DNA of 64,000 nucleotides from an uncultured Candidatus Bathyarchaeia archaeon (GCA_964399235.1 CAYNQC010000002.1:3224-67223); one strand, 5' to 3'; counted from the stretch's first letter, positions 1-64,000 are shown. The notes: a model not told the origin generated them from the letters alone. Made by a program: numbers and translations.

Positions 1-213
1 AACCGTACTGGTACCCGAGCGACCCCTTATTTTGAAGGTAGCCGAAGTGATGATTGCCCCGTTCGGTATGGTTACATTTAGAAATCGCGCGTAATTAATG
101 GACTCGATGCCATCATATATCCCTAGCATGAAGCCATCGGAGTATACCTGATTGTTGAGAACTTCCTGCCCGTCATCGGCGTTGGAAGTTACGGCGAGGT
201 TTAACGTGGTCAT
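1..213 (-). CDS. structural-module protein, N-terminal fragment (gene runs past window start)
   Basis: ATG at 213 on minus strand, frame open to position 1 (MTTLNLAVTSNADDGQEVLNNQVYSDGFMLG...); absent from ORF track because truncated. Confidence 0.4.
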   Translation of the reverse strand, partial: MTTLNLAVTSNADDGQEVLNNQVYSDGFMLGIYDGIESINYARFLNVTIPNGAIITSATFKIRGRSGTSTV

Positions 214-219
214 GCTGCG

Positions 220-639
220 TTAGTCGCTGGTCACTGAGGCGGCGGTAATGACGGGCGTGACTTCGATCTTGTCGCCGTTGTTGGCCACGTTATAGGGGCC
301 GTCGCTGAACTTCTCGGCCCATACCAGTTTGCCGCTGGTCCGTTGTAGCAGCATATAGCCATAGACGTTGCCCTGGGCGCCGGTGAATGTGAAGGTCTGC
401 TTGGCGTAACTGGCTGACGTCGGAGAGCCGCCGGTCACCGTCCAATTAGCGGCGGTCAGTTCAACCAGCGCGTACCCATAGGTATCGTTGGCGATCTCGG
501 TGAAGCTGGCCTCGGTATTGGTGTTCGCCATCGTGGCGTTGTTGGTGAACAGGCACAGGTCCAGGTCTTGCGGCGCAGTGTGGTTTAAGACGGCTTTAAG
601 AGCGAGCACTTCGCCCTGGTTCGGCATGACTATACTCAT
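220..639 (-). CDS. hypothetical small structural-module protein
   Basis: 139-aa ORF, tightly packed with neighbours, beta-rich composition; no family recognised. Confidence 0.6.
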   Translation of the reverse strand: MSIVMPNQGEVLALKAVLNHTAPQDLDLCLFTNNATMANTNTEASFTEIANDTYGYALVELTAANWTVTGGSPTSASYAKQTFTFTGAQGNVYGYMLLQRTSGKLVWAEKFSDGPYNVANNGDKIEVTPVITAASVTSD

Positions 640-664
640 GGCAGTTCCTGTGTTTCTATAGCTG

Positions 665-1039
665 TTATTCGGGGACTCTTAGCGTCAGGTCAGCCAGGAT
701 CTTTATCTTTCCTAACTGGATCGTCTTCACTGTATCGGGGATGGGAGGGGTGTTCGGAATCTTGATCTGAATGTCGCGGTACGCAAAACCGGGAATTAAG
801 TCGGCGGTAGCGGAAGCCGGGATCGGCAGCGTGGCGATGCCGCCAGTGGCATCAGCGCCGGAGGGGACTGTGTAGTCCACTTGTAACTGCGCATCCGCAT
901 CCGCGTCGGTCGCGTCGGTCTTGATCGTTATCGAGATGACCCAACCAGTAATATCGTACGGGGTATCAGTCCCCGCATGCTTGAAGGTTATGGTTCTGGA
1001 GTACGAATCCCCCCGCACCCATTCTTCGATAGCTGTCAT
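665..1039 (-). CDS. Ig-like small structural protein
   Basis: ORF 665-1063; ATG at 1039 preferred because GGGAG lies 6 nt upstream; GDSYSRTITF...DITGW pattern resembles Ig-like N-domains of phage fibre/baseplate proteins (from memory). Confidence 0.5.
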   Translation of the reverse strand: MTAIEEWVRGDSYSRTITFKHAGTDTPYDITGWVISITIKTDATDADADAQLQVDYTVPSGADATGGIATLPIPASATADLIPGFAYRDIQIKIPNTPPIPDTVKTIQLGKIKILADLTLRVPE

Positions 1040-1146
1040 GTGATACTCCCATAACGTCATCACGACGTGGAAAATAAATAGGCGGCAGCGCCGCCTAGAT
1101 AATATAGCAATCTCTTGGTAGTTATGTAACAGAAGAGGCTATCCGC

Positions 1147-1524
1147 CTATGGAACGTAGACCCATTTCCCATCCTGAAGCTTGTACAGCAACGGCTTAAC
1201 AGCATAGAACCGGCGAGTATCCTGGGTGGGTTGCCGGCGGTCCAGGTAAAATGGCGCAGACGAGGCGCTTATCCCGGAGGCATTGCGAGCCTGCACCGTG
1301 ATGGTTCGCTCACCACCCAGATTCCCCACGTCATAGCGCAGCAGCCATAGGTTGTTCGCTGATTTGACAGCAGGCACCACTACGGGATTTGGCATCCCGC
1401 TAACCGACACCACAAACTCTTTTGGAGCCCCAGGCCCGTCCGGGTATGGGTTTGCCGTCAAGACTGGGGCCGCTAAGGCTGCATTTGCTAGCAGCATTCC
1501 AGCAATTAGCGTCAAATGTTTCAT
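1147..1524 (-). CDS. secreted protein (signal peptide)
   Basis: MKHLTLIAGMLLANAALAAP signal-peptide-like N-terminus; GGGAGGG SD upstream of ATG. Confidence 0.6.
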   Translation of the reverse strand: MKHLTLIAGMLLANAALAAPVLTANPYPDGPGAPKEFVVSVSGMPNPVVVPAVKSANNLWLLRYDVGNLGGERTITVQARNASGISASSAPFYLDRRQPTQDTRRFYAVKPLLYKLQDGKWVYVP

Positions 1525-1536
1525 GTCACCCTCCCA

Positions 1537-1773
1537 TCACAAATTGGTTGGTTCGTATTCAGCGATAGGGATATTAGCGTCCACTGCCTGGTGCTCTTCC
1601 TGTATGGCTCTCGACATAGCGTAGTAGGCGTCCAGGCAATCACCAAGATAAGCGGCCAGAATATAGTCTGGAGTGTTCGTTTTGTTGTCAATGTAGTGCG
1701 TATTCATGACGCTGGAGAGCCCCAATAAAAGGGCCGGGTTGGTGAGTTTGTATTCGCTCATGCGCTCCTCCAT
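1537..1773 (-). CDS. hypothetical protein
   Basis: 78-aa ORF abutting stop of upstream gene; alternative ATG at 1761 has GGAGGA SD. Confidence 0.5.
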   Translation of the reverse strand: MEERMSEYKLTNPALLLGLSSVMNTHYIDNKTNTPDYILAAYLGDCLDAYYAMSRAIQEEHQAVDANIPIAEYEPTNL

Positions 1774-1989
1774 TTAAAACGTAGTGGGTTTGGCGATCGC
1801 CCTAACCAGCGCCATCAGGCCGGTCTGGAGGTCGGTGGCGCCAATCTCTACCCAGCGCTGATCACAATAGGGAGTCTCCCGCAACTGATCCACCATTCCG
1901 CCGAGCTTGACCCCCACATGCTTGAGCGAATTGATCAGCTCTACATCAACAGCATCAAGTTGGCGATAGCCAGTAATGGGGACGCTCAT
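1774..1989 (-). CDS. Acb2-like candidate cyclic-oligonucleotide sponge (anti-CBASS type), 71 aa
   Basis: Last 71 codons of ORF 1774-2292; ATGA overlap with upstream gene at 1986-1989; C-terminal DQRWVEIGATDLQTGLMALVRAIAKPTTF resembles the Phage_gp49_66/Acb2 family as I recall it. Confidence 0.5.
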   Translation of the reverse strand: MSVPITGYRQLDAVDVELINSLKHVGVKLGGMVDQLRETPYCDQRWVEIGATDLQTGLMALVRAIAKPTTF

Positions 1990-2366
1990 TGCAACTTCAG
2001 CCCAACTGGCGCCGCAGGAGGCTCGGATGCCACGACTTTGCTTGCTTCGTTGGACCACGGACTGCATTCGTCGGCCGACTGTGGGGGCACAGTGAAGGTG
2101 CCAGGCCGGCAGGCCTTGATCCGCCCAGTAACGGTAGTCCCGGTGCGCCCTGCCAGATCTATGGTGTAGGTGGTGGCGGTAATGGGGGTTATGGCGGGCG
2201 AGGCGGCATAGGTCCCGGAGCCCATCTTGGTCTCTAAAATAAATTTGTTGGCCCCGGTATTCTGGGTACTGTTGACAGGATAGGCGTCCCACTGAAAGGT
2301 GACGACGGGGGCGGCGGAGACGAGGGTAGGAACAAACAGGGCTAGAACAATCAGGATGTACTTCAT
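1986..2366 (-). CDS. secreted Ig/FN3-like protein
   Basis: Start at MKYILIVLALFVPTLVSAAP (signal peptide) inside ORF 1986-2417; beta-rich, Thr/Gly-rich mature part. Confidence 0.6.
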   Translation of the reverse strand: MKYILIVLALFVPTLVSAAPVVTFQWDAYPVNSTQNTGANKFILETKMGSGTYAASPAITPITATTYTIDLAGRTGTTVTGRIKACRPGTFTVPPQSADECSPWSNEASKVVASEPPAAPVGLKLQ

Positions 2367-2746
2367 TATGGTATCCATAAATGGTAGGAGAACACCGGGA
2401 TTATCCAATCCGGCCACTCCTGTCTTGCAAACAGCACCAAACCTCTGATGGTGCGCGTGTCGGCCCCATCCCTGACCAATTCGGCGCGCGCCGCGTTCAT
2501 GCTTTTCCCGGTAGTGAACACATCATCAACAATAAGTAGTGTGCGAGCCTTTGGGGATTCGTGGCGCCTTAATTTAGCGGCCAGTCTGAGCCCGCCATTG
2601 GGTATTCCGATTACCCGATGAAACTTGAAAGCAGAGTGAATTATATAAGTGAAGGTCTCTAAGTCTTGGTCGGTTAGATCGTCACACTCTATTTTCCAAG
2701 TGAGCGTTTTGTCGGCGTGAGACTGAAAGACCTTCCGGTTAAACAC
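2366..2746 (-). CDS. phosphoribosyltransferase-fold protein (short, 126 aa)
   Basis: LLIVDDVFTTGKSM is a type I PRTase PRPP-binding loop; GTG start. Confidence 0.75.
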   Translation of the reverse strand: MFNRKVFQSHADKTLTWKIECDDLTDQDLETFTYIIHSAFKFHRVIGIPNGGLRLAAKLRRHESPKARTLLIVDDVFTTGKSMNAARAELVRDGADTRTIRGLVLFARQEWPDWIIPVFSYHLWIP

Positions 2747-2752
2747 AGAGGC

Positions 2753-3079
2753 TTACGGGCCAGAGGCTTCAGCATCCGGCACGATGTCATCCAGAGCTTG
2801 GGCTTGAGCAGTCAGGGCGGCCAGGGCGGCATCCGCTTCTGGAGTCAGAGCGATATTAGCCAGCGCTAGCTGTAGCGCATCAATCTTGGCCAGGATCTCA
2901 GCCTTGGCTTTGGTGAGTTGGTTATCGACCGAGACCAGGGTCGCGGCTAGTTCATTGAGTTGAGTCATGACATTCTCCACACGATTCGGCAAGTGCACCC
3001 ACTTGGATAAATCGCCATCCCCGACGGGCAGCACAATGATCGGGGTTTGCGTATCAATAGTAATCTTCATAGTATACAT
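2753..3079 (-). CDS. coiled-coil protein
   Basis: ATG at 3079 (MYTMKITID...) with AGGAG 7 nt upstream; Ala/Leu heptad-like C-terminal half. Confidence 0.55.
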   Translation of the reverse strand: MYTMKITIDTQTPIIVLPVGDGDLSKWVHLPNRVENVMTQLNELAATLVSVDNQLTKAKAEILAKIDALQLALANIALTPEADAALAALTAQAQALDDIVPDAEASGP

Positions 3080-3141
3080 CGTTGTACTCCTGGCGCCCCA
3101 GCGCCTAAACCTCGACAGTAAAGGCTCCAGGAATGCACACA

Positions 3142-3468
3142 TCAGTATTCAAACGTTAGCAGACTATCCCGGTATTGCTTCTCCAGAGACTGGCAGGCGC
3201 TGGTATAGGTAGCAAATTTGTCTAGGTTTTTGTGGATCAGGTCGGGACATGCCTTGAAGGTATGTCGATCTTTGGGAAGGTTCACCCGGGCGGCGATCGC
3301 GGCCAGGGCGGTATCCAGCACATGGTTGGTGATCTCTAAAGTCTCTCTGATCTCCATAGGCGTCTTACCATTGCAGAGCAGCTCCACAATTCTAAGTCCG
3401 ATAAGCTCCTTGGGGTTTGCGGTTGCCCAACCAGATTGGGCCTCTTCTAAAATTTTAAGGGTATCCAC
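3142..3468 (-). CDS. putative HTH DNA-binding protein
   Basis: GKTPMEIRETLEITNHVLDTALAAI looks like a helix-turn-helix. Confidence 0.45.
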   Translation of the reverse strand: MDTLKILEEAQSGWATANPKELIGLRIVELLCNGKTPMEIRETLEITNHVLDTALAAIAARVNLPKDRHTFKACPDLIHKNLDKFATYTSACQSLEKQYRDSLLTFEY

Positions 3469-3469
3469 G

Positions 3470-3766
3470 CTATTGACCTGGCTGTGTTGATTGGATGATC
3501 GCAGTAAGAACTCTCACTTGCTCACGCAATATCTTATCACGAACAGCCAGTCTTTTGTAGGCGTCAGGGGTGATACATAGCTGATTATTTACCAGTTTAA
3601 ACTCATCACGGTTGACCACGGGCAGGTCTTGCATGGGCGGGGCATCGAGGGGGATCACCACGTACTCTTTTTGGGTGGCCGCACACCCGCATAGCATGAC
3701 AAAGACCGTGATGGAGAAGATCGCGAATGTCAGCCACCAGGTTATCCGTCTCCAGTCCATGATCAT
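3470..3766 (-). CDS. lipoprotein, possible spanin component
   Basis: Hydrophobic signal followed by lipobox-like LCGC; Pro-rich then helical C-terminus; lies in the lysis neighbourhood. Confidence 0.5.
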   Translation of the reverse strand: MIMDWRRITWWLTFAIFSITVFVMLCGCAATQKEYVVIPLDAPPMQDLPVVNRDEFKLVNNQLCITPDAYKRLAVRDKILREQVRVLTAIIQSTQPGQ

Positions 3767-3978
3767 GCCAGCGACTCCCCACTATACCGGCACCATGCCA
3801 TCCTGGCCTGCAACCACGCCTTGGTATAGCGCTGCACAGCGACTGCTTGTGGCTCCTGAAAGAACCCCGCCGAGACCTCTTCGAACTCAGCCGCCAGCAG
3901 GCGCAGCTCGTGGTCTGTCTCCAGCCCATCCTCATCCGCCCGTTCTCGCATTCGTCGCACCAGGTGGGGGTTGTTCAT
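3763..3978 (-). CDS. hypothetical protein
   Basis: 71-aa ORF with 4-nt overlaps to both neighbours. Confidence 0.5.
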   Translation of the reverse strand: MNNPHLVRRMRERADEDGLETDHELRLLAAEFEEVSAGFFQEPQAVAVQRYTKAWLQARMAWCRYSGESLA

Positions 3979-4226
3979 CGCTTGCTCTCGAAGTCCTTGG
4001 GGACGTCTGGGTTAGGGGGATCTCCAAGCTCTTTATCGGCAAGGGCTCTGGCATCCTCGGCGGCTTTTCTGGTCTTCTCCAGCATATTGAGTGCGTAGTT
4101 GGAGCGTTCAGTTTCGGCTCGTGCCGCGTCATAATCTTTGCGGACATTGCGCGCCTTCTGAAATCCGATCGCGCCGCCCAATAGACCGATAATTCCAAGC
4201 AGTATGCCTATCAATCCAGTTGTCAT
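3975..4226 (-). CDS. N-terminal TM plus coiled-coil protein (i-spanin- or holin-associated-like)
   Basis: Start MTTGLIGILLGIIGLLGGAIGF (TM helix), ATGA overlap with upstream gene at 4223-4226; charged helical tail. Confidence 0.5.
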   Translation of the reverse strand: MTTGLIGILLGIIGLLGGAIGFQKARNVRKDYDAARAETERSNYALNMLEKTRKAAEDARALADKELGDPPNPDVPKDFESKR

Positions 4227-4453
4227 GACTCGCCCCCCGTGATTGGTACCATATTCCTGACAGCTTTTTTGATTACCCGGCGCCAGCACCGGTTGGCCTC
4301 AGAAACAGTCATTGTGCCATTGCCATACAGCCGCATGACGGAGTTGATGTCGTGCTGCAGGTAGGCCAGCATATCTGGGTCCTCTATTCGATATCCATGC
4401 TCGAACAATTGCTCATCCAGGGGCGGGACGCACGCACCAACACGAATCTGCAT
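4223..4453 (-). CDS. hypothetical protein
   Basis: 76-aa ORF in translationally coupled chain. Confidence 0.55.
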   Translation of the reverse strand: MQIRVGACVPPLDEQLFEHGYRIEDPDMLAYLQHDINSVMRLYGNGTMTVSEANRCWRRVIKKAVRNMVPITGGES

Positions 4454-4713
4454 CAGTTGAGCGACTCCTTGCGGTAGAGTATGGACATGACGCGATTGAA
4501 CAGTTCTTGAATGACTTCCAGAGCCGTCTCCCCCTCAAGTAGTCCGTCCTGCACCAACGCATCAACGTGCCCAATACGGGCCACCAGGAGATTAACAGCA
4601 TCCGGATCGGCCGAGCAAAACCCCCTGCTCTCAAACTGCTCAAGCACAGTTGCTGCCGGGTCCGAGAAGTCAATGTTGAAGCTTTCCTCATCGCTGGACA
4701 TGTTGACAATCAT
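4453..4713 (-). CDS. hypothetical acidic protein
   Basis: 86-aa ORF, ATGA overlap with upstream gene. Confidence 0.55.
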   Translation of the reverse strand: MIVNMSSDEESFNIDFSDPAATVLEQFESRGFCSADPDAVNLLVARIGHVDALVQDGLLEGETALEVIQELFNRVMSILYRKESLN

Positions 4714-5162
4714 GGCGGCCCAGCCTCGTTGAGGTTGTTCATTACCGATGTGTTGAGGGTCAAATCGCCGCTGAGCGCTCCTAGCGCATGCTGGAGATGG
4801 TAATCCGCCAGAGTCAACTGCTGCAGGCTAAGGTAGGTTTCCCTGCCGGCGCGATTCTGCTGTATGAGTCTGCTCCAGTGATGGATTAACGCCGCCAGTA
4901 CCGCCGCAGGATCAATCTTGTCTGGCCCGAGGTGGAGCTCTATGCCGTCTCGATGAGTGATGATCTTATATATCTTTCCGTAGCCAATACCCTCCCCCTC
5001 GAGGGGGTCTTCACCATTCAGCACAAAACTTGGCATGGCATGAGTTTCGGTATCGTTGAGCCCTTCAAAAATAAGCACGCCTCTTACCTCTTCACGATAA
5101 TCATTAAGATCTTCCCAACGACGATACCGTAATTTACGGCCCAAAACAGTAAATGCGTCCAC
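4710..5162 (-). CDS. hypothetical protein
   Basis: 150-aa ORF directly downstream of holin candidate. Confidence 0.6.
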   Translation of the reverse strand: MDAFTVLGRKLRYRRWEDLNDYREEVRGVLIFEGLNDTETHAMPSFVLNGEDPLEGEGIGYGKIYKIITHRDGIELHLGPDKIDPAAVLAALIHHWSRLIQQNRAGRETYLSLQQLTLADYHLQHALGALSGDLTLNTSVMNNLNEAGPP

Positions 5163-5163
5163 A

Positions 5164-5406
5164 TCACGGTTGCCGATCGCCCATTACCTTAACGGCGCCA
5201 GCCTCGATCGTCTTAACCCATTTCCTGCCAACCCAGATAGCTATCAGTGCCGACACTCCTGTGCCAAACCCCAGATAATCCGGGGGAGTGCCCTTGTAGG
5301 TGGCCCAGACAAAACCGGCTATCAGCGCCATCCAAGGGATAAACACCAGCGTTAGGGTGATGGATAGCAACCCATCAGAATCGCGTAACCGAGGGATCAA
5401 TCTCAT
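5164..5406 (-). CDS. holin candidate (two TM segments)
   Basis: 80 aa, two hydrophobic helices, ATGA overlap with endolysin stop. Confidence 0.55.
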   Translation of the reverse strand: MRLIPRLRDSDGLLSITLTLVFIPWMALIAGFVWATYKGTPPDYLGFGTGVSALIAIWVGRKWVKTIEAGAVKVMGDRQP

Positions 5407-6047
5407 GCCTTTTCTCCAGTGGCCTTACTTGCCAGGGTAGCTTTCCCCGGGGAGGTCTTGTAATAAGCCGACAGCCCCAGATTGTAGGCGTCTACAAAGC
5501 GTACCAGGCCGTGAATACCGCCGTTTACCTGCTTACGGGCGGATGACAGGCTCCCGTTATCAAGGGCGGTACTGATCGCCGGCCAATGGTTGGTGACGAA
5601 CCCGCATAAAATATGGGCGGCCGCTTCCGGGTCGCAAGCCAGCTCGGGTTTGCCTATCAGATCGATACTGAGCAGTTCGCCATAACGATCGTAGTTCTCC
5701 CTCCCAGTAAGCTGCACGAAGCCCCTGCCGGGGTATTTGGCGCCATCCCCTGGGTGGGTATTGCCAAGGTCGCTGCGGTTGTTGTAGAGGCTGTACGGCT
5801 CTCCCCCGGGCGGAGTGTTGTACTTGGAGATCATCTCCTTGATGGGCTCGAAGCCCTCGGTCTCGGCCCGGATCGTCGCCAGCACCACCAATGGGAACCG
5901 GTAATCCTCGATGTGCCCGCCCTCGATGGCGCGAATCACGATGGGGCCATACCTCTCGATCATGCGGGCCGACCGCGCCGTCTTGCCGGCCGACAGCGGA
6001 AACATGCCCTTGATAAAGGGGACGGATAGCCAGGGGAACTTAAACAT
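5403..6047 (-). CDS. endolysin, glycoside hydrolase family 19 (chitinase-like)
   Basis: YPGRGFVQLTGRENYDRYG matches the GH19 signature; start taken at MFKFPW (6047). Confidence 0.8.
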   Translation of the reverse strand: MFKFPWLSVPFIKGMFPLSAGKTARSARMIERYGPIVIRAIEGGHIEDYRFPLVVLATIRAETEGFEPIKEMISKYNTPPGGEPYSLYNNRSDLGNTHPGDGAKYPGRGFVQLTGRENYDRYGELLSIDLIGKPELACDPEAAAHILCGFVTNHWPAISTALDNGSLSSARKQVNGGIHGLVRFVDAYNLGLSAYYKTSPGKATLASKATGEKA

Positions 6048-6858
6048 CGGTAGGGTTGATATCCAGCAGGCCGCCCAACAGGACGGCATAATTAATGATG
6101 TCAATCAGGGTGTCATAGGCGCTCTCGTCATCAACCTCCAGCCCCGCGCAGTCATTGGCAATGTAGGTCTGCAGGCGGGCGATCTTATCCAGCATCCTGA
6201 TCAGGATCCCTGTCCCCGCAGCAACCCCCAGGAGCTCGGCCGCCCTAAAGTTGCGATAGGGGTCGAAGGTGCCGCCATAGTCCCGGTTCTTTTTAATCAG
6301 CAATCTGCGGGCATTTTTTGCCATTGACCTGTGCCGATCGCGCAGACATTCCCCGGGGGCTTTTACCGGGACCGGAACCATCTCCGGATCCTCTGCCGCC
6401 GTCGTGGCCGCGTCCTCCTTGAGAGTGTTGAGATAGCGCTCCATTTTCGCCAGCATACTCGGATCACTCCAGGTCCAGGGCGGTGGGTCCGCCAAATCCT
6501 GCGCCTCTATGGCTTCCTTGACCGCAGGAGGAGGCTTGGTGGTCCAGACCTTATCCAAGTCGATTTTGGTGCCCGTAAAGAGCTCCGTGGCCTTGCCGTG
6601 CTTGATCTCAGTGTCTGTGATGCCTTGCTTGGGTGATGGCGCAGTTGGCGCTGCCGGCGGCTGATCGTCGATCACGATAGGTGAGCCTAAATTGGGGGTG
6701 ATGTACGGATCGGTAAGCTCTATGCTGGCATCCAGCTCGCCCTGCTTAAACTGTTCTGCGTAGGCGCTGCACTGTGCAACAAAAGCCTCGACCTTGGCCT
6801 TGGCTGCCTCGAGCTTGGCTTGATCCAGTTCGGGTACCTCGGGTTGGCGGTCTGTCAT
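6040..6858 (-). CDS. protein with DUF1599-like helical C-terminal domain
   Basis: Start MTDRQPEV at 6858; C-terminal KKNRDYGGTFDPYRNF...RMLDKIARLQTYI...DTLIDIINYAVL resembles DUF1599 as I recall it. Confidence 0.5.
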   Translation of the reverse strand: MTDRQPEVPELDQAKLEAAKAKVEAFVAQCSAYAEQFKQGELDASIELTDPYITPNLGSPIVIDDQPPAAPTAPSPKQGITDTEIKHGKATELFTGTKIDLDKVWTTKPPPAVKEAIEAQDLADPPPWTWSDPSMLAKMERYLNTLKEDAATTAAEDPEMVPVPVKAPGECLRDRHRSMAKNARRLLIKKNRDYGGTFDPYRNFRAAELLGVAAGTGILIRMLDKIARLQTYIANDCAGLEVDDESAYDTLIDIINYAVLLGGLLDINPTDV

Positions 6859-6865
6859 AAAACCC

Positions 6866-7135
6866 TCAAGGAAAAACGTTAAAGGGGAAGACTTCATAGA
6901 AGTCAGGATCGTCTGCCGGCGGCGGGCAAACACCAGTGACTGCTGCAGTAGGCTGTATTTCTTCAATCTGTACGTCGTCCTGTGGCCCAAACCTCCAAGG
7001 TCCTTCGTCCTGCATAAGCTCAAATACCCCACACTCAAGCTTCACCAAATGCACGCCGGGGTGTGCGCCCCTATACCAAAAATCCATCCCTGTGGGGACT
7101 TCCTCAAATTTCACTGTCACCAGCTTACCGTCCAT
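6866..7135 (-). CDS. hypothetical protein
   Basis: 89-aa ORF. Confidence 0.55.
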   Translation of the reverse strand: MDGKLVTVKFEEVPTGMDFWYRGAHPGVHLVKLECGVFELMQDEGPWRFGPQDDVQIEEIQPTAAVTGVCPPPADDPDFYEVFPFNVFP

Positions 7136-7388
7136 CGTCTTCGCACTCCTCCAGCTCTGTCTCTAGCGCGGCGATCTCATGGTTACACGCATCAATCTCG
7201 TTGCGCGCAGCAGTAAGCTCATCCTTTAGCCTCACTATCTCTTCCTCCTTTAACCTCACTAAGGCGATCAACTCTGCCGGGGTCATCAGCTCTATGGGCT
7301 TTGGGTATGGGATGGGTGCGTCGCTCTTTGGTTGAAAGTAGCGTGGCTCTCCGAAGTGTGATTCCGGTAGTGTCGATGTCACGGGCAA
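7125..7388 (-). CDS. coiled-coil protein (start uncertain)
   Basis: Track start is TTG; first ATG is at 7286; clear heptad segment LKEEEIVRLKDELTAARNEIDA. Confidence 0.4.
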   Translation of the reverse strand: MPVTSTLPESHFGEPRYFQPKSDAPIPYPKPIELMTPAELIALVRLKEEEIVRLKDELTAARNEIDACNHEIAALETELEECEDDGR

Positions 7389-7509
7389 TCTCCTGTAGTT
7401 GGGCCATCACCTTCATGGCCTTTCGATGCTGGGGATAGCGGCCCCCACTGTTTGAATCGGTGCGAAACTCCAGGGTCAGGGTGAGCGTCCATATCACCTT
7501 CTTTCCTCG

Positions 7510-7857
7510 TCAGCATGCTTGAGGAGCTTCTGGGTCGTCTTCAGGGCCAGGGCCGCCTGGGTCCTCCCATCCGCCCGCTCCCCTTCTTTCTCGTACAGCA
7601 TCACCAGGCTCATCCACAGTCTGAGTGCTGACTCCAAATCCTTCACTCGGTTGCTCATCTGGAAACTCTCGATAGTCGCTGGCTACTGGCTTGACCTCGA
7701 TATGACCGTAGTCATAGTGTTCGCACAGGTAGCCGACGTTCTTGTTGTTCAGCAGGCATCGCTCATGGATCCACCCTCCCCCAGGGAGGCAATAGTGAAT
7801 GCAGTTGGCGCAGGCATTACCCACTATCCTGTGCGTCTCGATAATGGATGCATTCAT
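7510..7857 (-). CDS. Cys-rich putative zinc-binding protein
   Basis: CANCIHYC...C...C pattern, acidic Gly/Pro tail. Confidence 0.55.
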   Translation of the reverse strand: MNASIIETHRIVGNACANCIHYCLPGGGWIHERCLLNNKNVGYLCEHYDYGHIEVKPVASDYREFPDEQPSEGFGVSTQTVDEPGDAVRERRGAGGWEDPGGPGPEDDPEAPQAC

Positions 7858-8011
7858 TGCTATCCAGATGGAAGAGGGCGCCCTGAATGGCGGCGATCGT
7901 CATCCGGTAACGCCGGTCATGGGCCAGGTAGACGAGGGCATGCACCAGCGCCGCCCGGGCATTTTCATAATTATCTTCGTCGCTTGGCTTGCTTTCGATG
8001 TCTTCCGTCAT
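7817..8011 (-). CDS. hypothetical protein
   Basis: Start MTEDIE at 8011 gives ATGA overlap with upstream stop. Confidence 0.45.
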   Translation of the reverse strand: MTEDIESKPSDEDNYENARAALVHALVYLAHDRRYRMTIAAIQGALFHLDSNECIHYRDAQDSG

Positions 8012-8196
8012 CTTAATATCCCCGTAAATAGATAACCAGTCACCCACCAGATGGCAGCCACGTAGATAGCCCAGCCAACCAGGGTCATCAAGCCCCTAAC
8101 CGCCTGCCTGCCCAGACTCCCCCAGTGGGACTGATGGCAGGTTTTGCAGGGCGGGCGGATGGGGACCACCTTTCTGTTACGGACTGGCTCGCTCAC
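8008..8196 (-). CDS. small membrane protein
   Basis: C-terminal TM MTLVGWAIYVAAIWWVTGYLF. Confidence 0.5.
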   Translation of the reverse strand: MSEPVRNRKVVPIRPPCKTCHQSHWGSLGRQAVRGLMTLVGWAIYVAAIWWVTGYLFTGILR

Positions 8197-8486
8197 GTCT
8201 GACTCACTGACTGGCTTGGAACTAATCTCAGTATATTGGGTGAACTGGATTTGAACAGATGCGAGGTCCTTGGCCAGTAATGCTTGCCGGCCGCCCGCAC
8301 CACATAGCTGCGCTCAGATCTAACCCCCCCGATACCATTGGTATAAAGGTCAGGGAACAGCTCCTTGCAGGGCATGATGCCCGGGGGGACCACCTGCATG
8401 ACAACCCCACTCTTGGCGATGGTGGTGCCCTTGGCCTGGCTCTCCCACTCCACTCGGTCCAGCAGATTGAAGGGCTTACGCATCAT
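8193..8486 (-). CDS. hypothetical protein
   Basis: 97-aa ORF, ATGA overlaps at both ends. Confidence 0.55.
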   Translation of the reverse strand: MMRKPFNLLDRVEWESQAKGTTIAKSGVVMQVVPPGIMPCKELFPDLYTNGIGGVRSERSYVVRAAGKHYWPRTSHLFKSSSPNILRLVPSQSVSQT

Positions 8487-8896
8487 AACGTCTCTTGTAT
8501 CAGTGTCTTAAGTAGCGATGTTGCATATGGAAACTCTACTGACATTCCATGCATAATATATTCCGCAAAGTCGGCCAGAACCCGGCAGTGCAAGTAATGG
8601 GCGCCATGCGCCTCGATGGCCTCGCGAGTGACGGCATCCATGAGCCCCGTTGAGGGGCATGTAGAGGCGGCCTGTAGCCAGCAGGTAACCAGCTTAGGGT
8701 CACCGGTAAAGTCGCTCAGAATGATCACCAGCTTGAGCAGTTCATAGTCAGCGATGCAGTCGAAGCCCGGCTGTTCGTAGTACGCTTCTCGGTACTGCAA
8801 AATGCCATCACCCTCCAGGAGGATATTAGGCTGCAGCTTACCAGCCTTGTGGAGACGCTGAATGTCCTCGATGACATGATCAATAACTTTCCGCAT
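8483..8896 (-). CDS. hypothetical protein
   Basis: ATG at 8896 with GAGGAGGG upstream; track start 8941 is TTG. Confidence 0.55.
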   Translation of the reverse strand: MRKVIDHVIEDIQRLHKAGKLQPNILLEGDGILQYREAYYEQPGFDCIADYELLKLVIILSDFTGDPKLVTCWLQAASTCPSTGLMDAVTREAIEAHGAHYLHCRVLADFAEYIMHGMSVEFPYATSLLKTLIQETL

Positions 8897-9284
8897 TCCG
8901 GCCCTCCTCGGTGAGCGAATAATGAGCAGATCTTTTTCCAAAACCAGCCCGCCTGTTAGCTAAATTACGTATCTTCATTTCCTTCCTGAGCAGCCCAAGG
9001 CTAACCAATTCATTACAGCGCCTGATCATGATGTCCTTTTGCATACCCAGAACCTCCTTGAAGTCGTTATGAGTCAACTCCCTGTCTGGATCGTCATGCA
9101 AGGCCGATAAGATGCGTCTGTGGGACCTGATCAGCCTGCCCTGGTAGCGGTCCATCAAGGTGGGCGTTGGTGGTATGTAGGTCAGGTACCCAAACTGCGG
9201 GCCGGCCGCAGCGACCAGACCGGGGTCCTCACCACCGACCAAAAACCCCCGGTAACTGCCAGGCCCATCGTGAACCTGGAGCAT
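8880..9284 (-). CDS. winged-helix (MarR-like) DNA-binding protein
   Basis: C-terminal ...IMIRRCNELVSLGLLRKE... wHTH-like. Confidence 0.45.
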   Translation of the reverse strand: MLQVHDGPGSYRGFLVGGEDPGLVAAAGPQFGYLTYIPPTPTLMDRYQGRLIRSHRRILSALHDDPDRELTHNDFKEVLGMQKDIMIRRCNELVSLGLLRKEMKIRNLANRRAGFGKRSAHYSLTEEGRNAESY

Positions 9285-9286
9285 GC

Positions 9287-10312
9287 TCAGTGATTGCGCT
9301 TATCGCGCTCACGGATGCCCTGCTCACGTAATTCAATGATCATTTGCCGGCTCTCTTCAATGTCCCGTCGCGTGTAGGCGCCAAACAGCTCAACTCGTTT
9401 TTCTTTGGGAATCTCATAGATCAGTTCTGATAGCGGCCGGAGATGTTTCATTGGTTCTTTATTCAAGAAACCCTGGATGGCGCGCTGAATACGCAGGGAG
9501 GCATCCGCTATCTCGGAGTTGCCACGATTAGATCCACGGGCCTTGACCAGCCACTCTGCCAGACGCACTGCCGCAAAGTCTTGTGGCCCCATGATCTCGG
9601 TCAGCACCAAGGCCCGGCAGAATTCGAGCAGCCTCTGCGGATCCGCCCCGTTGAGATGGGCCAGCATGATGTTGTAGCGGACATTGGCATGGGATAGGTA
9701 ACGCTTAGTGGTCCGCATCGCCCCAGCGACAAACATCAGCGACTCCTTGATGGGTTCTGCGGCCAGCCGTTGTTCCCCTGTGCTGAGTTTGCGATTGCGA
9801 TAGATCATCGTGAGGATGGACAGGCAGTTAGGCTTCAGCCAGTGCTCCACTCCTGCGCGAGCATCCGCTATCTCAATCATATCCTCCCGGGTACGATTCC
9901 AACCGGTGTCGATCTTGTCTATTGTTGATGGATTGGCGTTGTAAGCGATCGCTAACCTGAATCGGTTGTCCTGGCTCGCTCCAACCGCCAAGCGGTGCTG
10001 GCCATCGATGAGCAACCCAGTGGTATCGAAGGCGATGGGTTGGTGCGTCAGGTCGAACTGCCCGCTCGCAAACATTCTCTCGAAAAAGAGGTATGAGGCT
10101 GGCTTGAGTGTGCGATTAAATCTGTTAAGGGTTAAAAAGTACCTGGCGACCTCCGGTGTGATCTCCCGCACCACAAAGTACAGGTCTTTCCTGGAGGGGT
10201 CATTCCCGATATTCCCTACCCGTGGATGAAACATTTCTTCGGTGGGAATAGCGTAGTTCTCCTCCTCGGTTCCGGTGATTCTCTTTGCCCGCATATCATC
10301 AATCTTGTTCAT
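9287..10312 (-). CDS. ParB/sulfiredoxin-fold protein with DGQHR motif
   Basis: GLLIDGQHRLAVG motif; start MNKIDD at 10312 in ATGA overlap. Confidence 0.7.
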   Translation of the reverse strand: MNKIDDMRAKRITGTEEENYAIPTEEMFHPRVGNIGNDPSRKDLYFVVREITPEVARYFLTLNRFNRTLKPASYLFFERMFASGQFDLTHQPIAFDTTGLLIDGQHRLAVGASQDNRFRLAIAYNANPSTIDKIDTGWNRTREDMIEIADARAGVEHWLKPNCLSILTMIYRNRKLSTGEQRLAAEPIKESLMFVAGAMRTTKRYLSHANVRYNIMLAHLNGADPQRLLEFCRALVLTEIMGPQDFAAVRLAEWLVKARGSNRGNSEIADASLRIQRAIQGFLNKEPMKHLRPLSELIYEIPKEKRVELFGAYTRRDIEESRQMIIELREQGIRERDKRNH

Positions 10313-10671
10313 ACAACATCTCCGCACTGCTGTTTTAGGTTGGGCAATGTAACGGTCACCAGCCGCTCATATGCCTCTTGGTTATGCTCCTGCAAGATGG
10401 GGGCTAAACGCTCCAAGGCATCAATATTGTCCAGCATGTACCGCATATTGATGACCTGGTCCTCGCGCATGGCGGGGTCTTTCGCTCCGCTGTATTTGTA
10501 GCTCCACGCCTTCATGGCGGCGATCTTGCACTGTCCCTGGTAAATCTTTCCTGTTGCCCTCTCGATCCGCTCCCAGGTCACAACCCCATCCTTGATGTCG
10601 ACCACGGTACGTTTTAGCCCCGACAGATTCCGATAGCTGTTCCCGATCAGAATTAAGAATTTCGCGCCCAT
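10309..10671 (-). CDS. hypothetical protein
   Basis: ATG at 10671 preceded by GGTGGAG. Confidence 0.55.
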   Translation of the reverse strand: MGAKFLILIGNSYRNLSGLKRTVVDIKDGVVTWERIERATGKIYQGQCKIAAMKAWSYKYSGAKDPAMREDQVINMRYMLDNIDALERLAPILQEHNQEAYERLVTVTLPNLKQQCGDVV

Positions 10672-10713
10672 TTCTCCACCCACTATAAACTGTTATTCAG
10701 AATCTGAGCAAGC

Positions 10714-10968
10714 TCAGAATTGTGCCTCCCGATAACGCCGGCGTTGCTCCATTTTTGCATCATGATTTCTATGCATAAATACAACCACCACCATCCTGCG
10801 CACCAATGGCTGCCACTCTTCTGGGGTGACCTTCCCCAATGCTGTCCGGCGATCCTCCACGCTCTCCAGCGCGCATATCTCGGCAACCCAATGCCTCGGG
10901 GCTTTGCTGCCCAGGTTGGAGCCTGGCGGGGATTTGTGGGCGGCCGGCGGGGTGTATTTCTTTTTCAT
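10714..10968 (-). CDS. hypothetical basic protein
   Basis: Start MKKKYTPP at 10968. Confidence 0.45.
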   Translation of the reverse strand: MKKKYTPPAAHKSPPGSNLGSKAPRHWVAEICALESVEDRRTALGKVTPEEWQPLVRRMVVVVFMHRNHDAKMEQRRRYREAQF

Positions 10969-11147
10969 GCCGGGGCTACCTCGAAGAAGAGGCCGACCCC
11001 TAGAATGGTGATGGTAATCAAGCGCCGGTGCGCCCATGGCTGACGCAACACCTTCACGCTGAACACATTGTGGTGCCTGAAAATGTGCGTCCACATTCCA
11101 GGAGTCCACAGATTAACCTGTCCCAGGTACCTAAAACGCATCTTCAT
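10965..11147 (-). CDS. hypothetical small protein
   Basis: Fills gap; stop overlaps next ATG (ATGA); weak. Confidence 0.3.
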   Translation of the reverse strand: MKMRFRYLGQVNLWTPGMWTHIFRHHNVFSVKVLRQPWAHRRLITITILGVGLFFEVAPA

Positions 11148-11406
11148 CATCGGTCTCCACGTAGCCCCGCATGGCTGGATCCTGCACGCGCTTGGGTCCG
11201 TGTTTGGGTGGGTACATGTCCTCCAGCTTGACTCCGCACTGGTGCATAGCCTCGCGCCAGCGCTCCTCGCATTCCTCGGTCCAGCCGTATTCAGCCAGGA
11301 AGCGCATATCGATGTCATACAGGGATTCCCCGTTCTCGATAGCCTCATTGATCGCCTGGGTGTACAGGGGGCCATAGGGGATGGCGCGGCGAGGATCCAT
11401 GTTCAT
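11131..11406 (-). CDS. hypothetical acidic protein
   Basis: Start MNMDPRR at 11406, ATGA overlap with upstream stop. Confidence 0.55.
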   Translation of the reverse strand: MNMDPRRAIPYGPLYTQAINEAIENGESLYDIDMRFLAEYGWTEECEERWREAMHQCGVKLEDMYPPKHGPKRVQDPAMRGYVETDDEDAF

Positions 11407-11993
11407 GTGACTACCCCAAACACCCACAGACTAACCAACAGCCCAAGTATGGCGCCCCTGATAGCCTCGTGAGTGTCATACCACCAGCCAACCATAGTCG
11501 GGTTTTTGGCGGACCTTAACATGCCCCGCTTGGTAATCATCGCCGCCGTTACTAAGCTGATGGGAATTGAGATCATGCTGATCAGTGCGGCCTTAACGTT
11601 TAACAACAGGCAGGGCGCCGTACACCCACCCCAAATGAGCCCCCGCACCACAACAGACGCAAAGGGCCTCTGCGGGAGAGAGCCAAACTGCCACCATTCC
11701 TTGTTGAGAGATTGGACCTGGCCACGGAAATAATCTCCAAAGGGGACGGCCCAGCCGATGCTGATGCCCGCCGTAAAGCAAAGGGTGTACATTGCCAGGA
11801 AATATAGATTCGATAGGCCGGTCTCATCGCCCCCCGCCGCCACCACCACTAATCCGCCCCCGACAGCCATCCCATAGAGCACCTGGAAAAGCGCTTTGGT
11901 GCCCGGCAGATAGCCGCTGCCGCGAAACCTATCCAGGGTGGAGCAGGCAATGGTAAAAACTAAGCAAAACAACGTATAAAGTAGGATTTTCAT
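11403..11993 (-). CDS. polytopic membrane protein
   Basis: 196 aa with about 5-6 hydrophobic segments. Confidence 0.6.
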   Translation of the reverse strand: MKILLYTLFCLVFTIACSTLDRFRGSGYLPGTKALFQVLYGMAVGGGLVVVAAGGDETGLSNLYFLAMYTLCFTAGISIGWAVPFGDYFRGQVQSLNKEWWQFGSLPQRPFASVVVRGLIWGGCTAPCLLLNVKAALISMISIPISLVTAAMITKRGMLRSAKNPTMVGWWYDTHEAIRGAILGLLVSLWVFGVVT

Positions 11994-12949
11994 GATAATT
12001 TTTTCTCCTGTTTGCGGTTGTATTCGTGTTCGGCATGTGCCCGGTAGAATTCGATATCGCCACGCGGAAACTCCCCATTGGCACGATCGTCTGCCAGCAA
12101 CATATCCAGGTCAGCGTCAACGTGAGCCTCTACAACGTCTCTCTCTGCCTTACCCGCAGGGTACTGGCTCCACATCGCTTCCATGGCCGCAGCGACCGTC
12201 TCCGTGTCTCTGACGGGGTGTATGAGCTGCCTGGGCGGGGGTTCATTGGCCAAGCCCTTCCCTGGCATCCCCAGCAGCTTCCGGATCCGCCCCAGCTCCC
12301 GTTTAGCCACGCTATTGTCGCGGTTGGTGCGGGCCAGATGCTCGAGCACTTTGGTGACTCCATTCCCCAACCCATTAGCGCCCGATAAACGTGGAGCCTG
12401 GCTAACTGCTGGCGCATCCATCAGGGTGGCCGCATAGGCATCAGGGATCCTGCCTGCGTCACGGGCAGCTATGACCGCCGCAGCGCGGCCTACAGCATCT
12501 TCTCCCAGGCTGGCAGACCATTGGGTAGGCGTGCCCGCAGATCGGGCTACTTTGAGGTGCTTGGCATAGACCTCCTTGAAAGTCATCCGGGCAGCAGTCT
12601 CATTGCCTATCTCCATCAATGGCTCGGCAATTCCCCAGGCGGCGGCCATCTCGTCGGTCCAGCACACCGTGGCGGCATCGGTCTTTGGGATGAGCGCCCA
12701 GGCTTCCTCAACTCCAGGCCGGCCGTCCTTGCTTTGGATGATTCCAATGATGTCCCCTGGCTTGGGAGGGAAAGGGGCCTTTGCTGGGTCTTTCAGGTAT
12801 TCCTTGAATGCGGCCATGATTTCATTGAATGGTATAGCCTCCAGCAGGGAGAGCCAGAAGTCTACTGTGTTTGGCTTGCATTCCTTGCCATAGGCATCCA
12901 TGGTCGCGGTCAACAGATGGGTAAAGGAGTCGGTGTCTTGAACGTTCAT
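11990..12949 (-). CDS. replication-module protein (function unknown)
   Basis: 319-aa ORF immediately downstream of replisome organiser; position only. Confidence 0.5.
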   Translation of the reverse strand: MNVQDTDSFTHLLTATMDAYGKECKPNTVDFWLSLLEAIPFNEIMAAFKEYLKDPAKAPFPPKPGDIIGIIQSKDGRPGVEEAWALIPKTDAATVCWTDEMAAAWGIAEPLMEIGNETAARMTFKEVYAKHLKVARSAGTPTQWSASLGEDAVGRAAAVIAARDAGRIPDAYAATLMDAPAVSQAPRLSGANGLGNGVTKVLEHLARTNRDNSVAKRELGRIRKLLGMPGKGLANEPPPRQLIHPVRDTETVAAAMEAMWSQYPAGKAERDVVEAHVDADLDMLLADDRANGEFPRGDIEFYRAHAEHEYNRKQEKKLS

Positions 12950-12963
12950 AATGATTCCCCTGG

Positions 12964-13986
12964 TTAATTTCTTTGCTCAAAAAATGGATTGATTACCTTT
13001 GAATCGGCTTCTTGCGCGGCCATCCTTGCGAGCATTCGGCGGTGCATCTCTGCCCTGGTTTCTGCCATCTGGGATTCCTCACGCTGCGCCTTGGTTGGCC
13101 ATAGGGCTGGCGGAGGAGAGGCTGGGACGAGCTGCTTGGAAACGACTGCCCACTCAAGGTTGAAATGCAAGTCCGGCCCAAAGAAGGTTGCCGCTTGCTT
13201 GACGAATTTCGTCCCAATCATCTTCTCGGCTTGGCAGTAAGCCAGATATCGCTTGGTTCCCTCCAAGAGGGCCTCTTCCTTGAACCCCTGATTGAGCCGT
13301 GCTTTCCATGCCTTCCATGCCGAGCGCTTGTTGTCGCTGGTGTGTCGCGTTGGATACACAACCCAGGCTTCCAAAAACATGGGCGAGAAGTCGAACTCAC
13401 TCGTCTCGGCGTCCGCTTTAGCGGGCGGCGTGACAATATCTTTTTCCTTATCTTGTGCTTTTTCTTTCAGGCCATCTAAATCTTTAAGACCGTCTATAGG
13501 AACAGGCTTCTTGCCGTTTAACGAAGTAGTTCTGTTTTCTGTTTCTGTTTCTGTATCTGTTTCTGTATCTGTATCTGTTTCTGTATCTGGGGCGTTTCTG
13601 AAACGTTTCAGAAGCGTTTCATCAGGCGCTTCATATAACCCATCAGATTGACCTAACCTATCTGATTTATCTCTGAATTTCTTAACCCGAGGGGTTGATG
13701 TGTCGCTTATAAATTGGCGCTTATTCCAAGAAAATATTTGCCAATTTTCATCAATTAATCCAGAAAAAATGAGCGTTTTTTTAACTTTTTCTGCCTTTTT
13801 TTCAGATAATCCGAGGGCTTTTAGCATCATTTTTTCTTTGACTGCCGGGGCCACATCCCGGTCGATTATCCCCGTACACTTAGCGCAGAGTATTGCGATG
13901 AAGTGTCGTTGGTCCTCAAAGCTGAGGGCTTGCATAACGGGGTCAGTGGCGAATTCTGCGTGTAGGCGAAACCAGGGCTGGCTCAT
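12964..13986 (-). CDS. replisome organiser / replication initiator-like protein
   Basis: N-terminus WFRLHAEFATDPVMQALSFEDQRHFIAILC resembles phage replisome-organiser N-domains; ATG 13986 with GGAGGG SD; iterons upstream. Confidence 0.6.
   Translation of the reverse strand: MSQPWFRLHAEFATDPVMQALSFEDQRHFIAILCAKCTGIIDRDVAPAVKEKMMLKALGLSEKKAEKVKKTLIFSGLIDENWQIFSWNKRQFISDTSTPRVKKFRDKSDRLGQSDGLYEAPDETLLKRFRNAPDTETDTDTETDTETETENRTTSLNGKKPVPIDGLKDLDGLKEKAQDKEKDIVTPPAKADAETSEFDFSPMFLEAWVVYPTRHTSDNKRSAWKAWKARLNQGFKEEALLEGTKRYLAYCQAEKMIGTKFVKQAATFFGPDLHFNLEWAVVSKQLVPASPPPALWPTKAQREESQMAETRAEMHRRMLARMAAQEADSKVINPFFEQRN
13530..13590. repeat. ten tandem WWCTGT hexamers inside the replisome-organiser gene
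   Basis: ttctgt tttctgt ttctgt ttctgt atctgt ttctgt atctgt atctgt ttctgt atctgg; encodes a (T/D/E)n linker TETDTDTETDTETETE. Confidence 0.85.
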
Positions 13987-14070
13987 GACACCACCCTCCG
14001 ACTGTTCTTTTGCCATTGGTGGTCAGCCCTCTGAGCTGTTGGTGGATTGACTTTACTGCGTGTTTTAGAT

Positions 14071-14180
14071 ATCATTGATATGCGTCCCTTGTTCATGGAA
14101 TGATTTGCGCCTCCGGTCATGGATATGCCCTTTCGGTCATTGATTGATTTGCACCTTCGGTCATTGATTGATTGCACCTC
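14071..14180. repeat. five iteron-like direct repeats (core TCATKGAT, last two nearly identical, 23-24-mers)
   Basis: tcggtcattgattgatttgcacct (14133-14156) and tcggtcattgattgattgcacctc (14157-14180), plus degenerate copies at about 14071, 14092 and 14114; spacing 20-24 bp. Confidence 0.75.
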
Positions 14181-14292
14181 TGTTTTTGGCTGGACTTGCT
14201 CTCTACTGTGGACATTAGGTCGTCTCCGTTGTGTGTTGGGTTTGGGCAGGTCTGGTTAACCTGCCGGTTCAGTGTTTCCTAGGTTGTTGAGT

Positions 14293-14323
14293 GCCCGTCA
14301 ATCCGTTGATGGGCATTTTTTTT
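14293..14323 (+). terminator. rho-independent terminator, plus strand
   Basis: gcccgtcaa-tccg-ttgatgggc stem (9 bp incl. one G.U) followed by A + T8. Confidence 0.6.
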
Positions 14324-14345
14324 GCCTCCTGGCAGGCTTCCAGCC

Positions 14346-14389
14346 AAAAAAAGCCCCACCCAGACTGAACTGGTCAACCTGAGCGGGGC
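14346..14389 (-). terminator. rho-independent terminator, minus strand (downstream of Cro-like gene)
   Basis: Minus strand GCCCCGCTCAGG...TCTGGGTGGGGC stem followed by T7. Confidence 0.55.
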
Positions 14390-14529
14390 CGTCCCCACAA
14401 CTGGTGCCCCCTTGAGGCGTAAGGAGATACCTCTGGGGGCGTCCTGAACTTGGGTTTTTTGATGCTAGCCTGCGCTAGCTGAGTGATGCCGGGGAACCCA
14501 AGCCTTCCGATATACCCCTTCCCGCACTA

Positions 14530-14739
14530 CTAAAACCCTTTCCTTGGCTGCCTGATGGCTGCCTGAAAGCTCCCTCTCGTAAGAATATGGAGTTGATACT
14601 GCCGCGCCTCGGGAATGATACCGCCCCATTGAGACACAGCCGCTCTTGAAATTCCTAGCACGCGGGCAAGGGATGACTGGGAGTTAATCCGCTGCCCCTT
14701 GATGATCGGCCGCTGTTTGATTAAATCTTTGACTTTCAT
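14530..14739 (-). CDS. Cro/YdaS-like HTH repressor (69 aa)
   Basis: SQSSLARVLGISRAAVSQWGGIIPEARQYQL HTH; ATG 14739 has no SD and sits 6 nt after a -10-like TATACA. Confidence 0.7.
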   Translation of the reverse strand: MKVKDLIKQRPIIKGQRINSQSSLARVLGISRAAVSQWGGIIPEARQYQLHILTRGSFQAAIRQPRKGF

Positions 14740-14745
14740 GATTGC

Positions 14746-14808
14746 TGTATAGCACGATTCGAAATTAATGTAAAGTGTCGTTGACAAGCGTGATAATCAT
14801 GATACAGT
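14746..14808. promoter_or_regulatory. divergent sigma70-like promoters of the switch region
   Basis: Plus: TTGACA (14781-86), 16 nt, TACAGT (14803-08). Minus: TTTACA (14774-69), 17 nt, TATACA (14751-46). Palindrome ATCATGAT in the plus-strand spacer. Confidence 0.4.
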
Positions 14809-14847
14809 CCTTCTGCATTATCAATAACTTTTTCAAGGCGGCGCTTC

Positions 14848-15180
14848 ATGAATATTTTTATCTGCTCCTCGTTCTCGCTGCTGTCGCTGGATCGGGACAG
14901 TCAGGGCAACCCTCCATGGGCACTATCGCCCTGCCGGAGCCCGTACCCGATCTGTAATCCTGCAAGGTGGGTTGCCCAGCACTGGCCGGCAATACTCACA
15001 TCATACGTCGTGGATACGGACATCGCTAAGCATATGAGTGACGTCTTGGGCGTGATAGTTCTGGTCGCCCCCCCGACCCGCAAACTGAAGCTCCCCCCAC
15101 TCACTATAGCTGAAGATACCGAGACCCTGGCGCTGATCGGAATCCTGGTTGGTGATGACTTTGAGTGGTGGGCGATGTGA
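14848..15180 (+). CDS. hypothetical protein (weak)
   Basis: 110-aa ORF, third positions GC-rich like other genes, but odd N-terminus and no SD. Confidence 0.3.
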   Translation: MNIFICSSFSLLSLDRDSQGNPPWALSPCRSPYPICNPARWVAQHWPAILTSYVVDTDIAKHMSDVLGVIVLVAPPTRKLKLPPLTIAEDTETLALIGILVGDDFEWWAM

Positions 15181-15356
15181 CCCCGGAGATTATGGGCGCG
15201 GCCGTACACATGGCCAGGATACATGCGGATTTCTTCCGCGATCGGGGGGATCTGGTGCTGGAGGCTGAGTGGCGCTCCACCGAGCGTTACTGGCGGGCCA
15301 AGTTGGTGGTGGTGGTGTATCAGCGGCGGATAGCGAATCGGAGGACACAGCAATGA
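15165..15356 (+). CDS. hypothetical protein
   Basis: 63-aa ORF, GTG start, stop overlaps next ATG. Confidence 0.4.
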   Translation: MVGDVTPEIMGAAVHMARIHADFFRDRGDLVLEAEWRSTERYWRAKLVVVVYQRRIANRRTQQ

Positions 15357-15577
15357 GTATCCTTGAAAGCAGCGTAGTACTGTTGGGGCCATCGGGTGGG
15401 AGTATCGAGATCTTCTACCGGCGCCATGAGGATGCCAGTATCGAGTTGGTCTCGGTCATGATCGGTTGCGAGGTGACTCGCCTGGATGCGCTACCCATGC
15501 TGGATGCCGGGCTTGTCGAGAGAGTCAGGCAGTGGGTAGAGGAGAGGGTTGCTGAGAATTTGGGGGGGCTCGCGTGA
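15353..15577 (+). CDS. hypothetical protein
   Basis: ATG 15353 in ATGA overlap, GGAGGA SD at about 15340. Confidence 0.5.
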   Translation: MSILESSVVLLGPSGGSIEIFYRRHEDASIELVSVMIGCEVTRLDALPMLDAGLVERVRQWVEERVAENLGGLA

Positions 15578-16347
15578 TCATCTATGACCTGCCATCAGAA
15601 GACTATTTCCGGCTCCCGGCGCTCTCGCAAAGCGGGCTGAAGGCGCTGATGAAGTCCCCCGCCCACTACCACTGGGCCTCCAGGCATCCCAACGAAAACA
15701 GTAGTACGCCTGCCAAAACGCAAGGACGTGATTTGCATTGTGCGATTCTGGAGCCAGAGCGTTTCCTGCGAACCTACGCAAGAGGCCCAAATGTATCCAA
15801 AAGTACGCTGTTATGGAAAAACGAGTGTGCAAATACTGATAAAATATTACTCAAACCGGATGAGTACGATTTATGCATGTACATTAATGATAGTATCCAA
15901 AAGAACTACTCAGCCAGGGAATTGCTGGGCTCTCCACTGGATACGGAGGTCACCGCGACCTGGGATTACAGGGGGGTACCCTGCCGGGGGCGGGCGGATG
16001 CGAAGCTCAGGGACTTGGGGGTACTGCTTGATTTGAAGAGCGCCCAGGATGCCTGTAAGCGAGAGGCTGCCCGCTCCATCAAGCGGTACCGGTACCACTG
16101 GCAGGCTGCCTGGTATCTCGATGGATTCAACTGGGCAGGGCCGGAAAGGGAGATCGAGCAGTTCGTGTTTATCTTTTTTGAGAAGCTGCCGCCTCACGGG
16201 GTGGGAGTTTATGAGCTGTCGGGGGAGATCCTTGACGAGGGCCGCCGGCGGCGCGAAGAGGGGCTGGACCTGTACTTAGCCTGTAAGGAGACCGGGGTAT
16301 GGCCAGCCTACAGTGAATATCTTGAAATGATTGAGGTGCTCGAATGA
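15574..16347 (+). CDS. PD-(D/E)XK exonuclease (RecE/Cas4-like recombination exonuclease)
   Basis: GRADAK...VLLDLKS D...(D/E)xK arrangement; directly coupled to recT. Confidence 0.7.
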   Translation: MIIYDLPSEDYFRLPALSQSGLKALMKSPAHYHWASRHPNENSSTPAKTQGRDLHCAILEPERFLRTYARGPNVSKSTLLWKNECANTDKILLKPDEYDLCMYINDSIQKNYSARELLGSPLDTEVTATWDYRGVPCRGRADAKLRDLGVLLDLKSAQDACKREAARSIKRYRYHWQAAWYLDGFNWAGPEREIEQFVFIFFEKLPPHGVGVYELSGEILDEGRRRREEGLDLYLACKETGVWPAYSEYLEMIEVLE

Positions 16348-17165
16348 GTCAGCTAGACAACATCAGATCGGATAGGACGCTAGTCATTTTCAATAAGATT
16401 GAAAAGAACGCCAAGGAATTGGCCAACGCCAGTCCACGCTTTGCCGCCGAGGCGGGGCGCATAGCCAGGATTGCCAAGAACGCGGTCAGGAGCAATATGC
16501 AATTAGCGGACTGCGAGCTGCAGTCGGTGCTTGCTTCGGTAGCCGTCGCTGCCCAGATGGGGTTGGAGATTAATGTCAACGGGCAGGCATATCTGGTCCC
16601 CTACAAGGGGCGCTGCACACTGATTCCTGGCTGGAAGGGGTTGCTCTCGCTGGTGGGTAGGACCGGGCAGGCGGTCGCCTGGACTGGGGTGGTGCGGGAT
16701 GGCGAGACCTGCGTCTACAGCCGGGGTAGCGATCCAAAAATAGAGATTTTCGGGGAGGCCCCGGATGACGCCGAGATTAATGCTTATTATGCGGTCGGGC
16801 GAGTTCGTGACCTGCAGTGGCCAATCGTCGAGAAGTGGTCGGCAGAGAAATGCATTGCCCACAGAAATCGTTATAACAAAGTTGGTGCAAGACATTACTC
16901 GTACCAGCACTTTGAGATGTATGCCAGAAAAGTGGTGCTGCTTCAGGTGCTTAAGTATTTACCCAGCTCTACAGAGCTGACCATCATGAGCAATCTTGAG
17001 TATGCAGCCCAGGCCGGCAAGCAGGATCTAAATTTCAGCAATATCGATGATGTGCTGGATGGTTCTTTTGATGTCACTGAAGATGAGGCTGCCCCTGAAG
17101 AGGCCGCGACGGATGAGGCTCCAAGTGAGGCTCAAGGAAGCGCCCCTTTCGGGACCGTGGGTTGA
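16344..17165 (+). CDS. recT: RecT-family single-strand annealing recombinase
   Basis: QMGLEINVNGQAYLVPYKGRCTLIPGWKGLLSLVGRTGQ is RecT-like; ATGA coupling to exonuclease. Confidence 0.85.
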   Translation: MSQLDNIRSDRTLVIFNKIEKNAKELANASPRFAAEAGRIARIAKNAVRSNMQLADCELQSVLASVAVAAQMGLEINVNGQAYLVPYKGRCTLIPGWKGLLSLVGRTGQAVAWTGVVRDGETCVYSRGSDPKIEIFGEAPDDAEINAYYAVGRVRDLQWPIVEKWSAEKCIAHRNRYNKVGARHYSYQHFEMYARKVVLLQVLKYLPSSTELTIMSNLEYAAQAGKQDLNFSNIDDVLDGSFDVTEDEAAPEEAATDEAPSEAQGSAPFGTVG

Positions 17166-17177
17166 GAGAGTCTTACG

Positions 17178-17319
17178 GGTAAGGATGGGCATGGCAAGCC
17201 GTGGCGGGGGCTGGGCGGGTCGGGTTAGGTAGGTTTGGGCGGGGCGTGGTGGGGCCGGGTAGTCCAAGGTGCGGGACGGTCTGGGATGGGTTGGCAAGGC
17301 TAGGCGAGGCGAGGGCTTT
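17178..17319 (+). repeat. (GGNNN)n pentamer array A1
   Basis: 28 pentamers in one register, 25 start with GG; ends 2 nt before ATG 17320. Confidence 0.9.
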
Positions 17320-17595
17320 ATGAGCGAACAAGTACAGATTTATTCGAGATCGGAGCTGACGGCCGAGGAAAAGTTGGCCCAAACAGTGAGTGCGCTTAGG
17401 CGCTTGGAGCGATGGGCACAGGCATATCCAGTGAGCGTGTTCCCGGAACCAGATATGGAGCGGGTCCATCAGGTCTTGAAGGATGCCGGCATGGGATTGG
17501 ATGGTGTTTCTGCGTATGTGATCAGGTACGTCCTGAGCGAGGTTCAGGATATCGTAAATGGCGGACTAAGAGGAATTGACGACGATGATGACTGA
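17320..17595 (+). CDS. hypothetical protein
   Basis: Start MSEQVQIY immediately after array A1. Confidence 0.6.
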   Translation: MSEQVQIYSRSELTAEEKLAQTVSALRRLERWAQAYPVSVFPEPDMERVHQVLKDAGMGLDGVSAYVIRYVLSEVQDIVNGGLRGIDDDDD

Positions 17596-17872
17596 AGACG
17601 AGATTCGTGCGGATGAGCGAGCGAACTGCATAGCGTTGATAGGTATGTTTGATGACTTGCCCGGTCCAATTCCTCCCCCTATCCACGCAATCATCAGTGC
17701 GAGCCCGGAAGCGGCAGAGATGTTCTCTAGGTCGCTAGTGCTGTTCACAAAAATAAAGGTGATCGCCATGTTGCGCGGGATCAACCCAGACGAGGAGCTA
17801 TCCGATACGGATAAGGCGATTCTGGTGAGTGACCTGGCGATGCACGACCCGAGGCGCGCGAGGAGTCATTGA
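17585..17872 (+). CDS. hypothetical protein
   Basis: First ATG (MMTEDE) in ORF 17576-17872; track start is TTG. Confidence 0.5.
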   Translation: MMTEDEIRADERANCIALIGMFDDLPGPIPPPIHAIISASPEAAEMFSRSLVLFTKIKVIAMLRGINPDEELSDTDKAILVSDLAMHDPRRARSH

Positions 17873-17873
17873 T

Positions 17874-18299
17874 ATGGATCTACAGATTCCGGTTGATGAG
17901 CATCCTGATGAGATGATTACCCCAGCAGAGGCCATGCTGATGATGATGGCAAACAAGTACACGGTGGGGCCGGACATGGACCAGACTACCGAGACCATCA
18001 CTTTTCTGGATGGCGCTGAGGCCACTATAACGGCCCACACCTTCATCTGGGATCTGCCCGGCAGGGCAGCCACCGAGACGTCTCAGCAGCTCCTGTCGGT
18101 GGCCTGGAACGTGATTAGCGAAGCATGGCCGCCCGGGTCTTATCTGAGGTGGCGGATGCGGCCGGTGTTTGAGGAGAAATACAACGAAGAGGATCAGTTG
18201 TGGATGTGCCGGCTGCGGATGCGAATAGGGGCATTCTGCCTGCCTTTTCTGGACAATGATTCTGACTCGGAAAGCTTACCGGAAAGATTGAATAGTTAA
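17874..18299 (+). CDS. hypothetical protein
   Basis: ATG 17874 with AGGAG 8 nt upstream. Confidence 0.6.
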   Translation: MDLQIPVDEHPDEMITPAEAMLMMMANKYTVGPDMDQTTETITFLDGAEATITAHTFIWDLPGRAATETSQQLLSVAWNVISEAWPPGSYLRWRMRPVFEEKYNEEDQLWMCRLRMRIGAFCLPFLDNDSDSESLPERLNS

Positions 18300-18300
18300 T

Positions 18301-18370
18301 GGAGTGGGGTGGTGCGCGAAGCCAAGGGCTGGCGAGGCATGGGATGGCGAGGCGTGGAAGGGCTGGGTTT
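18301..18370 (+). repeat. (GGNNN)n pentamer array A2
   Basis: 14 in-phase pentamers ggagt ggggt ggtgc ... ggctg ggttt. Confidence 0.85.
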
Positions 18371-18403
18371 TTATTTGTTTTCAATAACTTAGAGGTTACT
18401 ATC

Positions 18404-18631
18404 ATGGCTAAAAAGGCGGAACGAGTAATTACGAACGACGGGATGGAGAGTCTCGGCGGGGTCTCAAATGATGCGGAAGTGGAGTATGCGGCGGCAATAC
18501 CCTATGTAGTGGAAGTCACCATCCAGGGCGATGCCCCTCTACTCTTTCATCGCTGGAGTTGTGATGCGGTGGAGGCGAAAAGCAAGGCTGCTAAAAACAG
18601 CGCTGTCAAAAAATCCGATAACGTCGAGAGT
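18404..18631 (+). CDS. exon 1 of intron-split conserved phage gene (76 codons)
   Basis: ORF ends with TAA directly after the U that wobble-pairs with the intron guide sequence. Confidence 0.7.
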
Positions 18632-18926
18632 TAAACTATGGCTCTCGTAAAACTTTCCCTGATCAATGGGGAATAGCCCAACTACATAATACCGAGTCAT
18701 AGAGGCTCAATGTTATAGTAAGTGGCCAACCCTCAACAAGCAGGTGGAAGACATGATTTCCGATTAGGGGTTGTGCCTCGACCGCCAGCAGTTGCAGAGA
18801 CTAAGTGGGAAAGCTCTCACCGGCACCAAAAGTTAGTGAGGGAAGCGATAGTCCGACCTGTGCAGGAATGCGCAGAGATTGGCAGAAATGACCAATCCAC
18901 CCCGAGCCAGGGGGAGTAACAACGTG
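18632..18926 (+). ncRNA. ORF-less group I intron (3' end 18914/18924/18926 not resolved)
   Basis: P1 cgagagU.G with ggctctcg (18640-47); P-like gcaGGTGGaaga; Q-like CCGCCagcag; R gcAGAGACUAAgu (18795-804); S gAUAGUCCGACC (18847-58); P2, P8, P9, P9.1 hairpins. Confidence 0.8.
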
Positions 18927-19340
18927 TACGTTTATAGATGTGCCAATGGGAACCTCGGTCTTCCAGGTGAGTATTGCCGGATGAGTCTGATTGGTGCTGC
19001 CAAGTACCGTCAGGATCCCCGCAGCCCTCGCAAGTCGGCGATGGACCTATTCAAGGCTGGGGTTATCAGCTTGACCGAGCTGGCCGATCTGGGCCAGAAC
19101 GATTGGGACTACCTGGACCGCCGTCGGGTGATGGTGCAACGCTCGGGTATTACTCGGGTACGTCCAGCGCTGGAGACTGGGTGGAAGGCGACGTTTAAGT
19201 TACAAATTCAATTACCGGAATACATTAACGCATCTTTCCTGCGGTCGGTGATTCAGGATGGTGGAAAGTTGATCGGGCTGGCTGATTTTAGACCCAGCTA
19301 CGGACGGTATTCTATCATCAATTTCAGTGAGTTAGGTTGA
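18927..19340 (+). CDS. exon 2 of intron-split gene (137 codons)
   Basis: No ATG or SD of its own (track start is TTG); joining to exon 1 gives ...KKSDNVES/YVYRCANGNLGLPGEY..., 213 aa. Confidence 0.65.
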   Translation, partial: YVYRCANGNLGLPGEYCRMSLIGAAKYRQDPRSPRKSAMDLFKAGVISLTELADLGQNDWDYLDRRRVMVQRSGITRVRPALETGWKATFKLQIQLPEYINASFLRSVIQDGGKLIGLADFRPSYGRYSIINFSELG

Positions 19341-19352
19341 TTTAAGTTAAAG

Positions 19353-20151
19353 CGAGGCATGGGTTGGCAGGCGGGTCGATGGGGTGGAAAGGATTGGCTA
19401 GGCGGGGCAGGGCGCGGCAGGGTATGGCGGGGTCAGGCTATCTTCGGATGGGTTTGGCAGGGCTGGGCTGTGGGTGGCAAGGCGAGGGGTGGTAAGGCCG
19501 GGGTTTTCTCGGATGTCTTCATTGAGGGCATCCCGGAGAGTCAAGGCTGGGGAGGGTCCGCCGGGGTGTTGGCATGGGGTGGCTTGGCCCGGTGGGGGCG
19601 GGCGTGGCGAGGTATGGTTTGGCATGGGGTGGGGTGGCGAGGCTTGGTGTGGGCTTTCTCAAGCTCCTTGCTGTGCAGGGGGCTTCGGAAAAGGAGTGGC
19701 TAGGCGGGGGAAGGCGAGGCGGGGCTTGGCGGGGAGTGCGCAGGCTAGGTTGGGTCTAGGTGCGGTGGGGTTTGGCTTGGGCTTTTCAAGCACCTCCACC
19801 CGGGGGTGCTTCTGAGGCGGTCTGGTCGGGTGGTGCTGGGCATGGTACGGCTTGTTCCGGGCAGGCTCGGCTTGGGAAGGCAAGGTCCGGCGCGGCTTGG
19901 TGGGGGTAGGCGCGGGTCGGCGGGGTTGGGGCAGGCAAGGGGTGGCGAGGGTTTTCTCGGACATCTTCGATGAGGGTGTCCCGGAAAGCTCGGGCGGGGC
20001 CAGGCATGGCCTGGGTGCGGGGAGCGCTGGATTGGCCAGGCGAGGGGTGGTTGGCAATGGAATGGTCCGGCACTGGCGTGGCAAGCGGGGGCGCGGCGCG
20101 GCATGGTGAGGTTGGGGCAGGCGGGGGCTGGGTAGGCATGGCATGGGTTTT
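19353..20151 (+). repeat. (GGNNN)n array A3, about 0.8 kb, with four embedded hairpin elements
   Basis: Pentamer runs interrupted by hairpins at about 19504-40, 19661-85, 19788-811 and 19952-88; ends at ATG 20152. Confidence 0.9.
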
Positions 20152-20403
20152 ATGAGAAAGAAATTACAGTTTCCAGTTCCTCCTAAGTACGATCTGACGA
20201 CAGACCCACAGGACGGCAAACGACCTTACCGGTTTTGCGTTGATGGTATCCCTATGGTGGTCTGGTTGGGCGCCAAATTGGATGATCCCCTGGTCCGCTT
20301 GATGTTGGCCGGCGAGGAGCACCGAGGGAAGAGAGTAACCTTTGACGAGCCCCGGCAGGGTTGGCCAAAGCTTGATTCAATACCTGAGTATCATGGCAAG
20401 TGA
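20152..20403 (+). CDS. hypothetical protein
   Basis: Start MRKKLQ directly after gggttttATG. Confidence 0.55.
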   Translation: MRKKLQFPVPPKYDLTTDPQDGKRPYRFCVDGIPMVVWLGAKLDDPLVRLMLAGEEHRGKRVTFDEPRQGWPKLDSIPEYHGK

Positions 20404-20467
20404 CAGGCTAGGCGAGGCAGGGGGAGGTCGGGGCTGGTTTGGGACGGCGTGGCTGGGTGAGGTTTTT
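20404..20467 (+). repeat. (GGNNN)n pentamer array A4
   Basis: 12 pentamers between stop 20403 and ATG 20468. Confidence 0.85.
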
Positions 20468-20644
20468 ATGCTAGTGAAGGACTTTATTAAGTTGCTGGAA
20501 CAGTGCCCACAGGAGTCTGTGGTTGTGCTGGAGGATCGTGATGGCGACCAGGTTTCTGATATAGCTGTCACACTCAAAGGGCCGGCTGAGTACATCAAAA
20601 GCGATGGGCCGGTGGTGCTTATCCATATAGATTTTTCCTGGTGA
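20468..20644 (+). CDS. hypothetical small protein (58 aa)
   Basis: MLVKDFIKLLEQ... follows gaggtttttATG. Confidence 0.5.
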   Translation: MLVKDFIKLLEQCPQESVVVLEDRDGDQVSDIAVTLKGPAEYIKSDGPVVLIHIDFSW

Positions 20645-20844
20645 GGCCCGGCAAGGGATGGCAAGGGGTGGCTGGGCAAGGTTCGCCGAGGAGTGGCGCG
20701 GGCCGGGATGGGCGGGCGTGGGCGGGCGGGGTAGGGCATGCTAAGGTGGGGCCGGGATAGGCCGGGTGGGGCCTGGCAGGGCCGGGGATGGTCGGGACCG
20801 GCAGGGCCGGGGATGGGTGGGTGAGGTATGGTTTGGCATGGTTT
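20645..20844 (+). repeat. (GGNNN)n pentamer array A5
   Basis: 40 pentamers in one register, 38 start with GG. Confidence 0.9.
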
Positions 20845-20865
20845 TTATTTGAGGGGGAGCAAGCA

Positions 20866-21132
20866 ATGACGGACGCGATCGGGATGTACATGAAAGATGA
20901 CCGACGCCCGCAGGTTGATATCGCAGGGGGCGATCGCCGCTGTGCGAGTTGTCGGTATTGGTCTGCGACGCTATCCCGCGCTGTGGGCTCCAGGGCTGTC
21001 CAGGCCGTTTGTTTAGCGCCGGACGGGCCACACTTTGAGACGTGGTGCTTTCCAACTCAATGGTGCCCTTCCTGGGCTCCTGGTGAGCCCGTGGACACGC
21101 CGACTTTTGAGGCAATTGTGTTTCCAGGTTGA
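20866..21132 (+). CDS. Cys/Trp-rich hypothetical protein
   Basis: ATG 20866 with GGGGGAG SD. Confidence 0.55.
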   Translation: MTDAIGMYMKDDRRPQVDIAGGDRRCASCRYWSATLSRAVGSRAVQAVCLAPDGPHFETWCFPTQWCPSWAPGEPVDTPTFEAIVFPG

Positions 21133-21315
21133 CGGTTTGGTGAGGCAAGGTTGGGCTGGGGTAGGTCCGGTATGGCCAGGCTGGGATGGGCAAGGTGAGG
21201 GAAGGAAAGGCCAGGCCAGGTTGGGCAGGGGAGGGAGAGGCTCGGGTTGGTATGGTAGGGGGAGGCGTCGGCAAGGTCAGGATGGGGCGGGCTCGGGTAG
21301 GTGTGGCGAGGTTTT
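21133..21315 (+). repeat. (GGNNN)n pentamer array A6
   Basis: 36 in-phase NGGNN pentamers from stop 21132 to ATG 21316. Confidence 0.9.
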
Positions 21316-21690
21316 ATGAATTACGAATCGGTTGATCCGGGTTTCAAGAGTCGGGCGGATTTTTGGGTCGGTATCGGTCCTGGGGCCGAGTGGTTGGGGT
21401 CCGTATGCCACGATGGCGGGCAATGGCAATACCCGAGTATGGGCTTGCTGCCGCTGACCAGTGAACAGGATTACCGGCAACGGGTTACAACTATCCTCCA
21501 GAACGATCCGCTGGCGAGTATGCCCTCGGATGGCTGGCCATGGCCTTGGCCAAGCTCACAGGACACAGATTTTGTATATTCCTGGCATGACGGATGCGTA
21601 CAACTCGAAAAGCGTAATGATTGGCCAGATATGTCCGACAGGCGTTCCGCTGTTTTGGGGCCGAAGTCGGGGATTTATGTTGTTGATTGA
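21316..21690 (+). CDS. hypothetical Trp-rich protein
   Basis: Start MNYESVD after gaggttttATG. Confidence 0.6.
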   Translation: MNYESVDPGFKSRADFWVGIGPGAEWLGSVCHDGGQWQYPSMGLLPLTSEQDYRQRVTTILQNDPLASMPSDGWPWPWPSSQDTDFVYSWHDGCVQLEKRNDWPDMSDRRSAVLGPKSGIYVVD

Positions 21691-21725
21691 GCTACGGTTT
21701 GTGGAGACAGGCTCTAGCCCGGCTC

Positions 21726-22025
21726 GGCTGGGCAGAGAAAGGGGTGGCGTGGTGTGGCTGGCTGGGGTCCGGCAGGGCTCGGCGGGCGTTGGCTTGGTAG
21801 TCAGAGGCTGGCAGTGGTAATGACTGGCTTGGCACGGCGTGGCAGGGCCAGGTGGGGACGGGCAAGGGGTGGTACGGCGGGCTCCGGCAAGGCGGGGTCA
21901 GGCAGGGATGGGCGAGGCGCGGACGGGTATGGTGCGGGGGTGTAGGGTCAGCAGAGGTTAGGTGTGGCCTGGTCGGGACGGGTATTGGCTGGCAAGGTCT
22001 GGGCTGGCAAGGTCTGGTATGGCAA
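21726..22025 (+). repeat. (GGNNN)n pentamer array A7
   Basis: 60 pentamers in one register, 50 start with GG; contains direct 15-mer gctggcaaggtctgg twice. Confidence 0.9.
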
Positions 22026-22032
22026 TGATTAA

Positions 22033-22052
22033 CCCCCCCACGGATGGGGGGG
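22033..22052. terminator. GC hairpin between convergent operons (bidirectional terminator candidate)
   Basis: ccccccca-cgga-tggggggg, 8-bp stem; T-rich ctccgtgtttgt follows on plus strand, ttaatcatt on minus strand. Confidence 0.5.
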
Positions 22053-22071
22053 CTCCGTGTTTGTCTGGTTG

Positions 22072-22335
22072 CTAGGTGGTAGCGCTGGCCTTAGCATCAA
22101 GCAATTTCAAAACCCTGCACAAAACATACGCCTGACCGCCGGCAATGTGGCCATCACCGTAGATCGGATGCCCTGGAATCTCGCCCTCCCAGTCCAGGGT
22201 GAAGGGATTTTTCCAAGCGCGGCCTAGCAGGTCGCCACCGACCTTGGAGCGCACAATCCATTCCCTGCTGTAGTAGTTGAGACTCAGGTCGAGCCCTAGC
22301 TCAGTTGCTTCGTCAATGATCGCCTTAATTTTCAT
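22072..22335 (-). CDS. hypothetical protein
   Basis: 87-aa ORF, last gene of minus-strand early operon. Confidence 0.6.
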   Translation of the reverse strand: MKIKAIIDEATELGLDLSLNYYSREWIVRSKVGGDLLGRAWKNPFTLDWEGEIPGHPIYGDGHIAGGQAYVLCRVLKLLDAKASATT

Positions 22336-22532
22336 ACATGTCTCCGAATGGCCAAGTGGGCCTCGTCAATGTTCTCTTGGGGGCAGCCTTCCAGGTCCGG
22401 CAGCACTTCTTCGAGTGCTTCCAGGATGGTTTCGCTGTAGCGGGGGCTGTCCAGGTCTACCAGGCTGTTGCAGGCCAGGTCTGAACGTCCGCGCCGACGG
22501 CGCCCGGGGGGTGCATAGGGGTCTTCGTTCAT
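22332..22532 (-). CDS. hypothetical protein
   Basis: 66-aa ORF, ATGA overlaps. Confidence 0.5.
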   Translation of the reverse strand: MNEDPYAPPGRRRRGRSDLACNSLVDLDSPRYSETILEALEEVLPDLEGCPQENIDEAHLAIRRHV

Positions 22533-22825
22533 AACTTATCCAACCTTTCCAGAGGCTCGACAGGGGTTTCGGCATCCTTGATGGCTGTCCAGGCAGCATC
22601 AAATAGCTCGGCTGGCATCTCGTCTGTGCGCTCCCCCCACCATTCCATAATCCCGCGCAAGGCATTCAATAGGGGTGATATGTCTCTGGCGAAGTAGTGG
22701 ATACACTCCAGGCGCAGCTCAGTGCGATGGGTCTCATTCAGGCGGTCCCAAAGCCTTTTTCCGATAGCATGGAACTCCCGCACCTTTTCGTCTGGGTCTG
22801 GTGAAAAATAGATCTTGTATTTCAT
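22529..22825 (-). CDS. member 1 of MKY.(I/V/A)YF paralog family
   Basis: ATG 22825 (MKYKIYFSPD) with GGAG upstream; track start is TTG; C-terminal MPAELFDAAWTAIK matches paralogs. Confidence 0.55.
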   Translation of the reverse strand: MKYKIYFSPDPDEKVREFHAIGKRLWDRLNETHRTELRLECIHYFARDISPLLNALRGIMEWWGERTDEMPAELFDAAWTAIKDAETPVEPLERLDKL

Positions 22826-23018
22826 GTTGTTACGCTCCGCTAAGGGCTCGAAATTGAGCCAATCGGTAGCCAGCGCACTGACTACCTGTTGGGTCAACTC
22901 AGTACTTCCAATAAGTCCAGGCCTTGCCGCGCATCTTCCTGGTTAGATGTGGATTGGCAAACCCCCCTTCCGCGTACCAGGCTTTGCGTGACATTCGCTG
23001 CCATCCAGTTCTCATGAC

Positions 23019-23258
23019 TTACTCCTTGGGTGGTGAGGGCAAGTCTGCCCAGTGGGTGACTCGGGTGGTGATGTCCCAGCGCTCGCTGTCGGCGGTGTAC
23101 CAGCAGCAAGGAAAGTCGGAATCAACTTCCTCGTAGGTGGCGACGATCATCTTCTCGGTGCCTGCCAGGTAAACCAGTACCGGCCTGCTGGCGGGCCAGA
23201 AATACTCACTGCAGAACATTTGCGGCGGATCAGTTGCTGCGATATGCCAGATAGTCAT
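23019..23258 (-). CDS. DUF551-like protein
   Basis: W...DPP...VLVY....VATY....W......VTHWADLPSPP pattern typical of DUF551 (from memory). Confidence 0.55.
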   Translation of the reverse strand: MTIWHIAATDPPQMFCSEYFWPASRPVLVYLAGTEKMIVATYEEVDSDFPCCWYTADSERWDITTRVTHWADLPSPPKE

Positions 23259-23262
23259 GGGG

Positions 23263-23640
23263 TTACTCCTTCACCATGAAGATTATTGCGCGGGCCTCGG
23301 CAACCAGATGCTCAGGGAGGGCTTCACCATAGCCGGTGATGATCTTCTCCAGGCAGTCGAGAAAGGCCGGGGCATAGGGGCGTAAGCGCTCTTCAGGGGA
23401 TAGCCACCCTACATGCTCACGCTTGGCTGGCTGGGTGCGGCCTTCGGTAACGCTCCAGATACTGATCCGGTTCACTTCCAGGCCGCCGGACGTGTCAAAG
23501 TCAAGCTGACTTGACTGGTCAGGGGCATAGATCATATCAAGGGCGATCGCTAGGGCGGCGGCTGGGTTATCAGCGTGGATAACCTCGGCGGCCTGCCCCA
23601 CATTGGCATCAAAATAAGCTTGGTATTTCATGGGGTTCAT
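23263..23640 (-). CDS. member 2 of MKY.(I/V/A)YF paralog family
   Basis: MNPMKYQAYFDANVGQAAEVIHADNPAAALAIAL...LPEHLVAEARAIIF. Confidence 0.6.
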   Translation of the reverse strand: MNPMKYQAYFDANVGQAAEVIHADNPAAALAIALDMIYAPDQSSQLDFDTSGGLEVNRISIWSVTEGRTQPAKREHVGWLSPEERLRPYAPAFLDCLEKIITGYGEALPEHLVAEARAIIFMVKE

Positions 23641-23642
23641 CC

Positions 23643-23840
23643 TTACTCCTTGATTTGTGGGAATGCGCTGCGCAGGTAGCGGATCAGGGCGGTGGCGACC
23701 TCTTCATCCAGGTAGATGTAGTGGGTGCCATTCTCGCGCTCGGTCCACATGCACAGATCACCTCGGGCGGCGTTGATATACACCCCATCACCCAGATAGG
23801 TAGGTGGTGCTGGTACTTGGTTCTCGGTCATGTCATTCAC
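23643..23840 (-). CDS. hypothetical protein
   Basis: 65-aa ORF between the two paralogs. Confidence 0.55.
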   Translation of the reverse strand: MNDMTENQVPAPPTYLGDGVYINAARGDLCMWTERENGTHYIYLDEEVATALIRYLRSAFPQIKE

Positions 23841-24192
23841 CTTGAGTGAGTAAGCCGATCAGCGTCTTGGCCTCAGCGATTAAGTAGGCGGGCAGGGGCA
23901 TGGTGGGGGAATACTCGTCAATGACGTTGGTCACCCACTCAAGTAGCAGAGGCGCGCTTTGGCGTAGTAGCTCGTCCGGGTTCACCCACTCGGCAGCATG
24001 CTGCCCATTGGCATCGAATACGGTGATGACATTGGTTTCCGCGTGGTCGCTGTCGTCAAAATCCATCTCATATTCAACCATGTCATCAAGGGCAAGCTGA
24101 CGGGCAGCAAGGATAGCCAGCTCGGGGTTGTCGGCTTCGATCTCATCGCTGGCTTGCCCGACGTTGGCCTGAAAATAAACGGTGTACTTCAT
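23833..24192 (-). CDS. member 3 of MKY.(I/V/A)YF paralog family
   Basis: ATG 24192 (MKYTVYFQANVGQASDEIEADNPELAILAA...) with AAGGAG SD. Confidence 0.6.
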   Translation of the reverse strand: MKYTVYFQANVGQASDEIEADNPELAILAARQLALDDMVEYEMDFDDSDHAETNVITVFDANGQHAAEWVNPDELLRQSAPLLLEWVTNVIDEYSPTMPLPAYLIAEAKTLIGLLTQGE

Positions 24193-24272
24193 GGGGTTAC
24201 TCCTTACTAGGTCAGGGCTCAATTGTCCTGCCAATGCCCCCCAGCGGGTGGTGAGGGGCATGGACTGTGCAA

Positions 24273-25079
24273 CTAGGCGGCTTTAAGTTCGGCCATTTTT
24301 TCGGTCATGGTCCAGAGGGCGCGGTTCAGGCTGACGGTAGCGTCCACGGCCTTGATGGCACGAGTATGGGTGCGCTGGCCATTGGCGTTGAGCCCTCGAA
24401 TACCACCCTTCATCAGGTTTTCCTGCAACTTCTGAAAGGTGACCCACAGGCTATTGTCGCGGTCCTCGCGGCGGCGAACACTCAGCAGGCTGGCGGGCTC
24501 AATCGGGGCCTTATCACCCCAGCGCAATTCCACGGCGGCCTCAGCCATAACGGTCTGTTCTTGGTGCGTCAGTTGCAGTGCCTGAAAGTTGTCTACCTGA
24601 GCAGCAATGCGGGGCAAGTCATGGACCACCTCGCAAGTACCCTCGATAACAGCCTGCTCGGCGTTACCTGCATGGCGGCGGCGCACCTGCCCAAGGTCGC
24701 AGGACTGCACGATCAGGCCGTTAAGACACACGATGCGGAACAGGCCAGCATAAAATTGGTAGCTACCAACACCATCATGGCTGTTTACCAGCACCAACTC
24801 GGGGATACTGTCGCCGACCATTGGGAGTTCCATGGTGTTGCGGAAGCGCACAATGTGCTTGGTGAATTCTCTGCGATCCGCTAGGCGGGTATTGGACTGC
24901 TGGGCAGTCACAGGTTGCCAGCCCAGGTCCTGCAGGCACTCCATCATCTCAAGGGTGGAGATGAACTTGTAGCGGCCACTGGTACGCTCATGGGCATGGT
25001 CAGCGAATACGCTGGGGGCGTAGCGCTGCATGGCATTCATGTCCAGAGGGCGAAAAGAAGTGTGGGATTGCATGTACAT
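24273..25079 (-). CDS. DUF932-family protein (common on ICEs, plasmids and phages)
   Basis: VLVNSHDGVGSYQFYAGLFRIVCLNGL matches the DUF932 core as I recall it. Confidence 0.65.
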   Translation of the reverse strand: MYMQSHTSFRPLDMNAMQRYAPSVFADHAHERTSGRYKFISTLEMMECLQDLGWQPVTAQQSNTRLADRREFTKHIVRFRNTMELPMVGDSIPELVLVNSHDGVGSYQFYAGLFRIVCLNGLIVQSCDLGQVRRRHAGNAEQAVIEGTCEVVHDLPRIAAQVDNFQALQLTHQEQTVMAEAAVELRWGDKAPIEPASLLSVRRREDRDNSLWVTFQKLQENLMKGGIRGLNANGQRTHTRAIKAVDATVSLNRALWTMTEKMAELKAA

Positions 25080-25162
25080 GGTAAATCCTCGGGTTGGTCC
25101 AGGGGCCGATCCCCTGGGGTGCAAACAACTTAACAAAGGGCGATTCAATTGTAAACAGAAAT

Positions 25163-26215
25163 TTACACAGTTTCCGAAACTTTCTGCTTAACGCCAAACA
25201 ATTCAGCTACTTGCGACAGGTAGTTGACATAGTACCGACAAGCTTCTGGGACCTCGGCCAGGTAATCGAAAAACAGTTGCACAGGGTATTTGCCCGCCGG
25301 GTCGAAACCCGCTTTTTGGCAGAACATCAGCACGCCGGACTTGCAGAATTTCAGCTCCCGAACAGTAGCCATTGACACCACTGGGCCGGTGTAGTCCTGC
25401 ATGGCGGCCTTGGTATCTCTGGCCAGGGTATAGTTGCGGATAGCCTCAAGCCTGGTCGCGCCCCTGGCCATGATATCGCTACCAACCACGGCATAATCCA
25501 CGGGCGGAATCAGCGGCTGGCTGTCCAGCTCCAGGGTGCGGATGTACACGCTCACCACCTCTTCAGGGCTGGTGCATAGCGTGGTGGTGCTGACGCGCTC
25601 CACCCCATAGACAGAATGCCCCTGTATCCTGCGCAGCTTGCTTGACCGGCAGGTCACCGGCACCACGATGCCACTCTGCACTACGGCATTCATGATGACA
25701 TTCCTGCCCCAGTGTTCGACCACAACATCCTTGATCTCGATCGCTTTAGTGCTGGGGTTCCAGCGCCGTATGCGCACTGCCCTTTCCTTGACTATGGCTT
25801 TGGTGGCGTAGTAGGAGCGGTCCAGGCTCGCGTCCTGCCATGGCCATACCCACCATGAACCTACCTTGGCCACGGCCGGGTCATCGACTCGCAGTTGATG
25901 GAGCGGGATGATTTTAATCCTGGCCTCAGCGTTCTCGGTCGGCTTGAAGCCGAGGGCTCGCAGTGGATACCCGGCGGCAGCATCGCGCTTGCTGGCCTCA
26001 TAATCGGCTTTCCCGGCGCTAATCTGCCAGGGGCCACGAAGGTAGCGGCAATCACTCTGCATGTTGGTGGCGTGGGCTGAGGCGGTCTCGTGCAGCAATT
26101 TATTGATGAGCTTTAGCTCCGTGATGCCACGCTTGCCACGAGGGCAGTTGAGGACAGCCAGCAGCGCACCGCCTAGCAGCGCATCAGTACGGGCATAGGT
26201 TGGCGTGAACTTCAT
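25163..26215 (-). CDS. hypothetical protein (350 aa)
   Basis: Long ORF with genome-typical codon pattern; no family recognised. Confidence 0.65.
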   Translation of the reverse strand: MKFTPTYARTDALLGGALLAVLNCPRGKRGITELKLINKLLHETASAHATNMQSDCRYLRGPWQISAGKADYEASKRDAAAGYPLRALGFKPTENAEARIKIIPLHQLRVDDPAVAKVGSWWVWPWQDASLDRSYYATKAIVKERAVRIRRWNPSTKAIEIKDVVVEHWGRNVIMNAVVQSGIVVPVTCRSSKLRRIQGHSVYGVERVSTTTLCTSPEEVVSVYIRTLELDSQPLIPPVDYAVVGSDIMARGATRLEAIRNYTLARDTKAAMQDYTGPVVSMATVRELKFCKSGVLMFCQKAGFDPAGKYPVQLFFDYLAEVPEACRYYVNYLSQVAELFGVKQKVSETV

Positions 26216-26278
26216 CAGGGTACTCCTTGGTTGTGTGGGTCCGTGGGAGCCCCCCCAGGGCGAGGGGCTCGGGCCGAC

Positions 26279-26557
26279 CTACGCAGTCATACCGGTTTGC
26301 CGGCGAAGTGGCTCCAGGGCCTCAAAGGTGGTGGCAACCTCCGGGGCTCGATCGATCGCCCATATCAGGCACTCCTCGCGGCTGGCAGTAATCCAGGCTG
26401 TCCCGGCGGCACCATGCCAGCCCCGAGCATTCTCGTAGACCACGGTGAGCAGCAGATTGGTGTTGGCATCGCGCAGTTGGTAAACCGGGCTGTTGACCCC
26501 ATTCACGGACACGTCAGCAGGGGCGACAGTCAGGGTATAGTTCTCAGGTTTGAACAT
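26279..26557 (-). CDS. hypothetical protein
   Basis: ATG 26557 (MFKPENY) with GAGGAG SD. Confidence 0.55.
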   Translation of the reverse strand: MFKPENYTLTVAPADVSVNGVNSPVYQLRDANTNLLLTVVYENARGWHGAAGTAWITASREECLIWAIDRAPEVATTFEALEPLRRQTGMTA

Positions 26558-26567
26558 GTCAGACTCC

Positions 26568-26813
26568 TCAAGGGCAGGGGTGGCTGGTGAGTACGGCGAC
26601 CCAGTCATGGAGACTGTCCAGCCGGAACAGATACACAGGCTCTCCGGGATGGTTGCGCAACATGCTGTCCAGGCGCGTCATAGTCATGGGTACACCATCG
26701 ACAGTCAGGTATCCTTCCTGGTACCTCCTGACAGCAAGGTCGAGACGCTCCAAAGAGACCACCAGAGGGCGAGTTATAGCGGACACCAGCATTGCGGTAT
26801 TAGTCATAGTCAA
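26568..26813 (-). CDS. hypothetical protein
   Basis: 81-aa ORF. Confidence 0.5.
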   Translation of the reverse strand: MTMTNTAMLVSAITRPLVVSLERLDLAVRRYQEGYLTVDGVPMTMTRLDSMLRNHPGEPVYLFRLDSLHDWVAVLTSHPCP

Positions 26814-27042
26814 TCACCCATTTATCATCGATTTTTTCGATCAGCAACGGACACCAATCGGGAACCACTTCAGCATTCTCGATGCTGGGCGGGTCGGCCA
26901 GGGTCGGGTCCAGGTCGCAGTGATTGGGAACATCCGGGGCATGCGCTAGCTCAAAACCCTCAGCGAAGTGCGGGCAGTCAAGGCAGCGCGTCACGATGTA
27001 CCCTGGAATGGTCTTGGGCGGTATCTTGGCGCTGTTAGCCAT
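26800..27042 (-). CDS. Cys-rich hypothetical protein
   Basis: Start MANSAKIPP at 27042; CLDCPHF...HC...WC. Confidence 0.5.
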   Translation of the reverse strand: MANSAKIPPKTIPGYIVTRCLDCPHFAEGFELAHAPDVPNHCDLDPTLADPPSIENAEVVPDWCPLLIEKIDDKWVIDYD

Positions 27043-27271
27043 GCTTGCGCTTCCTGGGTGCGGGCACAGTAGCGACATCAAGGCAATCGCCCATCTCATC
27101 ACCATCTTTGTAAATTTCGACAGATACCCCACCCTCGGCATGGCGGATGTACACAGAATAGGGGCCGACCGTCACCCAGCATGATTCCTTGACCAGGACG
27201 TAATCACAGCCACTGCTACCCGTGGGCTCAAGGGCGTCGGGGTCAGCCATGTAATCGAATGCGCTTTCCAT
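27035..27271 (-). CDS. hypothetical protein
   Basis: 78-aa ORF. Confidence 0.55.
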   Translation of the reverse strand: MESAFDYMADPDALEPTGSSGCDYVLVKESCWVTVGPYSVYIRHAEGGVSVEIYKDGDEMGDCLDVATVPAPRKRKHG

Positions 27272-27355
27272 AGAAAAATCCTCACGTTATGCCCTGGACC
27301 AGGGCGGGTAGTAGGTCCATACATGCCCCCCAAGTGAGAGGCATGACTAGGCCGA

Positions 27356-27601
27356 CTAAAGCAGAACCTTGTGCAACTTCAGCAACACGGACCAGCCTGC
27401 AGTCGATGTTGGGTCATACAGTCGTACCGGCTCAAACCCGCGCAAAGCTTGTTCCAGGCTGGCAGGGTGCACATACCCACCGCCCATGAATTCCAGGTCG
27501 CGGGAGCAGTACCAGGCAATAGTCGCGGGCAACTTGGCCAGGTACGTGTCACTGTCTGGGGTAGTGATTGATACCAGCTCCACCGGGGTGAGTTGTCTCA
27601 T
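27356..27601 (-). CDS. hypothetical protein
   Basis: Start MRQLTP in ATGA overlap with upstream stop. Confidence 0.55.
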   Translation of the reverse strand: MRQLTPVELVSITTPDSDTYLAKLPATIAWYCSRDLEFMGGGYVHPASLEQALRGFEPVRLYDPTSTAGWSVLLKLHKVLL

Positions 27602-27837
27602 GGTAGCCAATCCCGGTGAGCACTCAGGCGCACAATGCAGGTATAGAATTCCTCAGTTGTGATGCGGCTGTCGGTCTTGCTGGCATCGAGGGCCAGGCAA
27701 TAGGGGTCGTGGCTGTCGAGCAGGGCGGCAATATCGGCGGACACGCTGGCATCGCGACCAAGGAAAGCCAGGGTTGACTCCTCGATGGCATAGTAGCGGG
27801 GCTGTGGGTGCGAGAATGGGCGTTGAAACAGTGACAT
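27598..27837 (-). CDS. hypothetical protein
   Basis: 79-aa ORF; AGGAG overlapping the upstream stop. Confidence 0.55.
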   Translation of the reverse strand: MSLFQRPFSHPQPRYYAIEESTLAFLGRDASVSADIAALLDSHDPYCLALDASKTDSRITTEEFYTCIVRLSAHRDWLP

Positions 27838-27848
27838 GGGGTATACTC

Positions 27849-28028
27849 CTAACGGTTGTTGGCAATGGCCAGCACGGCATCACGGGTCTTGCCAGACTTC
27901 AGCAGGCGCATGCTGGGGTTGGCGAAGGTCCTGGTGCCGGGTCTATAGTGGGACGTGACACGAGTGTAGACGTTCTGAGTCAGGGTACTGGCGATGTAGA
28001 CATGGCCATGCAGGATGATCTTGTGCAT
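27849..28028 (-). CDS. hypothetical small protein (59 aa, below track cutoff)
   Basis: Hand translation MHKIILHGHVYIASTLTQNVYTRV...AIANNR; AAGGAG 9 nt upstream of ATG 28028. Confidence 0.45.
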   Translation of the reverse strand: MHKIILHGHVYIASTLTQNVYTRVTSHYRPGTRTFANPSMRLLKSGKTRDAVLAIANNR

Positions 28029-28097
28029 AGTGATTACTCCTTGGGTTGTAGTGGGTCTGGTCTGACACCCTCGTGAGAGGGCATCAGTACTGAGCCA

Positions 28098-28286
28098 CTA
28101 GGCGGCTAGGGTATGGCCTTGCAGGCGAAGGAACGCTTCCACCTCGGCCCAGTAGATAGCCTGATCAATCTTGCCTTGATGCATAGCCTTGTTGGCATGC
28201 TCCGCAGCGCGGGCTATAGACAGGTGGAGCTGGCTTTCCATCAGGATGGACTGGGTGCGGCTGGCAATGGCTTGCTGGGTGTTCAT
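28098..28286 (-). CDS. hypothetical small helical protein, first gene of minus early operon
   Basis: ATG 28286 (MNTQQAIASR) with GGAGAG SD. Confidence 0.5.
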   Translation of the reverse strand: MNTQQAIASRTQSILMESQLHLSIARAAEHANKAMHQGKIDQAIYWAEVEAFLRLQGHTLAA

Positions 28287-28437
28287 GGTTTGACTCTCCG
28301 GTTGGTTTTGGGTGGTCGCTTTCGACCTGGCAATCAAGCTACTCGCGCCGGTTTTGGATGTCAATCCAGGTTTACTAAATAATTCGCAAAGCGGAAATTA
28401 ATATTAGCTTTTCAAGCAGTTACAGCGGTAGGTAATT

Positions 28438-28884
28438 ATGGCGAACACCAGAGTTAAGACCGGTCCGCTGGCGGCGGACGAGTTTACAGAGCAGGTGGAC
28501 GGTGAGGTTGGGCTTAGGCGATATGGCCGGGGAAAGCTGGTTCAAAGGTTCGTTACAGAGCTTGCTCTGGACTTCGAGAGGAACGGCAGGAAGGTCATAT
28601 GGGCTTTAAGGGAAAAGAACCCTGTTGAGTACTGTAAGATCATTGCAGCCCTAGTTCCGAAAGATATCAACCTGAATATCTCGGCAGATCAAGAGCTTGG
28701 CTCCCTGCCAGATCACATTTTACGGTCAATGCTGTCTGACAGCCTAAGCAAGCTTCAGCAGCAAGGGGTCAGCACGGGCTATGTGATTGATGCACAACGA
28801 GTTCCACTGCCCAGTGCTAGTACTCACATGGTGCTAGCTGATGCAGCAGCAGAGCAGCCTGACCCTGAGTGTACTGATACGTAA
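28438..28884 (+). CDS. hypothetical protein (possible small terminase/DNA-binding; weak)
   Basis: 148-aa ORF after AT-rich divergent region; position only. Confidence 0.45.
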   Translation: MANTRVKTGPLAADEFTEQVDGEVGLRRYGRGKLVQRFVTELALDFERNGRKVIWALREKNPVEYCKIIAALVPKDINLNISADQELGSLPDHILRSMLSDSLSKLQQQGVSTGYVIDAQRVPLPSASTHMVLADAAAEQPDPECTDT

Positions 28885-29216
28885 TCAGTAGGTCTACTGT
28901 GAGTGCTGCCTTATTCCCTAGTGATATCAGTGACTTGCAGCGCATGTTGTGTACTGTCCTGTTTACGGTAGACGTATGGTAGACAGTTGGTGATTGTTTG
29001 TGCCTGCTGTGAGCTCTGTAGGGCCTGGGCCTGGTACTGTGTGGAGATAACACCCTATTTATCTTGCCTGACCCCATTTCTGACCCCCTACCCCCCATTT
29101 CGGGCGCGGGAGTCCCAGTGATCAAAGACCACTCCTCATCCCTACAAGATTTTAAAACAATTATCATCTAACGTCCCTAGAACTCCTCAACTCCGCAACC
29201 GATAGATCTAGCGCAG

Positions 29217-29564
29217 CTAGAACGACTCGGTGCGCCAACCCCCTCCGTGCTTCTTCGGGACCGCATAGATCGCCACAAAGCGCATAGGAAACATCTCAGC
29301 GGCGACCTTGATCTTCACCTTGGAGTCCCCCAGCCAGATGGATTTGACCTCTCTGCACTCCAGCTCACCATTCTGGAGCATCACCACGAAGTCGGGCGTA
29401 TACCGGGTATCCGGCGCCAGCTTGAAGGTTATAGCTCCGAACCGGTACCACAGAATCTCCCCTGCTGACAAAAGGGTCTTCAGGTAAGCCTCGTATCTCG
29501 CCTCGGTCTGATTCATCTCCCCAGGCTTCAGATGGCCCAGAGCGTACAAGGGTGGTCTTGCCAT
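29217..29564 (-). CDS. DUF1064-like putative PD-(D/E)XK nuclease/resolvase
   Basis: MNQTEARYEAYL...YTPDFVV...ECREVKS...KIKVAAEMFP pattern. Confidence 0.6.
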   Translation of the reverse strand: MARPPLYALGHLKPGEMNQTEARYEAYLKTLLSAGEILWYRFGAITFKLAPDTRYTPDFVVMLQNGELECREVKSIWLGDSKVKIKVAAEMFPMRFVAIYAVPKKHGGGWRTESF

Positions 29565-29714
29565 TCAACACCTTTTTAACCTAAAATTCTTTGCTAACTC
29601 GAAGTTGTTGATTTGTAGTGCTTTTTACGCTGTCGTCACCTATAAGATAAATAGCGTCATGTTTTTGTAAACCGGTACGCTACTGGTACATTGTCCGCAA
29701 GACTGTCAATGCTA

Positions 29715-29812
29715 AAGGTATCCTTGGATGGTTTCTCCTTACTTCTCCTTGATGGTTTTCCTTGCATCCTTTCCTTAATCCTTATCCTAAATCCTCTTCC
29801 TTAATCCTACCA
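29715..29812 (-). repeat. cluster of 11 (A)AGGA motifs (TCCTT on plus strand)
   Basis: Minus strand: GGAttaaGGAagaGGAtttaGGAtaaGGAttaaGGAaaGGAtgcaaGGAaaaccatcaaGGAgaagtaaGGAgaaaccatccaaGGA. Confidence 0.8.
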
Positions 29813-30004
29813 AAGGTGTGTGTTTACCTCTTACTATGGTGTACTTATGTTTCCAAAGACGTAAGAAGGTATGCCTGTTTCTTTTATATAGGGGTGATCA
29901 GGGCGTCTGTTTTAAGAAAATATCAATAACTTACAGAAATATTTTGTATCGACCCCTTTTTTTTGCTATTTTAATAACACTTCTCGCTCACTCTGAGGCA
30001 TCCC

Positions 30005-30406
30005 ATGGGTAGACGCTCCCTTGACCTGGCTGGTAAACACTTCCATCGCTGGGTGGTTCTGGAACAGGCGTCCGGCTTACCGGGTTGGTGGCTCTGCTGC
30101 TGTAAGTGTGGGACTGTGAAGACGGTGCTGGGGAGTTCCCTGGTGTATGGCAACAGCAAATCCTGTGGGTGCTTGCAGAAAGAGCTGCAGCGTGTACGGG
30201 CTACTGAGCCTACCAAGCGCAGTCATCTGCTGACCTATCAGGGTAAGACCCAGTCATTGGCGCGCTGGTCGCGTGAGTATAACCTGGCTGCCGACACCAT
30301 CCGCAATCGCCTGAATCGGGGCTGGGATCTGGAGAAGGCCTTGAGCACTCCCTCGCGGGCTGCGCGCTCTCCTGATCTGGTGACGGTCTTCGAGGTTATG
30401 CCGTGA
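30005..30406 (+). CDS. zinc-ribbon plus HTH DNA-binding protein upstream of terminase
   Basis: WWLCCCKCGTVKTV...SKSCGC ribbon; C-terminal QSLARWSREYNLAADTIRNRLNRGWDLEKAL HTH-like. Confidence 0.6.
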   Translation: MGRRSLDLAGKHFHRWVVLEQASGLPGWWLCCCKCGTVKTVLGSSLVYGNSKSCGCLQKELQRVRATEPTKRSHLLTYQGKTQSLARWSREYNLAADTIRNRLNRGWDLEKALSTPSRAARSPDLVTVFEVMP

Positions 30407-33400
30407 TTCCTAACCTGGGTGCCTTGCCCCTCTGTGAGCTGGCCCCGGCGCATCATGCGATCCTGATCGAGCAGGAGCTGTCTCGGCGGGCTGAGAAGAA
30501 AATCCTGGAGCGTGACTTCGCGGCCTTCGCCAAAGCGGCCTGGCACGTAGTAGCCCCGGATCGGGAGCTGGTTTGGAACTGGCACCACGATCTGATCTGC
30601 AACTACCTGGAAGCATTCGCCCTGCGCTACATCCGCAACCTGCAGATCAACATCCCCCCGCGCTGCACCAAGTCCATCCTGTGCGCGGTCCTCTACCCGG
30701 TATGGGTATGGATCAAGCAGCCCAACCATCAGTTCCTGACCTTGAGCTTCAAGGAAGACCTCTCAACCCGCGATGCCGTGGCCTCGAGGAACCTTATGGC
30801 CTCAGAGTGGTTTCAGCGCAGGTGGAGCGATCGCTTCAAGTTCAGCGGGGATACCAACGCCAAGACCAGATACCAAAACGATCATTCCGGGCATCGGATC
30901 TCCTCGGGTATGACCTCTGGCGTGTTGGGTGACGGTGGTGATTGCCTTCCTGGGGAGACCAGGGTGATGACGGAGGTAGGGGAGATTCGTATCGACACCC
31001 TCACCCAGTTGATAGACAAGCCGAGGGTGTTATCCTACAATCATCTGACCGAACAACTCGAATATCGCCCTGTGGTGGCGGCCCGGGAGCTTCCTGCAGA
31101 TGAACTTATCGAATTTAAAACATCCAGCGGTAATACGCTCAGAACTACCCGGCGGCATCGTCTGTACGTCCATAAATCCGGTTACCGGCCAGCGAAGAAT
31201 ATCTGCCTTGGTGAAAGATTCCTCGAACTCGTGCCCGGTATGCCATGGGTCCAAACTCAAGGAGAGCCAGTTCTGCAGCCCCTGTTATCACCAGATGAAG
31301 CGCCAGGAAGTGGAGACGGTGTGCTCGTTATGTGGGACCCCGGTAATCCAGGAACTCTCGGCATTCAGGAAAAAAGTCGAGCGGGATGGGCAGACCGAAT
31401 TCTATTGCTGTGTCGAGCATTCGCGGGCGCATCACGCAGTCAAGAATCGCCGGAAGTGCGCGGTTTGCGGATCCAGGGTAGCGAAGAAAACCAGGAAATA
31501 CTGCTCGACAGCCTGCCGGGAGTCAGCCAGAAAGCCCGCCTTGGAGATTGCCTGCGAAACCTGTGGGAAGCGATTTCATCCGGCGAACTCCAAGGTTCGG
31601 TATTGCTCGCTGGACTGTTCGGCGCTGGCCCACAGCCGGCGTATGCGGGGAGAAGGGAATACCAGATACCAGGATGGGAGATGCGTCCAGAGTGGGTTCC
31701 GTGCGATGCGGCCGGTGATTATGGAGCGGGATGGGCGGGCTTGTGTGGCTTGCAGGACGCAGGAAAACTTGATCGTGCATCACATGGACCGGGACCGGAA
31801 GAACAATCGGGTAGAGAATCTGGTCGTTCTGTGTCAGCCCTGCCACGTCAGGAGGCATCACTGCGCACCTCCGGCGTTCGAGTGGTTGCCAGGGTACGTC
31901 ATGGGGGCGAGCCAGTCTATGACCTCCAGGTTGCAGGAAACAGCAACTTCTTTGCTAACGGAATTCTGTCCCACAACAGCATAATAATCGACGATCCGCA
32001 CGACCCAGAGGGCGCGCAGTCGGATGCTCAGCGGGCGACCACCCTGCGGTCCTACGACGGTCAGCTCATCACGCGCTTGAACGATCGGCGCTCGGGCGGG
32101 ATCCTGATCTTCATGCAGCGGCTGCACGACCACGATCTGTGCGGGCATGTGCTGGCCAGGGAGGGGCAGGCTGATCAGGGCGGGCGCTGGCATCGCCTGG
32201 TAGTACCCATGCGCTACGACCCAGAGCTCAGCCTGTCGACTTACCCTGAAGCCGGCAAGGACCCGCGCACCAAGCCTGGGGAGCTGTTGGATCCGATCCG
32301 TTTCCCAAGAGGGGAAGTAGACTTGCTGGAGACGACCCTGGGGCCTTACAACGTCTCGGGCCAGCACCAGCAGTCCCCATCCCCCCCGGGCGGAGGGATC
32401 CTGAAAACGGCCTGGTGGCAGATGTGGCCCAAGGAGCGCCCGCTGCCCAAATGCAGGGAAATCTTCGCCTCCCTGGATACCGCCTTCACTGAGCGCCATC
32501 ACAAGGAAATGGAGCAGACAGGTCATGCGGCGCGCTCGGCCTGCACGGTCTGGGGGGTGTTCGAGGAGGACAATGGGGCGCCTGGGGTGATGCTGATTGG
32601 GTCCTGGGCTGACTGGATTGATTGGCCGGCCCTGGTGAAAAAGGCCAGGGAGACCTACGATCGCCACGACCCTGACTACATCCTGATCGAGAAAAAGGCC
32701 TCTGGCATATCCCTGCTGCAGGACCTGAAGTACCAGGGCATCCCTGTCGTCGAGTACACGCCGGATGGTGACAAGATTGCCCGCGCCTACGCCTGTCAGT
32801 CCATCCTGTCCTCGGGCTTTGTGTGGTATCCGGATCGTGCCTGGGCGCACGAGGTGGTGGCGGAATGCGCTGCTTTCCCGCGTGGCTCACTGAAGGACTA
32901 TCCCGATACCTGCGTGACTCCGGATACGGAAATCTACTGCGCCGAGGGCGTGAAGCCGATTCGTGACATAGTCCCTGGAGATTGGGTGCTTACTCATGCG
33001 GGTAGATTCAGAAGGGTCACCAGCGTGATGACCAGAACCAGCGACCATATCCACCGCTTCAAGGCTAAGTGCCTGGATGAAATATCGATAACCGGGAACC
33101 ATCCAATGTTTATCCAGAGGGCTGATGGGGTGGGATGGATACCGGTTGCCGAGGTCAAGCCAAGAGAGAAGTTTCAGTTCTATAGAAAAGGCAAGGTAGT
33201 AAGCTGTCCCGTTTACTTGAAGTCGGCCGATTTTGATATGGCTGTGCTGCCGGAAATACGCGGGGCTGACGGGGCTTGGTCAGTGCTTGTTGGTGCCTTC
33301 GCCGAGGAAGAATTGACTGGCTTGCGTGCCGGACGGAAGAAGTGTGAGAAAAAATTTAGTCTGAATTATGACCAGGGATGGTTGTTTGGGTTGTTTCTTG

Positions 33401-34179
33401 CAGAGGGGTGCGTAACCAAGAGCCGGGGTATCCCCAGTAAAATTGTCATCGCCTGTAATGAGGGCGCCATGCTGAAGGCGCAGAGCATCATCAGCAGCAC
33501 TTTTGGGGTTGATGTCAAGATTCGGAATGAAGGGGTTTGCCATAAGCTGGTGATTTGCAGAAAAGCGCTCGTGCCGGTATTTGAAACCTTCGGTCACCTC
33601 GCTGAAAATAAATATATCCCCCGGTGGGTCATGGAGGCCCCCATATCCTTCGTAAAAGGGTTCGTCGAGGGTTACGTAACCGGTGATGGAACTATCGATC
33701 ATGACGCTATACGATGCTCGTCCGCATCGAGATCTCTATTGCTGCAGCTTAGGTTATTGCTGATCAGATTAGGGAAATCGGCAAGCCTTTGCATGGAAAA
33801 GCCGGCCGGGGTGCGCGTCATCAACGGCGCCATGTGTGAGTGTTTGCCGGCGTACTCGATTAATTGGGTGACCAGGGACGATACGACGACGATAGGAAGA
33901 CCGCTGGAGGGCGGCGGTATGGGCTACTGGGTCGAGAGAAATGACAGGATCGAGGGGCCTGTTGAAGTCATGAACCTGTCCGTCGATGAAGACGAATCTT
34001 ACGTAACGACCGGCGGGACTGTGCATAACTGCACGCAGGCGTGGCTGCGAATCAAGAAATCAGGGCTGCTGCGCCGAAAAGTCATCCCCTTCAGGGACCC
34101 TGGACTTGATGACGAGGAGGATGAGCCGGCATTTGTGAAACCCAAGAAATACCGCAGGGTAGTAGGTATTTACGGCTAG
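30403..34179 (+). CDS. terL: terminase large subunit precursor containing two inteins (540 aa after splicing)
   Basis: GTG start in GTGA overlap; extein motifs ...GVLGDGGD/SIIIDDPHD (Walker B-like) and ...KDYPDT/CTQAWL; QRLHDHDL. Confidence 0.85.
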   Translation: MIPNLGALPLCELAPAHHAILIEQELSRRAEKKILERDFAAFAKAAWHVVAPDRELVWNWHHDLICNYLEAFALRYIRNLQINIPPRCTKSILCAVLYPVWVWIKQPNHQFLTLSFKEDLSTRDAVASRNLMASEWFQRRWSDRFKFSGDTNAKTRYQNDHSGHRISSGMTSGVLGDGGDCLPGETRVMTEVGEIRIDTLTQLIDKPRVLSYNHLTEQLEYRPVVAARELPADELIEFKTSSGNTLRTTRRHRLYVHKSGYRPAKNICLGERFLELVPGMPWVQTQGEPVLQPLLSPDEAPGSGDGVLVMWDPGNPGTLGIQEKSRAGWADRILLLCRAFAGASRSQESPEVRGLRIQGSEENQEILLDSLPGVSQKARLGDCLRNLWEAISSGELQGSVLLAGLFGAGPQPAYAGRREYQIPGWEMRPEWVPCDAAGDYGAGWAGLCGLQDAGKLDRASHGPGPEEQSGRESGRSVSALPRQEASLRTSGVRVVARVRHGGEPVYDLQVAGNSNFFANGILSHNSIIIDDPHDPEGAQSDAQRATTLRSYDGQLITRLNDRRSGGILIFMQRLHDHDLCGHVLAREGQADQGGRWHRLVVPMRYDPELSLSTYPEAGKDPRTKPGELLDPIRFPRGEVDLLETTLGPYNVSGQHQQSPSPPGGGILKTAWWQMWPKERPLPKCREIFASLDTAFTERHHKEMEQTGHAARSACTVWGVFEEDNGAPGVMLIGSWADWIDWPALVKKARETYDRHDPDYILIEKKASGISLLQDLKYQGIPVVEYTPDGDKIARAYACQSILSSGFVWYPDRAWAHEVVAECAAFPRGSLKDYPDTCVTPDTEIYCAEGVKPIRDIVPGDWVLTHAGRFRRVTSVMTRTSDHIHRFKAKCLDEISITGNHPMFIQRADGVGWIPVAEVKPREKFQFYRKGKVVSCPVYLKSADFDMAVLPEIRGADGAWSVLVGAFAEEELTGLRAGRKKCEKKFSLNYDQGWLFGLFLAEGCVTKSRGIPSKIVIACNEGAMLKAQSIISSTFGVDVKIRNEGVCHKLVICRKALVPVFETFGHLAENKYIPRWVMEAPISFVKGFVEGYVTGDGTIDHDAIRCSSASRSLLLQLRLLLIRLGKSASLCMEKPAGVRVINGAMCECLPAYSINWVTRDDTTTIGRPLEGGGMGYWVERNDRIEGPVEVMNLSVDEDESYVTTGGTVHNCTQAWLRIKKSGLLRRKVIPFRDPGLDDEEDEPAFVKPKKYRRVVGIYG
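30943..31977 (+). mobile_element. intein 1 (345 codons) at the Walker B-like motif
   Basis: Starts CLPGETRV, block B GNTLRTTRRHRLYV, ends PVYDLQVAGNSNFFANGILSHN followed by S. Confidence 0.8.
31100..31984 (+). CDS. HNH endonuclease ORF in +1 frame nested within intein 1
   Basis: Five CxxC-type pairs, then CVACRTQENLIVHHMDRDRKNNRVENLVVLCQPCHVRRH; GGGAG 10 nt upstream of ATG 31100; stop 7 nt past the intein end. Confidence 0.6.
   Translation: MNLSNLKHPAVIRSELPGGIVCTSINPVTGQRRISALVKDSSNSCPVCHGSKLKESQFCSPCYHQMKRQEVETVCSLCGTPVIQELSAFRKKVERDGQTEFYCCVEHSRAHHAVKNRRKCAVCGSRVAKKTRKYCSTACRESARKPALEIACETCGKRFHPANSKVRYCSLDCSALAHSRRMRGEGNTRYQDGRCVQSGFRAMRPVIMERDGRACVACRTQENLIVHHMDRDRKNNRVENLVVLCQPCHVRRHHCAPPAFEWLPGYVMGASQSMTSRLQETATSLLTEFCPTTA
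32911..34029 (+). mobile_element. intein 2 (373 codons) with LAGLIDADG homing endonuclease domain
   Basis: Starts CVTPDTEIY, block B ITGNHPMF, LAGLIDADG motifs WLFGLFLAEGCV and FVEGYVTGDGTI, ends SYVTTGGTVHN followed by C. Confidence 0.85.
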
Positions 34180-34220
34180 ATCGGCTACGCTATGGAAAAT
34201 CAACGTTTTGGGGGGAGTCA

Positions 34221-36575
34221 ATGCACAACCTAGCCACTGACCTGAGTACGATCTATAGTCTGGTCGATCAGGGTGGGGAGGATTTGCTGACCGACGAAGA
34301 GCGTGCCCAGCTCCCCGCCAAACGAGTCAAGGCCCGCAAACCCAAGTTCCAAGAAAATCTGGCAGAGGTCCTTGACGATACGACGCTGGGGAATATCGCC
34401 GAGGATGTGGTGCTGGGCTACAACGAGGACGAGGCCAGCCGCCAGGATTGGCGAGCCAGGGAGAAATTGGGCATCCGGCTGCTGGGCATCAGTGAGAATG
34501 CGGATGGGTTGCCGGCCTTCGAGAATGCCTCGGTCGCTGTCCATCCCGGCCTGATCGAAGCCGTTATCCAATTCCAGGCCCGCGCTATCTCCGAGTTGTG
34601 GCCACCGGAAGGTCCGGCCAAAGCTTTCGTCGAGGGGCAAGCCGCCAACTATGAGCGGGAGCTGCAGGCTCAGCGCGTCGCCGACTACCTGAACTGGCTC
34701 TACACCTCCAGGATGCCGGGCGGGTACTTGAACCACGATCGCCTGCTGATGCGCCTGCCCTTATCAGGGTCGGTCTTCAAGAAAGTCTTCTACGACCCCC
34801 TGGCCCGCACCATCGTGTCGCGCTACGTCGCTGCTGAAGACCTGGTTATTCCCTATGGGGCCACTGACCTGCTGACGGTCCCCCGCGCCACCCACATCAT
34901 CCCCTACACCGAGACTGACCTGCGGCGCCTGATTGAAGCCGGGACGTATCGCGATATCGACATCGACACGCTGTCCTATCAGGACGAGAAGACCGAGCTG
35001 CAGCCGGAGCTGGATGCTGTCTCATCGACGAAGCCTACAGGCATCCGCCTCAAGAATGCCGGCCGGTTTGTGTTCCTGGAGCAGTCCGCCTTCCTGGATA
35101 TCGACGGGGAGCCAGAGAATTCGCCCTATTTGGTGACGGTTGACCGCGACTCCATGCAGGTCTTCTCGATCTACCGGGATTGGCGCAAGGCCGACAAATA
35201 CCGTACCCGGCGCCAGCGCTTCATCCACTACTACTTCTTGCCTGGCCTGGATGGATTTTACGGGCTGGGGCTGCTGCACATTCTTGGCCGGCTGGCCGAA
35301 GCGCTGTCTGGGAATCTTCGCGCCCTACTCGATTCTGCCACGCTGGCCAACCTACAAGGGGGCTTTCGCTCTGCCGACGTCAAGCTGCCGCGCGGGAATC
35401 GTGGCGAGGACTTGATGATCAGGCCGGGCGCCTGGCCGGCAGTGGAGGCGACGGTCGATGACCTCAACAAGCTGTTTTTCAAGATCCCCTACAAGGAACC
35501 CAGCCAGACCCTGTTCAACCTGCTCCAGTACCTCGACGAGGTGTTCCGGCGCATTGCCACCACGAGTACGGAGCTGGTCGGCGAAGGAACTAAGCCAGTC
35601 CCAGTGGGCACGACCCTGGCGCGCATCGAGCAGGGCCTTAAAGTCCAGTCTGGAATCCAGATCCGCTGCCATCACGCCCAAGCTCAGGAGCTGGTGCTGG
35701 TTTGCGAGCTAACTTCGGAGACGCTGCCTGACGAGGGCTATTGCCGCGACGTGTTAAACACCACTCCCGACGTGTTCGCTGCAGATTTTGATGCTCGCGT
35801 AGACGTCAGGCCGGTCTCCGATCCTAATGCCATCACCTCGACCCAGCGGTTGGTGATCGCGCAGGCCACGGTCGATATGGCCAACCAGTCCCCGGATATC
35901 GTGGATCGCCGGGAAGCCTATAAGCGGCTGATGGAGGCCATGCGTCAGCAGGACATCGAGCTGTTATTGCCCGACAAGGCCAAAGTCGAGCGCATGGGGC
36001 CGATCGAGGAAAACATGGCGATGATGATCATGAAGCCCGTCAAGAGCTATCCTGATCAGGACCATACTGCGCACATCGCGGTCCATCAGCCTTGGTTCAT
36101 GGGCCTGGATACCGAGACTCAGACCCGCCTGCAGGGAGCCGCGATGGCCCACATGGCCGAGCACCAGGCCTGGATGTACCAGATTCAGATGCAGCAGATG
36201 CTGGGTATCCAGCTCCCGGCCCCGGGGGAGGCCAGCCAGATGGATCCCCAGATGGAAAACCAGTTGGCGGCCATGGCGGCCCAGGCATCTCAGTTGATGG
36301 CACAGTATCAAGCCTCCCAGCCGCCGCCGGCCGACCCCAACGCGATCATTGCCGATGGCAAAGTCCAGGCAGAGCGGCAAAAGGCCGAGGCCGATATTCG
36401 CCGCAAGGATGCTCTGGCCAGCGCCTCAATGGCCCGCGACTCCGCCACTACCATCGCCAGGCTCAACCAGGATGCGGCCCAGCACGAGGCCAATTTACTG
36501 TCCAAATACATGAGCGCCGAGGCATCCAAAGCTTTGACACAAGCCCAGATCGATGCCAAGAGTAAGACTCAATGA
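34221..36575 (+). CDS. portal protein
   Basis: 784 aa directly after terminase; size and position; GGGGGGAG SD. Confidence 0.75.
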   Translation: MHNLATDLSTIYSLVDQGGEDLLTDEERAQLPAKRVKARKPKFQENLAEVLDDTTLGNIAEDVVLGYNEDEASRQDWRAREKLGIRLLGISENADGLPAFENASVAVHPGLIEAVIQFQARAISELWPPEGPAKAFVEGQAANYERELQAQRVADYLNWLYTSRMPGGYLNHDRLLMRLPLSGSVFKKVFYDPLARTIVSRYVAAEDLVIPYGATDLLTVPRATHIIPYTETDLRRLIEAGTYRDIDIDTLSYQDEKTELQPELDAVSSTKPTGIRLKNAGRFVFLEQSAFLDIDGEPENSPYLVTVDRDSMQVFSIYRDWRKADKYRTRRQRFIHYYFLPGLDGFYGLGLLHILGRLAEALSGNLRALLDSATLANLQGGFRSADVKLPRGNRGEDLMIRPGAWPAVEATVDDLNKLFFKIPYKEPSQTLFNLLQYLDEVFRRIATTSTELVGEGTKPVPVGTTLARIEQGLKVQSGIQIRCHHAQAQELVLVCELTSETLPDEGYCRDVLNTTPDVFAADFDARVDVRPVSDPNAITSTQRLVIAQATVDMANQSPDIVDRREAYKRLMEAMRQQDIELLLPDKAKVERMGPIEENMAMMIMKPVKSYPDQDHTAHIAVHQPWFMGLDTETQTRLQGAAMAHMAEHQAWMYQIQMQQMLGIQLPAPGEASQMDPQMENQLAAMAAQASQLMAQYQASQPPPADPNAIIADGKVQAERQKAEADIRRKDALASASMARDSATTIARLNQDAAQHEANLLSKYMSAEASKALTQAQIDAKSKTQ

Positions 36576-36766
36576 TCTCCGACTTTATGAGAGAGTTGGA
36601 ACAAGTTTTGCGGTATGAGATGGAATCTCTGGCAAAGTCGACCGGGGTTGGATGTGCCCAAGACTGGGCAGATTACAAATACCGGGTCGGAATAGTTACG
36701 GGTTACACGCGCGCGCTTGAAAAAGCCACGGACCTTTATCAGAAATATTTGAACGACGAGGATTAA
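36572..36766 (+). CDS. hypothetical small protein
   Basis: ATGA overlap with portal stop. Confidence 0.5.
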   Translation: MISDFMRELEQVLRYEMESLAKSTGVGCAQDWADYKYRVGIVTGYTRALEKATDLYQKYLNDED

Positions 36767-36767
36767 C

Positions 36768-37124
36768 ATGGCCTTAGTGAATTACGACTGGGTCCCGGAG
36801 CCAGTTGGGTTTAAGATGATTGTCAAACCGCCCCCCATCGAAGCGACCACGAAAGGTGGGATCATCCTGGTGGACGAAAGCAAGCAGTACGCGGATACGG
36901 CGACGTTCTGTGGAGAGGTGGTCAGGCAGGGGCCGGACTGCTACAGGGACAAGGCCAGCCGCTGGTGCAACGTAGGGGACAAAGTCCTGTACGCCCGTCA
37001 CCACGGTCAGGCAATCAAGGTGAAAACCCCGACGGGGGACTGGGAGAAGTTTGTTATCATCAACGACGATGATGTCAGGACAAAGCTAGACGATTTTGGC
37101 CAAGTCAAGATGTACTTAGAATAA
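36768..37124 (+). CDS. GroES/Cpn10-like protein
   Basis: KMIVKPPPIEATTKGGIILVDES...GEVVRQGP...NVGDKVLYARHHG pattern parallels GroES. Confidence 0.5.
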   Translation: MALVNYDWVPEPVGFKMIVKPPPIEATTKGGIILVDESKQYADTATFCGEVVRQGPDCYRDKASRWCNVGDKVLYARHHGQAIKVKTPTGDWEKFVIINDDDVRTKLDDFGQVKMYLE

Positions 37125-37192
37125 ACACTCGGGGCACCCCCCGGATCACGCTGTGAAGCGTCATGTAACACGACTATGAGCATAGAAATTCT

Positions 37193-38071
37193 ATGGAACC
37201 CGATGAGTTAGACGAGAGCAACCTGGATGTTGAACAGCCAGAGTTAGCCCTTGAAGAAGAGGCTGATATCCTTGAAGAGCCCAAGCAGAAGACTGCTAAG
37301 GAACTCGAAAAGGAGCAGTACTCCAAGAATGTTCAGGATCGGATAGGCAAGGAAGTCTGGAAGCGAAAGGTTGCCGAAGAGGAGAGAACTCGGCTGGCAG
37401 CCCAGGTAGAGACGATGCGTGCCGACCTGGAGGCCCTCAAATCCCGTAGTGCGGAGGTCGACGCCCAGACCGCCGTGGGCACATTGCAGGATAAGCTGAG
37501 GGCCGCTCAGGCACGGTTGCGCAAGGCCAAGGAAGAAGGTGACATCGACGCTGAGCTGGAAGCCCAGACCGAGATGACTGATTTGCATGTGGAGGCCAGG
37601 CTGACCAGTGAGCGCGCCCAGCGTGTCACCAAACAGCCTGAGCAGCCCGTGGTCCAGCGCCCCCAGGTGCCCGATACCAGTTCGCTGCCCCCAGGCATGC
37701 GGAAGTGGTTGGACAACAATCCCTGGTATCTTCAGGGTGAAAACAAGCGGGCGGCCATGCTGGCCAACGAGCTTGATCAGGAACTGCGGTTGGAGGGCTT
37801 CGATCCTGCTGACCCAGATATGTACGATGAGCTGTCCAAGCGCCTACAAGCGGTATTCCCCAAGTCCAATTTCATCAAGCCGATAACGGCTGAGAAGCGG
37901 TCACCTAAAGACCTCCCACCGCCCACGGGCGCGGGCAGTCAGGATGGGTCTCCCAAGGGTGCCGGCATCAAGCGCAAGCTGACCCAAGAGGATTTGGATG
38001 AAATGCGGTCCTATGGGATGGACCCGACCGACAAAGATAACCGCGTGGCATGGCTGAGGACGCACCAATGA
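37193..38071 (+). CDS. scaffolding-like acidic coiled-coil protein
   Basis: Glu/Lys/Ala-rich heptad regions; position between portal and capsid. Confidence 0.5.
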   Translation: MEPDELDESNLDVEQPELALEEEADILEEPKQKTAKELEKEQYSKNVQDRIGKEVWKRKVAEEERTRLAAQVETMRADLEALKSRSAEVDAQTAVGTLQDKLRAAQARLRKAKEEGDIDAELEAQTEMTDLHVEARLTSERAQRVTKQPEQPVVQRPQVPDTSSLPPGMRKWLDNNPWYLQGENKRAAMLANELDQELRLEGFDPADPDMYDELSKRLQAVFPKSNFIKPITAEKRSPKDLPPPTGAGSQDGSPKGAGIKRKLTQEDLDEMRSYGMDPTDKDNRVAWLRTHQ

Positions 38072-38838
38072 CAGTAGCAAAGAAAACCCCGTATAAGCCG
38101 GTTTTTAAGACGAAGGGGAAGGTTGTCGATCCCCCTCAGAAGCCTGCCGCTGCCGCCAAAGTGGTGACGGACCCAGTGGTGACGGAAGCCCCTATGCAGG
38201 CGATGCCGCTACCCCCTGTTGTGCAGGCCGTACAGCCTGAGCCAGAGCCTGTTTGCGAGCCGGAAATACCGGATCCCGTACCCTCCAACAAGCGGGCGCC
38301 GCTAGAGGTCAGCACTGACCTGTTGAGCGCCTTCACGCAAGCAGTAGAGGTCGATCCTCGCCTCACTCGGGAGCAGACCAGTCATGCCACTGTCGATATG
38401 GAGCAGTGGGCGGACGATTGGGCTCCAGAACCATTTACCTCGGCGCCACCCCCCAGGGAAGGAATGGAGCAACGCTGGGCTCGCTGCCGTTTGGGGCCGC
38501 ATGACGATATCAAAAATATCCTCAAGAAGCGCCAGGCCGGCTGGGTCCCTCGCCCCGCTGATACGATCCCACCCGCCTATCAGGCGATGGTGACTCGCTT
38601 CGGCGATCAGGGTAACGTGATTGGTAACCACGATAGCATCCTCATGGAACGGCCGATCTTTATCGGTGAACGGATGCGTGCGTTTATCCGCAAGAAAGGT
38701 GAGCGGCTGCATGCTAGTATTGCGGCTAACGTCCAAGAAAGCATGCCGCGCCAGCACGGGTCCAAGGGTGGCTCTGTGGAAGAATTCGAGATGAGTGTTA
38801 CCGGGTCGCCGCCGAGGCGGCCACGAGTAGACGACTAA
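38068..38838 (+). CDS. head-module protein of unknown function
   Basis: ATG 38068 in ATGA overlap; Pro-rich N-terminus. Confidence 0.5.
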   Translation: MTVAKKTPYKPVFKTKGKVVDPPQKPAAAAKVVTDPVVTEAPMQAMPLPPVVQAVQPEPEPVCEPEIPDPVPSNKRAPLEVSTDLLSAFTQAVEVDPRLTREQTSHATVDMEQWADDWAPEPFTSAPPPREGMEQRWARCRLGPHDDIKNILKKRQAGWVPRPADTIPPAYQAMVTRFGDQGNVIGNHDSILMERPIFIGERMRAFIRKKGERLHASIAANVQESMPRQHGSKGGSVEEFEMSVTGSPPRRPRVDD

Positions 38839-38874
38839 TACTACCGATCGTCGTGAGACGAACTGGAGTGAAAT

Positions 38875-39456
38875 ATGGCTAATTTAAACGCACCTCGCGG
38901 GTTCAAGCCCGTGGGGACTATCCATGGGGGGACGGTCCAGCAAAATGCCTACACGATCGCCTCTACCTATGGATACAACATTGCTCAAGGTGACCCCGTC
39001 ATGGAGACGGGTACCGGCAGCAATATCCAACTTGCCGTAGGTACGGGCGGCACTCCAACTCCCGACGGGATCGGGGTCTTTGCCGGTTGCAGCTACGTTG
39101 ATGCCAATGGCAAGCCAACTTTCAGCAAATACTGGCCTGCCGGCATTACTGCTACCGACATCGTAGCCATGGTCTGGGACGATCCTGACACCATCTTTGA
39201 GGTGCAGGCCGACTCTTGCGCGGCGAACGACGTCAAGGCACTGGCTGACTTCACGGCCGGCACCATGGATGCCGTCGCCAAGTTGAGCACGGCCTTCCTG
39301 AATGTGTCTGGGGCCACTGGTACCTCTGCCAAGACCTTCCGCATCGAGCGCATCGTAGATCGCCCGGACAATGCGGCTGGGGCCTACGCCAAGGTAGAAG
39401 TAATCTACGTAGAGCATGCTCGTAAGGGTGTGATCTCCGGCGCGGGAGGCATGTAA
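38875..39456 (+). CDS. head-module structural protein (decoration or accessory?)
   Basis: 193 aa immediately upstream of capsid gene; GGAG SD. Confidence 0.5.
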   Translation: MANLNAPRGFKPVGTIHGGTVQQNAYTIASTYGYNIAQGDPVMETGTGSNIQLAVGTGGTPTPDGIGVFAGCSYVDANGKPTFSKYWPAGITATDIVAMVWDDPDTIFEVQADSCAANDVKALADFTAGTMDAVAKLSTAFLNVSGATGTSAKTFRIERIVDRPDNAAGAYAKVEVIYVEHARKGVISGAGGM

Positions 39457-39457
39457 C

Positions 39458-40360
39458 ATGGCAATGCAACGTAGTACTTACCCCAAGAGCCTGGAGCCTG
39501 GCATCAATGCCGTCTGGGAATCCGCTGAGAAAGACTACCCCGATGACTGGGCTGGGCTTTACGAAGTTAAGACCTCTAATCGGGCCTGGGAAGAGCAGGT
39601 GCTCAGAGTCAGTCTGGGTATCGCGCCGATCCGCCAGGAAGGGACCGCATTCCACGAAGACGCCGGTGGCGAATTCTGGACCCAGCGGTATATCAATCTG
39701 ACCGTCGGCCTGAAGTTCTCGCTGACCCAGGAAGCGCTAGAGGACAACCTGTACAAGGACCTCGCCGCGACCAACTCCCGTGGTCTGTTGAGGGCTATGA
39801 AGGAAACCAAGGCCATCATGGCCTGCAAGTTCTTCAACGACGCCTTCACCACCACCATGGGCGATGGGGCAGCTTTCCTGTCAACCAGCCATCCGTTATG
39901 GGGCGGCGGGACTTGGAGCAACAAGCTGGCGACCCCAGCCGACCTCTCCGAAGCTTCCATCGAAGATTTGCTGGTGCAGATCAGCAATGCGGTCAGTGAC
40001 CGTAATCTTCCCACCCCCGTCAATGCTAAGCAGCTCGTGGTTGGCACCGCCAACATCTTCGAGGCTGCCCGCATTCTGCGCTCGGTACAGCGTGTAGGGA
40101 CCAACGAGAATGACATCAACGCCCTCAAGGCGCTGGGTATTTTCGGCAATGACCCCATCGTGCTGCGCCGTCTGTCAGATACGGATACGTTCTTCATCAC
40201 CACGGATGCCCCCATGGGCCTGCAGCACTTTGTTCGCATCGGGCTCCAGAAGGGTGGTCAGGAAGACTTCAATACTGGCAATTACGAGTACAAAGCTCGT
40301 GAGCGGTACTGCTTCGGCGGCACCAACCAGCGTTCCCTGTATGGTACTGAGGGTAACTAG
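39458..40360 (+). CDS. major capsid protein (HK97-fold type)
   Basis: 300 aa; position, size and overall pattern typical of HK97-like capsids (from memory, no alignment). Confidence 0.7.
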   Translation: MAMQRSTYPKSLEPGINAVWESAEKDYPDDWAGLYEVKTSNRAWEEQVLRVSLGIAPIRQEGTAFHEDAGGEFWTQRYINLTVGLKFSLTQEALEDNLYKDLAATNSRGLLRAMKETKAIMACKFFNDAFTTTMGDGAAFLSTSHPLWGGGTWSNKLATPADLSEASIEDLLVQISNAVSDRNLPTPVNAKQLVVGTANIFEAARILRSVQRVGTNENDINALKALGIFGNDPIVLRRLSDTDTFFITTDAPMGLQHFVRIGLQKGGQEDFNTGNYEYKARERYCFGGTNQRSLYGTEGN

Positions 40361-40457
40361 GTTATTGATTTTAAAGGGATTTTAGTTTAATACAGCGCTT
40401 TGTTGCGAGTAGGCAGTAATCAGGGTATGATAAAGGCTTCTAGCCGGAGATCGTGTC

Positions 40458-41240
40458 ATGCCCTGTTCTTACTGTGGTTTCGAGAAGGTTGCTGCTAAAG
40501 GTTTATGCGTTCGGTGCTATTGCCGGATGCGGTCAACCGGAAGCCCGGAGTACAAGCGGAAAGGGAGATCGCCGCTGCTGTGTAGTGTCGATGGATGCGA
40601 AAAGATTGTTCACGCCCAAGGGTTGTGCAACAACCATTACATGACGACAAAACGGCACGGAGATGTAGTTTCTCCCTTCGGATATGGAGAGCGACGGAAG
40701 CACCCGTTATATGAGAGTTGGGTATACCAAGGACGGATAAAGCTTGGCAGGGAGGATGCCTGGGCTGATTTTTGGAAGTTCGTCGACGATGTTGGCGAAA
40801 AACCGGCCGGCAAACACTGGCTCACAAGGATCGATGTACAGCGACCATGGGGTCCTGACAACTTTATCTGGGCTGCGCGCAAGGGCAGCACTACTCATCG
40901 GTCAGCGTATGTTAAAGCCTGGAGAGATGAAAATCTAGGCAAGGTTAAGAACACAGAGCTGAAACGGAATTTCGGGATCACGCTGGACGATTATATGCGA
41001 ATGTATACCGAGCAGAATGGAGTCTGCGCGATTTGTGGCAGGAAGGGCGAGCCGGTAGGTACGCGAAAGACTACCAAGGACACGCTGGTCGTCGATCATT
41101 GTCATGTCCAGGGAGGCGTAAGAGGGCTATTATGTAGCTACTGCAATCTCGGTCTAGGGTATTTCTTTGATGGCACGGATATCCTCAGAAAGGCCGCGCA
41201 GTATGTAGAGAGCCGTCAATTTCTGCCCAGTATTGGGTGA
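40458..41240 (+). CDS. free-standing homing endonuclease, Endonuclease VII (HNH-related) family
   Basis: CAICGRKGE...LVVDHCHVQGGVRGLLCSYCNLGLGYF is the Endo VII signature; N-terminal CxxC zinc ribbons. Confidence 0.75.
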   Translation: MPCSYCGFEKVAAKGLCVRCYCRMRSTGSPEYKRKGRSPLLCSVDGCEKIVHAQGLCNNHYMTTKRHGDVVSPFGYGERRKHPLYESWVYQGRIKLGREDAWADFWKFVDDVGEKPAGKHWLTRIDVQRPWGPDNFIWAARKGSTTHRSAYVKAWRDENLGKVKNTELKRNFGITLDDYMRMYTEQNGVCAICGRKGEPVGTRKTTKDTLVVDHCHVQGGVRGLLCSYCNLGLGYFFDGTDILRKAAQYVESRQFLPSIG

Positions 41241-41258
41241 CCTGAATTGGAGTTTGAA

Positions 41259-42062
41259 ATGGCCAAAAATCATCTTTCCTCGTCTGTAAATAATTACATC
41301 GGCAGCGGGTACGACCAGGCTGTCTTCGCCGTCAATCGTCGCAAGGGTGTGCCCGTAGTCTTCCTGACCAAGGTTGATCTGGGCTCCCCGATCGCGGCCG
41401 ACCTCAATGCCATTATCGCGGCGGCTGCCGGGTCTGGCGAACTCCCCAATAACAGCACCAAGACTTTCTCGGCTGCCACGACTGGGACTGGTTCTCCGTG
41501 CGACGACGCCGGCAAGCGCACCATCACCACAATCACCACTTCGACCGGTGAAACGGCGACGGTATGGCCCTTGGATGTGCCACGCGCTTTGTCCTACAAC
41601 GGCACTCACGGCAGCTCGGTGGTCTCCACGCGGGTCACCGTCACCGGCTACGACAAATACTTCGTCAAGATGAAGGAGCGCGTAACCCTGTCGGGCACCA
41701 CCTCGGTCACCGTGGAAGGCACTAAAGCCTTTGCGTACATCGAAGCCGTGGAGCTTTACTCTGCCTCCGATACCACTACCAATACCGGTATCAATGTCGG
41801 CTGGAAAGACGTGCTGGGTCTGCCTTATGTAGCGGCCGCCAAGTCCGATGTGGTGCGTGTCTACTTCAATGGGGTCCTGGATGACTCTGCGACCGTAGTT
41901 GCTGCTGACGCCACTGCGACCCAAACCATCAGTACTGGGGATGTCAGGGGTACTGTGGACACCAACAGCGCGGCCGATGGCTCTGCGGTGGTCGTGTACA
42001 TGCATGTGGCCGATCCTGACTCTGCTGTAGGTATCCGGGGCATCGCCCAGTACGGAGGCTAG
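41259..42062 (+). CDS. virion structural protein
   Basis: ATG 41259 with TGGAG SD; Thr/Ala/Val-rich beta-type sequence. Confidence 0.55.
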   Translation: MAKNHLSSSVNNYIGSGYDQAVFAVNRRKGVPVVFLTKVDLGSPIAADLNAIIAAAAGSGELPNNSTKTFSAATTGTGSPCDDAGKRTITTITTSTGETATVWPLDVPRALSYNGTHGSSVVSTRVTVTGYDKYFVKMKERVTLSGTTSVTVEGTKAFAYIEAVELYSASDTTTNTGINVGWKDVLGLPYVAAAKSDVVRVYFNGVLDDSATVVAADATATQTISTGDVRGTVDTNSAADGSAVVVYMHVADPDSAVGIRGIAQYGG

Positions 42063-42064
42063 TC

Positions 42065-42691
42065 ATGATCAGCTACCCGTTTGCACCCACGGCGCTCGAT
42101 GCCGATGGGATTTGCGCGGCCCAGCAGCTAGTGGGCGCAGGCGATCTGCTGATCGATGGCGACTTAGCGGTTAGTGGAGTGGTGACGCTGGGCGAGCAGG
42201 CCCGGGTCACGCTGTATAGTGCGGCCGATCTGAGCCTGATCACCTTCACGGTGTATGGCACAACCAAGCATGGGATTTCGATCTCTGAAGAGATTGCCGG
42301 ACCAACTGCTGGCGCAACGGTCACCACCACCGCCAACTTCAAAACTATTACCGAGGTCGCGGCAGATGCCGCCGTCGGCAGCGATGTGACTGTCGGCAAC
42401 AGCGACACCCTGGAGACTGGATGGGTCGCCCTGAATGGCTACTCGCCACTAAAGGGAATCTCGGTACAGCTAGGAAGTACCGCCAATCTCACCTACGAAG
42501 TGCAGTACGCCACTAGCTCGGTACAAACCGGCGACGACACCGGCGTGCTGGCGCTGGCGGACGGGGTACTGACCGGGAAGACCACCTCGGCCGGGCTGGT
42601 AGCGGCGATCCCCTGGTTTGCCATGCGATTAGCGATCACCTCCTTTGTGGCCGGCGGGGGGACCTTGCGGGTTACGGAGTCGCCGGGATGA
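42065..42691 (+). CDS. virion structural protein
   Basis: 208-aa ORF tightly following the previous gene. Confidence 0.55.
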   Translation: MISYPFAPTALDADGICAAQQLVGAGDLLIDGDLAVSGVVTLGEQARVTLYSAADLSLITFTVYGTTKHGISISEEIAGPTAGATVTTTANFKTITEVAADAAVGSDVTVGNSDTLETGWVALNGYSPLKGISVQLGSTANLTYEVQYATSSVQTGDDTGVLALADGVLTGKTTSAGLVAAIPWFAMRLAITSFVAGGGTLRVTESPG

Positions 42692-42861
42692 GCGCCATTA
42701 GACGCAAGCTGGCCAGCTTACTGGCCTTCGACTTTCCCTACGGGATTTTCTATGGGGCGTCGTACATTAAGAAACAGTCTAGCGATCTGGTGCGCGCGGA
42801 TTCCACGAGGATCAAGGCAAACTCTACCGTGATTACGGTGGACAGGGTGACGGTGAAATAA
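42688..42861 (+). CDS. small protein (57 aa, below track cutoff)
   Basis: Hand translation MSAIRRKLASLLAFDFPYGIFYG...; ATGA overlap upstream and TAATG overlap downstream. Confidence 0.45.
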   Translation: MSAIRRKLASLLAFDFPYGIFYGASYIKKQSSDLVRADSTRIKANSTVITVDRVTVK

Positions 42862-43988
42862 TGGCTAAGCAAGTGATTGGATTAGGGGCTGTCCCTGACG
42901 ACGATACGGGCGATACGCTCGCCGCCGCCTTCGATAAAGTAAATGACAACTTCACCGAGGTGTACGCGGCTTATGCGCCGGTCGCCAAAGGCGTCACCAA
43001 TGGCGATACCCACAACCACGTCGGCGGGGATGGGGCATCACTGATCGTCTCGGCGCTGACCTTTACCGCTACCGACAAGATAGCGGGACGCTCAACAGCC
43101 GGCGCCGGGCTTGGTGAAGAGATCGCTTGTACCGCCGCTGGGCGAGCCTTGATTGACGATGCGGCTGCTTCGGATCAGCGTACTACCCTGGGCTTGGGGA
43201 CTGCCGCTCTATTGACCGCCACCGACTTGCCTTTGCTGGCAGGGCGGACAGGTGGGACCACGATTATCGGCGGGACGGCCGCCGGTGATGCCCTCAACCT
43301 GCAGGGGACCAGTGGGAACGGGACTGCCGGTACCAACGCCATCAACCTGAAGGTTGGAAATAACGGCAATGCTACCCCGCTGGCGATCGCCAACAATGGC
43401 ACGGTCACCCTGACGAATGCCTCCATCGTGGCGGCCGCTCCAGCCCTGAAGATCATCGACTCCGATGCCGTGGATGGAGATGCTGGGGTTAGTGTCTCGG
43501 CTAATTGCACCACGACTACAGCGGGGGCTGAGAATGTTGATGCAGCCTTCTCTCAACAAGTGGCAGGGTCGCCATTTACATTCCTTAGCTCTGTAGCTGG
43601 CGGTCAGTTGGTGCTTGGTTATGGCGGCCAAACCGCCTATGCGGCCAAGCTGGCCCATGGGGTCCCGATAACTCCAGTCACGACCACAGCGGCGCCAGCC
43701 GCGACAGTCAGCGGCACCCACTTCACTAACGAAGGGGATGCGGATGGGGCGATTATCACCCTGCCGACGGCGAGCGCGGGACTTACCTTTACTGCTATCG
43801 TTCAGGCCGCTCAAGACCTTGCCATCATGGCCAACACCGGCGATACGATTCGGTGGGGGGCTGATGTGACGGCTGCTGCTGGAGGGATTCATGCGGCTAC
43901 CGTCGGTAACGTTATCACCCTGGTGGCTATCAATGCCACAGAGTGGGTTGCTACCTCCATGATTGGCACCTGGGTCGTGGTTTCCTAG
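42861..43988 (+). CDS. tail fibre/spike-like protein
   Basis: N-terminal GLGAVPDDDTGDTLAAAFDKVNDNFTEVY motif common in phage fibre N-termini; Gly/Ala/Thr-rich. Confidence 0.55.
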   Translation: MAKQVIGLGAVPDDDTGDTLAAAFDKVNDNFTEVYAAYAPVAKGVTNGDTHNHVGGDGASLIVSALTFTATDKIAGRSTAGAGLGEEIACTAAGRALIDDAAASDQRTTLGLGTAALLTATDLPLLAGRTGGTTIIGGTAAGDALNLQGTSGNGTAGTNAINLKVGNNGNATPLAIANNGTVTLTNASIVAAAPALKIIDSDAVDGDAGVSVSANCTTTTAGAENVDAAFSQQVAGSPFTFLSSVAGGQLVLGYGGQTAYAAKLAHGVPITPVTTTAAPAATVSGTHFTNEGDADGAIITLPTASAGLTFTAIVQAAQDLAIMANTGDTIRWGADVTAAAGGIHAATVGNVITLVAINATEWVATSMIGTWVVVS

Positions 43989-43990
43989 CT

Positions 43991-44794
43991 ATGTACCTGT
44001 TAGGCCTGATCGAGTCAATTAGGGTGCGTCTGGATGACCAAGGTGGGGATGCAGGGACGATCCCTGCCGGGTACTATGCCTACTGGCAGTACGATGATAC
44101 GTCGTGCTTATGGAAGAACAAGGAACTGGTCGGTTATCTGAAGGCGGCATTGCTGGAGGTGGCCGGCCGGGCGCCATGGACTGCCGAGGGCACTATTGGG
44201 GATCATCTCGGGGTCCCGACTCGGCTGACGGTCAAGGCCCTCAACCCAGAGATAACCCTGCATATATCGACGCTGGCGATCGAGCAGGTAAGACTGGTGT
44301 CCTCGGGGCTCATATTGACCAAGGCAACCAGTTCTCAGTTGGAGAAGATAGGCGGTGATGAATGGGCCACCCTCACAGGGGTTCCCACTCATTACGTCGA
44401 GCCGATCCGTGGTTTGATCAGGCTGTATCCCATCCCTAGTAGCGCTGATGAGGTCAGGTTGGTGGTTCGGCGGCGGACCCTAGATGAGTTTGAGTGGACC
44501 GATGTGGCGACCGAGGAGGCCCCTTATCTGGAGTTGTCGGATATCCCTGAAGATCTGCGCGAGGCGCTGGTGGTAGGAGTATGCAAGCTCGCCTACCTGA
44601 AAAACGACGCGGATACAATAAATATCCAGTTGTCCCAGGAGTATGAGCGTCAATTCACGGCCATGGTAGGCCCCGTAGTGTCTTGGCGGCAGAAGGAAGC
44701 GCGGCGCGAAAACGCCAATCTCAATGTGCAAATACACGGCTACGGCTATACCCGGAACAAGATGCGGGTCGCCGATACCGAGGAGGATTGGTGA
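43991..44794 (+). CDS. virion protein (adaptor-like position)
   Basis: ATG 43991 (MYLLGLIESIRVRL). Confidence 0.5.
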   Translation: MYLLGLIESIRVRLDDQGGDAGTIPAGYYAYWQYDDTSCLWKNKELVGYLKAALLEVAGRAPWTAEGTIGDHLGVPTRLTVKALNPEITLHISTLAIEQVRLVSSGLILTKATSSQLEKIGGDEWATLTGVPTHYVEPIRGLIRLYPIPSSADEVRLVVRRRTLDEFEWTDVATEEAPYLELSDIPEDLREALVVGVCKLAYLKNDADTINIQLSQEYERQFTAMVGPVVSWRQKEARRENANLNVQIHGYGYTRNKMRVADTEEDW

Positions 44795-46836
44795 TGGCTA
44801 AGGTATCCGGCAAGGGCGGCCCGCGCGGGGACAAGATTCCTATCAAGGTCAGCGATGGTGAGTATGTGCTCCCGGCCGACACCACTCAGATGCTGGGCGC
44901 CCACAACCTGGACCGGTTGGTCGAACATACCCATAAGTTCGCGGATGGCGGGCTGGCCAACAGCTTTACCCGCTTCCTGGGCGCGCTGATCACCCCGAAT
45001 GTCTATGGGACCTCGGCCCCGGATATGCGCAGTCAGGCGGCTACGGCTGCCATGGGGACCCCCTTGCCTGCCCCAGTGGTGAGTGACACCCCCCAAATGG
45101 ATGAGGCCGCTAGACAGCGCACCCTGGCCGCCAGAGCCCAGCTCCGGCAGATGAATCAGGGTGCTTACCAACCCAACTACGCCGGTTACGAAGATGGCGG
45201 CAGGGTCGCTCCCCCGCTGCTTTCCAATCTGCTTCAGGCTATGATGGGCAGGCCGGCGGGCATGATGAGTCCGGTTGGGGCTGGCCTAGGCATGGCACTG
45301 CACTCAACTCCAGCCGCAGCAGGAACCACGCAGTCCGCCGGCGACCGTGCGATTGGTGAATGGTCTGGCGTCAAGCAACCAGAGCCCCAGATGTACGGCG
45401 GGTTACAGCAGGGCTACGAAGATGGCGGCCAAGCCTTCAATCTGCGGGCGATCCTTGATCGGATGCAGGGACCGTGGACCAAAGCCATAGATGCCGGCAC
45501 TCAGGCCGCTCTCATCCCACCGCCCGGATCGTCCTTCCAGGACACGTTGGCCTTCGACCGAGGGCCTCTCCAAAATGCCGTTGATACTGGATTCAGTAAC
45601 GCTGCGAATACGGTTGGGGGTGTGCTCAAGCGGGGCGCCCAACAGGACATCAACCTCATTGGTCAATTGCCCGGGGTAGCACAGGCGAGCCAGGCACTGA
45701 ATAGCTTCGTAACCAATCGAAACCCAACCCTATCCCCAATTGGTGCTGACCAGGCGGCTAGGGTTAGAGCCAATCTGGATCAGCAGAACAGGCTGTTGAC
45801 CCCGGCGGGGGCGCAAACGCTATCTACGCACGTACCCACTGGGATGGGATTTAACCCCGGGGAGATTCCATCGGGTAAGCCCGCTACTCCCGCTCCCGCC
45901 GTACCTGCGGCTGGTGTCGGCGCCTCTTTGCCTGGGGTAGTCTCCTCGATGGGCAACTATAATCGCGCCAGTCAGGACGTGAACCCCACAGAATCGTTTG
46001 CGGCGGTCCGGGGAGCTAAAGGCTTTTCCCAGATGCCCAACACCATTCCAGGGCTAATGTCCAAGAGTGCCGCCCTACCCAACGGGCAGTATCAGCGCGA
46101 CTACACTTCGCCTTGGGGCACGGCCTCTGGGGTCACCTCGGCGCCTCCTGGCAGGGGTACGCTCTCGGTGATGGATCAGGGTAATGGTGGCACCATCGAG
46201 GGCAATGTGGCCGCCCTGGATCGCCAGACTGCTGCCCTGCGCTCACTGCGCGAAGCGGCCAATCCTGGGATCACGACCGGCAACTATGGGGGTGGCGGCA
46301 TCCAGGAGCCCGAGGTCCCCTCCCTGCAAGACTCCATCTCGAGGGCTTACGGCGGGGCCAGGAATGCGGACTTCCTATTCAGGACCGACATGCAGGATAA
46401 GGGCACCAACCGGCACAGGAAGGATCAGATGATGCAGGGTATCCTGGCCGACTATCAAGGCCAATTGAAAGGCATGGATGTGCAGGGTGATCTACTCAAG
46501 AATCAGGCTACCACCAACGCCTCGATGGCCAATTGGGCTGCCCAGCGCAAGATGGATGTCGATAAGTATAGCCTCGAAGCCCAGAAGCAGGCCTACGATC
46601 GCGAGCGCAACGCCGTCAATGATCCAATCGCGAACAAGGCCAAGTTGCTGAATGCTTTGCCAGACCCCATGAAGGCTAATGCGGCACAGTATTTTGATCT
46701 CATGCAGCAGAATACTCCGCAATCCCTGGCTGCCGCTGCCAAGCTTTTGGAACAAATGAAAGCCGTATCAGGGGCAGGGTTTAAGCCGGATCCATTTGTG
46801 GAAGCAATGAATCGGACGCAGGCAAATCAGCAGTAA
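44794..46836 (+). CDS. internal virion/ejection-type protein
   Basis: ATG 44794 with AGGAGGA SD; Gly/Ala/Gln/Pro-rich low-complexity body. Confidence 0.5.
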   Translation: MAKVSGKGGPRGDKIPIKVSDGEYVLPADTTQMLGAHNLDRLVEHTHKFADGGLANSFTRFLGALITPNVYGTSAPDMRSQAATAAMGTPLPAPVVSDTPQMDEAARQRTLAARAQLRQMNQGAYQPNYAGYEDGGRVAPPLLSNLLQAMMGRPAGMMSPVGAGLGMALHSTPAAAGTTQSAGDRAIGEWSGVKQPEPQMYGGLQQGYEDGGQAFNLRAILDRMQGPWTKAIDAGTQAALIPPPGSSFQDTLAFDRGPLQNAVDTGFSNAANTVGGVLKRGAQQDINLIGQLPGVAQASQALNSFVTNRNPTLSPIGADQAARVRANLDQQNRLLTPAGAQTLSTHVPTGMGFNPGEIPSGKPATPAPAVPAAGVGASLPGVVSSMGNYNRASQDVNPTESFAAVRGAKGFSQMPNTIPGLMSKSAALPNGQYQRDYTSPWGTASGVTSAPPGRGTLSVMDQGNGGTIEGNVAALDRQTAALRSLREAANPGITTGNYGGGGIQEPEVPSLQDSISRAYGGARNADFLFRTDMQDKGTNRHRKDQMMQGILADYQGQLKGMDVQGDLLKNQATTNASMANWAAQRKMDVDKYSLEAQKQAYDRERNAVNDPIANKAKLLNALPDPMKANAAQYFDLMQQNTPQSLAAAAKLLEQMKAVSGAGFKPDPFVEAMNRTQANQQ

Positions 46837-46845
46837 GGAGAGGTG

Positions 46846-49800
46846 ATGGCTAATTGGTGGGAAACTCCGCAGCAGCCGGTTCCACTGCCGTCCGCTCAGC
46901 CGGATCTCGGCTCAATGGATTTGGCGCAACTATACAGAGAAGCTTATGGGTTCCGTGATGTGCCCCCTTCTGCTGCGCCCCTCCCCCCTGTCGCGAGCAC
47001 CGAACCAGTACCACCCCAGCCCGGGCTGCTCTCCGATGTAGGTAATCTGCTCAAGCGGGGCTATGCCAGCACCGCCGAGGGCGTCAACTGGCTGGCCGGA
47101 CAAACCCCGGGGCTCAACAATATTCCGGCCTTGGACTGGCAGGGTAACGCTGATTACTGGAAGCAGGTCGCCGATCAGACCACCCAGAAGCTCTCGCTCG
47201 CCCAGCAGGCTGCCGGTGAAAAGAAGTTCTTCAATGAAGATTACACCCCCGGGGAAGCCTGGAAAGACCCTCGTTCCTACCTGGGTGGTGCTGTCGAGTC
47301 GATTCCTGGCACTGTGGTCGGCATGGCTGCTGGTGCGCCGATCGCCGGCATTGTCAATAAGGTCGGGATGGGGCTGCTTACCCGTGGCGCTACGGCGGCG
47401 GCCGAGAAGGCCCTGGCGGGTGGGGCTGAGGCAGCGGCCGTCAAGGCGGCGGGACAGGTCACTAATAAGGCGGCTGGTCGGGTCGCGATGGGGGCTGGCG
47501 CTGTAGGCTATGGTGCTGGTGAAGGAGTTACGGCGGCGGCTACGGATGGGGCGCAGGCGCGTGATCTGGTTATGGGTCGGTCCCCCGAGGAGATGGCTGC
47601 TTCCCCGCTGTATCAGCAGTTGCTGGCAAAAGGACTACCCCCTGACCAGGCCCAGCAGCAGGTAGCCGATACGGTTGCCGAGCAGGTAGCGACTCGGGCC
47701 GGGATCTCGGTGGCCGTCATGGGCGCACCTATGGGCGCCGTCTTTGGTAAGTGGTTCCACTCTGCCGGCGGTGAAAAAATCACCAAATCTCTGCTGGGTG
47801 AGCTGGCAGTGGGTACGCTCGGAGAGGGCGCGCAGGAGTTCCCACAATCTGGTGCTGAGCAGTTTTTTCAGAACCAGGCCATCAAGCAGCATGTCGATCC
47901 CAAGCAGAAGCTCTGGGAAGGGGTGCTTAATGCATCGGTGGCGGGCTCTGTCTCGGGGGCGGTCATGGGTGGCGCCATGGGTGGCTTCCAGGGTATTGGG
48001 GCCAAGGCCGGCGCCGCCAATGCAAGAATCAATGAAGAGCTAAGCAAGGCTGCTTTTGCGAACAATCTGCAATTTGCGACGGCTGATGATCTGCATGCTG
48101 CCATGGCGCACCTGGATACGCTCGGTCAGCAGAAGGATCTGCCTAAAGAGTCAATTGATCGGGTCGCTCAGGCCCGCAGCACCATCCAGGCCGAGATGGC
48201 CCTCAGAGCCACTCCTGAGACGCTGGCACAGCCTCTGCGTGACGACCAGGGCAACGTACAGCCCAGAGCTGAATCCGCCTTCCTGGGGCTCTCAGAGCGT
48301 CCACACGGGCTTAGCGATGACCAGCTAGCCGAAGCCGCCAATCGTCCGCTAGGTGAAGATGCGCCGGCTGAATGGGGGGCCGCCCAGGATCGCTACAAAG
48401 CCGAGATCGCCCATCGGACTGCCCTCAGTAATACCGTCAAGCACTTTACCGATAACCCGGGGGCGGTTGGTGGTGTCAGCTCCAGAATACTAGATATAGT
48501 GTCTGGCAGGCCGCTTACTCCCAAAGGGTATGGGTCTACTGACTTCAACCTGGCCACCCTGTCAGATGATCTGTTGACTCGCTATCGGATGGCGGGTGAA
48601 GTGCTGTTGCGTGACCATCCTGAGACACTTGGCAAGAAGCAAACATCCAAGTTGACCGAGGCGGTAGACCAGCTCCATCAAGAGGCCGATCGCCGCGCTG
48701 CCGGCCAGCAGGGCAACCCCGAGGAGATCAAGGTTAATGAGCAGGTCACCAGCCTCGCTTCCCAGCCTGCTAAGAAATTCAGTGATACCGTTAAAACGCT
48801 CTCTGCAGAGGCGCTCACGCGCGCTGCGAAGATTATTGAGTCACGCCTCCAGCTTGAGCCCGCGCTGGCTCCAAAACTGGAAGAGATCAACGCCAGAGTC
48901 GGGGTCCTACAGGCCCAACAGGCGAGCGTTCAACAAGCAAGTGTCGCTACGCCTGCGCCTGAGAGCGTACAGGGAGCTGCACCGGTCGTTGAGGCTGTCG
49001 CTCCTGCAACCCCTGCCCCCGCGCCTGCGGCGGCTGTCCCGGAGTCTGTCGTGGCCCCGGCGCCCAGCGCCCAGGCAGCCCCAGCGGTAACTGCGCCAGC
49101 ACCATCAGCACCATCAGCGCCATCAGCGCTCGCCCTGCCTGCCCCGGCCACGCCGGTTGCAGTGGAGAGGGTAGCCGCCGGCCTGCCGGTGATCTACTCC
49201 AATAAGGACCGGATCAAAGAGGTCAAGGCCAACCCCAACTACAACGTGATCGCCCTCCCGGATGGGCGCGCCAAGGTGGTTGGTGTGCTGCATCCAAAGA
49301 CTCAACAGTGGATCGGATTTCCCCCTAATGCACCCGTACCAGCCGCGCCTAAAGCCCTACCCGCTCCCGCGCCGACCACTCCCGCTGCTCAACCCGTGGA
49401 GGCAGCTCAGCCGGCTGCGGAAGTTGCCCCGAAGGGTGGTGCTGCAAGTGCTATTCCTAGCGCTCCATCGGTCGAGCCGCCCATCGAGGCGCCAAGCGTA
49501 CCTGTCACTAAACCCAAAAAGGTAACCTCCAATGCCACTAGCATACGTCAAGATCAGAGATTCCCTAGCCAAAGGGGCCAAGAAGGACAGTCCGGCGTAC
49601 AACAAGGCTCAGAGCCGGGCGGCGGCAATTTACGTGTCCAAGGGAAAAAGCAAGTCGCAGCGAAGCAAGTTGGCGAAACAGTTACACGACAAGTAGTTTC
49701 AACGAAGGGCAAATTTGGCCTTCCTAAGTCGTCTCCAGATGGTGTCGCCGCAAACGCCAAGCTGCTTCCCCACGGCGCGAACCGACAAGCCACTCTCGTA

Positions 49801-52800
49801 AAGGGCTTTGATAGTCTCAATAGGAATCGGCAGCGTGCGGTGCTCGGCCATGTGATCAGCGTGCTTCAAGATGACGAGGTTGCACGGTCTGTTGTCAAGA
49901 CCATCCCCGTTGATGTGATGGACATGCTCACTGGAAAGGATGGGTCTTCCGAGGAGGTTTTGCATAACCCATCGATGCTCCGTAATGCTCTTATTGTCCC
50001 GCTTGATGCGTCTATACCTGCTGGTGTGAGCAGATTTATCGAGTCTATAGCCGGTAGGGCGGCATCGGCCAGCACAAGTCCTGCTGCAGTAAAAGCCAGC
50101 TTGACGAACAAGACGGCCGGCAGCGAACTTTCTGGTAAAAACGGTCCCACAAAAGTCGCAAGCAAGGGTAATGGTAGCCAAGGGGTGGGCTCCGAAAGCA
50201 GTAAGAAGCAAGAGAGTATACGCGGACAACGCCAGTCAAAACAAGCAGCCAAGTCGGTCACCCCGCTGCAAAGCACGGCCACGATGGCTAGGCATGCAGC
50301 CTACAAGACGCTTGGCATCAACTGGAATAAGACCCACGAGGTCGTCAAGCAAGATCAAGACTGGGCAGTCGTCGAGAAACCTACAGTTGCCAAAGAAGAG
50401 GGACCGCTGGCTGCCCCCAATCTTGACCTGTTTGCAGAGCCAAATCCCGACCAGTTCGATCTGTTTTCTGACGCTGAGCCCACCAACGACCCCAAGCTGC
50501 AGAAGGCCCAGGATGGGGCTAGGAAGGCGGTGGAGGCACTGCGGACTCAGCGAGGCTCGATACTTGGGAATGCGATCGCCAAGGACTTCGAGGATCACAG
50601 CATCACGTCATTGATAGGCAAGAAGATCCGGTCAGCCAAGGATTTGGCGGTGCTGGCGCAGGTCTATCGCAATCCCAGCTTTGAGACCTTCAGGTACTTC
50701 TTCACCAAAGGTAATGCTGTGGTAGCCCAAACTGCCACCACCGCTCGGCTGCCAGGCTGTACCCCAATCTTCACGGGCCACGATACGACGTGGGGAGACG
50801 GACTGGAGCAGCTCAAGCGGATGATGGCCGAGTCAGGTGCTGATGGGTATTACATCCTCCACAACCACCCCTCTGGGTCGCCAGAGCCTTCCGCAGCCGA
50901 TGTTCAGGTGACCAAGGGTCTGGCCGCCATGCTGCCCGGGTTTAAGGGTCATGTCGTTATCGATCAGACCAAGTATGGATTGATGCGCGCGAATGGCAGT
51001 CAGTTGGTGGCCGACCTTCCAGAGAAGGCACTTCAGGACGATACCCGCTATAACGTCGACCGCCAGTACACACGGCCGCATTTTGCGCTCGGTGCAAGGA
51101 TTAATTCGTCAGCAGATGTCGCGGCGACCGCCAGTGCTCTGCGGTATAACTCCGGCAGTGGGTACTTCCAATTGGTTGGGACCAACAGACATGGTGTGCG
51201 TGGCATCATGGAGGTCCCCATAGAGGCGCTCAAGGGCTACCGCCAAACAAAAACCGGAAGCTTGCGGATAGTTGCGGAGGTGAGGAGATTCGCCAGAACT
51301 ACTGGCAGTGTTGACATATTCGCTATCAACCTCCCCGGAAACATCGGTCGCATGAGCGTGCTGGGGGCGATCAAGTCAGGCCTGTTTAAAGATGTCCATT
51401 TTGCCGGGGACACCAACACCATCAGGGAAACGACGATAGTTGGTACGACGCCGGGGGCCGAAATGGGCAGAATTGGCTCTCGCGGGATCGGGGCTTCAGA
51501 AAGCCAAGCATCCCCTTATGTGGAAACCAAACTGGCCGAGTCTGAGCCGATCGTCCCCAAGGGGATGGCCGGTCTGCAAAATGCTGCCAGCATCAGCGCC
51601 ATCAACCATCTCGCCAAGGCCAGGAAGTTTGACAGCAACCTAGAGCTGAAGGATGTCATCGAGGATCGAGTAACTGCGGCGGCGGCCAGGCTGAAGGACT
51701 TCAACCTGCGGGCCAAGACCCTTGGGCAGCGCGAGAAGAGCTACCTGTCGACCCAGTTATACAACGAGATGCGCCAGGGTCTGCTGAGCGGGAGTGATGC
51801 GCTGGGATGGTATGAGGGAAAGGTGCATGGGGCCTTTGAATACCTGGCGCTCAAGCATCCCGAACTGAAGTTTCTTGACAAAGACCATGGCGGTATGGAG
51901 CAGGTTCGCAGGAATCGCTTTGCCTACACCTACATCCTGGCGATGACCTCCAACGGGACCAAGGTCGAGAAGAACGCCGAAAACGCCCAGAGACTCTACA
52001 CCAGATTCCTAGAGAATGGCCATTTGCCAACGACAGGATTTGGTAGCGGTACGGCCGCCACGAACATCGAAAAATCGGCAGAACTGTTCAATGAGCTGGC
52101 TGATCGATTTGGGATAGACCGGTTTGGTCGGATGATGATGACCCAGTTCAAGGTGATCGATCTGAGCAACGCCGGTATCAAGACCAGCGGTGAGACTTCC
52201 GATCAGGACGTGCTTGGCGCGTTGGTGTTGGGGCCGAAGCTGGGCAATGGGTTCTTTGCCAATCTGAACGGAATCTTCGATCAGCTCACCATGGATCGCT
52301 GGTTCATGCGTACCTGGGGGCGGCTGATCGGGCACCTGCGCGAGGTTTATCCGGAAAGGGTTAATACTCATCGCGCAAGTGTGCGAGATATCATAAATAA
52401 CTTAACAAATGAAGTCAGGGATGTTATAGTTGATCATCTGACCCGTCCGGGCTCCCGTCAGGCAACCAAGGATAAGGCCAAGCTACTGACGGCGGCGATG
52501 GCGCCCGGCGCGACCGATGAGGATATCGATGCCTTGGCTTGGATGGTCAAGGGGCTGACGGTTAGTGATCAGTTCAGGGACATACTAAATCCGGCCGGAA
52601 ATGGGCAGGGCAGTGAGCTGCGGCTGGCGACCAACTCCCTGACGACCAATCTGATGGGTGATATCGAGGCGCCCACTAGGACCCAGCGGCCCCAGATCCG
52701 CGAGGTGATGACCGAGGCCATCCGCCTATTGGGGGAGCATACCGGGGTCAATCTGACCGCCGCCGACGCACAGGCCCTGCTCTGGTATCCAGAGAAGCTT

Positions 52801-55800
52801 CTGTATGACAAGGCGAAGCTGGCGGCCGGTCAGGAGAAGACATATGCAGCAGATGACCTGCCCGACTATGAAAACATCGCCCGGCAGCTTGTCGCAACTT
52901 TAGGAGTGCCACAACATGAAATCGATGCAGTCACCAGCCGACTTGCCGGAGAGCGAGCAACGCCTGACGCCGGACGATCAGCAGGAGCTGTTCTACCAGG
53001 GCCTGGAGGGGAAGGACTTCAAGCAGATAGCGGCCAACTTAGATACGCTGGTTTCAACGAAGGAGAGAGGCGAGAGTTCCTCCGGCAAGAAACCCTCCGC
53101 ACTCTCCATACCGGACCTGCTTTTGGAGGGGATAATACGGGATTACCCGGGTCTTTCAAGGGAGGAAGCCCAGGCAGTCTTAGATATGAGTTAGGCGGGA
53201 CGTCTTACGACGTCGTCACCACGCAGACATTCAACCCATCTCAGCTAGTCACCCATCGGTTTGGCAGGGCTGCCATCACCCCGTTGAAGATAGCTGAGGT
53301 GGATACTGCTGATGCAAAGTCAGTAGAGGCATTCCATGCGGCTGTCGCAGATGCCAAAGCCAACACCCTATATGGGGCCGCTGTTGAGCCAAAATCGATT
53401 GCCCAGTTGAGTGGCCAGGAGGATGGCTATCAGGGCATCCGGCTGTTCATGACCAAGGATGGGAAATCGGGGTTTGCCATCAAAAAGAATGGCGATATCG
53501 TCTCCGTCTTCTCGCAGTCCAGGGAGGGGGTCCAATTCACCACCGGTAGCATGCTCATGCTGGCCATCCAAGAAGGTGGCCGCAAGCTGGATGCTTATGA
53601 CATCGGACTTCCCAGACTCTACTCCGTGCACGGGATGAAGGAAGTCGCCAGGACTCCTTTCAATGAGCAGTATGCCCCGGAAGACTGGGACTATGAAGTT
53701 TTTAAGAAATTCAACAACGGTCGTCCAGACATCGTCTTTATGGTCTTCGACCCAGATCGTGCGCACTTCGCCATCTATGGTGACGGCGCCCCCAGGGCCG
53801 CTCCAGTCCCCGAGTACGACGATGGTGTAAATATCCAGCAGGCTGCCATCGAGTCTCTGCGTGCCCAGCGTCAAACCGCCAATGCTCAAGCTGGCATAAC
53901 GCCCAGGCTCCGCTACTCCAAGTCTGCTGGTGGTGTTGGTGTTTCCATCCAAGAGGCCCGTGCTCAGCTCATTAACGCCATTGGGGCTGCGCAGGTCCAG
54001 GCTCTGGAGAAGGCTGGCCGGCTGGTGTTCCACGAGTCTGATCCCACCGGTATGGGTGGTGCTGGCTATGTGGACAGCAAGGGCGTCATTCACCTGATCC
54101 CCGCCAACATGGACTCCACAGCCCTCGACGTCGCGCTGCATGAGGCTGTGCATGTCGGCAAGGACGATCGGTTCTTTGAAGGTAGCCGCGCCCAGATCCA
54201 GCTTGCTCATGCCACGTTGAGCCTGGTGGGGCTGAAAAACTTCATCGGGGCGCCCAGCTTCAATGATCTGGCCGGGCAGGTCCGGCGGCTGGCTGCGGCA
54301 GGCAATAAAGCGGCTCAAGATGCCCTAGCGAAGGCGACCGAAGTCGATCCCACCAATGTGGACGAGGAGAGTGTCGCTTATTTATCTCAGTACGCCGATG
54401 CCAAGCTCCCCCTGGTCCGCCGTATCCTGGCCGCCATCCGCGCCGTCCTCTATCGCATGGGTGTGAAAATCGAACTGCGACCGGAGGATATTCGAGCCTT
54501 GGCGATGAGCGCCTTGAAGGCCAGGGCCTCGATGACGACCCAGACCCAGAGGGTTGCCCCAGCCTACAGTGAGCCGGGGATAGAGGTGACCGACATCTCA
54601 TGGGAAGAGTTCTCCCGCATCCGCAATGCCTATATGACCGCTCCGAAGACCTCAGAGGGCGCCTTTAAGGCCTGGTTCGGCAAAGGGGTTGAGGGTGTCA
54701 ATGCAATCAATGGCAAGCCTCTCACGCTGTACCACGCTTCTTCTGGCGGGTATACCCAGTGGGATGAGACCAAGGCCGGGCAGGCCAGCGGGCACCCCAC
54801 CAGTGGGCTCGGATTCTTCATGACGGCCGATGCTGGCGCGGCTGCCCGGTATGGCAACAATGTCCAGGAGTTCTACGTCAAGATTAGCAACCCCTACTAC
54901 TTGACCGACGCCGACCTGATGGGCCTCAACTCGGTGGATGATGCCACCAAGCTCAGGAGGCGCCTACAGTCTCAAGGTTATGACGCGGGGGTGGTAACGG
55001 CGCCGGGGGCTGCTCCCTATGTGATCGCCTTCACCAGCAACCAAGTCAAGTTCACTTCCAACACCAATCCCACTGCCAGCCCTGACTTCCGCTATTCGCT
55101 GACAGGTAGGCCTGTCGCCACCGGTCTGACCGGCGATCGCATCCTGGACGAGTTCAACCGCAAGGCCGGCATGTCCGAGCGGGAGAGCACCATCCAAGCC
55201 GTGCAGCGGGTGATGAAGAATCCCGCCCAACGGCAGACCGTCATCCAGAGCATGATCAACCGCTTCATCGAGGGGACCTTCGACGAGACCCATCAGGGCA
55301 AGCTGCACGAGCTGGCGCAGGGCATCGATATTTCCGACCCCTCGGTGAGTGGTAATGCCGCGCAGCGCCTGTCCACGGGCTGGGCCGACACCCTCTACCA
55401 CATCCTGGTCCATGGTGCCCCCATGTGGCGGAATGGAGTCGTGGCCAGGAAGACCATGAAGGGTCTGTTCGATATCCTCAGTCCGGTCTCCGACCCCGAG
55501 CTGATGCGTGAGTGGCTGGGCTGGAGAGCGGCTACTCGTGCTGACCGACTGCTCCGTGAGCGGAATCCCGATGGGACCCCCAAAGAGAAAAACTTCACCC
55601 GGGCCGAGGTAGACCATGTCCTCAATCGTATCAACGCGGACCCCGCCAAGCTCGCAATGTTCGAGTCTGTGGGTGTGGAGTTTAATCAGTTTGAGAGCGA
55701 CATGCTGGACTTGGCCGTGGGGGCTGGACTTGTCGATGCAAGGCTGGCCGCTCAGTGGAAAGCACACGAAGACTATCTGCCCTTCTTCCGTGAAGTAGAG

Positions 55801-57852
55801 GGCAAGATCAAGGGTCCCAAGGGCTCCCGGGGTATCGCCAATCAGGCTGGTTTCAAGAAGCTGTCGGGTGGCCCCGAGGAGCTGAACAACCCCCTGGAGA
55901 ATATCATCCTGGGCGCCGCCAATATCCTCCGCCGGTCAATGGCGAATAAGGCCAGTCAGCTCTATCGCAACAACCTCCAGCCCACCGGCATTCTGGAGAA
56001 GATCCCGCCTGCCTTCAAGCAGGTGATCGTGCCGGCTGGGCAGATCAAATCCTTCCTGAAGAACAATCCAGACTTCGATGCGTGGTTGACTTCCATTGGC
56101 CAGAATGCCCGCGCCATGCCGACAGCGACCTTCCAGGGCCTGCTGAAGATGTGGTCCATGCAGGCCCCCACAGACCCTGATGTGATCCGGATCATGGACA
56201 ATGGCCAGGCCAACTACTACCGGGTGCATGACCAGGGGCTGCTGCGGGCGCTTGCCGGGGCTGAGCGAGTCAACCTTGGCGGGATCCTGAAGCCGCTGGT
56301 GTTCTTCAAGCAGTTGCTGACCTCGGCGGTGACCAGCACCCCGGAGTTCATCGCCCGTAACTGGATCCGTGATGCCGTCCACAACTGGACCATCAACCCC
56401 GATATGGGCATCACCCATCTGATGAGTGGCACCAAGGCTGCTTTGCAGAATAACGGGCATGCGATCGATATGGGGTTTGCCGGGGCGGCCTTTGGCGGCG
56501 GTGGGTACGTCAATGCCAACGAGCCTGGCACCATGGATAGGATGATCAAGCGAGCCCAGCAGGCAACCGGCACCACCTCGGCCAGCGGCGCTGCCAGCAC
56601 CCTGTTCGACTGGACCTCGCGAGCCTGGGGTCAGTACATGGAGATCAATCACCGGTTTGAGAATGCCGGCCGTGAAGCTCGCTATGAGCAGGTGTTGGCG
56701 GCGACCGGGTTGACGGGCAGGGCAGCCTTCGAGGCCAAGGACGTCCTAGACTTCTCCATGCGCGGCAACTTCAAGTCCATGCAGATCCTGACGGCGGTAC
56801 TGCCCTTCTTTAATGCCAGGCTCCAGGGGCTGTACAAGCTGGGTCGGGCCGGGGCGCTGCCTTACAATCGGAAAACGCTGCTTTCAAAAGTGGTGATGCG
56901 CGGGGCGATGATCGCCATGGCGTCGGCCATGCTGCTGGCGGCCAACAAGGATGACCCGCGCTACCAGGCTCTGAATGACTGGGAGAAGGATAACTACTGG
57001 TGGTTCTTCTTCCCGAAGGGGTTCCCGATCGAGCGGATCCACATGCCCAAGCCCTTCGAGGTCGGGTTCATCTATGGGACCCTGATTGGTGAGCGGCTGC
57101 CGCAGAAGATCATGGGCAACGATAACTGGAAGAAGCTTGGTTCTCGCTTCCTGCGTGGCACCTACGATCAGTTGGCCTTCGACCCCATCCCGCAGGCATT
57201 CCGGCCGACCTTTGATGTCGTCAAGAATCGGGTCAGCTTCACGGGCGCGCCCATCGAGGACTTCAGTGACGAGGGTTTGCTCAAGGCAGCTCGGTACAAC
57301 GAGTCCACCTCGAAGACTATGAGGTTGATTGGGGAAGGAGTCTCCGACACCATCAATTTGTCACCCAAGCAGCTTGAGGCGCTCTACAGGGGCTACTTCG
57401 GCTCGATGGGCATGTACCTACTGGCGGCTAGTGATGGGGTCGTAAACGCGCTCACAGGCGGTCCTAGGAGTCCTGCGTGGGAGGCTGGGGATGCGCCGCT
57501 GCTGAAGGCGTTCCTGTCGCCGGAGGTGCCGAGGAGCACCCAGCACAAAACCGACATTTATGATTTTCGCAGGGATATCAACGAGATATACAAAACCGTC
57601 ACAACCTATGCGTTGGAGGGTCGGGTCGCGGAGGCTCAGGCGCTCATCGAGAAGAATAAGGCCAAGCTTGACCAGCGCCCAGTTCTTAACTCGGCCGCCA
57701 AGATGCTGACCACGGTTAGGAAATCGATGGATGTTGTGCTGAGGGATCCAGACAAGAGTTCGGCTGAAAAACGTATAGAACTCAATAGATTACAAGAGAG
57801 GGCAAACACGATTGCCGAGGTGACAGCCAAGATGGTTCGGGTGGCGTGGTGA
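46846..57852 (+). CDS. giant polyvalent virion protein (3668 aa)
   Basis: ATG 46846 5 nt after AAGGAGAGG; Gly-zipper hydrophobic N-region, Ala/Pro linkers, RadC-like JAB, HExxH and ART-like domains, long C-terminal region. Confidence 0.8.
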   Translation: MANWWETPQQPVPLPSAQPDLGSMDLAQLYREAYGFRDVPPSAAPLPPVASTEPVPPQPGLLSDVGNLLKRGYASTAEGVNWLAGQTPGLNNIPALDWQGNADYWKQVADQTTQKLSLAQQAAGEKKFFNEDYTPGEAWKDPRSYLGGAVESIPGTVVGMAAGAPIAGIVNKVGMGLLTRGATAAAEKALAGGAEAAAVKAAGQVTNKAAGRVAMGAGAVGYGAGEGVTAAATDGAQARDLVMGRSPEEMAASPLYQQLLAKGLPPDQAQQQVADTVAEQVATRAGISVAVMGAPMGAVFGKWFHSAGGEKITKSLLGELAVGTLGEGAQEFPQSGAEQFFQNQAIKQHVDPKQKLWEGVLNASVAGSVSGAVMGGAMGGFQGIGAKAGAANARINEELSKAAFANNLQFATADDLHAAMAHLDTLGQQKDLPKESIDRVAQARSTIQAEMALRATPETLAQPLRDDQGNVQPRAESAFLGLSERPHGLSDDQLAEAANRPLGEDAPAEWGAAQDRYKAEIAHRTALSNTVKHFTDNPGAVGGVSSRILDIVSGRPLTPKGYGSTDFNLATLSDDLLTRYRMAGEVLLRDHPETLGKKQTSKLTEAVDQLHQEADRRAAGQQGNPEEIKVNEQVTSLASQPAKKFSDTVKTLSAEALTRAAKIIESRLQLEPALAPKLEEINARVGVLQAQQASVQQASVATPAPESVQGAAPVVEAVAPATPAPAPAAAVPESVVAPAPSAQAAPAVTAPAPSAPSAPSALALPAPATPVAVERVAAGLPVIYSNKDRIKEVKANPNYNVIALPDGRAKVVGVLHPKTQQWIGFPPNAPVPAAPKALPAPAPTTPAAQPVEAAQPAAEVAPKGGAASAIPSAPSVEPPIEAPSVPVTKPKKVTSNATSIRQDQRFPSQRGQEGQSGVQQGSEPGGGNLRVQGKKQVAAKQVGETVTRQVVSTKGKFGLPKSSPDGVAANAKLLPHGANRQATLVKGFDSLNRNRQRAVLGHVISVLQDDEVARSVVKTIPVDVMDMLTGKDGSSEEVLHNPSMLRNALIVPLDASIPAGVSRFIESIAGRAASASTSPAAVKASLTNKTAGSELSGKNGPTKVASKGNGSQGVGSESSKKQESIRGQRQSKQAAKSVTPLQSTATMARHAAYKTLGINWNKTHEVVKQDQDWAVVEKPTVAKEEGPLAAPNLDLFAEPNPDQFDLFSDAEPTNDPKLQKAQDGARKAVEALRTQRGSILGNAIAKDFEDHSITSLIGKKIRSAKDLAVLAQVYRNPSFETFRYFFTKGNAVVAQTATTARLPGCTPIFTGHDTTWGDGLEQLKRMMAESGADGYYILHNHPSGSPEPSAADVQVTKGLAAMLPGFKGHVVIDQTKYGLMRANGSQLVADLPEKALQDDTRYNVDRQYTRPHFALGARINSSADVAATASALRYNSGSGYFQLVGTNRHGVRGIMEVPIEALKGYRQTKTGSLRIVAEVRRFARTTGSVDIFAINLPGNIGRMSVLGAIKSGLFKDVHFAGDTNTIRETTIVGTTPGAEMGRIGSRGIGASESQASPYVETKLAESEPIVPKGMAGLQNAASISAINHLAKARKFDSNLELKDVIEDRVTAAAARLKDFNLRAKTLGQREKSYLSTQLYNEMRQGLLSGSDALGWYEGKVHGAFEYLALKHPELKFLDKDHGGMEQVRRNRFAYTYILAMTSNGTKVEKNAENAQRLYTRFLENGHLPTTGFGSGTAATNIEKSAELFNELADRFGIDRFGRMMMTQFKVIDLSNAGIKTSGETSDQDVLGALVLGPKLGNGFFANLNGIFDQLTMDRWFMRTWGRLIGHLREVYPERVNTHRASVRDIINNLTNEVRDVIVDHLTRPGSRQATKDKAKLLTAAMAPGATDEDIDALAWMVKGLTVSDQFRDILNPAGNGQGSELRLATNSLTTNLMGDIEAPTRTQRPQIREVMTEAIRLLGEHTGVNLTAADAQALLWYPEKLLYDKAKLAAGQEKTYAADDLPDYENIARQLVATLGVPQHEIDAVTSRLAGERATPDAGRSAGAVLPGPGGEGLQADSGQLRYAGFNEGERREFLRQETLRTLHTGPAFGGDNTGLPGSFKGGSPGSLRYELGGTSYDVVTTQTFNPSQLVTHRFGRAAITPLKIAEVDTADAKSVEAFHAAVADAKANTLYGAAVEPKSIAQLSGQEDGYQGIRLFMTKDGKSGFAIKKNGDIVSVFSQSREGVQFTTGSMLMLAIQEGGRKLDAYDIGLPRLYSVHGMKEVARTPFNEQYAPEDWDYEVFKKFNNGRPDIVFMVFDPDRAHFAIYGDGAPRAAPVPEYDDGVNIQQAAIESLRAQRQTANAQAGITPRLRYSKSAGGVGVSIQEARAQLINAIGAAQVQALEKAGRLVFHESDPTGMGGAGYVDSKGVIHLIPANMDSTALDVALHEAVHVGKDDRFFEGSRAQIQLAHATLSLVGLKNFIGAPSFNDLAGQVRRLAAAGNKAAQDALAKATEVDPTNVDEESVAYLSQYADAKLPLVRRILAAIRAVLYRMGVKIELRPEDIRALAMSALKARASMTTQTQRVAPAYSEPGIEVTDISWEEFSRIRNAYMTAPKTSEGAFKAWFGKGVEGVNAINGKPLTLYHASSGGYTQWDETKAGQASGHPTSGLGFFMTADAGAAARYGNNVQEFYVKISNPYYLTDADLMGLNSVDDATKLRRRLQSQGYDAGVVTAPGAAPYVIAFTSNQVKFTSNTNPTASPDFRYSLTGRPVATGLTGDRILDEFNRKAGMSERESTIQAVQRVMKNPAQRQTVIQSMINRFIEGTFDETHQGKLHELAQGIDISDPSVSGNAAQRLSTGWADTLYHILVHGAPMWRNGVVARKTMKGLFDILSPVSDPELMREWLGWRAATRADRLLRERNPDGTPKEKNFTRAEVDHVLNRINADPAKLAMFESVGVEFNQFESDMLDLAVGAGLVDARLAAQWKAHEDYLPFFREVEGKIKGPKGSRGIANQAGFKKLSGGPEELNNPLENIILGAANILRRSMANKASQLYRNNLQPTGILEKIPPAFKQVIVPAGQIKSFLKNNPDFDAWLTSIGQNARAMPTATFQGLLKMWSMQAPTDPDVIRIMDNGQANYYRVHDQGLLRALAGAERVNLGGILKPLVFFKQLLTSAVTSTPEFIARNWIRDAVHNWTINPDMGITHLMSGTKAALQNNGHAIDMGFAGAAFGGGGYVNANEPGTMDRMIKRAQQATGTTSASGAASTLFDWTSRAWGQYMEINHRFENAGREARYEQVLAATGLTGRAAFEAKDVLDFSMRGNFKSMQILTAVLPFFNARLQGLYKLGRAGALPYNRKTLLSKVVMRGAMIAMASAMLLAANKDDPRYQALNDWEKDNYWWFFFPKGFPIERIHMPKPFEVGFIYGTLIGERLPQKIMGNDNWKKLGSRFLRGTYDQLAFDPIPQAFRPTFDVVKNRVSFTGAPIEDFSDEGLLKAARYNESTSKTMRLIGEGVSDTINLSPKQLEALYRGYFGSMGMYLLAASDGVVNALTGGPRSPAWEAGDAPLLKAFLSPEVPRSTQHKTDIYDFRRDINEIYKTVTTYALEGRVAEAQALIEKNKAKLDQRPVLNSAAKMLTTVRKSMDVVLRDPDKSSAEKRIELNRLQERANTIAEVTAKMVRVAW
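49699..50229 (-). CDS. HNH homing endonuclease gene, antisense and codon-aligned inside the giant gene
   Basis: CDFCGTVF...YCSRTCA ribbon, EHRWVMQNLLGRPILSSEHVHHINGDGLDNRPCNLVILKHADHMAEH (HNH_3-like), C-terminal HTH SVRAVGKQLGVCGDTIWRRL; no ATG before the ribbon (TTG start only). Confidence 0.6.
   Translation of the reverse strand: MSAYTLLLLTAFGAHPLATITLACDFCGTVFTRKFAAGRLVRQAGFYCSRTCAGRCRPTGYRLDKSAHTSRYRRIKRDNKSITEHRWVMQNLLGRPILSSEHVHHINGDGLDNRPCNLVILKHADHMAEHRTLPIPIETIKALYESGLSVRAVGKQLGVCGDTIWRRLRKAKFALR
50611..50980 (+). other. RadC-like JAB/MPN domain of the giant protein
   Basis: YYILHNHPSGSPEPSAADVQVTKGL (HNHPSG at 50860-50877). Confidence 0.7.
52916..53194 (+). CDS. 92-codon ORF in +1 frame nested in the giant gene
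   Basis: AGGAG 9 nt upstream of ATG; in-frame TAG 5 codons upstream; third positions GC-rich in this frame but not in the giant-gene frame. Confidence 0.45.
   Translation: MKSMQSPADLPESEQRLTPDDQQELFYQGLEGKDFKQIAANLDTLVSTKERGESSSGKKPSALSIPDLLLEGIIRDYPGLSREEAQAVLDMS
54010..54480 (+). other. zincin-like metallopeptidase domain of the giant protein
   Basis: ALDVALHEAVHVGKDD, HEAVH at 54139-54153. Confidence 0.55.
54640..55050 (+). other. ADP-ribosyltransferase-like domain (polyvalent-protein type)
   Basis: FKAWFGKG...GKPLTLYHASS...GLGFFMTADAGAAARYG...VQEFYVKISNP...GYDAGVV...VIAFTSNQVKF. Confidence 0.55.
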
Positions 57853-57884
57853 ACACCACAGACTTATGAACACCACGCCGGTCA

Positions 57885-57994
57885 TGACCAAACCCAACCG
57901 TACCATGCCGTGCCCGACCTATCCATTCCTGGCCTCTGCACGCCTCGGCCGTCCCTGCCATGCCCGGCCGTCCCGATCCAAGCCTTACCTGGCC
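57885..57994 (-). repeat. (GGNNN)n pentamer array A8, G-rich strand is the minus strand
   Basis: Plus strand reads 22 in-phase NNNCC pentamers (tgacc aaacc caacc gtacc atgcc ...), 20 end in CC. Confidence 0.85.
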
Positions 57995-58057
57995 ACGTCG
58001 CGCACCACAAAAGGATGCATGGAATGAGCCATGTTTGTTTGGAATTAGCAAAAAGGT

Positions 58058-58082
58058 GGAGCCCTGAGTCGCACAGGGCTTT
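58058..58082. terminator. hairpin terminator candidate between convergent operons
   Basis: (gg)agccctg-agtcgca-cagggct(tt), then ctgtttcc on plus strand; on minus strand followed by ccaccTTTTT. Confidence 0.5.
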
Positions 58083-58181
58083 CTGTTTCCGGGCTAGCCG
58101 CAACAGAATAAGCTTTTGCCCGAGGCGGAGCGGGCAGACAGATAGTACCTACGCTTAAGGGGTTATGCAAGCCAATAGAGG

Positions 58182-60923
58182 TCAAGCCCATCCGACAAAT
58201 ACAGAGGCAAACATCTGTTCTTGCCAGGTATCCCAATCTATCAATGGCAGTGTATCGTCGGTAACGTTATACATCGGTCGGTATGTCATTAGTACCCCGT
58301 TCTCAAATAGCCCCCACTGTTTGAGGGTGAGCGCTATGCATCGGTAACTCTCGTTAAGCGCAACCATAGCGTCGAACCAGGGGTAAAATTCAACAGGGCT
58401 TATTTCGACTTCCCATTTGTGCTCCCCAAAGCAGTCTGATGGAGTTATCCCCTCTGCCGGGTAATCAACGTATGGAGGCGCAAATGCGGTTACTGCATAT
58501 CGTTTTGCCCCGGTATGTATGGCCGTCTCATTAAACGTGAGCTCAGAGTTTCCTGCCGATGCGTAGTACAGCTTTTTGGTATCGAACTCCTCATCCCAGT
58601 TCCCTTCATAAGCTCTGTATATTTGTCCGCCGCCAGCATCCTGCTGAAACCTCACATCGTTGTATGTTGGTGAATCCGCGACATGGGAAAGAACCCAGCC
58701 ATCTCCCTCATATGGGCCTATGCCGGCGCCCCTCATCCACCATCTAAGCGGCTCATTTTCATAAAACTCGGTATGCGCATCTTCAAAAACGGCCGTCCCA
58801 GACCAGTGGGTTGGCCTTCTTGTATATGAATACTCTACGTTTCTGTGCCCTTCATTGCTTATCTCATCCCTCTGTATATACACTGAATCCCCGCTATTGT
58901 ATGGGAAGACAAGCGTGTGCCTGAATGAGATAACTGCCCGGCGATGATCCATAAAGGATTCCCATGCACCACTAGGCTCAACTATATCAACCCTGATTCC
59001 ACCATACATCCTATCTGGTATTTCTTGTGGATCGCTCCCGCTGCATGTCTTGGCGCTCAACGGCCAGTAGTCTAAATCGTTATACCCGCCAAAATTGGCC
59101 ATCGCCGTCCTGTATCGAGTAGTGGTTGGCCCAAAGTCAACCCGCATGTCGATGGCCTGATGGTAGTACGTGTAATACTCTGGAGATTCCAGCAAGTCTT
59201 CATGAATCGATATCTCGCCCGGGTCTGCGTCTGTGGCCAGGTAATAGCCATTCCTGGAGTCTATGTAGTTTGTGAAGAATACGTCCTGGTCTCTTCTTGA
59301 CGCGGATGGCCCGCACGCATAGAAGCTCCCCGTTGTCATTCCCCCCGCGTAATTGTTAAACTGAGTATCCACCTGGGCGTTGGTGTAGGCTGTAGATGGG
59401 GAGGAGTACTTATCCCTAACAACTACCAACCTGCTTTCCCCGTCTTCTGTGATTGAATACCAGCAATACATGGGGGCATCAAAATCCATAGACGCCGGGT
59501 ATCCCCTGGTTGGCCCAAGCCTCCACTCATGCCAATCTTCCCATTCAAGAATGTGCCCGAAGCTGGCTGGCTTCCTCCAGGGACGCAAGCATTTGTTGAA
59601 CGGAGTTGCGGATACCTCTTCGACTGTGCTTAGAGCTGCCGAGAATGGCACATCTTCTTTGGCACCTAAGAAAGACAGGGTTATTTTGTACCGCCTAAAA
59701 ATATGATGACTAATAACCCCGGAGGCCGAGATAGTTTCCATTGTTACTATCTGTGCTTCGTCGCCTTTATAATTGAATTTCCAGCCTTCATGAAGCGGGG
59801 AGCCTGCCATGCCGGCAAGTAACCCATCGTTTATGGGGATGGCAGGCCCGAACTTTACGCACCTGGATAGGAAATATGACTCAATCTTTGTTCTTTCTAT
59901 AAAGGTTAATGATTGGTTCTGGAGCAGGGTTCTTCTGAGTATTGCAGACTCAAATGGGAAGTATAGTTTCTGTGCGGATAACGAGATTCCATCTATTTTT
60001 AGAAGCCAATACTCATAATCATCTGACACATACATCCCTCGGCTGTAATCCCAATTAAATGCTATGTTTGGGTTACCTACAGATTGCCAATAATCACCCA
60101 TTATCCCTGAAACAATCGCCGAAACCTCTTCAGAGAAAGGGTCTGTCTTGCCTTGCTCGTCGAGGACAAAGCTGTTGTTAATTACCCCCCCGAGGATCGC
60201 CTGCAGATAGAGCTTTAGCCGGCCCGTAGCATATCCTGGGTTTGGTGTACATGCTTGAGTTCTCGTGTACTCGAACGTTTTTATACCGCCAGCAAAATAC
60301 TCAAAAGTTTGTAGGGCGATCGAGTGAAGATGGTCTGCCGGCGGGTATCCGCTACCATCCTCTACTGCGTGGGGGGCTCTTACCTCACCATCTGTTACCG
60401 ACAATAGAACATCGTTCTGGTTAAGGATAAGCGCTATCTCATCAAGCCATCTCGGCCTAAGAGAAGTGTTTAAGGCCTCATATTGCTCGCCCCCGTAATA
60501 AAGCAGGTTGGTTGTTGGGAGAGCCCCAGATGAGATATTCCCTAGATTTACAAGCCCGGTTTCCAGGAACACATAGATGCTCCTCCCATCAACATCCTTT
60601 TTCTTCCGAACATCAACCTCGATTATCCGAATATCGCCATTGCGGATTACCCTTATTTCTGTCCCATCAGATAGTCTTACATGCTTGGCGCCCTGAGCTA
60701 TCCTCCCCAGCTCTGTCCTATTGATTACATCTCCTAAAATTGTCTGAGCAATAGGCAGGTATTCGGCCGCTATCTTTGGGTCTCCCTGCAAGCGCTTAAT
60801 GGCCGGGAGGGTATTCCTAACATTCAGGCTATTGTTTGCCTGATGATTACCGCGATCAAGGCTATCAAGAATAGAGTCTTCCGGTGGCCTTCTCCTGTCT
60901 CGCCCCCCTATTCTATTAATCAC
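58182..60923 (-). CDS. large tail/structural protein (913 aa)
   Basis: Long Tyr/Trp/Gly-rich beta-type ORF in the tail module. Confidence 0.6.
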   Translation of the reverse strand: MINRIGGRDRRRPPEDSILDSLDRGNHQANNSLNVRNTLPAIKRLQGDPKIAAEYLPIAQTILGDVINRTELGRIAQGAKHVRLSDGTEIRVIRNGDIRIIEVDVRKKKDVDGRSIYVFLETGLVNLGNISSGALPTTNLLYYGGEQYEALNTSLRPRWLDEIALILNQNDVLLSVTDGEVRAPHAVEDGSGYPPADHLHSIALQTFEYFAGGIKTFEYTRTQACTPNPGYATGRLKLYLQAILGGVINNSFVLDEQGKTDPFSEEVSAIVSGIMGDYWQSVGNPNIAFNWDYSRGMYVSDDYEYWLLKIDGISLSAQKLYFPFESAILRRTLLQNQSLTFIERTKIESYFLSRCVKFGPAIPINDGLLAGMAGSPLHEGWKFNYKGDEAQIVTMETISASGVISHHIFRRYKITLSFLGAKEDVPFSAALSTVEEVSATPFNKCLRPWRKPASFGHILEWEDWHEWRLGPTRGYPASMDFDAPMYCWYSITEDGESRLVVVRDKYSSPSTAYTNAQVDTQFNNYAGGMTTGSFYACGPSASRRDQDVFFTNYIDSRNGYYLATDADPGEISIHEDLLESPEYYTYYHQAIDMRVDFGPTTTRYRTAMANFGGYNDLDYWPLSAKTCSGSDPQEIPDRMYGGIRVDIVEPSGAWESFMDHRRAVISFRHTLVFPYNSGDSVYIQRDEISNEGHRNVEYSYTRRPTHWSGTAVFEDAHTEFYENEPLRWWMRGAGIGPYEGDGWVLSHVADSPTYNDVRFQQDAGGGQIYRAYEGNWDEEFDTKKLYYASAGNSELTFNETAIHTGAKRYAVTAFAPPYVDYPAEGITPSDCFGEHKWEVEISPVEFYPWFDAMVALNESYRCIALTLKQWGLFENGVLMTYRPMYNVTDDTLPLIDWDTWQEQMFASVFVGWA

Positions 60924-60925
60924 GG

Positions 60926-62887
60926 CTATACTCTCTTCTCCTCGTAATAATGGTATTCACTAAACTGATCAGAAGTCGTAGACCCAGAACTCAACGACGC
61001 ACCGACGTTCATGGCGCTCATGGCCGACCCGGCAAGCTGAGAGCCGGTCCTGGCAATTCCGTCCAGCGCCGACAGCGCGACCTTCGATAACTCAAGCTCC
61101 TTGGTTTGTTCCAGGTCAGCCTCTTTTAGCGTTATATCCGCCTCCAGCTTATTAACGGACAGGAAGTAATCGAGCTTCTTCATTCCAAAATCGGTATACG
61201 CTGACTCTACGAAAGCCTTGGTTTTGTAGATGTCTGCGCCAAGACTTTGCTGTTTAACCAGCGATTCAACACGCGCAATCTCGGTCTGCAGTTCAGCCTT
61301 GTATTGCTCAAGCTGGCTTTGCCATGCCTCTAGCGATAGCTTTACTCCAGTAATATCGAGGTCGGCCATCACCTTGGCCGCATCCACTTGGCTGGCATAC
61401 CCTGCTACACGCGAGGAGAACGCTTTTGCCTGGGCATCAAATAATTCTACTTTGCTCTTCTCTGCGTCGGCAGCAATGCCATAAGCCCTCCACTCTGATT
61501 CGTAAGCGCCCACCTGTGCAGTGTAGATGGCTACCATTTTTGCCGACCATTCCAGCTTCGCAATCTCTGCCTTTAGCAGGCTATCTGCGGCTTCTACCTG
61601 GCTCTTGTAGATGGAGACTCTGATTCCGATAGCTTCCCATTGTGCCTTGTAAATCTCTATTCCCTGCTGGTTGAGCTGTCCAATAAGCTTTTGCCCTTCA
61701 AGTTCTGATTTGAATATCTCCAGCTTTGCAAGCTCTGCCTGTAACTGATCTTTTATGGTTTCAAATTCAACCTGCCAGGCGGATACCTTAGCTTTATAAA
61801 GGTCAATGGCGGCCTGCAGTATCTTTAGGTCAACCTCTATATCGGTCTGAGCAAGGGATTGTACGATCCCATACAGCTTCGCCCAGGAATCTCTCAGCAT
61901 TCCTTCGTAGCTCATCCCTTGCTGGATGGCAAATCGCAAGTTCTCAATCTCTAGTTTTGCCTCCTCTACCCACAGGTCCCTGTTTAGTTGAGCTTTCTTG
62001 TCTCTGTTTAGCTGTCGCACCTGGGCAAGCTTGGCCTCTAGCGCCCCCCCTGGCAAGGTGAACCCTCTGGATAGCCAGTCAGTGATAGCGACTTGTTCCG
62101 CCTGAAATGCTTGTTGGTCTTCGGCGGCGAATGCCCTGTCTCTCAGCGCCTGAGCAACTGCCGGGGGTAGTCCCGTAGATGTGCCAGACAGTAGCTCAGA
62201 CAGGCGCGGACATAGGCTTGCCAGTGCAGAGCAGTTGCCGACAAATGCCGTCAATTGTTGATTCGTTAGCGCGTAATAGGCCAGGGCCAGAGAATTAAAA
62301 TCTTCCGGGCTTGCCATGACTGGTGCTATTGGAGTGGATGCACGCAGAGACGCGATCAGCGCTTCAACGGCAGCCAAGTCTGGGGGGTCGAGCGTTGGGA
62401 GCGAGACAGGCCTTATCTCTGGCAAGTCGGGATCGCCAGTTACAGGAACTTCAGGATACTCGGGAGCGGTTAGTGGAGATGGGCCTGCAGGGGCCGCAGG
62501 AAGCGTGCTTGATGGCCGGCTGGGCAACTGTATCGGGAGCGGGGTATCGGTGAATAGCGGGACGGCTAACTGAGAAAACCTATTTTTTGCCTCCGTGAGG
62601 GCACCGTCTACGTCTGCTTTCGACATAGGCTCCCCAGGACTCGGCGGAATATTAAATGGGGTCTCTACAGCCTCTGGAGCAGGCTCCGGCTTTACGTAGT
62701 CAGGGATCCCGGCCACATTCCCAGTAGTAAGGCTCCCGGTCCCATAGCCGGCAGCTTGTGGCGAGTCAGAATAGGCTCCCGAGATTTGATTGAGCGCCTC
62801 TATGGCAGTGTGAAAGCTGGTATCGGCATAGTGTTTGAAAGAGTCTATCTGCGCCTGCACGAGCTCATTTGTGGAAATCCAAGCCAT
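60926..62887 (-). CDS. coiled-coil tail/ejection protein (653 aa)
   Basis: Pro-rich N-third, then about 400 aa of heptad-like repeats (KAELQ..., KSQVEA...). Confidence 0.6.
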   Translation of the reverse strand: MAWISTNELVQAQIDSFKHYADTSFHTAIEALNQISGAYSDSPQAAGYGTGSLTTGNVAGIPDYVKPEPAPEAVETPFNIPPSPGEPMSKADVDGALTEAKNRFSQLAVPLFTDTPLPIQLPSRPSSTLPAAPAGPSPLTAPEYPEVPVTGDPDLPEIRPVSLPTLDPPDLAAVEALIASLRASTPIAPVMASPEDFNSLALAYYALTNQQLTAFVGNCSALASLCPRLSELLSGTSTGLPPAVAQALRDRAFAAEDQQAFQAEQVAITDWLSRGFTLPGGALEAKLAQVRQLNRDKKAQLNRDLWVEEAKLEIENLRFAIQQGMSYEGMLRDSWAKLYGIVQSLAQTDIEVDLKILQAAIDLYKAKVSAWQVEFETIKDQLQAELAKLEIFKSELEGQKLIGQLNQQGIEIYKAQWEAIGIRVSIYKSQVEAADSLLKAEIAKLEWSAKMVAIYTAQVGAYESEWRAYGIAADAEKSKVELFDAQAKAFSSRVAGYASQVDAAKVMADLDITGVKLSLEAWQSQLEQYKAELQTEIARVESLVKQQSLGADIYKTKAFVESAYTDFGMKKLDYFLSVNKLEADITLKEADLEQTKELELSKVALSALDGIARTGSQLAGSAMSAMNVGASLSSGSTTSDQFSEYHYYEEKRV

Positions 62888-64000
62888 TACCTTCTCCTGC
62901 TAAGCGTGTCTACCGCTAGCCGTAATTCATGTATCTCTGAGGGGCCAGTCCCCTGCAAGGCTATTTGCCAATAAATCGACGTGACTCCCTTCCCTACCTT
63001 TATCACCCCGTCGCGATAGGAATTCCTGGTTATATCCGTCAACGTGTAATCCCATTCTTGCTTGCGCCCATATCTATCTGACACCAGTTGCAAATTGGTG
63101 ACCCCTTGAGTTCTTCCCTGGACGCTCACATCCTGTACGCGCTTAAGCTTTTCGCTTCCCATATTTGAAAACCCAGTCCTAAGCTCCCAGGTTACTGCCC
63201 CATCGTCATCCTCGACGGAGTCCATTGCGTATAGGCCATCCGGGCCTACTAAGTACAAAGTTCCCCTGTACTCTGCCAGTCCTGAGATAACTGGGGTCAT
63301 GGTGTAGGTGCTAAATGCCCCTGTCTCGGCATTCGTGACAATCAGCACCTGATAGGCGCTATCAGAAATAGAATCGCCCGCAATAACTGAGTCTGACAAT
63401 ACCCCGGCGAGGGTCAATGCCCCGGACAGGGAATCACTAACTGAAATACTATTCGATAAAGCGGGTGTGGCGGATGTAATCGTGCCAGATAGGCTTTTTG
63501 AAACATTCAGCGTATCTGAGAAGCCTGTGCTGTAAACAGAAACTACCCCAGCTAAGGAATCGGTCACTGACAGCGAGTTTGTGGTGCTTGCGATTGCCCC
63601 GGCATCGAGGGATTCGCTGACTGTTACTGTATTAGACAGGCTGGCTATAAAGCGTGCGGATGATGCTATTAGATCATTGAGCGTTACCGTATCAATCAGA
63701 TGACTCGTGAACGTGCTGGCAAGCGATGAAGACAGGCTTATTGTGTCAGTCGATACTCCCTGCACATGGACGCCAGTTGAGTCCGAAAATGATAGGGTAT
63801 CTGCAGCCCTTTGTGCTATCGACAAGGCCCCTCTGATTGCGTCAGAGGCCGTTATTAACTCTACCGTAGTCTTAGTGTCAACCCCGGAAATAGAATCAGA
63901 GAAGGAGACGGACTGTGCGGTTGAGTTGTACCATATTGGGACTGATAGCGGATCATCAATATTGATGGTATCAGCAAAAACTATAGCCTCCCCAACGCTC
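62887..64000 (-). CDS. tail protein with Ser/Asp/Thr-rich periodic repeats, 5'-truncated by window end
   Basis: Track start 63825 is TTG; frame stays open to 64000 and continues the same repeat (..SVSFSDSISGV..). Confidence 0.6.
   Translation of the reverse strand, partial: SVGEAIVFADTINIDDPLSVPIWYNSTAQSVSFSDSISGVDTKTTVELITASDAIRGALSIAQRAADTLSFSDSTGVHVQGVSTDTISLSSSLASTFTSHLIDTVTLNDLIASSARFIASLSNTVTVSESLDAGAIASTTNSLSVTDSLAGVVSVYSTGFSDTLNVSKSLSGTITSATPALSNSISVSDSLSGALTLAGVLSDSVIAGDSISDSAYQVLIVTNAETGAFSTYTMTPVISGLAEYRGTLYLVGPDGLYAMDSVEDDDGAVTWELRTGFSNMGSEKLKRVQDVSVQGRTQGVTNLQLVSDRYGRKQEWDYTLTDITRNSYRDGVIKVGKGVTSIYWQIALQGTGPSEIHELRLAVDTLSRRR

Follow-up and report, generated by a model that had tools for sequence, protein, structure and literature searches.

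Can an endonuclease gene lie on the opposite strand of a much larger gene, codon against codon, without interrupting the larger protein, and if so, what kind of element is it? This question is raised by a locus in the 64,000-nucleotide stretch of DNA analysed here (the window), in which a giant ORF for a phage polyvalent protein contains an HNH ORF on its antisense strand (Table 1). The codons of both ORFs fall at positions congruent to 1 mod 3, which places them in exact register on opposite strands, and the TGA stop of the HNH ORF (49701–49699) becomes TCA (Ser) when read in sense.

Table 1. Features of the giant ORF and of the antisense HNH ORF, in positions of the window
Feature	Position (nt)	Strand	Basis or remark
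Host ORF, phage polyvalent protein, 3669 aa	46843–57852	+	ORF listing and Pfam
Ala/Pro-rich linkers upstream of insert	48946–49522 (about 48946–49168 and 49324–49522)	+	
Widest similarity to other cassette-bearing giants, aa 933–1217	49639–50493		Upper bound for the inserted segment
Antisense HNH ORF, maximal	49699–50229	-	176 codons from TTG 50229; ORF listing
Probable real HNH coding sequence, 160 aa	49699–50181	-	TTG 50181–50179, begins MATITLACDFCG...; inferred from the starts of relatives, which lie just ahead of the first CxxC
C-terminal helix-turn-helix (HTH), DNA-binding domain	49720–49818	-	HTH_38 and HTH_50, both below Pfam cut-offs
Sense reading of cassette, giant aa about 973–1077	49759–50073	+	Compact all-helical prediction
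HNH_3 catalytic core EHRWVMQNLLGRPILSSEHVHHINGDGLDNRPCNLVILKHADH	49846–49977	-	Pfam match, residues 85–128; invariant columns all kept
Zinc ribbon CDFC ... CSRTC	50074–50160	-	Translation and family alignment
Shine–Dalgarno-like GGAG	50190–50193	-	8 nt upstream of TTG 50181
RadC-like domain region downstream of insert	50575–51336	+	P0008 homology, 33% identity over 257 aa

Homology shows that the minus-strand ORF is a real, intact HNH gene with a zinc ribbon, an HNH_3 core and an HTH; DNA cleavage and its specificity are inferred. The product scored 32.4 bits with Pfam HNH_3 (PF13392; E = 6.9e-8), above the gathering score of 24.8, PHROG HNH families matched it with a best E of 2.9e-15, and among the 67 phage records matched by tblastn was Burkholderia phage Bcep22, through its annotated HNH endonuclease (89% coverage). 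An alignment of 19 sequences has 12 invariant columns (His...Asn...His plus EHR, HHxNG, DNR, NL and H), and the window protein kept every one of them. HTH models matched its C terminus, and an AlphaFold2 model (pLDDT 73, core above 80) had three helices in the C-terminal HTH. Searches of the PDB did not recover an HNH structure: Foldseek with this model returned nothing at E < 0.1, only low-probability matches to I-PpoI and to HTH domains (those of transposases and resolvases non-significant, E > 0.4), and phmmer found only an HTH protein. A preliminary description made from sequence alone had proposed an antisense HNH gene, codon-aligned within the giant gene, with a zinc ribbon and a C-terminal HTH, and had named a lack of HMM support for HNH as grounds for rejecting it. 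The placement and register held by ORF listing, Pfam and PHROG, HNH_3 was supported above its gathering score, and the domain order held as well, with the HTH models remaining below the Pfam cut-offs.

The same description had stated that the HNH gene lacks TTA, CTA and TCA, the codons whose complements are stops, and we confirmed that there are none of each in its 176 codons. Taking the phage's own codon usage as the null, in which the three together amount to 2.27%, the probability of this absence is 0.017, or 0.006 given the 21 Leu and 9 Ser of the ORF. Elsewhere in the giant gene, four stretches in antisense register are open over 235–324 codons; three of the ORFs there reach 150 aa or more, and none of the three matched Pfam. 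Because of these other stretches, an open antisense frame is by itself unremarkable in this gene; what marks the HNH ORF as a real gene is homology, not openness of its frame.

The arrangement recurs well beyond the window. A profile of the sense-strand translation matched 394 protein clusters at E ≤ 1e-3, almost all of them giants of 1000–5700 aa; in the 150 clusters that were listed, the median length was 2366 aa and the match was internal. At the DNA level, an intact antisense HNH ORF was present in 24 of 24 copies checked, the window included (14 IMG/VR loci, two copies each in L095 and L096, and L112 and L114 are among them), and no degraded cassette was seen. We observed the same antisense, in-register arrangement in a host of only 843 aa (L001) and in one of more than 3189 aa (L090). 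That it is present in all 394 clusters is inferred from the sense-profile matches, which imply several hundred other giant phage genes with the same unannotated arrangement on the strength of a DNA-level check of 24. As a control, the loci of 92 other HNH_3 relatives never had an antisense frame open far past the HNH gene. Across 3986 embedded codons we found no TTA, CTA or TCA, against about 99 expected from GC-matched rates in free-standing relatives, and only 9 of 67 free-standing HNH genes lacked all three. The embedded HNHs form a clade of their own, and 93 of the 95 top-5 BLAST neighbours of embedded HNHs were embedded themselves.

Comparison of the copies showed that selection acts mainly on the HNH frame: identity was 0.35 in this frame and 0.25 in the sense frame, and nucleotide differences in the HNH frame were most frequent at third positions, followed by first and then second positions. 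Strong site-specific constraint also exists at HNH-synonymous sites, which we show without a formal overlapping-gene dN/dS model. The sense strand encoded Pro in 154 of 156 copies, compared with 8 of 65 controls; GGG was found in 17 of 17 copies and in 7 of 51 controls; and global synonymous divergence was slightly reduced (0.52 versus 0.59). The sense reading had been called featureless, which did not hold, given its conservation, its own constraints and a helical domain that AlphaFold2 predicts with confidence. Its conserved motifs are exact complements of HNH motifs (IPVDVM of HHINGN and LLHDPSVL of EHRWVMEQ; in the window, IPVDVMD of HHINGD), and its conservation is mostly a shadow of the HNH gene, with constraints of its own at the HNH-synonymous sites. 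A sense-strand domain conserved among orthologs had been named as grounds for rejecting the insertion. Such conservation was formally met, but we attribute it to the antisense gene because the HNH frame exceeds the sense frame in identity and its differences follow the order of third, first and second positions. It is likely that the sense reading is shaped by selection, and it probably has an independent helical fold, as predicted by the model; that the sense insert is translated and kept in the mature giant protein, folded and harmless, is inferred.

Antisense expression of the HNH gene is likewise inferred. As previously claimed, the ORF in the window has no ATG and only TTG start candidates, but the claim that it also lacks a Shine–Dalgarno sequence failed, as GGAG precedes an in-frame TTG (Table 1). 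A search of the minus strand for sigma-70-like promoters gave none. Most embedded copies start at an ATG shortly ahead of the first CxxC, and a Shine–Dalgarno-like sequence is present in many, with GGAG or AGGAG located 6–8 nt before the ATG in relatives; L099, the closest relative, likewise uses TTG, with GAGG upstream. The suggestion that the gene may be decaying was not borne out: the window copy shows no sign of decay and has every invariant HNH residue.

The giant host gene encodes a polyvalent protein, a class known from phages and conjugative elements (Iyer et al. 2017, PMC5512222). Pfam identified a RadC-like JAB domain (aa 1326–1364), ART-PolyVal (2623–2744) and LPD38 (3371–3554) in the 3669-aa ORF, which thus meets the definition of a polyvalent protein as one giant ORF with several conflict-related domains, including an LPD. 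In the flanking RadC-type region, homology with P0030 starts from aa 1182 (nt 50386). Related cassette hosts contain InPase, AAA_34, Helicase_C_4, MuF_C, LPD1, LPD39 and ddrB-ParB domains, and the sense reading of the cassette itself matched no LPD family in Pfam. Iyer et al. reportedly proposed that polyvalent proteins are carried within virions for delivery to the host cell; for the giant protein, such packaging and delivery are inferred from this proposal and from the position of its gene after the terminase, portal and head genes. The terminase gene of this phage contains inteins. A term search of PMC5512222 returned HNH once, in an unrelated context, and neither 'homing' nor 'opposite strand', so that nothing points to a description of embedded endonuclease genes there.

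Among the relatives, host proteins resemble one another only within the cassette, and in the copies compared the cassette ends coincide with the ends of the HNH ORF. At one same residue of Pfam InPase, the site is filled in P0025, P0103, P0141 and P0064 and empty in P0089, P0108, P0039 and P0021 (the P0089-type empty site reads CAC TAC GGC TAC ATC CTG GGC ACG GTC GGC AAA GAT); a second site is filled in P0058 and P0096 and empty in P0074. Insertion hot spots lie inside conserved domains. The cassette occurs in about 100 different flanking contexts, 6 of 150 hosts have two copies, of which the L095 pair comes from different subclades, and the phylogeny of the element is decoupled from that of the host gene, as is the criterion for a homing endonuclease. 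The patchy filled and empty sites, the many contexts, the hosts with copies from several subclades and the confined similarity are signatures of mobility. These results support the earlier proposal of a mobile endonuclease insertion tolerated in frame and make it general, with 24 of 24 intact copies and filled and empty alleles. Comparison with insert-free orthologs, also proposed at that stage, could be done in the relatives at the InPase and second sites; a search for a close insert-free ortholog of the window's giant gene found none. As a consequence, the exact insertion borders in the window are undefined, and the borders and mobility of its own copy are inferred from relatives.

The best reading of these data, which we consider likely, is a mobile and probably selfish homing-endonuclease cassette through which the host ribosome reads without any splicing, although antisense expression, cleavage, homing and the folding and harmlessness of the sense insert are inferred. 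According to this model, the cassette, essentially one gene (zinc ribbon, HNH and HTH) with a short leader, would have been inserted upside-down in the giant gene. Because TTA, CTA and TCA are avoided and the HNH stop reads as Ser, the host ribosome would pass straight through, and the giant protein would gain about 180 residues rather than being truncated. The HNH protein would be made from an antisense transcript, using GGAG-N8-TTG in the window and GGAG-N7-ATG in most relatives. It would probably cut the same site where co-infecting relatives lack the insert, and repair off the filled allele would copy the cassette in (homing). Probable independent folding of the sense domain would explain why the insert is tolerated in relatives even inside enzymatic domains. 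The intactness of every copy checked is also compatible with a function useful to the phage, not pure selfishness.

A bolder version of this model, which the evidence leaves finely balanced, is that both strands of one segment encode a selected protein in a shared codon register: the HNH endonuclease and, as its complement, a helical passenger domain shaped for this purpose and able to fold by itself. If so, the passenger domain would let the element occupy essential enzymatic domains without splicing, a third solution to invading coding sequence beside introns and inteins, and a large clade would have been systematically missed by gene callers; the sense domain may even have acquired a separate function within the polyvalent protein.

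Other explanations fit less well. A domesticated nuclease would be a fixed HNH gene that benefits the phage and is not a homing element, degrading host or competitor DNA or interfering between co-infecting phages, with its nesting providing regulation or linkage. In favour of this idea, all examined copies are intact with conserved catalytic residues, the cassette always lies within conflict-devoted polyvalent proteins, and in a published case a phage endonuclease encoded in an intron confers a competitive advantage (PMC11620839). We nevertheless regard it as unlikely in view of the patchy filled and empty alleles at homologous sites, the roughly 100 flanking contexts, the multi-subclade copies in single hosts and the cassette-confined similarity; domestication and mobility are, however, not mutually exclusive. 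It is similarly doubtful that the window cassette is an inactive relic that arrived by homing, with an HNH gene unexpressed for want of an ATG and a frame kept open only by selection on the giant protein. The TTG-only start candidates, the lack of any promoter-like site found and the chance occurrence of antisense-register ORFs of such length in the giant gene are consistent with a relic, but 176 codons without a frameshift or stop, the retention of all 12 family-invariant residues, the GGAG 8 nt before an in-frame TTG, the similar TTG with GAGG in L099 and the lack of any degraded copy at the DNA level argue against it.

Introns or inteins normally carry homing endonuclease genes, and the open sense frame would be irrelevant if the segment were removed as an intein or as a group I or group II intron with an antisense ORF. 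These usual vehicles, and the inteins in the phage's own terminase gene, favour such a scenario, which we nonetheless judge very improbable. Rfam intron models gave no match at E ≤ 1 across 48800–51200, although very divergent introns cannot be excluded, and neither strand has a Hint/intein Pfam domain. An intron needs no open host frame, yet the frame is open in every case, with no stop-complement codons where about 99 are expected, and the junctions (HYGYIRS... / ...PKG) lack intein splice-site residues. The converse possibility, that only the sense strand is functional as a conserved polyvalent domain and the HNH likeness is a by-product, draws on conservation of the reading in 394 clusters, its predicted fold and its own constraints. 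It is all but ruled out by the minus-strand match to a curated family made of free-standing genes, the intact antisense ORF with start signals in every copy, the higher identity of the HNH frame, the peak of differences at HNH third positions and the exact complementarity of the conserved sense motifs to HNH motifs.

The closest precedent for a read-through cassette is the ShiLan domain, an HNH endonuclease hidden within the DNA methylase genes of mycobacteriophages (Arsenault, Gosselin and Gogarten 2025, PMC11855218). There, too, an HNH cassette lies inside a host ORF whose frame has no stops, intron and intein features are absent and read-through is presumed; the cassette comprises little beyond the HNH ORF, whose start is set back by a few codons at one end and whose stop is at the very end of the insert. 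The ShiLan and window HNHs are homologous (37% identity, E = 1e-15). By contrast, the ShiLan HNH lies on the same strand as its host at a frame offset of 2, which we checked, whereas that of the window occupies the opposite strand, exactly in register; the ShiLan HNH has a second zinc ribbon in place of the C-terminal HTH, falls outside the embedded clade and resides in a DNA methylase rather than a giant polyvalent protein. Antisense or polyvalent cases are not mentioned in PMC11855218. The widespread antisense variant is new, and the same-strand, out-of-frame hidden HNH was known.

Inteins with homing endonucleases resemble the cassette in being in-frame inserts translated with the host, often in conserved active-site regions, and spread by homing. 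Unlike them, the window cassette has no Hint/splicing domain or splice-junction residues and presumably stays in the protein, and its endonuclease is encoded on the other strand rather than within the host polypeptide. The seg and mob genes of phage T4 are free-standing homing endonuclease genes, and mobE splits nrdA in Aeromonas phage Aeh1; such HNH-type genes also invade or border conserved phage genes without an intron or intein, but they lie between genes or divide the host into two polypeptides, whereas the window host ORF is continuous. Some group I introns of eukaryotic nuclear rDNA hold homing endonuclease genes in antisense orientation, likewise opposite to the host gene, but these are spliced introns of RNA genes with no reading frame to keep. 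In base composition the window cassette differs only modestly from its host: GC across the HNH ORF was 0.51–0.56, while the window as a whole has 0.563 and the giant gene about 0.59, which partly upholds the earlier impression that it is more AT-rich than its flanks.

The giant gene carries on its opposite strand an ORF homologous to HNH endonucleases. The product of this ORF matched Pfam HNH_3 with 32.4 bits (gathering score 24.8) as well as PHROG HNH families (best 2.9e-15), and by tblastn it matched 67 phage records, among them a gene of Burkholderia phage Bcep22 annotated as an HNH endonuclease, with 89% of the length covered. The codon starts of both ORFs are congruent to 1 mod 3, and therefore each minus-strand codon exactly complements a single codon of the plus strand; the TGA stop of the HNH ORF corresponds to TCA (Ser) in the plus-strand reading. 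The preliminary description had proposed a minus-strand HNH protein with a zinc ribbon and a C-terminal helix-turn-helix (HTH), with codons aligned to the sense codons of the giant gene and without TTA, CTA or TCA. All of this held, and the outcome named as refuting it, an HMM search without support for HNH on the minus strand, was not met. The giant ORF has RadC-like JAB, ART-PolyVal and LPD38 domains, which mark it as a phage polyvalent protein, and terminase, portal and head genes lie upstream.

Features of the giant gene, its antisense HNH cassette and the terminase gene, in window coordinates
Feature	Position	Strand	Detail
Giant ORF	46843-57852	+	3669 codons
HNH ORF	49699-50229	-	176 codons, TTG start
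HNH product		-	zinc ribbon (CDFC...CSRTC); motif EHRWVMQNLLGRPILSSEHVHHINGDGLDNRPCNLVILKHADH; C-terminal helix-turn-helix
Sense reading of insert		+	includes peptide stretch TIPVDVMDMLTGK
Greatest extent of similarity to other cassettes	49639-50493		giant aa 933-1217
GGAG	50193-50190	-	8 nt ahead of in-frame TTG at 50181
TATACT	50215-50220	-	upstream of HNH ORF
TTGACT	50234-50239	-	upstream of HNH ORF; only 13 nt from TATACT
Further antisense-register ORFs in giant gene	53368-54318, 54964-55767, 55936-56652	-	238-316 aa
Large terminase ORF	30403-34179	+	1258 aa

The HNH ORF has 0 TTA, 0 CTA and 0 TCA codons, an outcome with a probability of 0.017 under the phage's own codon usage and 0.006 given the Leu and Ser content. 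An open antisense-register frame is by itself unremarkable in the giant gene, which has four more such stretches of 235-324 codons. The three of these with ORFs of at least 150 aa gave no Pfam match and look like common shadow ORFs, as in any GC-rich gene. The strands could not be told apart by GC at codon positions. Leu in the HNH ORF is encoded by CTT 10 times, TTG 5, CTC 5 and CTG once; in the rest of the phage CTG is dominant (275/659). This usage fits a sense-frame constraint, because the opposite strand reads CTT, TTG and CTC as Lys, Gln and Glu; a foreign origin fits too, and either is possible.

The arrangement recurs in other giant genes. A protein search with an 800-aa piece of the giant protein gave two matches only, one of which, P0009 (843 aa), matched solely along the stretch antisense to the HNH gene (for example, SVVKTIPVDVMDMLTGK against SVVKRIPVDVMNVLSAR). 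The contig of P0009 (L001) encodes a 193-aa zinc ribbon-HNH-HTH ORF, antisense and in register within the 843-aa ORF, that begins with an ATG with GGAG ahead. The HNH proteins of the window and L001 aligned with 100 bits over 160 aa, and the sense readings with only 69 bits over 87 aa. The sense motif IPVDVM(N/D) exactly complements the HNH motif HHING(N/D), as LLHDPSVL does EHRWVMEQ. Because the conserved sense motifs complement HNH motifs, the sense similarity is the shadow of a conserved antisense gene.

An HNH-motif scan of IMG/VR, metagenomes and genomes yielded 93 loci. At 92 of these the antisense frame closed soon past the HNH gene (the longest stayed open for 477 codons, at 70% GC); the remaining locus, L090, has an HNH gene with AAAGGAG-N7-ATG that lies within an antisense ORF exceeding 3189 codons. 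A profile built from the two sense readings and run against 1.84 billion representative proteins matched 394 proteins at E <= 1e-3, of which 169 reached E <= 1e-10; these 394 are clusters at 50% identity, counted by sense-strand similarity. In a subset of 150 the median length is 2366 aa, and 85% of the proteins are longer than 1000 aa; the match was internal (relative positions 0.1 to 0.9), with two copies in six of these proteins. DNA was recovered for 23 copies beyond the window (L001, L090, two each in L095 and L096, L112, L114, 14 IMG/VR loci and one further site), and all 24 DNA-checked copies, the window included, had an intact antisense zinc ribbon-HNH-HTH ORF of 160-270 codons, at loci with a GC content of 0.43 to 0.67. 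An ATG just ahead of the first CxxC opens most of the embedded HNH ORFs, and a Shine-Dalgarno-like sequence accompanies many of them. Their host genes encode polyvalent proteins, mostly giant, with AAA_34, Helicase_C_4, ART-PolyVal, LPD38, InPase, LPD1, LPD39, MuF_C, ddrB-ParB and RadC domains. Five IMG/VR loci (L099, L100, L102, L105 and L109) measure 60-62.5 kb, near the 64-kb window size, which hints at a possible shared phage group.

Megablast and tblastn of the region and a 1200-aa giant piece against 50,697 phage records gave no match, nor did an IMG/VR scan with the RadC-side flank of the insert or a tblastn search of cultured-phage genomes with a typical sense shadow, and exact-protein look-ups of the window HNH and giant protein returned no record. 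A protein search with a three-sequence sense alignment found nothing, probably because low-complexity words swamped it. Within the searches made, the antisense arrangement is so far known only from metagenomic contigs. The window HNH had seven weak partial relatives only, among 5.8 billion predicted proteins. Gene callers apparently retain the giant ORF and discard the nested antisense gene, which would probably make the clade nearly invisible in protein collections. Protein databases contain hardly any embedded HNH genes, an annotation blind spot in which the sense shadow could pass for a domain of unknown function.

The embedded HNHs are each other's closest relatives and form a distinct lineage: 93 of 95 top-5 BLAST neighbours were themselves embedded. 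Free-standing relatives contain 2.0 TTA, CTA or TCA codons per 100, and only 9 of 67 such genes have none. The 19 embedded ORFs analysed (3986 codons) contain 0, where about 99 would be expected at GC-matched rates. Location in the host gene has in all likelihood shaped this lineage.

In codon-threaded alignments of embedded copies, identity was 0.35 in the HNH frame versus 0.25 in the sense frame, and nucleotide differences in the HNH frame ranked pos3 > pos1 > pos2; this makes the HNH frame the main constraint on coding. A constraint of its own probably acts on the sense frame at HNH-synonymous sites. At HNH-invariant residues the embedded genes have fixed codons: the Gly of HHxNG is GGG in 17/17 (sense Pro) versus 7/51 free-standing genes, the Glu is GAG in 17/17 (sense Leu) versus 43/65, the second His is CAC in 18/18 (sense Val) versus 47/66, and the Val is GTY in 16/16 (sense Asp or Asn) versus 36/58. 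Among 156 sense segments, taken from clusters less than 50% identical, 154 have the Pro opposite the Gly of HHxNG; the shadows of free-standing genes have it in 8 of 65 cases. In the embedded genes themselves, synonymous sites close by were randomised (CAT:CAC 9:9 at one, four Gly codons at another), and thus shared ancestry does not explain the fixed codons. Identical residues had different codons in 52% of cases in embedded genes versus 59% in controls.

AlphaFold2, given the window sense reading and 21 homologous segments, predicted an all-helical domain at about giant aa 973-1077 (pLDDT 84-95, residues 21-125 of the reading), for which Foldseek against PDB and BFVD found no known fold. A structural model of the HNH protein drew on 8 sequences only and had no significant Foldseek match. 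The complement may have been moulded into a benign self-folding insert, a possibility that rests on a model prediction without a control prediction for free-standing shadows. The claim that the giant protein is featureless here failed, given the conserved sense motifs and the predicted helical domain. Conservation of the stretch as a sense-strand domain in orthologs had been named as a refutation; the sense stretch is conserved, and we read it as the HNH shadow.

The cassette is probably a mobile element of the homing-endonuclease type, with homing, nuclease activity, target specificity and expression all inferred. Significant similarity between hosts is usually limited to the cassette. Among the 150 giants, clean filled and empty alleles occur at the same sites. 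At one of these, P0058 and P0096 contain about 205 residues that P0074 lacks at exactly that point, with flanks 44-47% identical and a gap in P0074 of 3 or -1 residues. At the InPase site the cassette lies between HYGYI(K/R/L) and GxxGxDxDHxD; this site is filled in P0025, P0103, P0141 and P0064 and uninterrupted in P0089, P0108, P0039 and P0021, and Pfam InPase matched one stretch in P0089 and two in P0025. The empty InPase sequence of the P0089 type reads CAC TAC GGC TAC ATC CTG GGC ACG GTC GGC AAA GAT. At the DNA level, the HNH stop codon of the InPase copies lies 1-2 codons past HYGYIR, and the gap between the HNH start and the second domain half is only about 8-13 codons, so the insert is approximately the HNH ORF plus a short leader. 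The idea of a mobile insertion tolerated as an in-frame linker thus held as a reading, since relatives show filled and empty alleles.

Cassettes occur in about 100 different flanking contexts, often mid-way through conserved enzymatic domains, with hot spots: of 141 copies, 19 come directly before the C-terminal half of InPase, 12-14 lie beside an ART-PolyVal-like domain and 9 beside a zincin-like HExxH region. Homing endonucleases typically target conserved motifs. The arrangement offers testable material, with defined filled and empty targets for new site-specific nucleases and possibly an insertion-tolerant protein module, and we suggest that endonuclease-driven gene conversion helps to shuffle polyvalent-protein modules. 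One locus, L095 (Logan ERR8156862_38301), has two intact antisense cassettes (4831-5463 and 5998-6489, minus strand) in a 1296-aa host gene, and the two belong to different subclades; a third HNH_3 gene (1446-1961, plus strand) is free-standing, about 1 kb upstream and on the same strand as the host gene. In the window phage, the large terminase ORF shows terminase homology in two separate stretches and matches to Intein_splicing (aa 202-525), Hint_2 (836-883) and LAGLIDADG_3 (about 1083-1135). The terminase therefore probably contains two inteins, one with a LAGLIDADG endonuclease, and the phage seems likely to host several kinds of mobile endonuclease element.

Four other explanations of the cassette were rejected. 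Removal as an intron or intein is opposed by the absence of any Rfam match at E <= 1 across 48800-51200, of Hint or intein domain matches on either strand of the window cassette and of intein residues at the cassette junctions. An intron, moreover, does not require the host frame to be open, and yet all cases show an open one. Read-through by the host ribosome without splicing is thus the simplest and, we think, the likely reading; what becomes of the sense insert once the protein has matured is inferred.

A chance ORF is opposed by the HNH homology and the recurrence. A domain coding on the sense strand only is contradicted by the shadow nature of the sense similarity and by the HNH frame being the primary constraint. 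The reading as two separate genes with an accidentally open frame is opposed by the retention of the frame in every case and by cassettes within a single Pfam domain, both halves of which are in frame. Ribosomal read-through of an antisense cassette remains our preferred reading.

Homing endonucleases are thought to enter coding sequences only via self-splicing introns or inteins. The closest precedent, and a read-through exception, is the ShiLan domain (2025, PMC11855218), inserted without splicing in the DNA methylase genes of mycobacteriophages. It does not interrupt the host frame, and the HNH that it conceals is encoded on the same strand in a shifted frame. Our own check confirmed this geometry (same strand, offset 2), whereas the window HNH lies on the opposite strand in exact register. 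The ShiLan HNH is homologous to that of the window (37% identity) but falls outside the embedded clade and differs in architecture. Neither antisense nor polyvalent cases are mentioned in that paper (PMC11855218); a term search of a polyvalent-protein survey found no homing, no opposite-strand genes and HNH once, unrelated; and the full-text literature searched does not describe the antisense arrangement. The wider kind to which the arrangement belongs is the hidden read-through HNH homing cassette, of which the window shows an antisense, codon-registered form. What appears to be new is the orientation and exact codon register, the host class, the abundance and the evidence of selection on both strands. 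With at least 394 clusters, mostly giant polyvalent proteins, this is a lineage, not a single oddity, and a natural and abundant instance of long bidirectional coding, over 160-260 codons, in which one strand is clearly and the other measurably selected.

The window HNH groups in a subclade with L099, L098, L096 and L095b (42-48% identity). The insert has Ala/Pro-rich linkers on one side and the RadC-like region on the other, outside any recognised domain, and flank homology to protein P0030 restarts at giant aa 1182. An ortholog comparison had been proposed to define the borders; we ran it among cultured phages, in IMG/VR and by protein search and found no insert-free ortholog of the giant gene, which leaves the exact borders undefined. 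The ORF has no ATG, only TTG, as the preliminary description stated. The claim that no Shine-Dalgarno sequence precedes the zinc ribbon failed: GGAG stands ahead of an in-frame TTG, from which the product is 160 aa. The HNH of L099 likewise starts with TTG. Every family-invariant residue is kept, and the suggestion of a decaying gene found no support. Promoter and terminator scans around the window HNH were uninformative; the consensus scan reports no promoter. A TTGACT and a TATACT lie close together upstream. In L114 (ENA ERZ25071281 ctg47850, the InPase insert of P0103), a zinc ribbon-HNH is followed by three HTH repeats, and the AGGGAGA-N6-TTG start has a perfect TATAAT about 30 nt before it. 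L112 has a TAAAAT whose end is 7 nt ahead of the ATG, a spacing that would fit a transcript without a leader. The upstream motifs of L114 and L112 could be cassette-borne promoters, a tentative inference from sequence alone.
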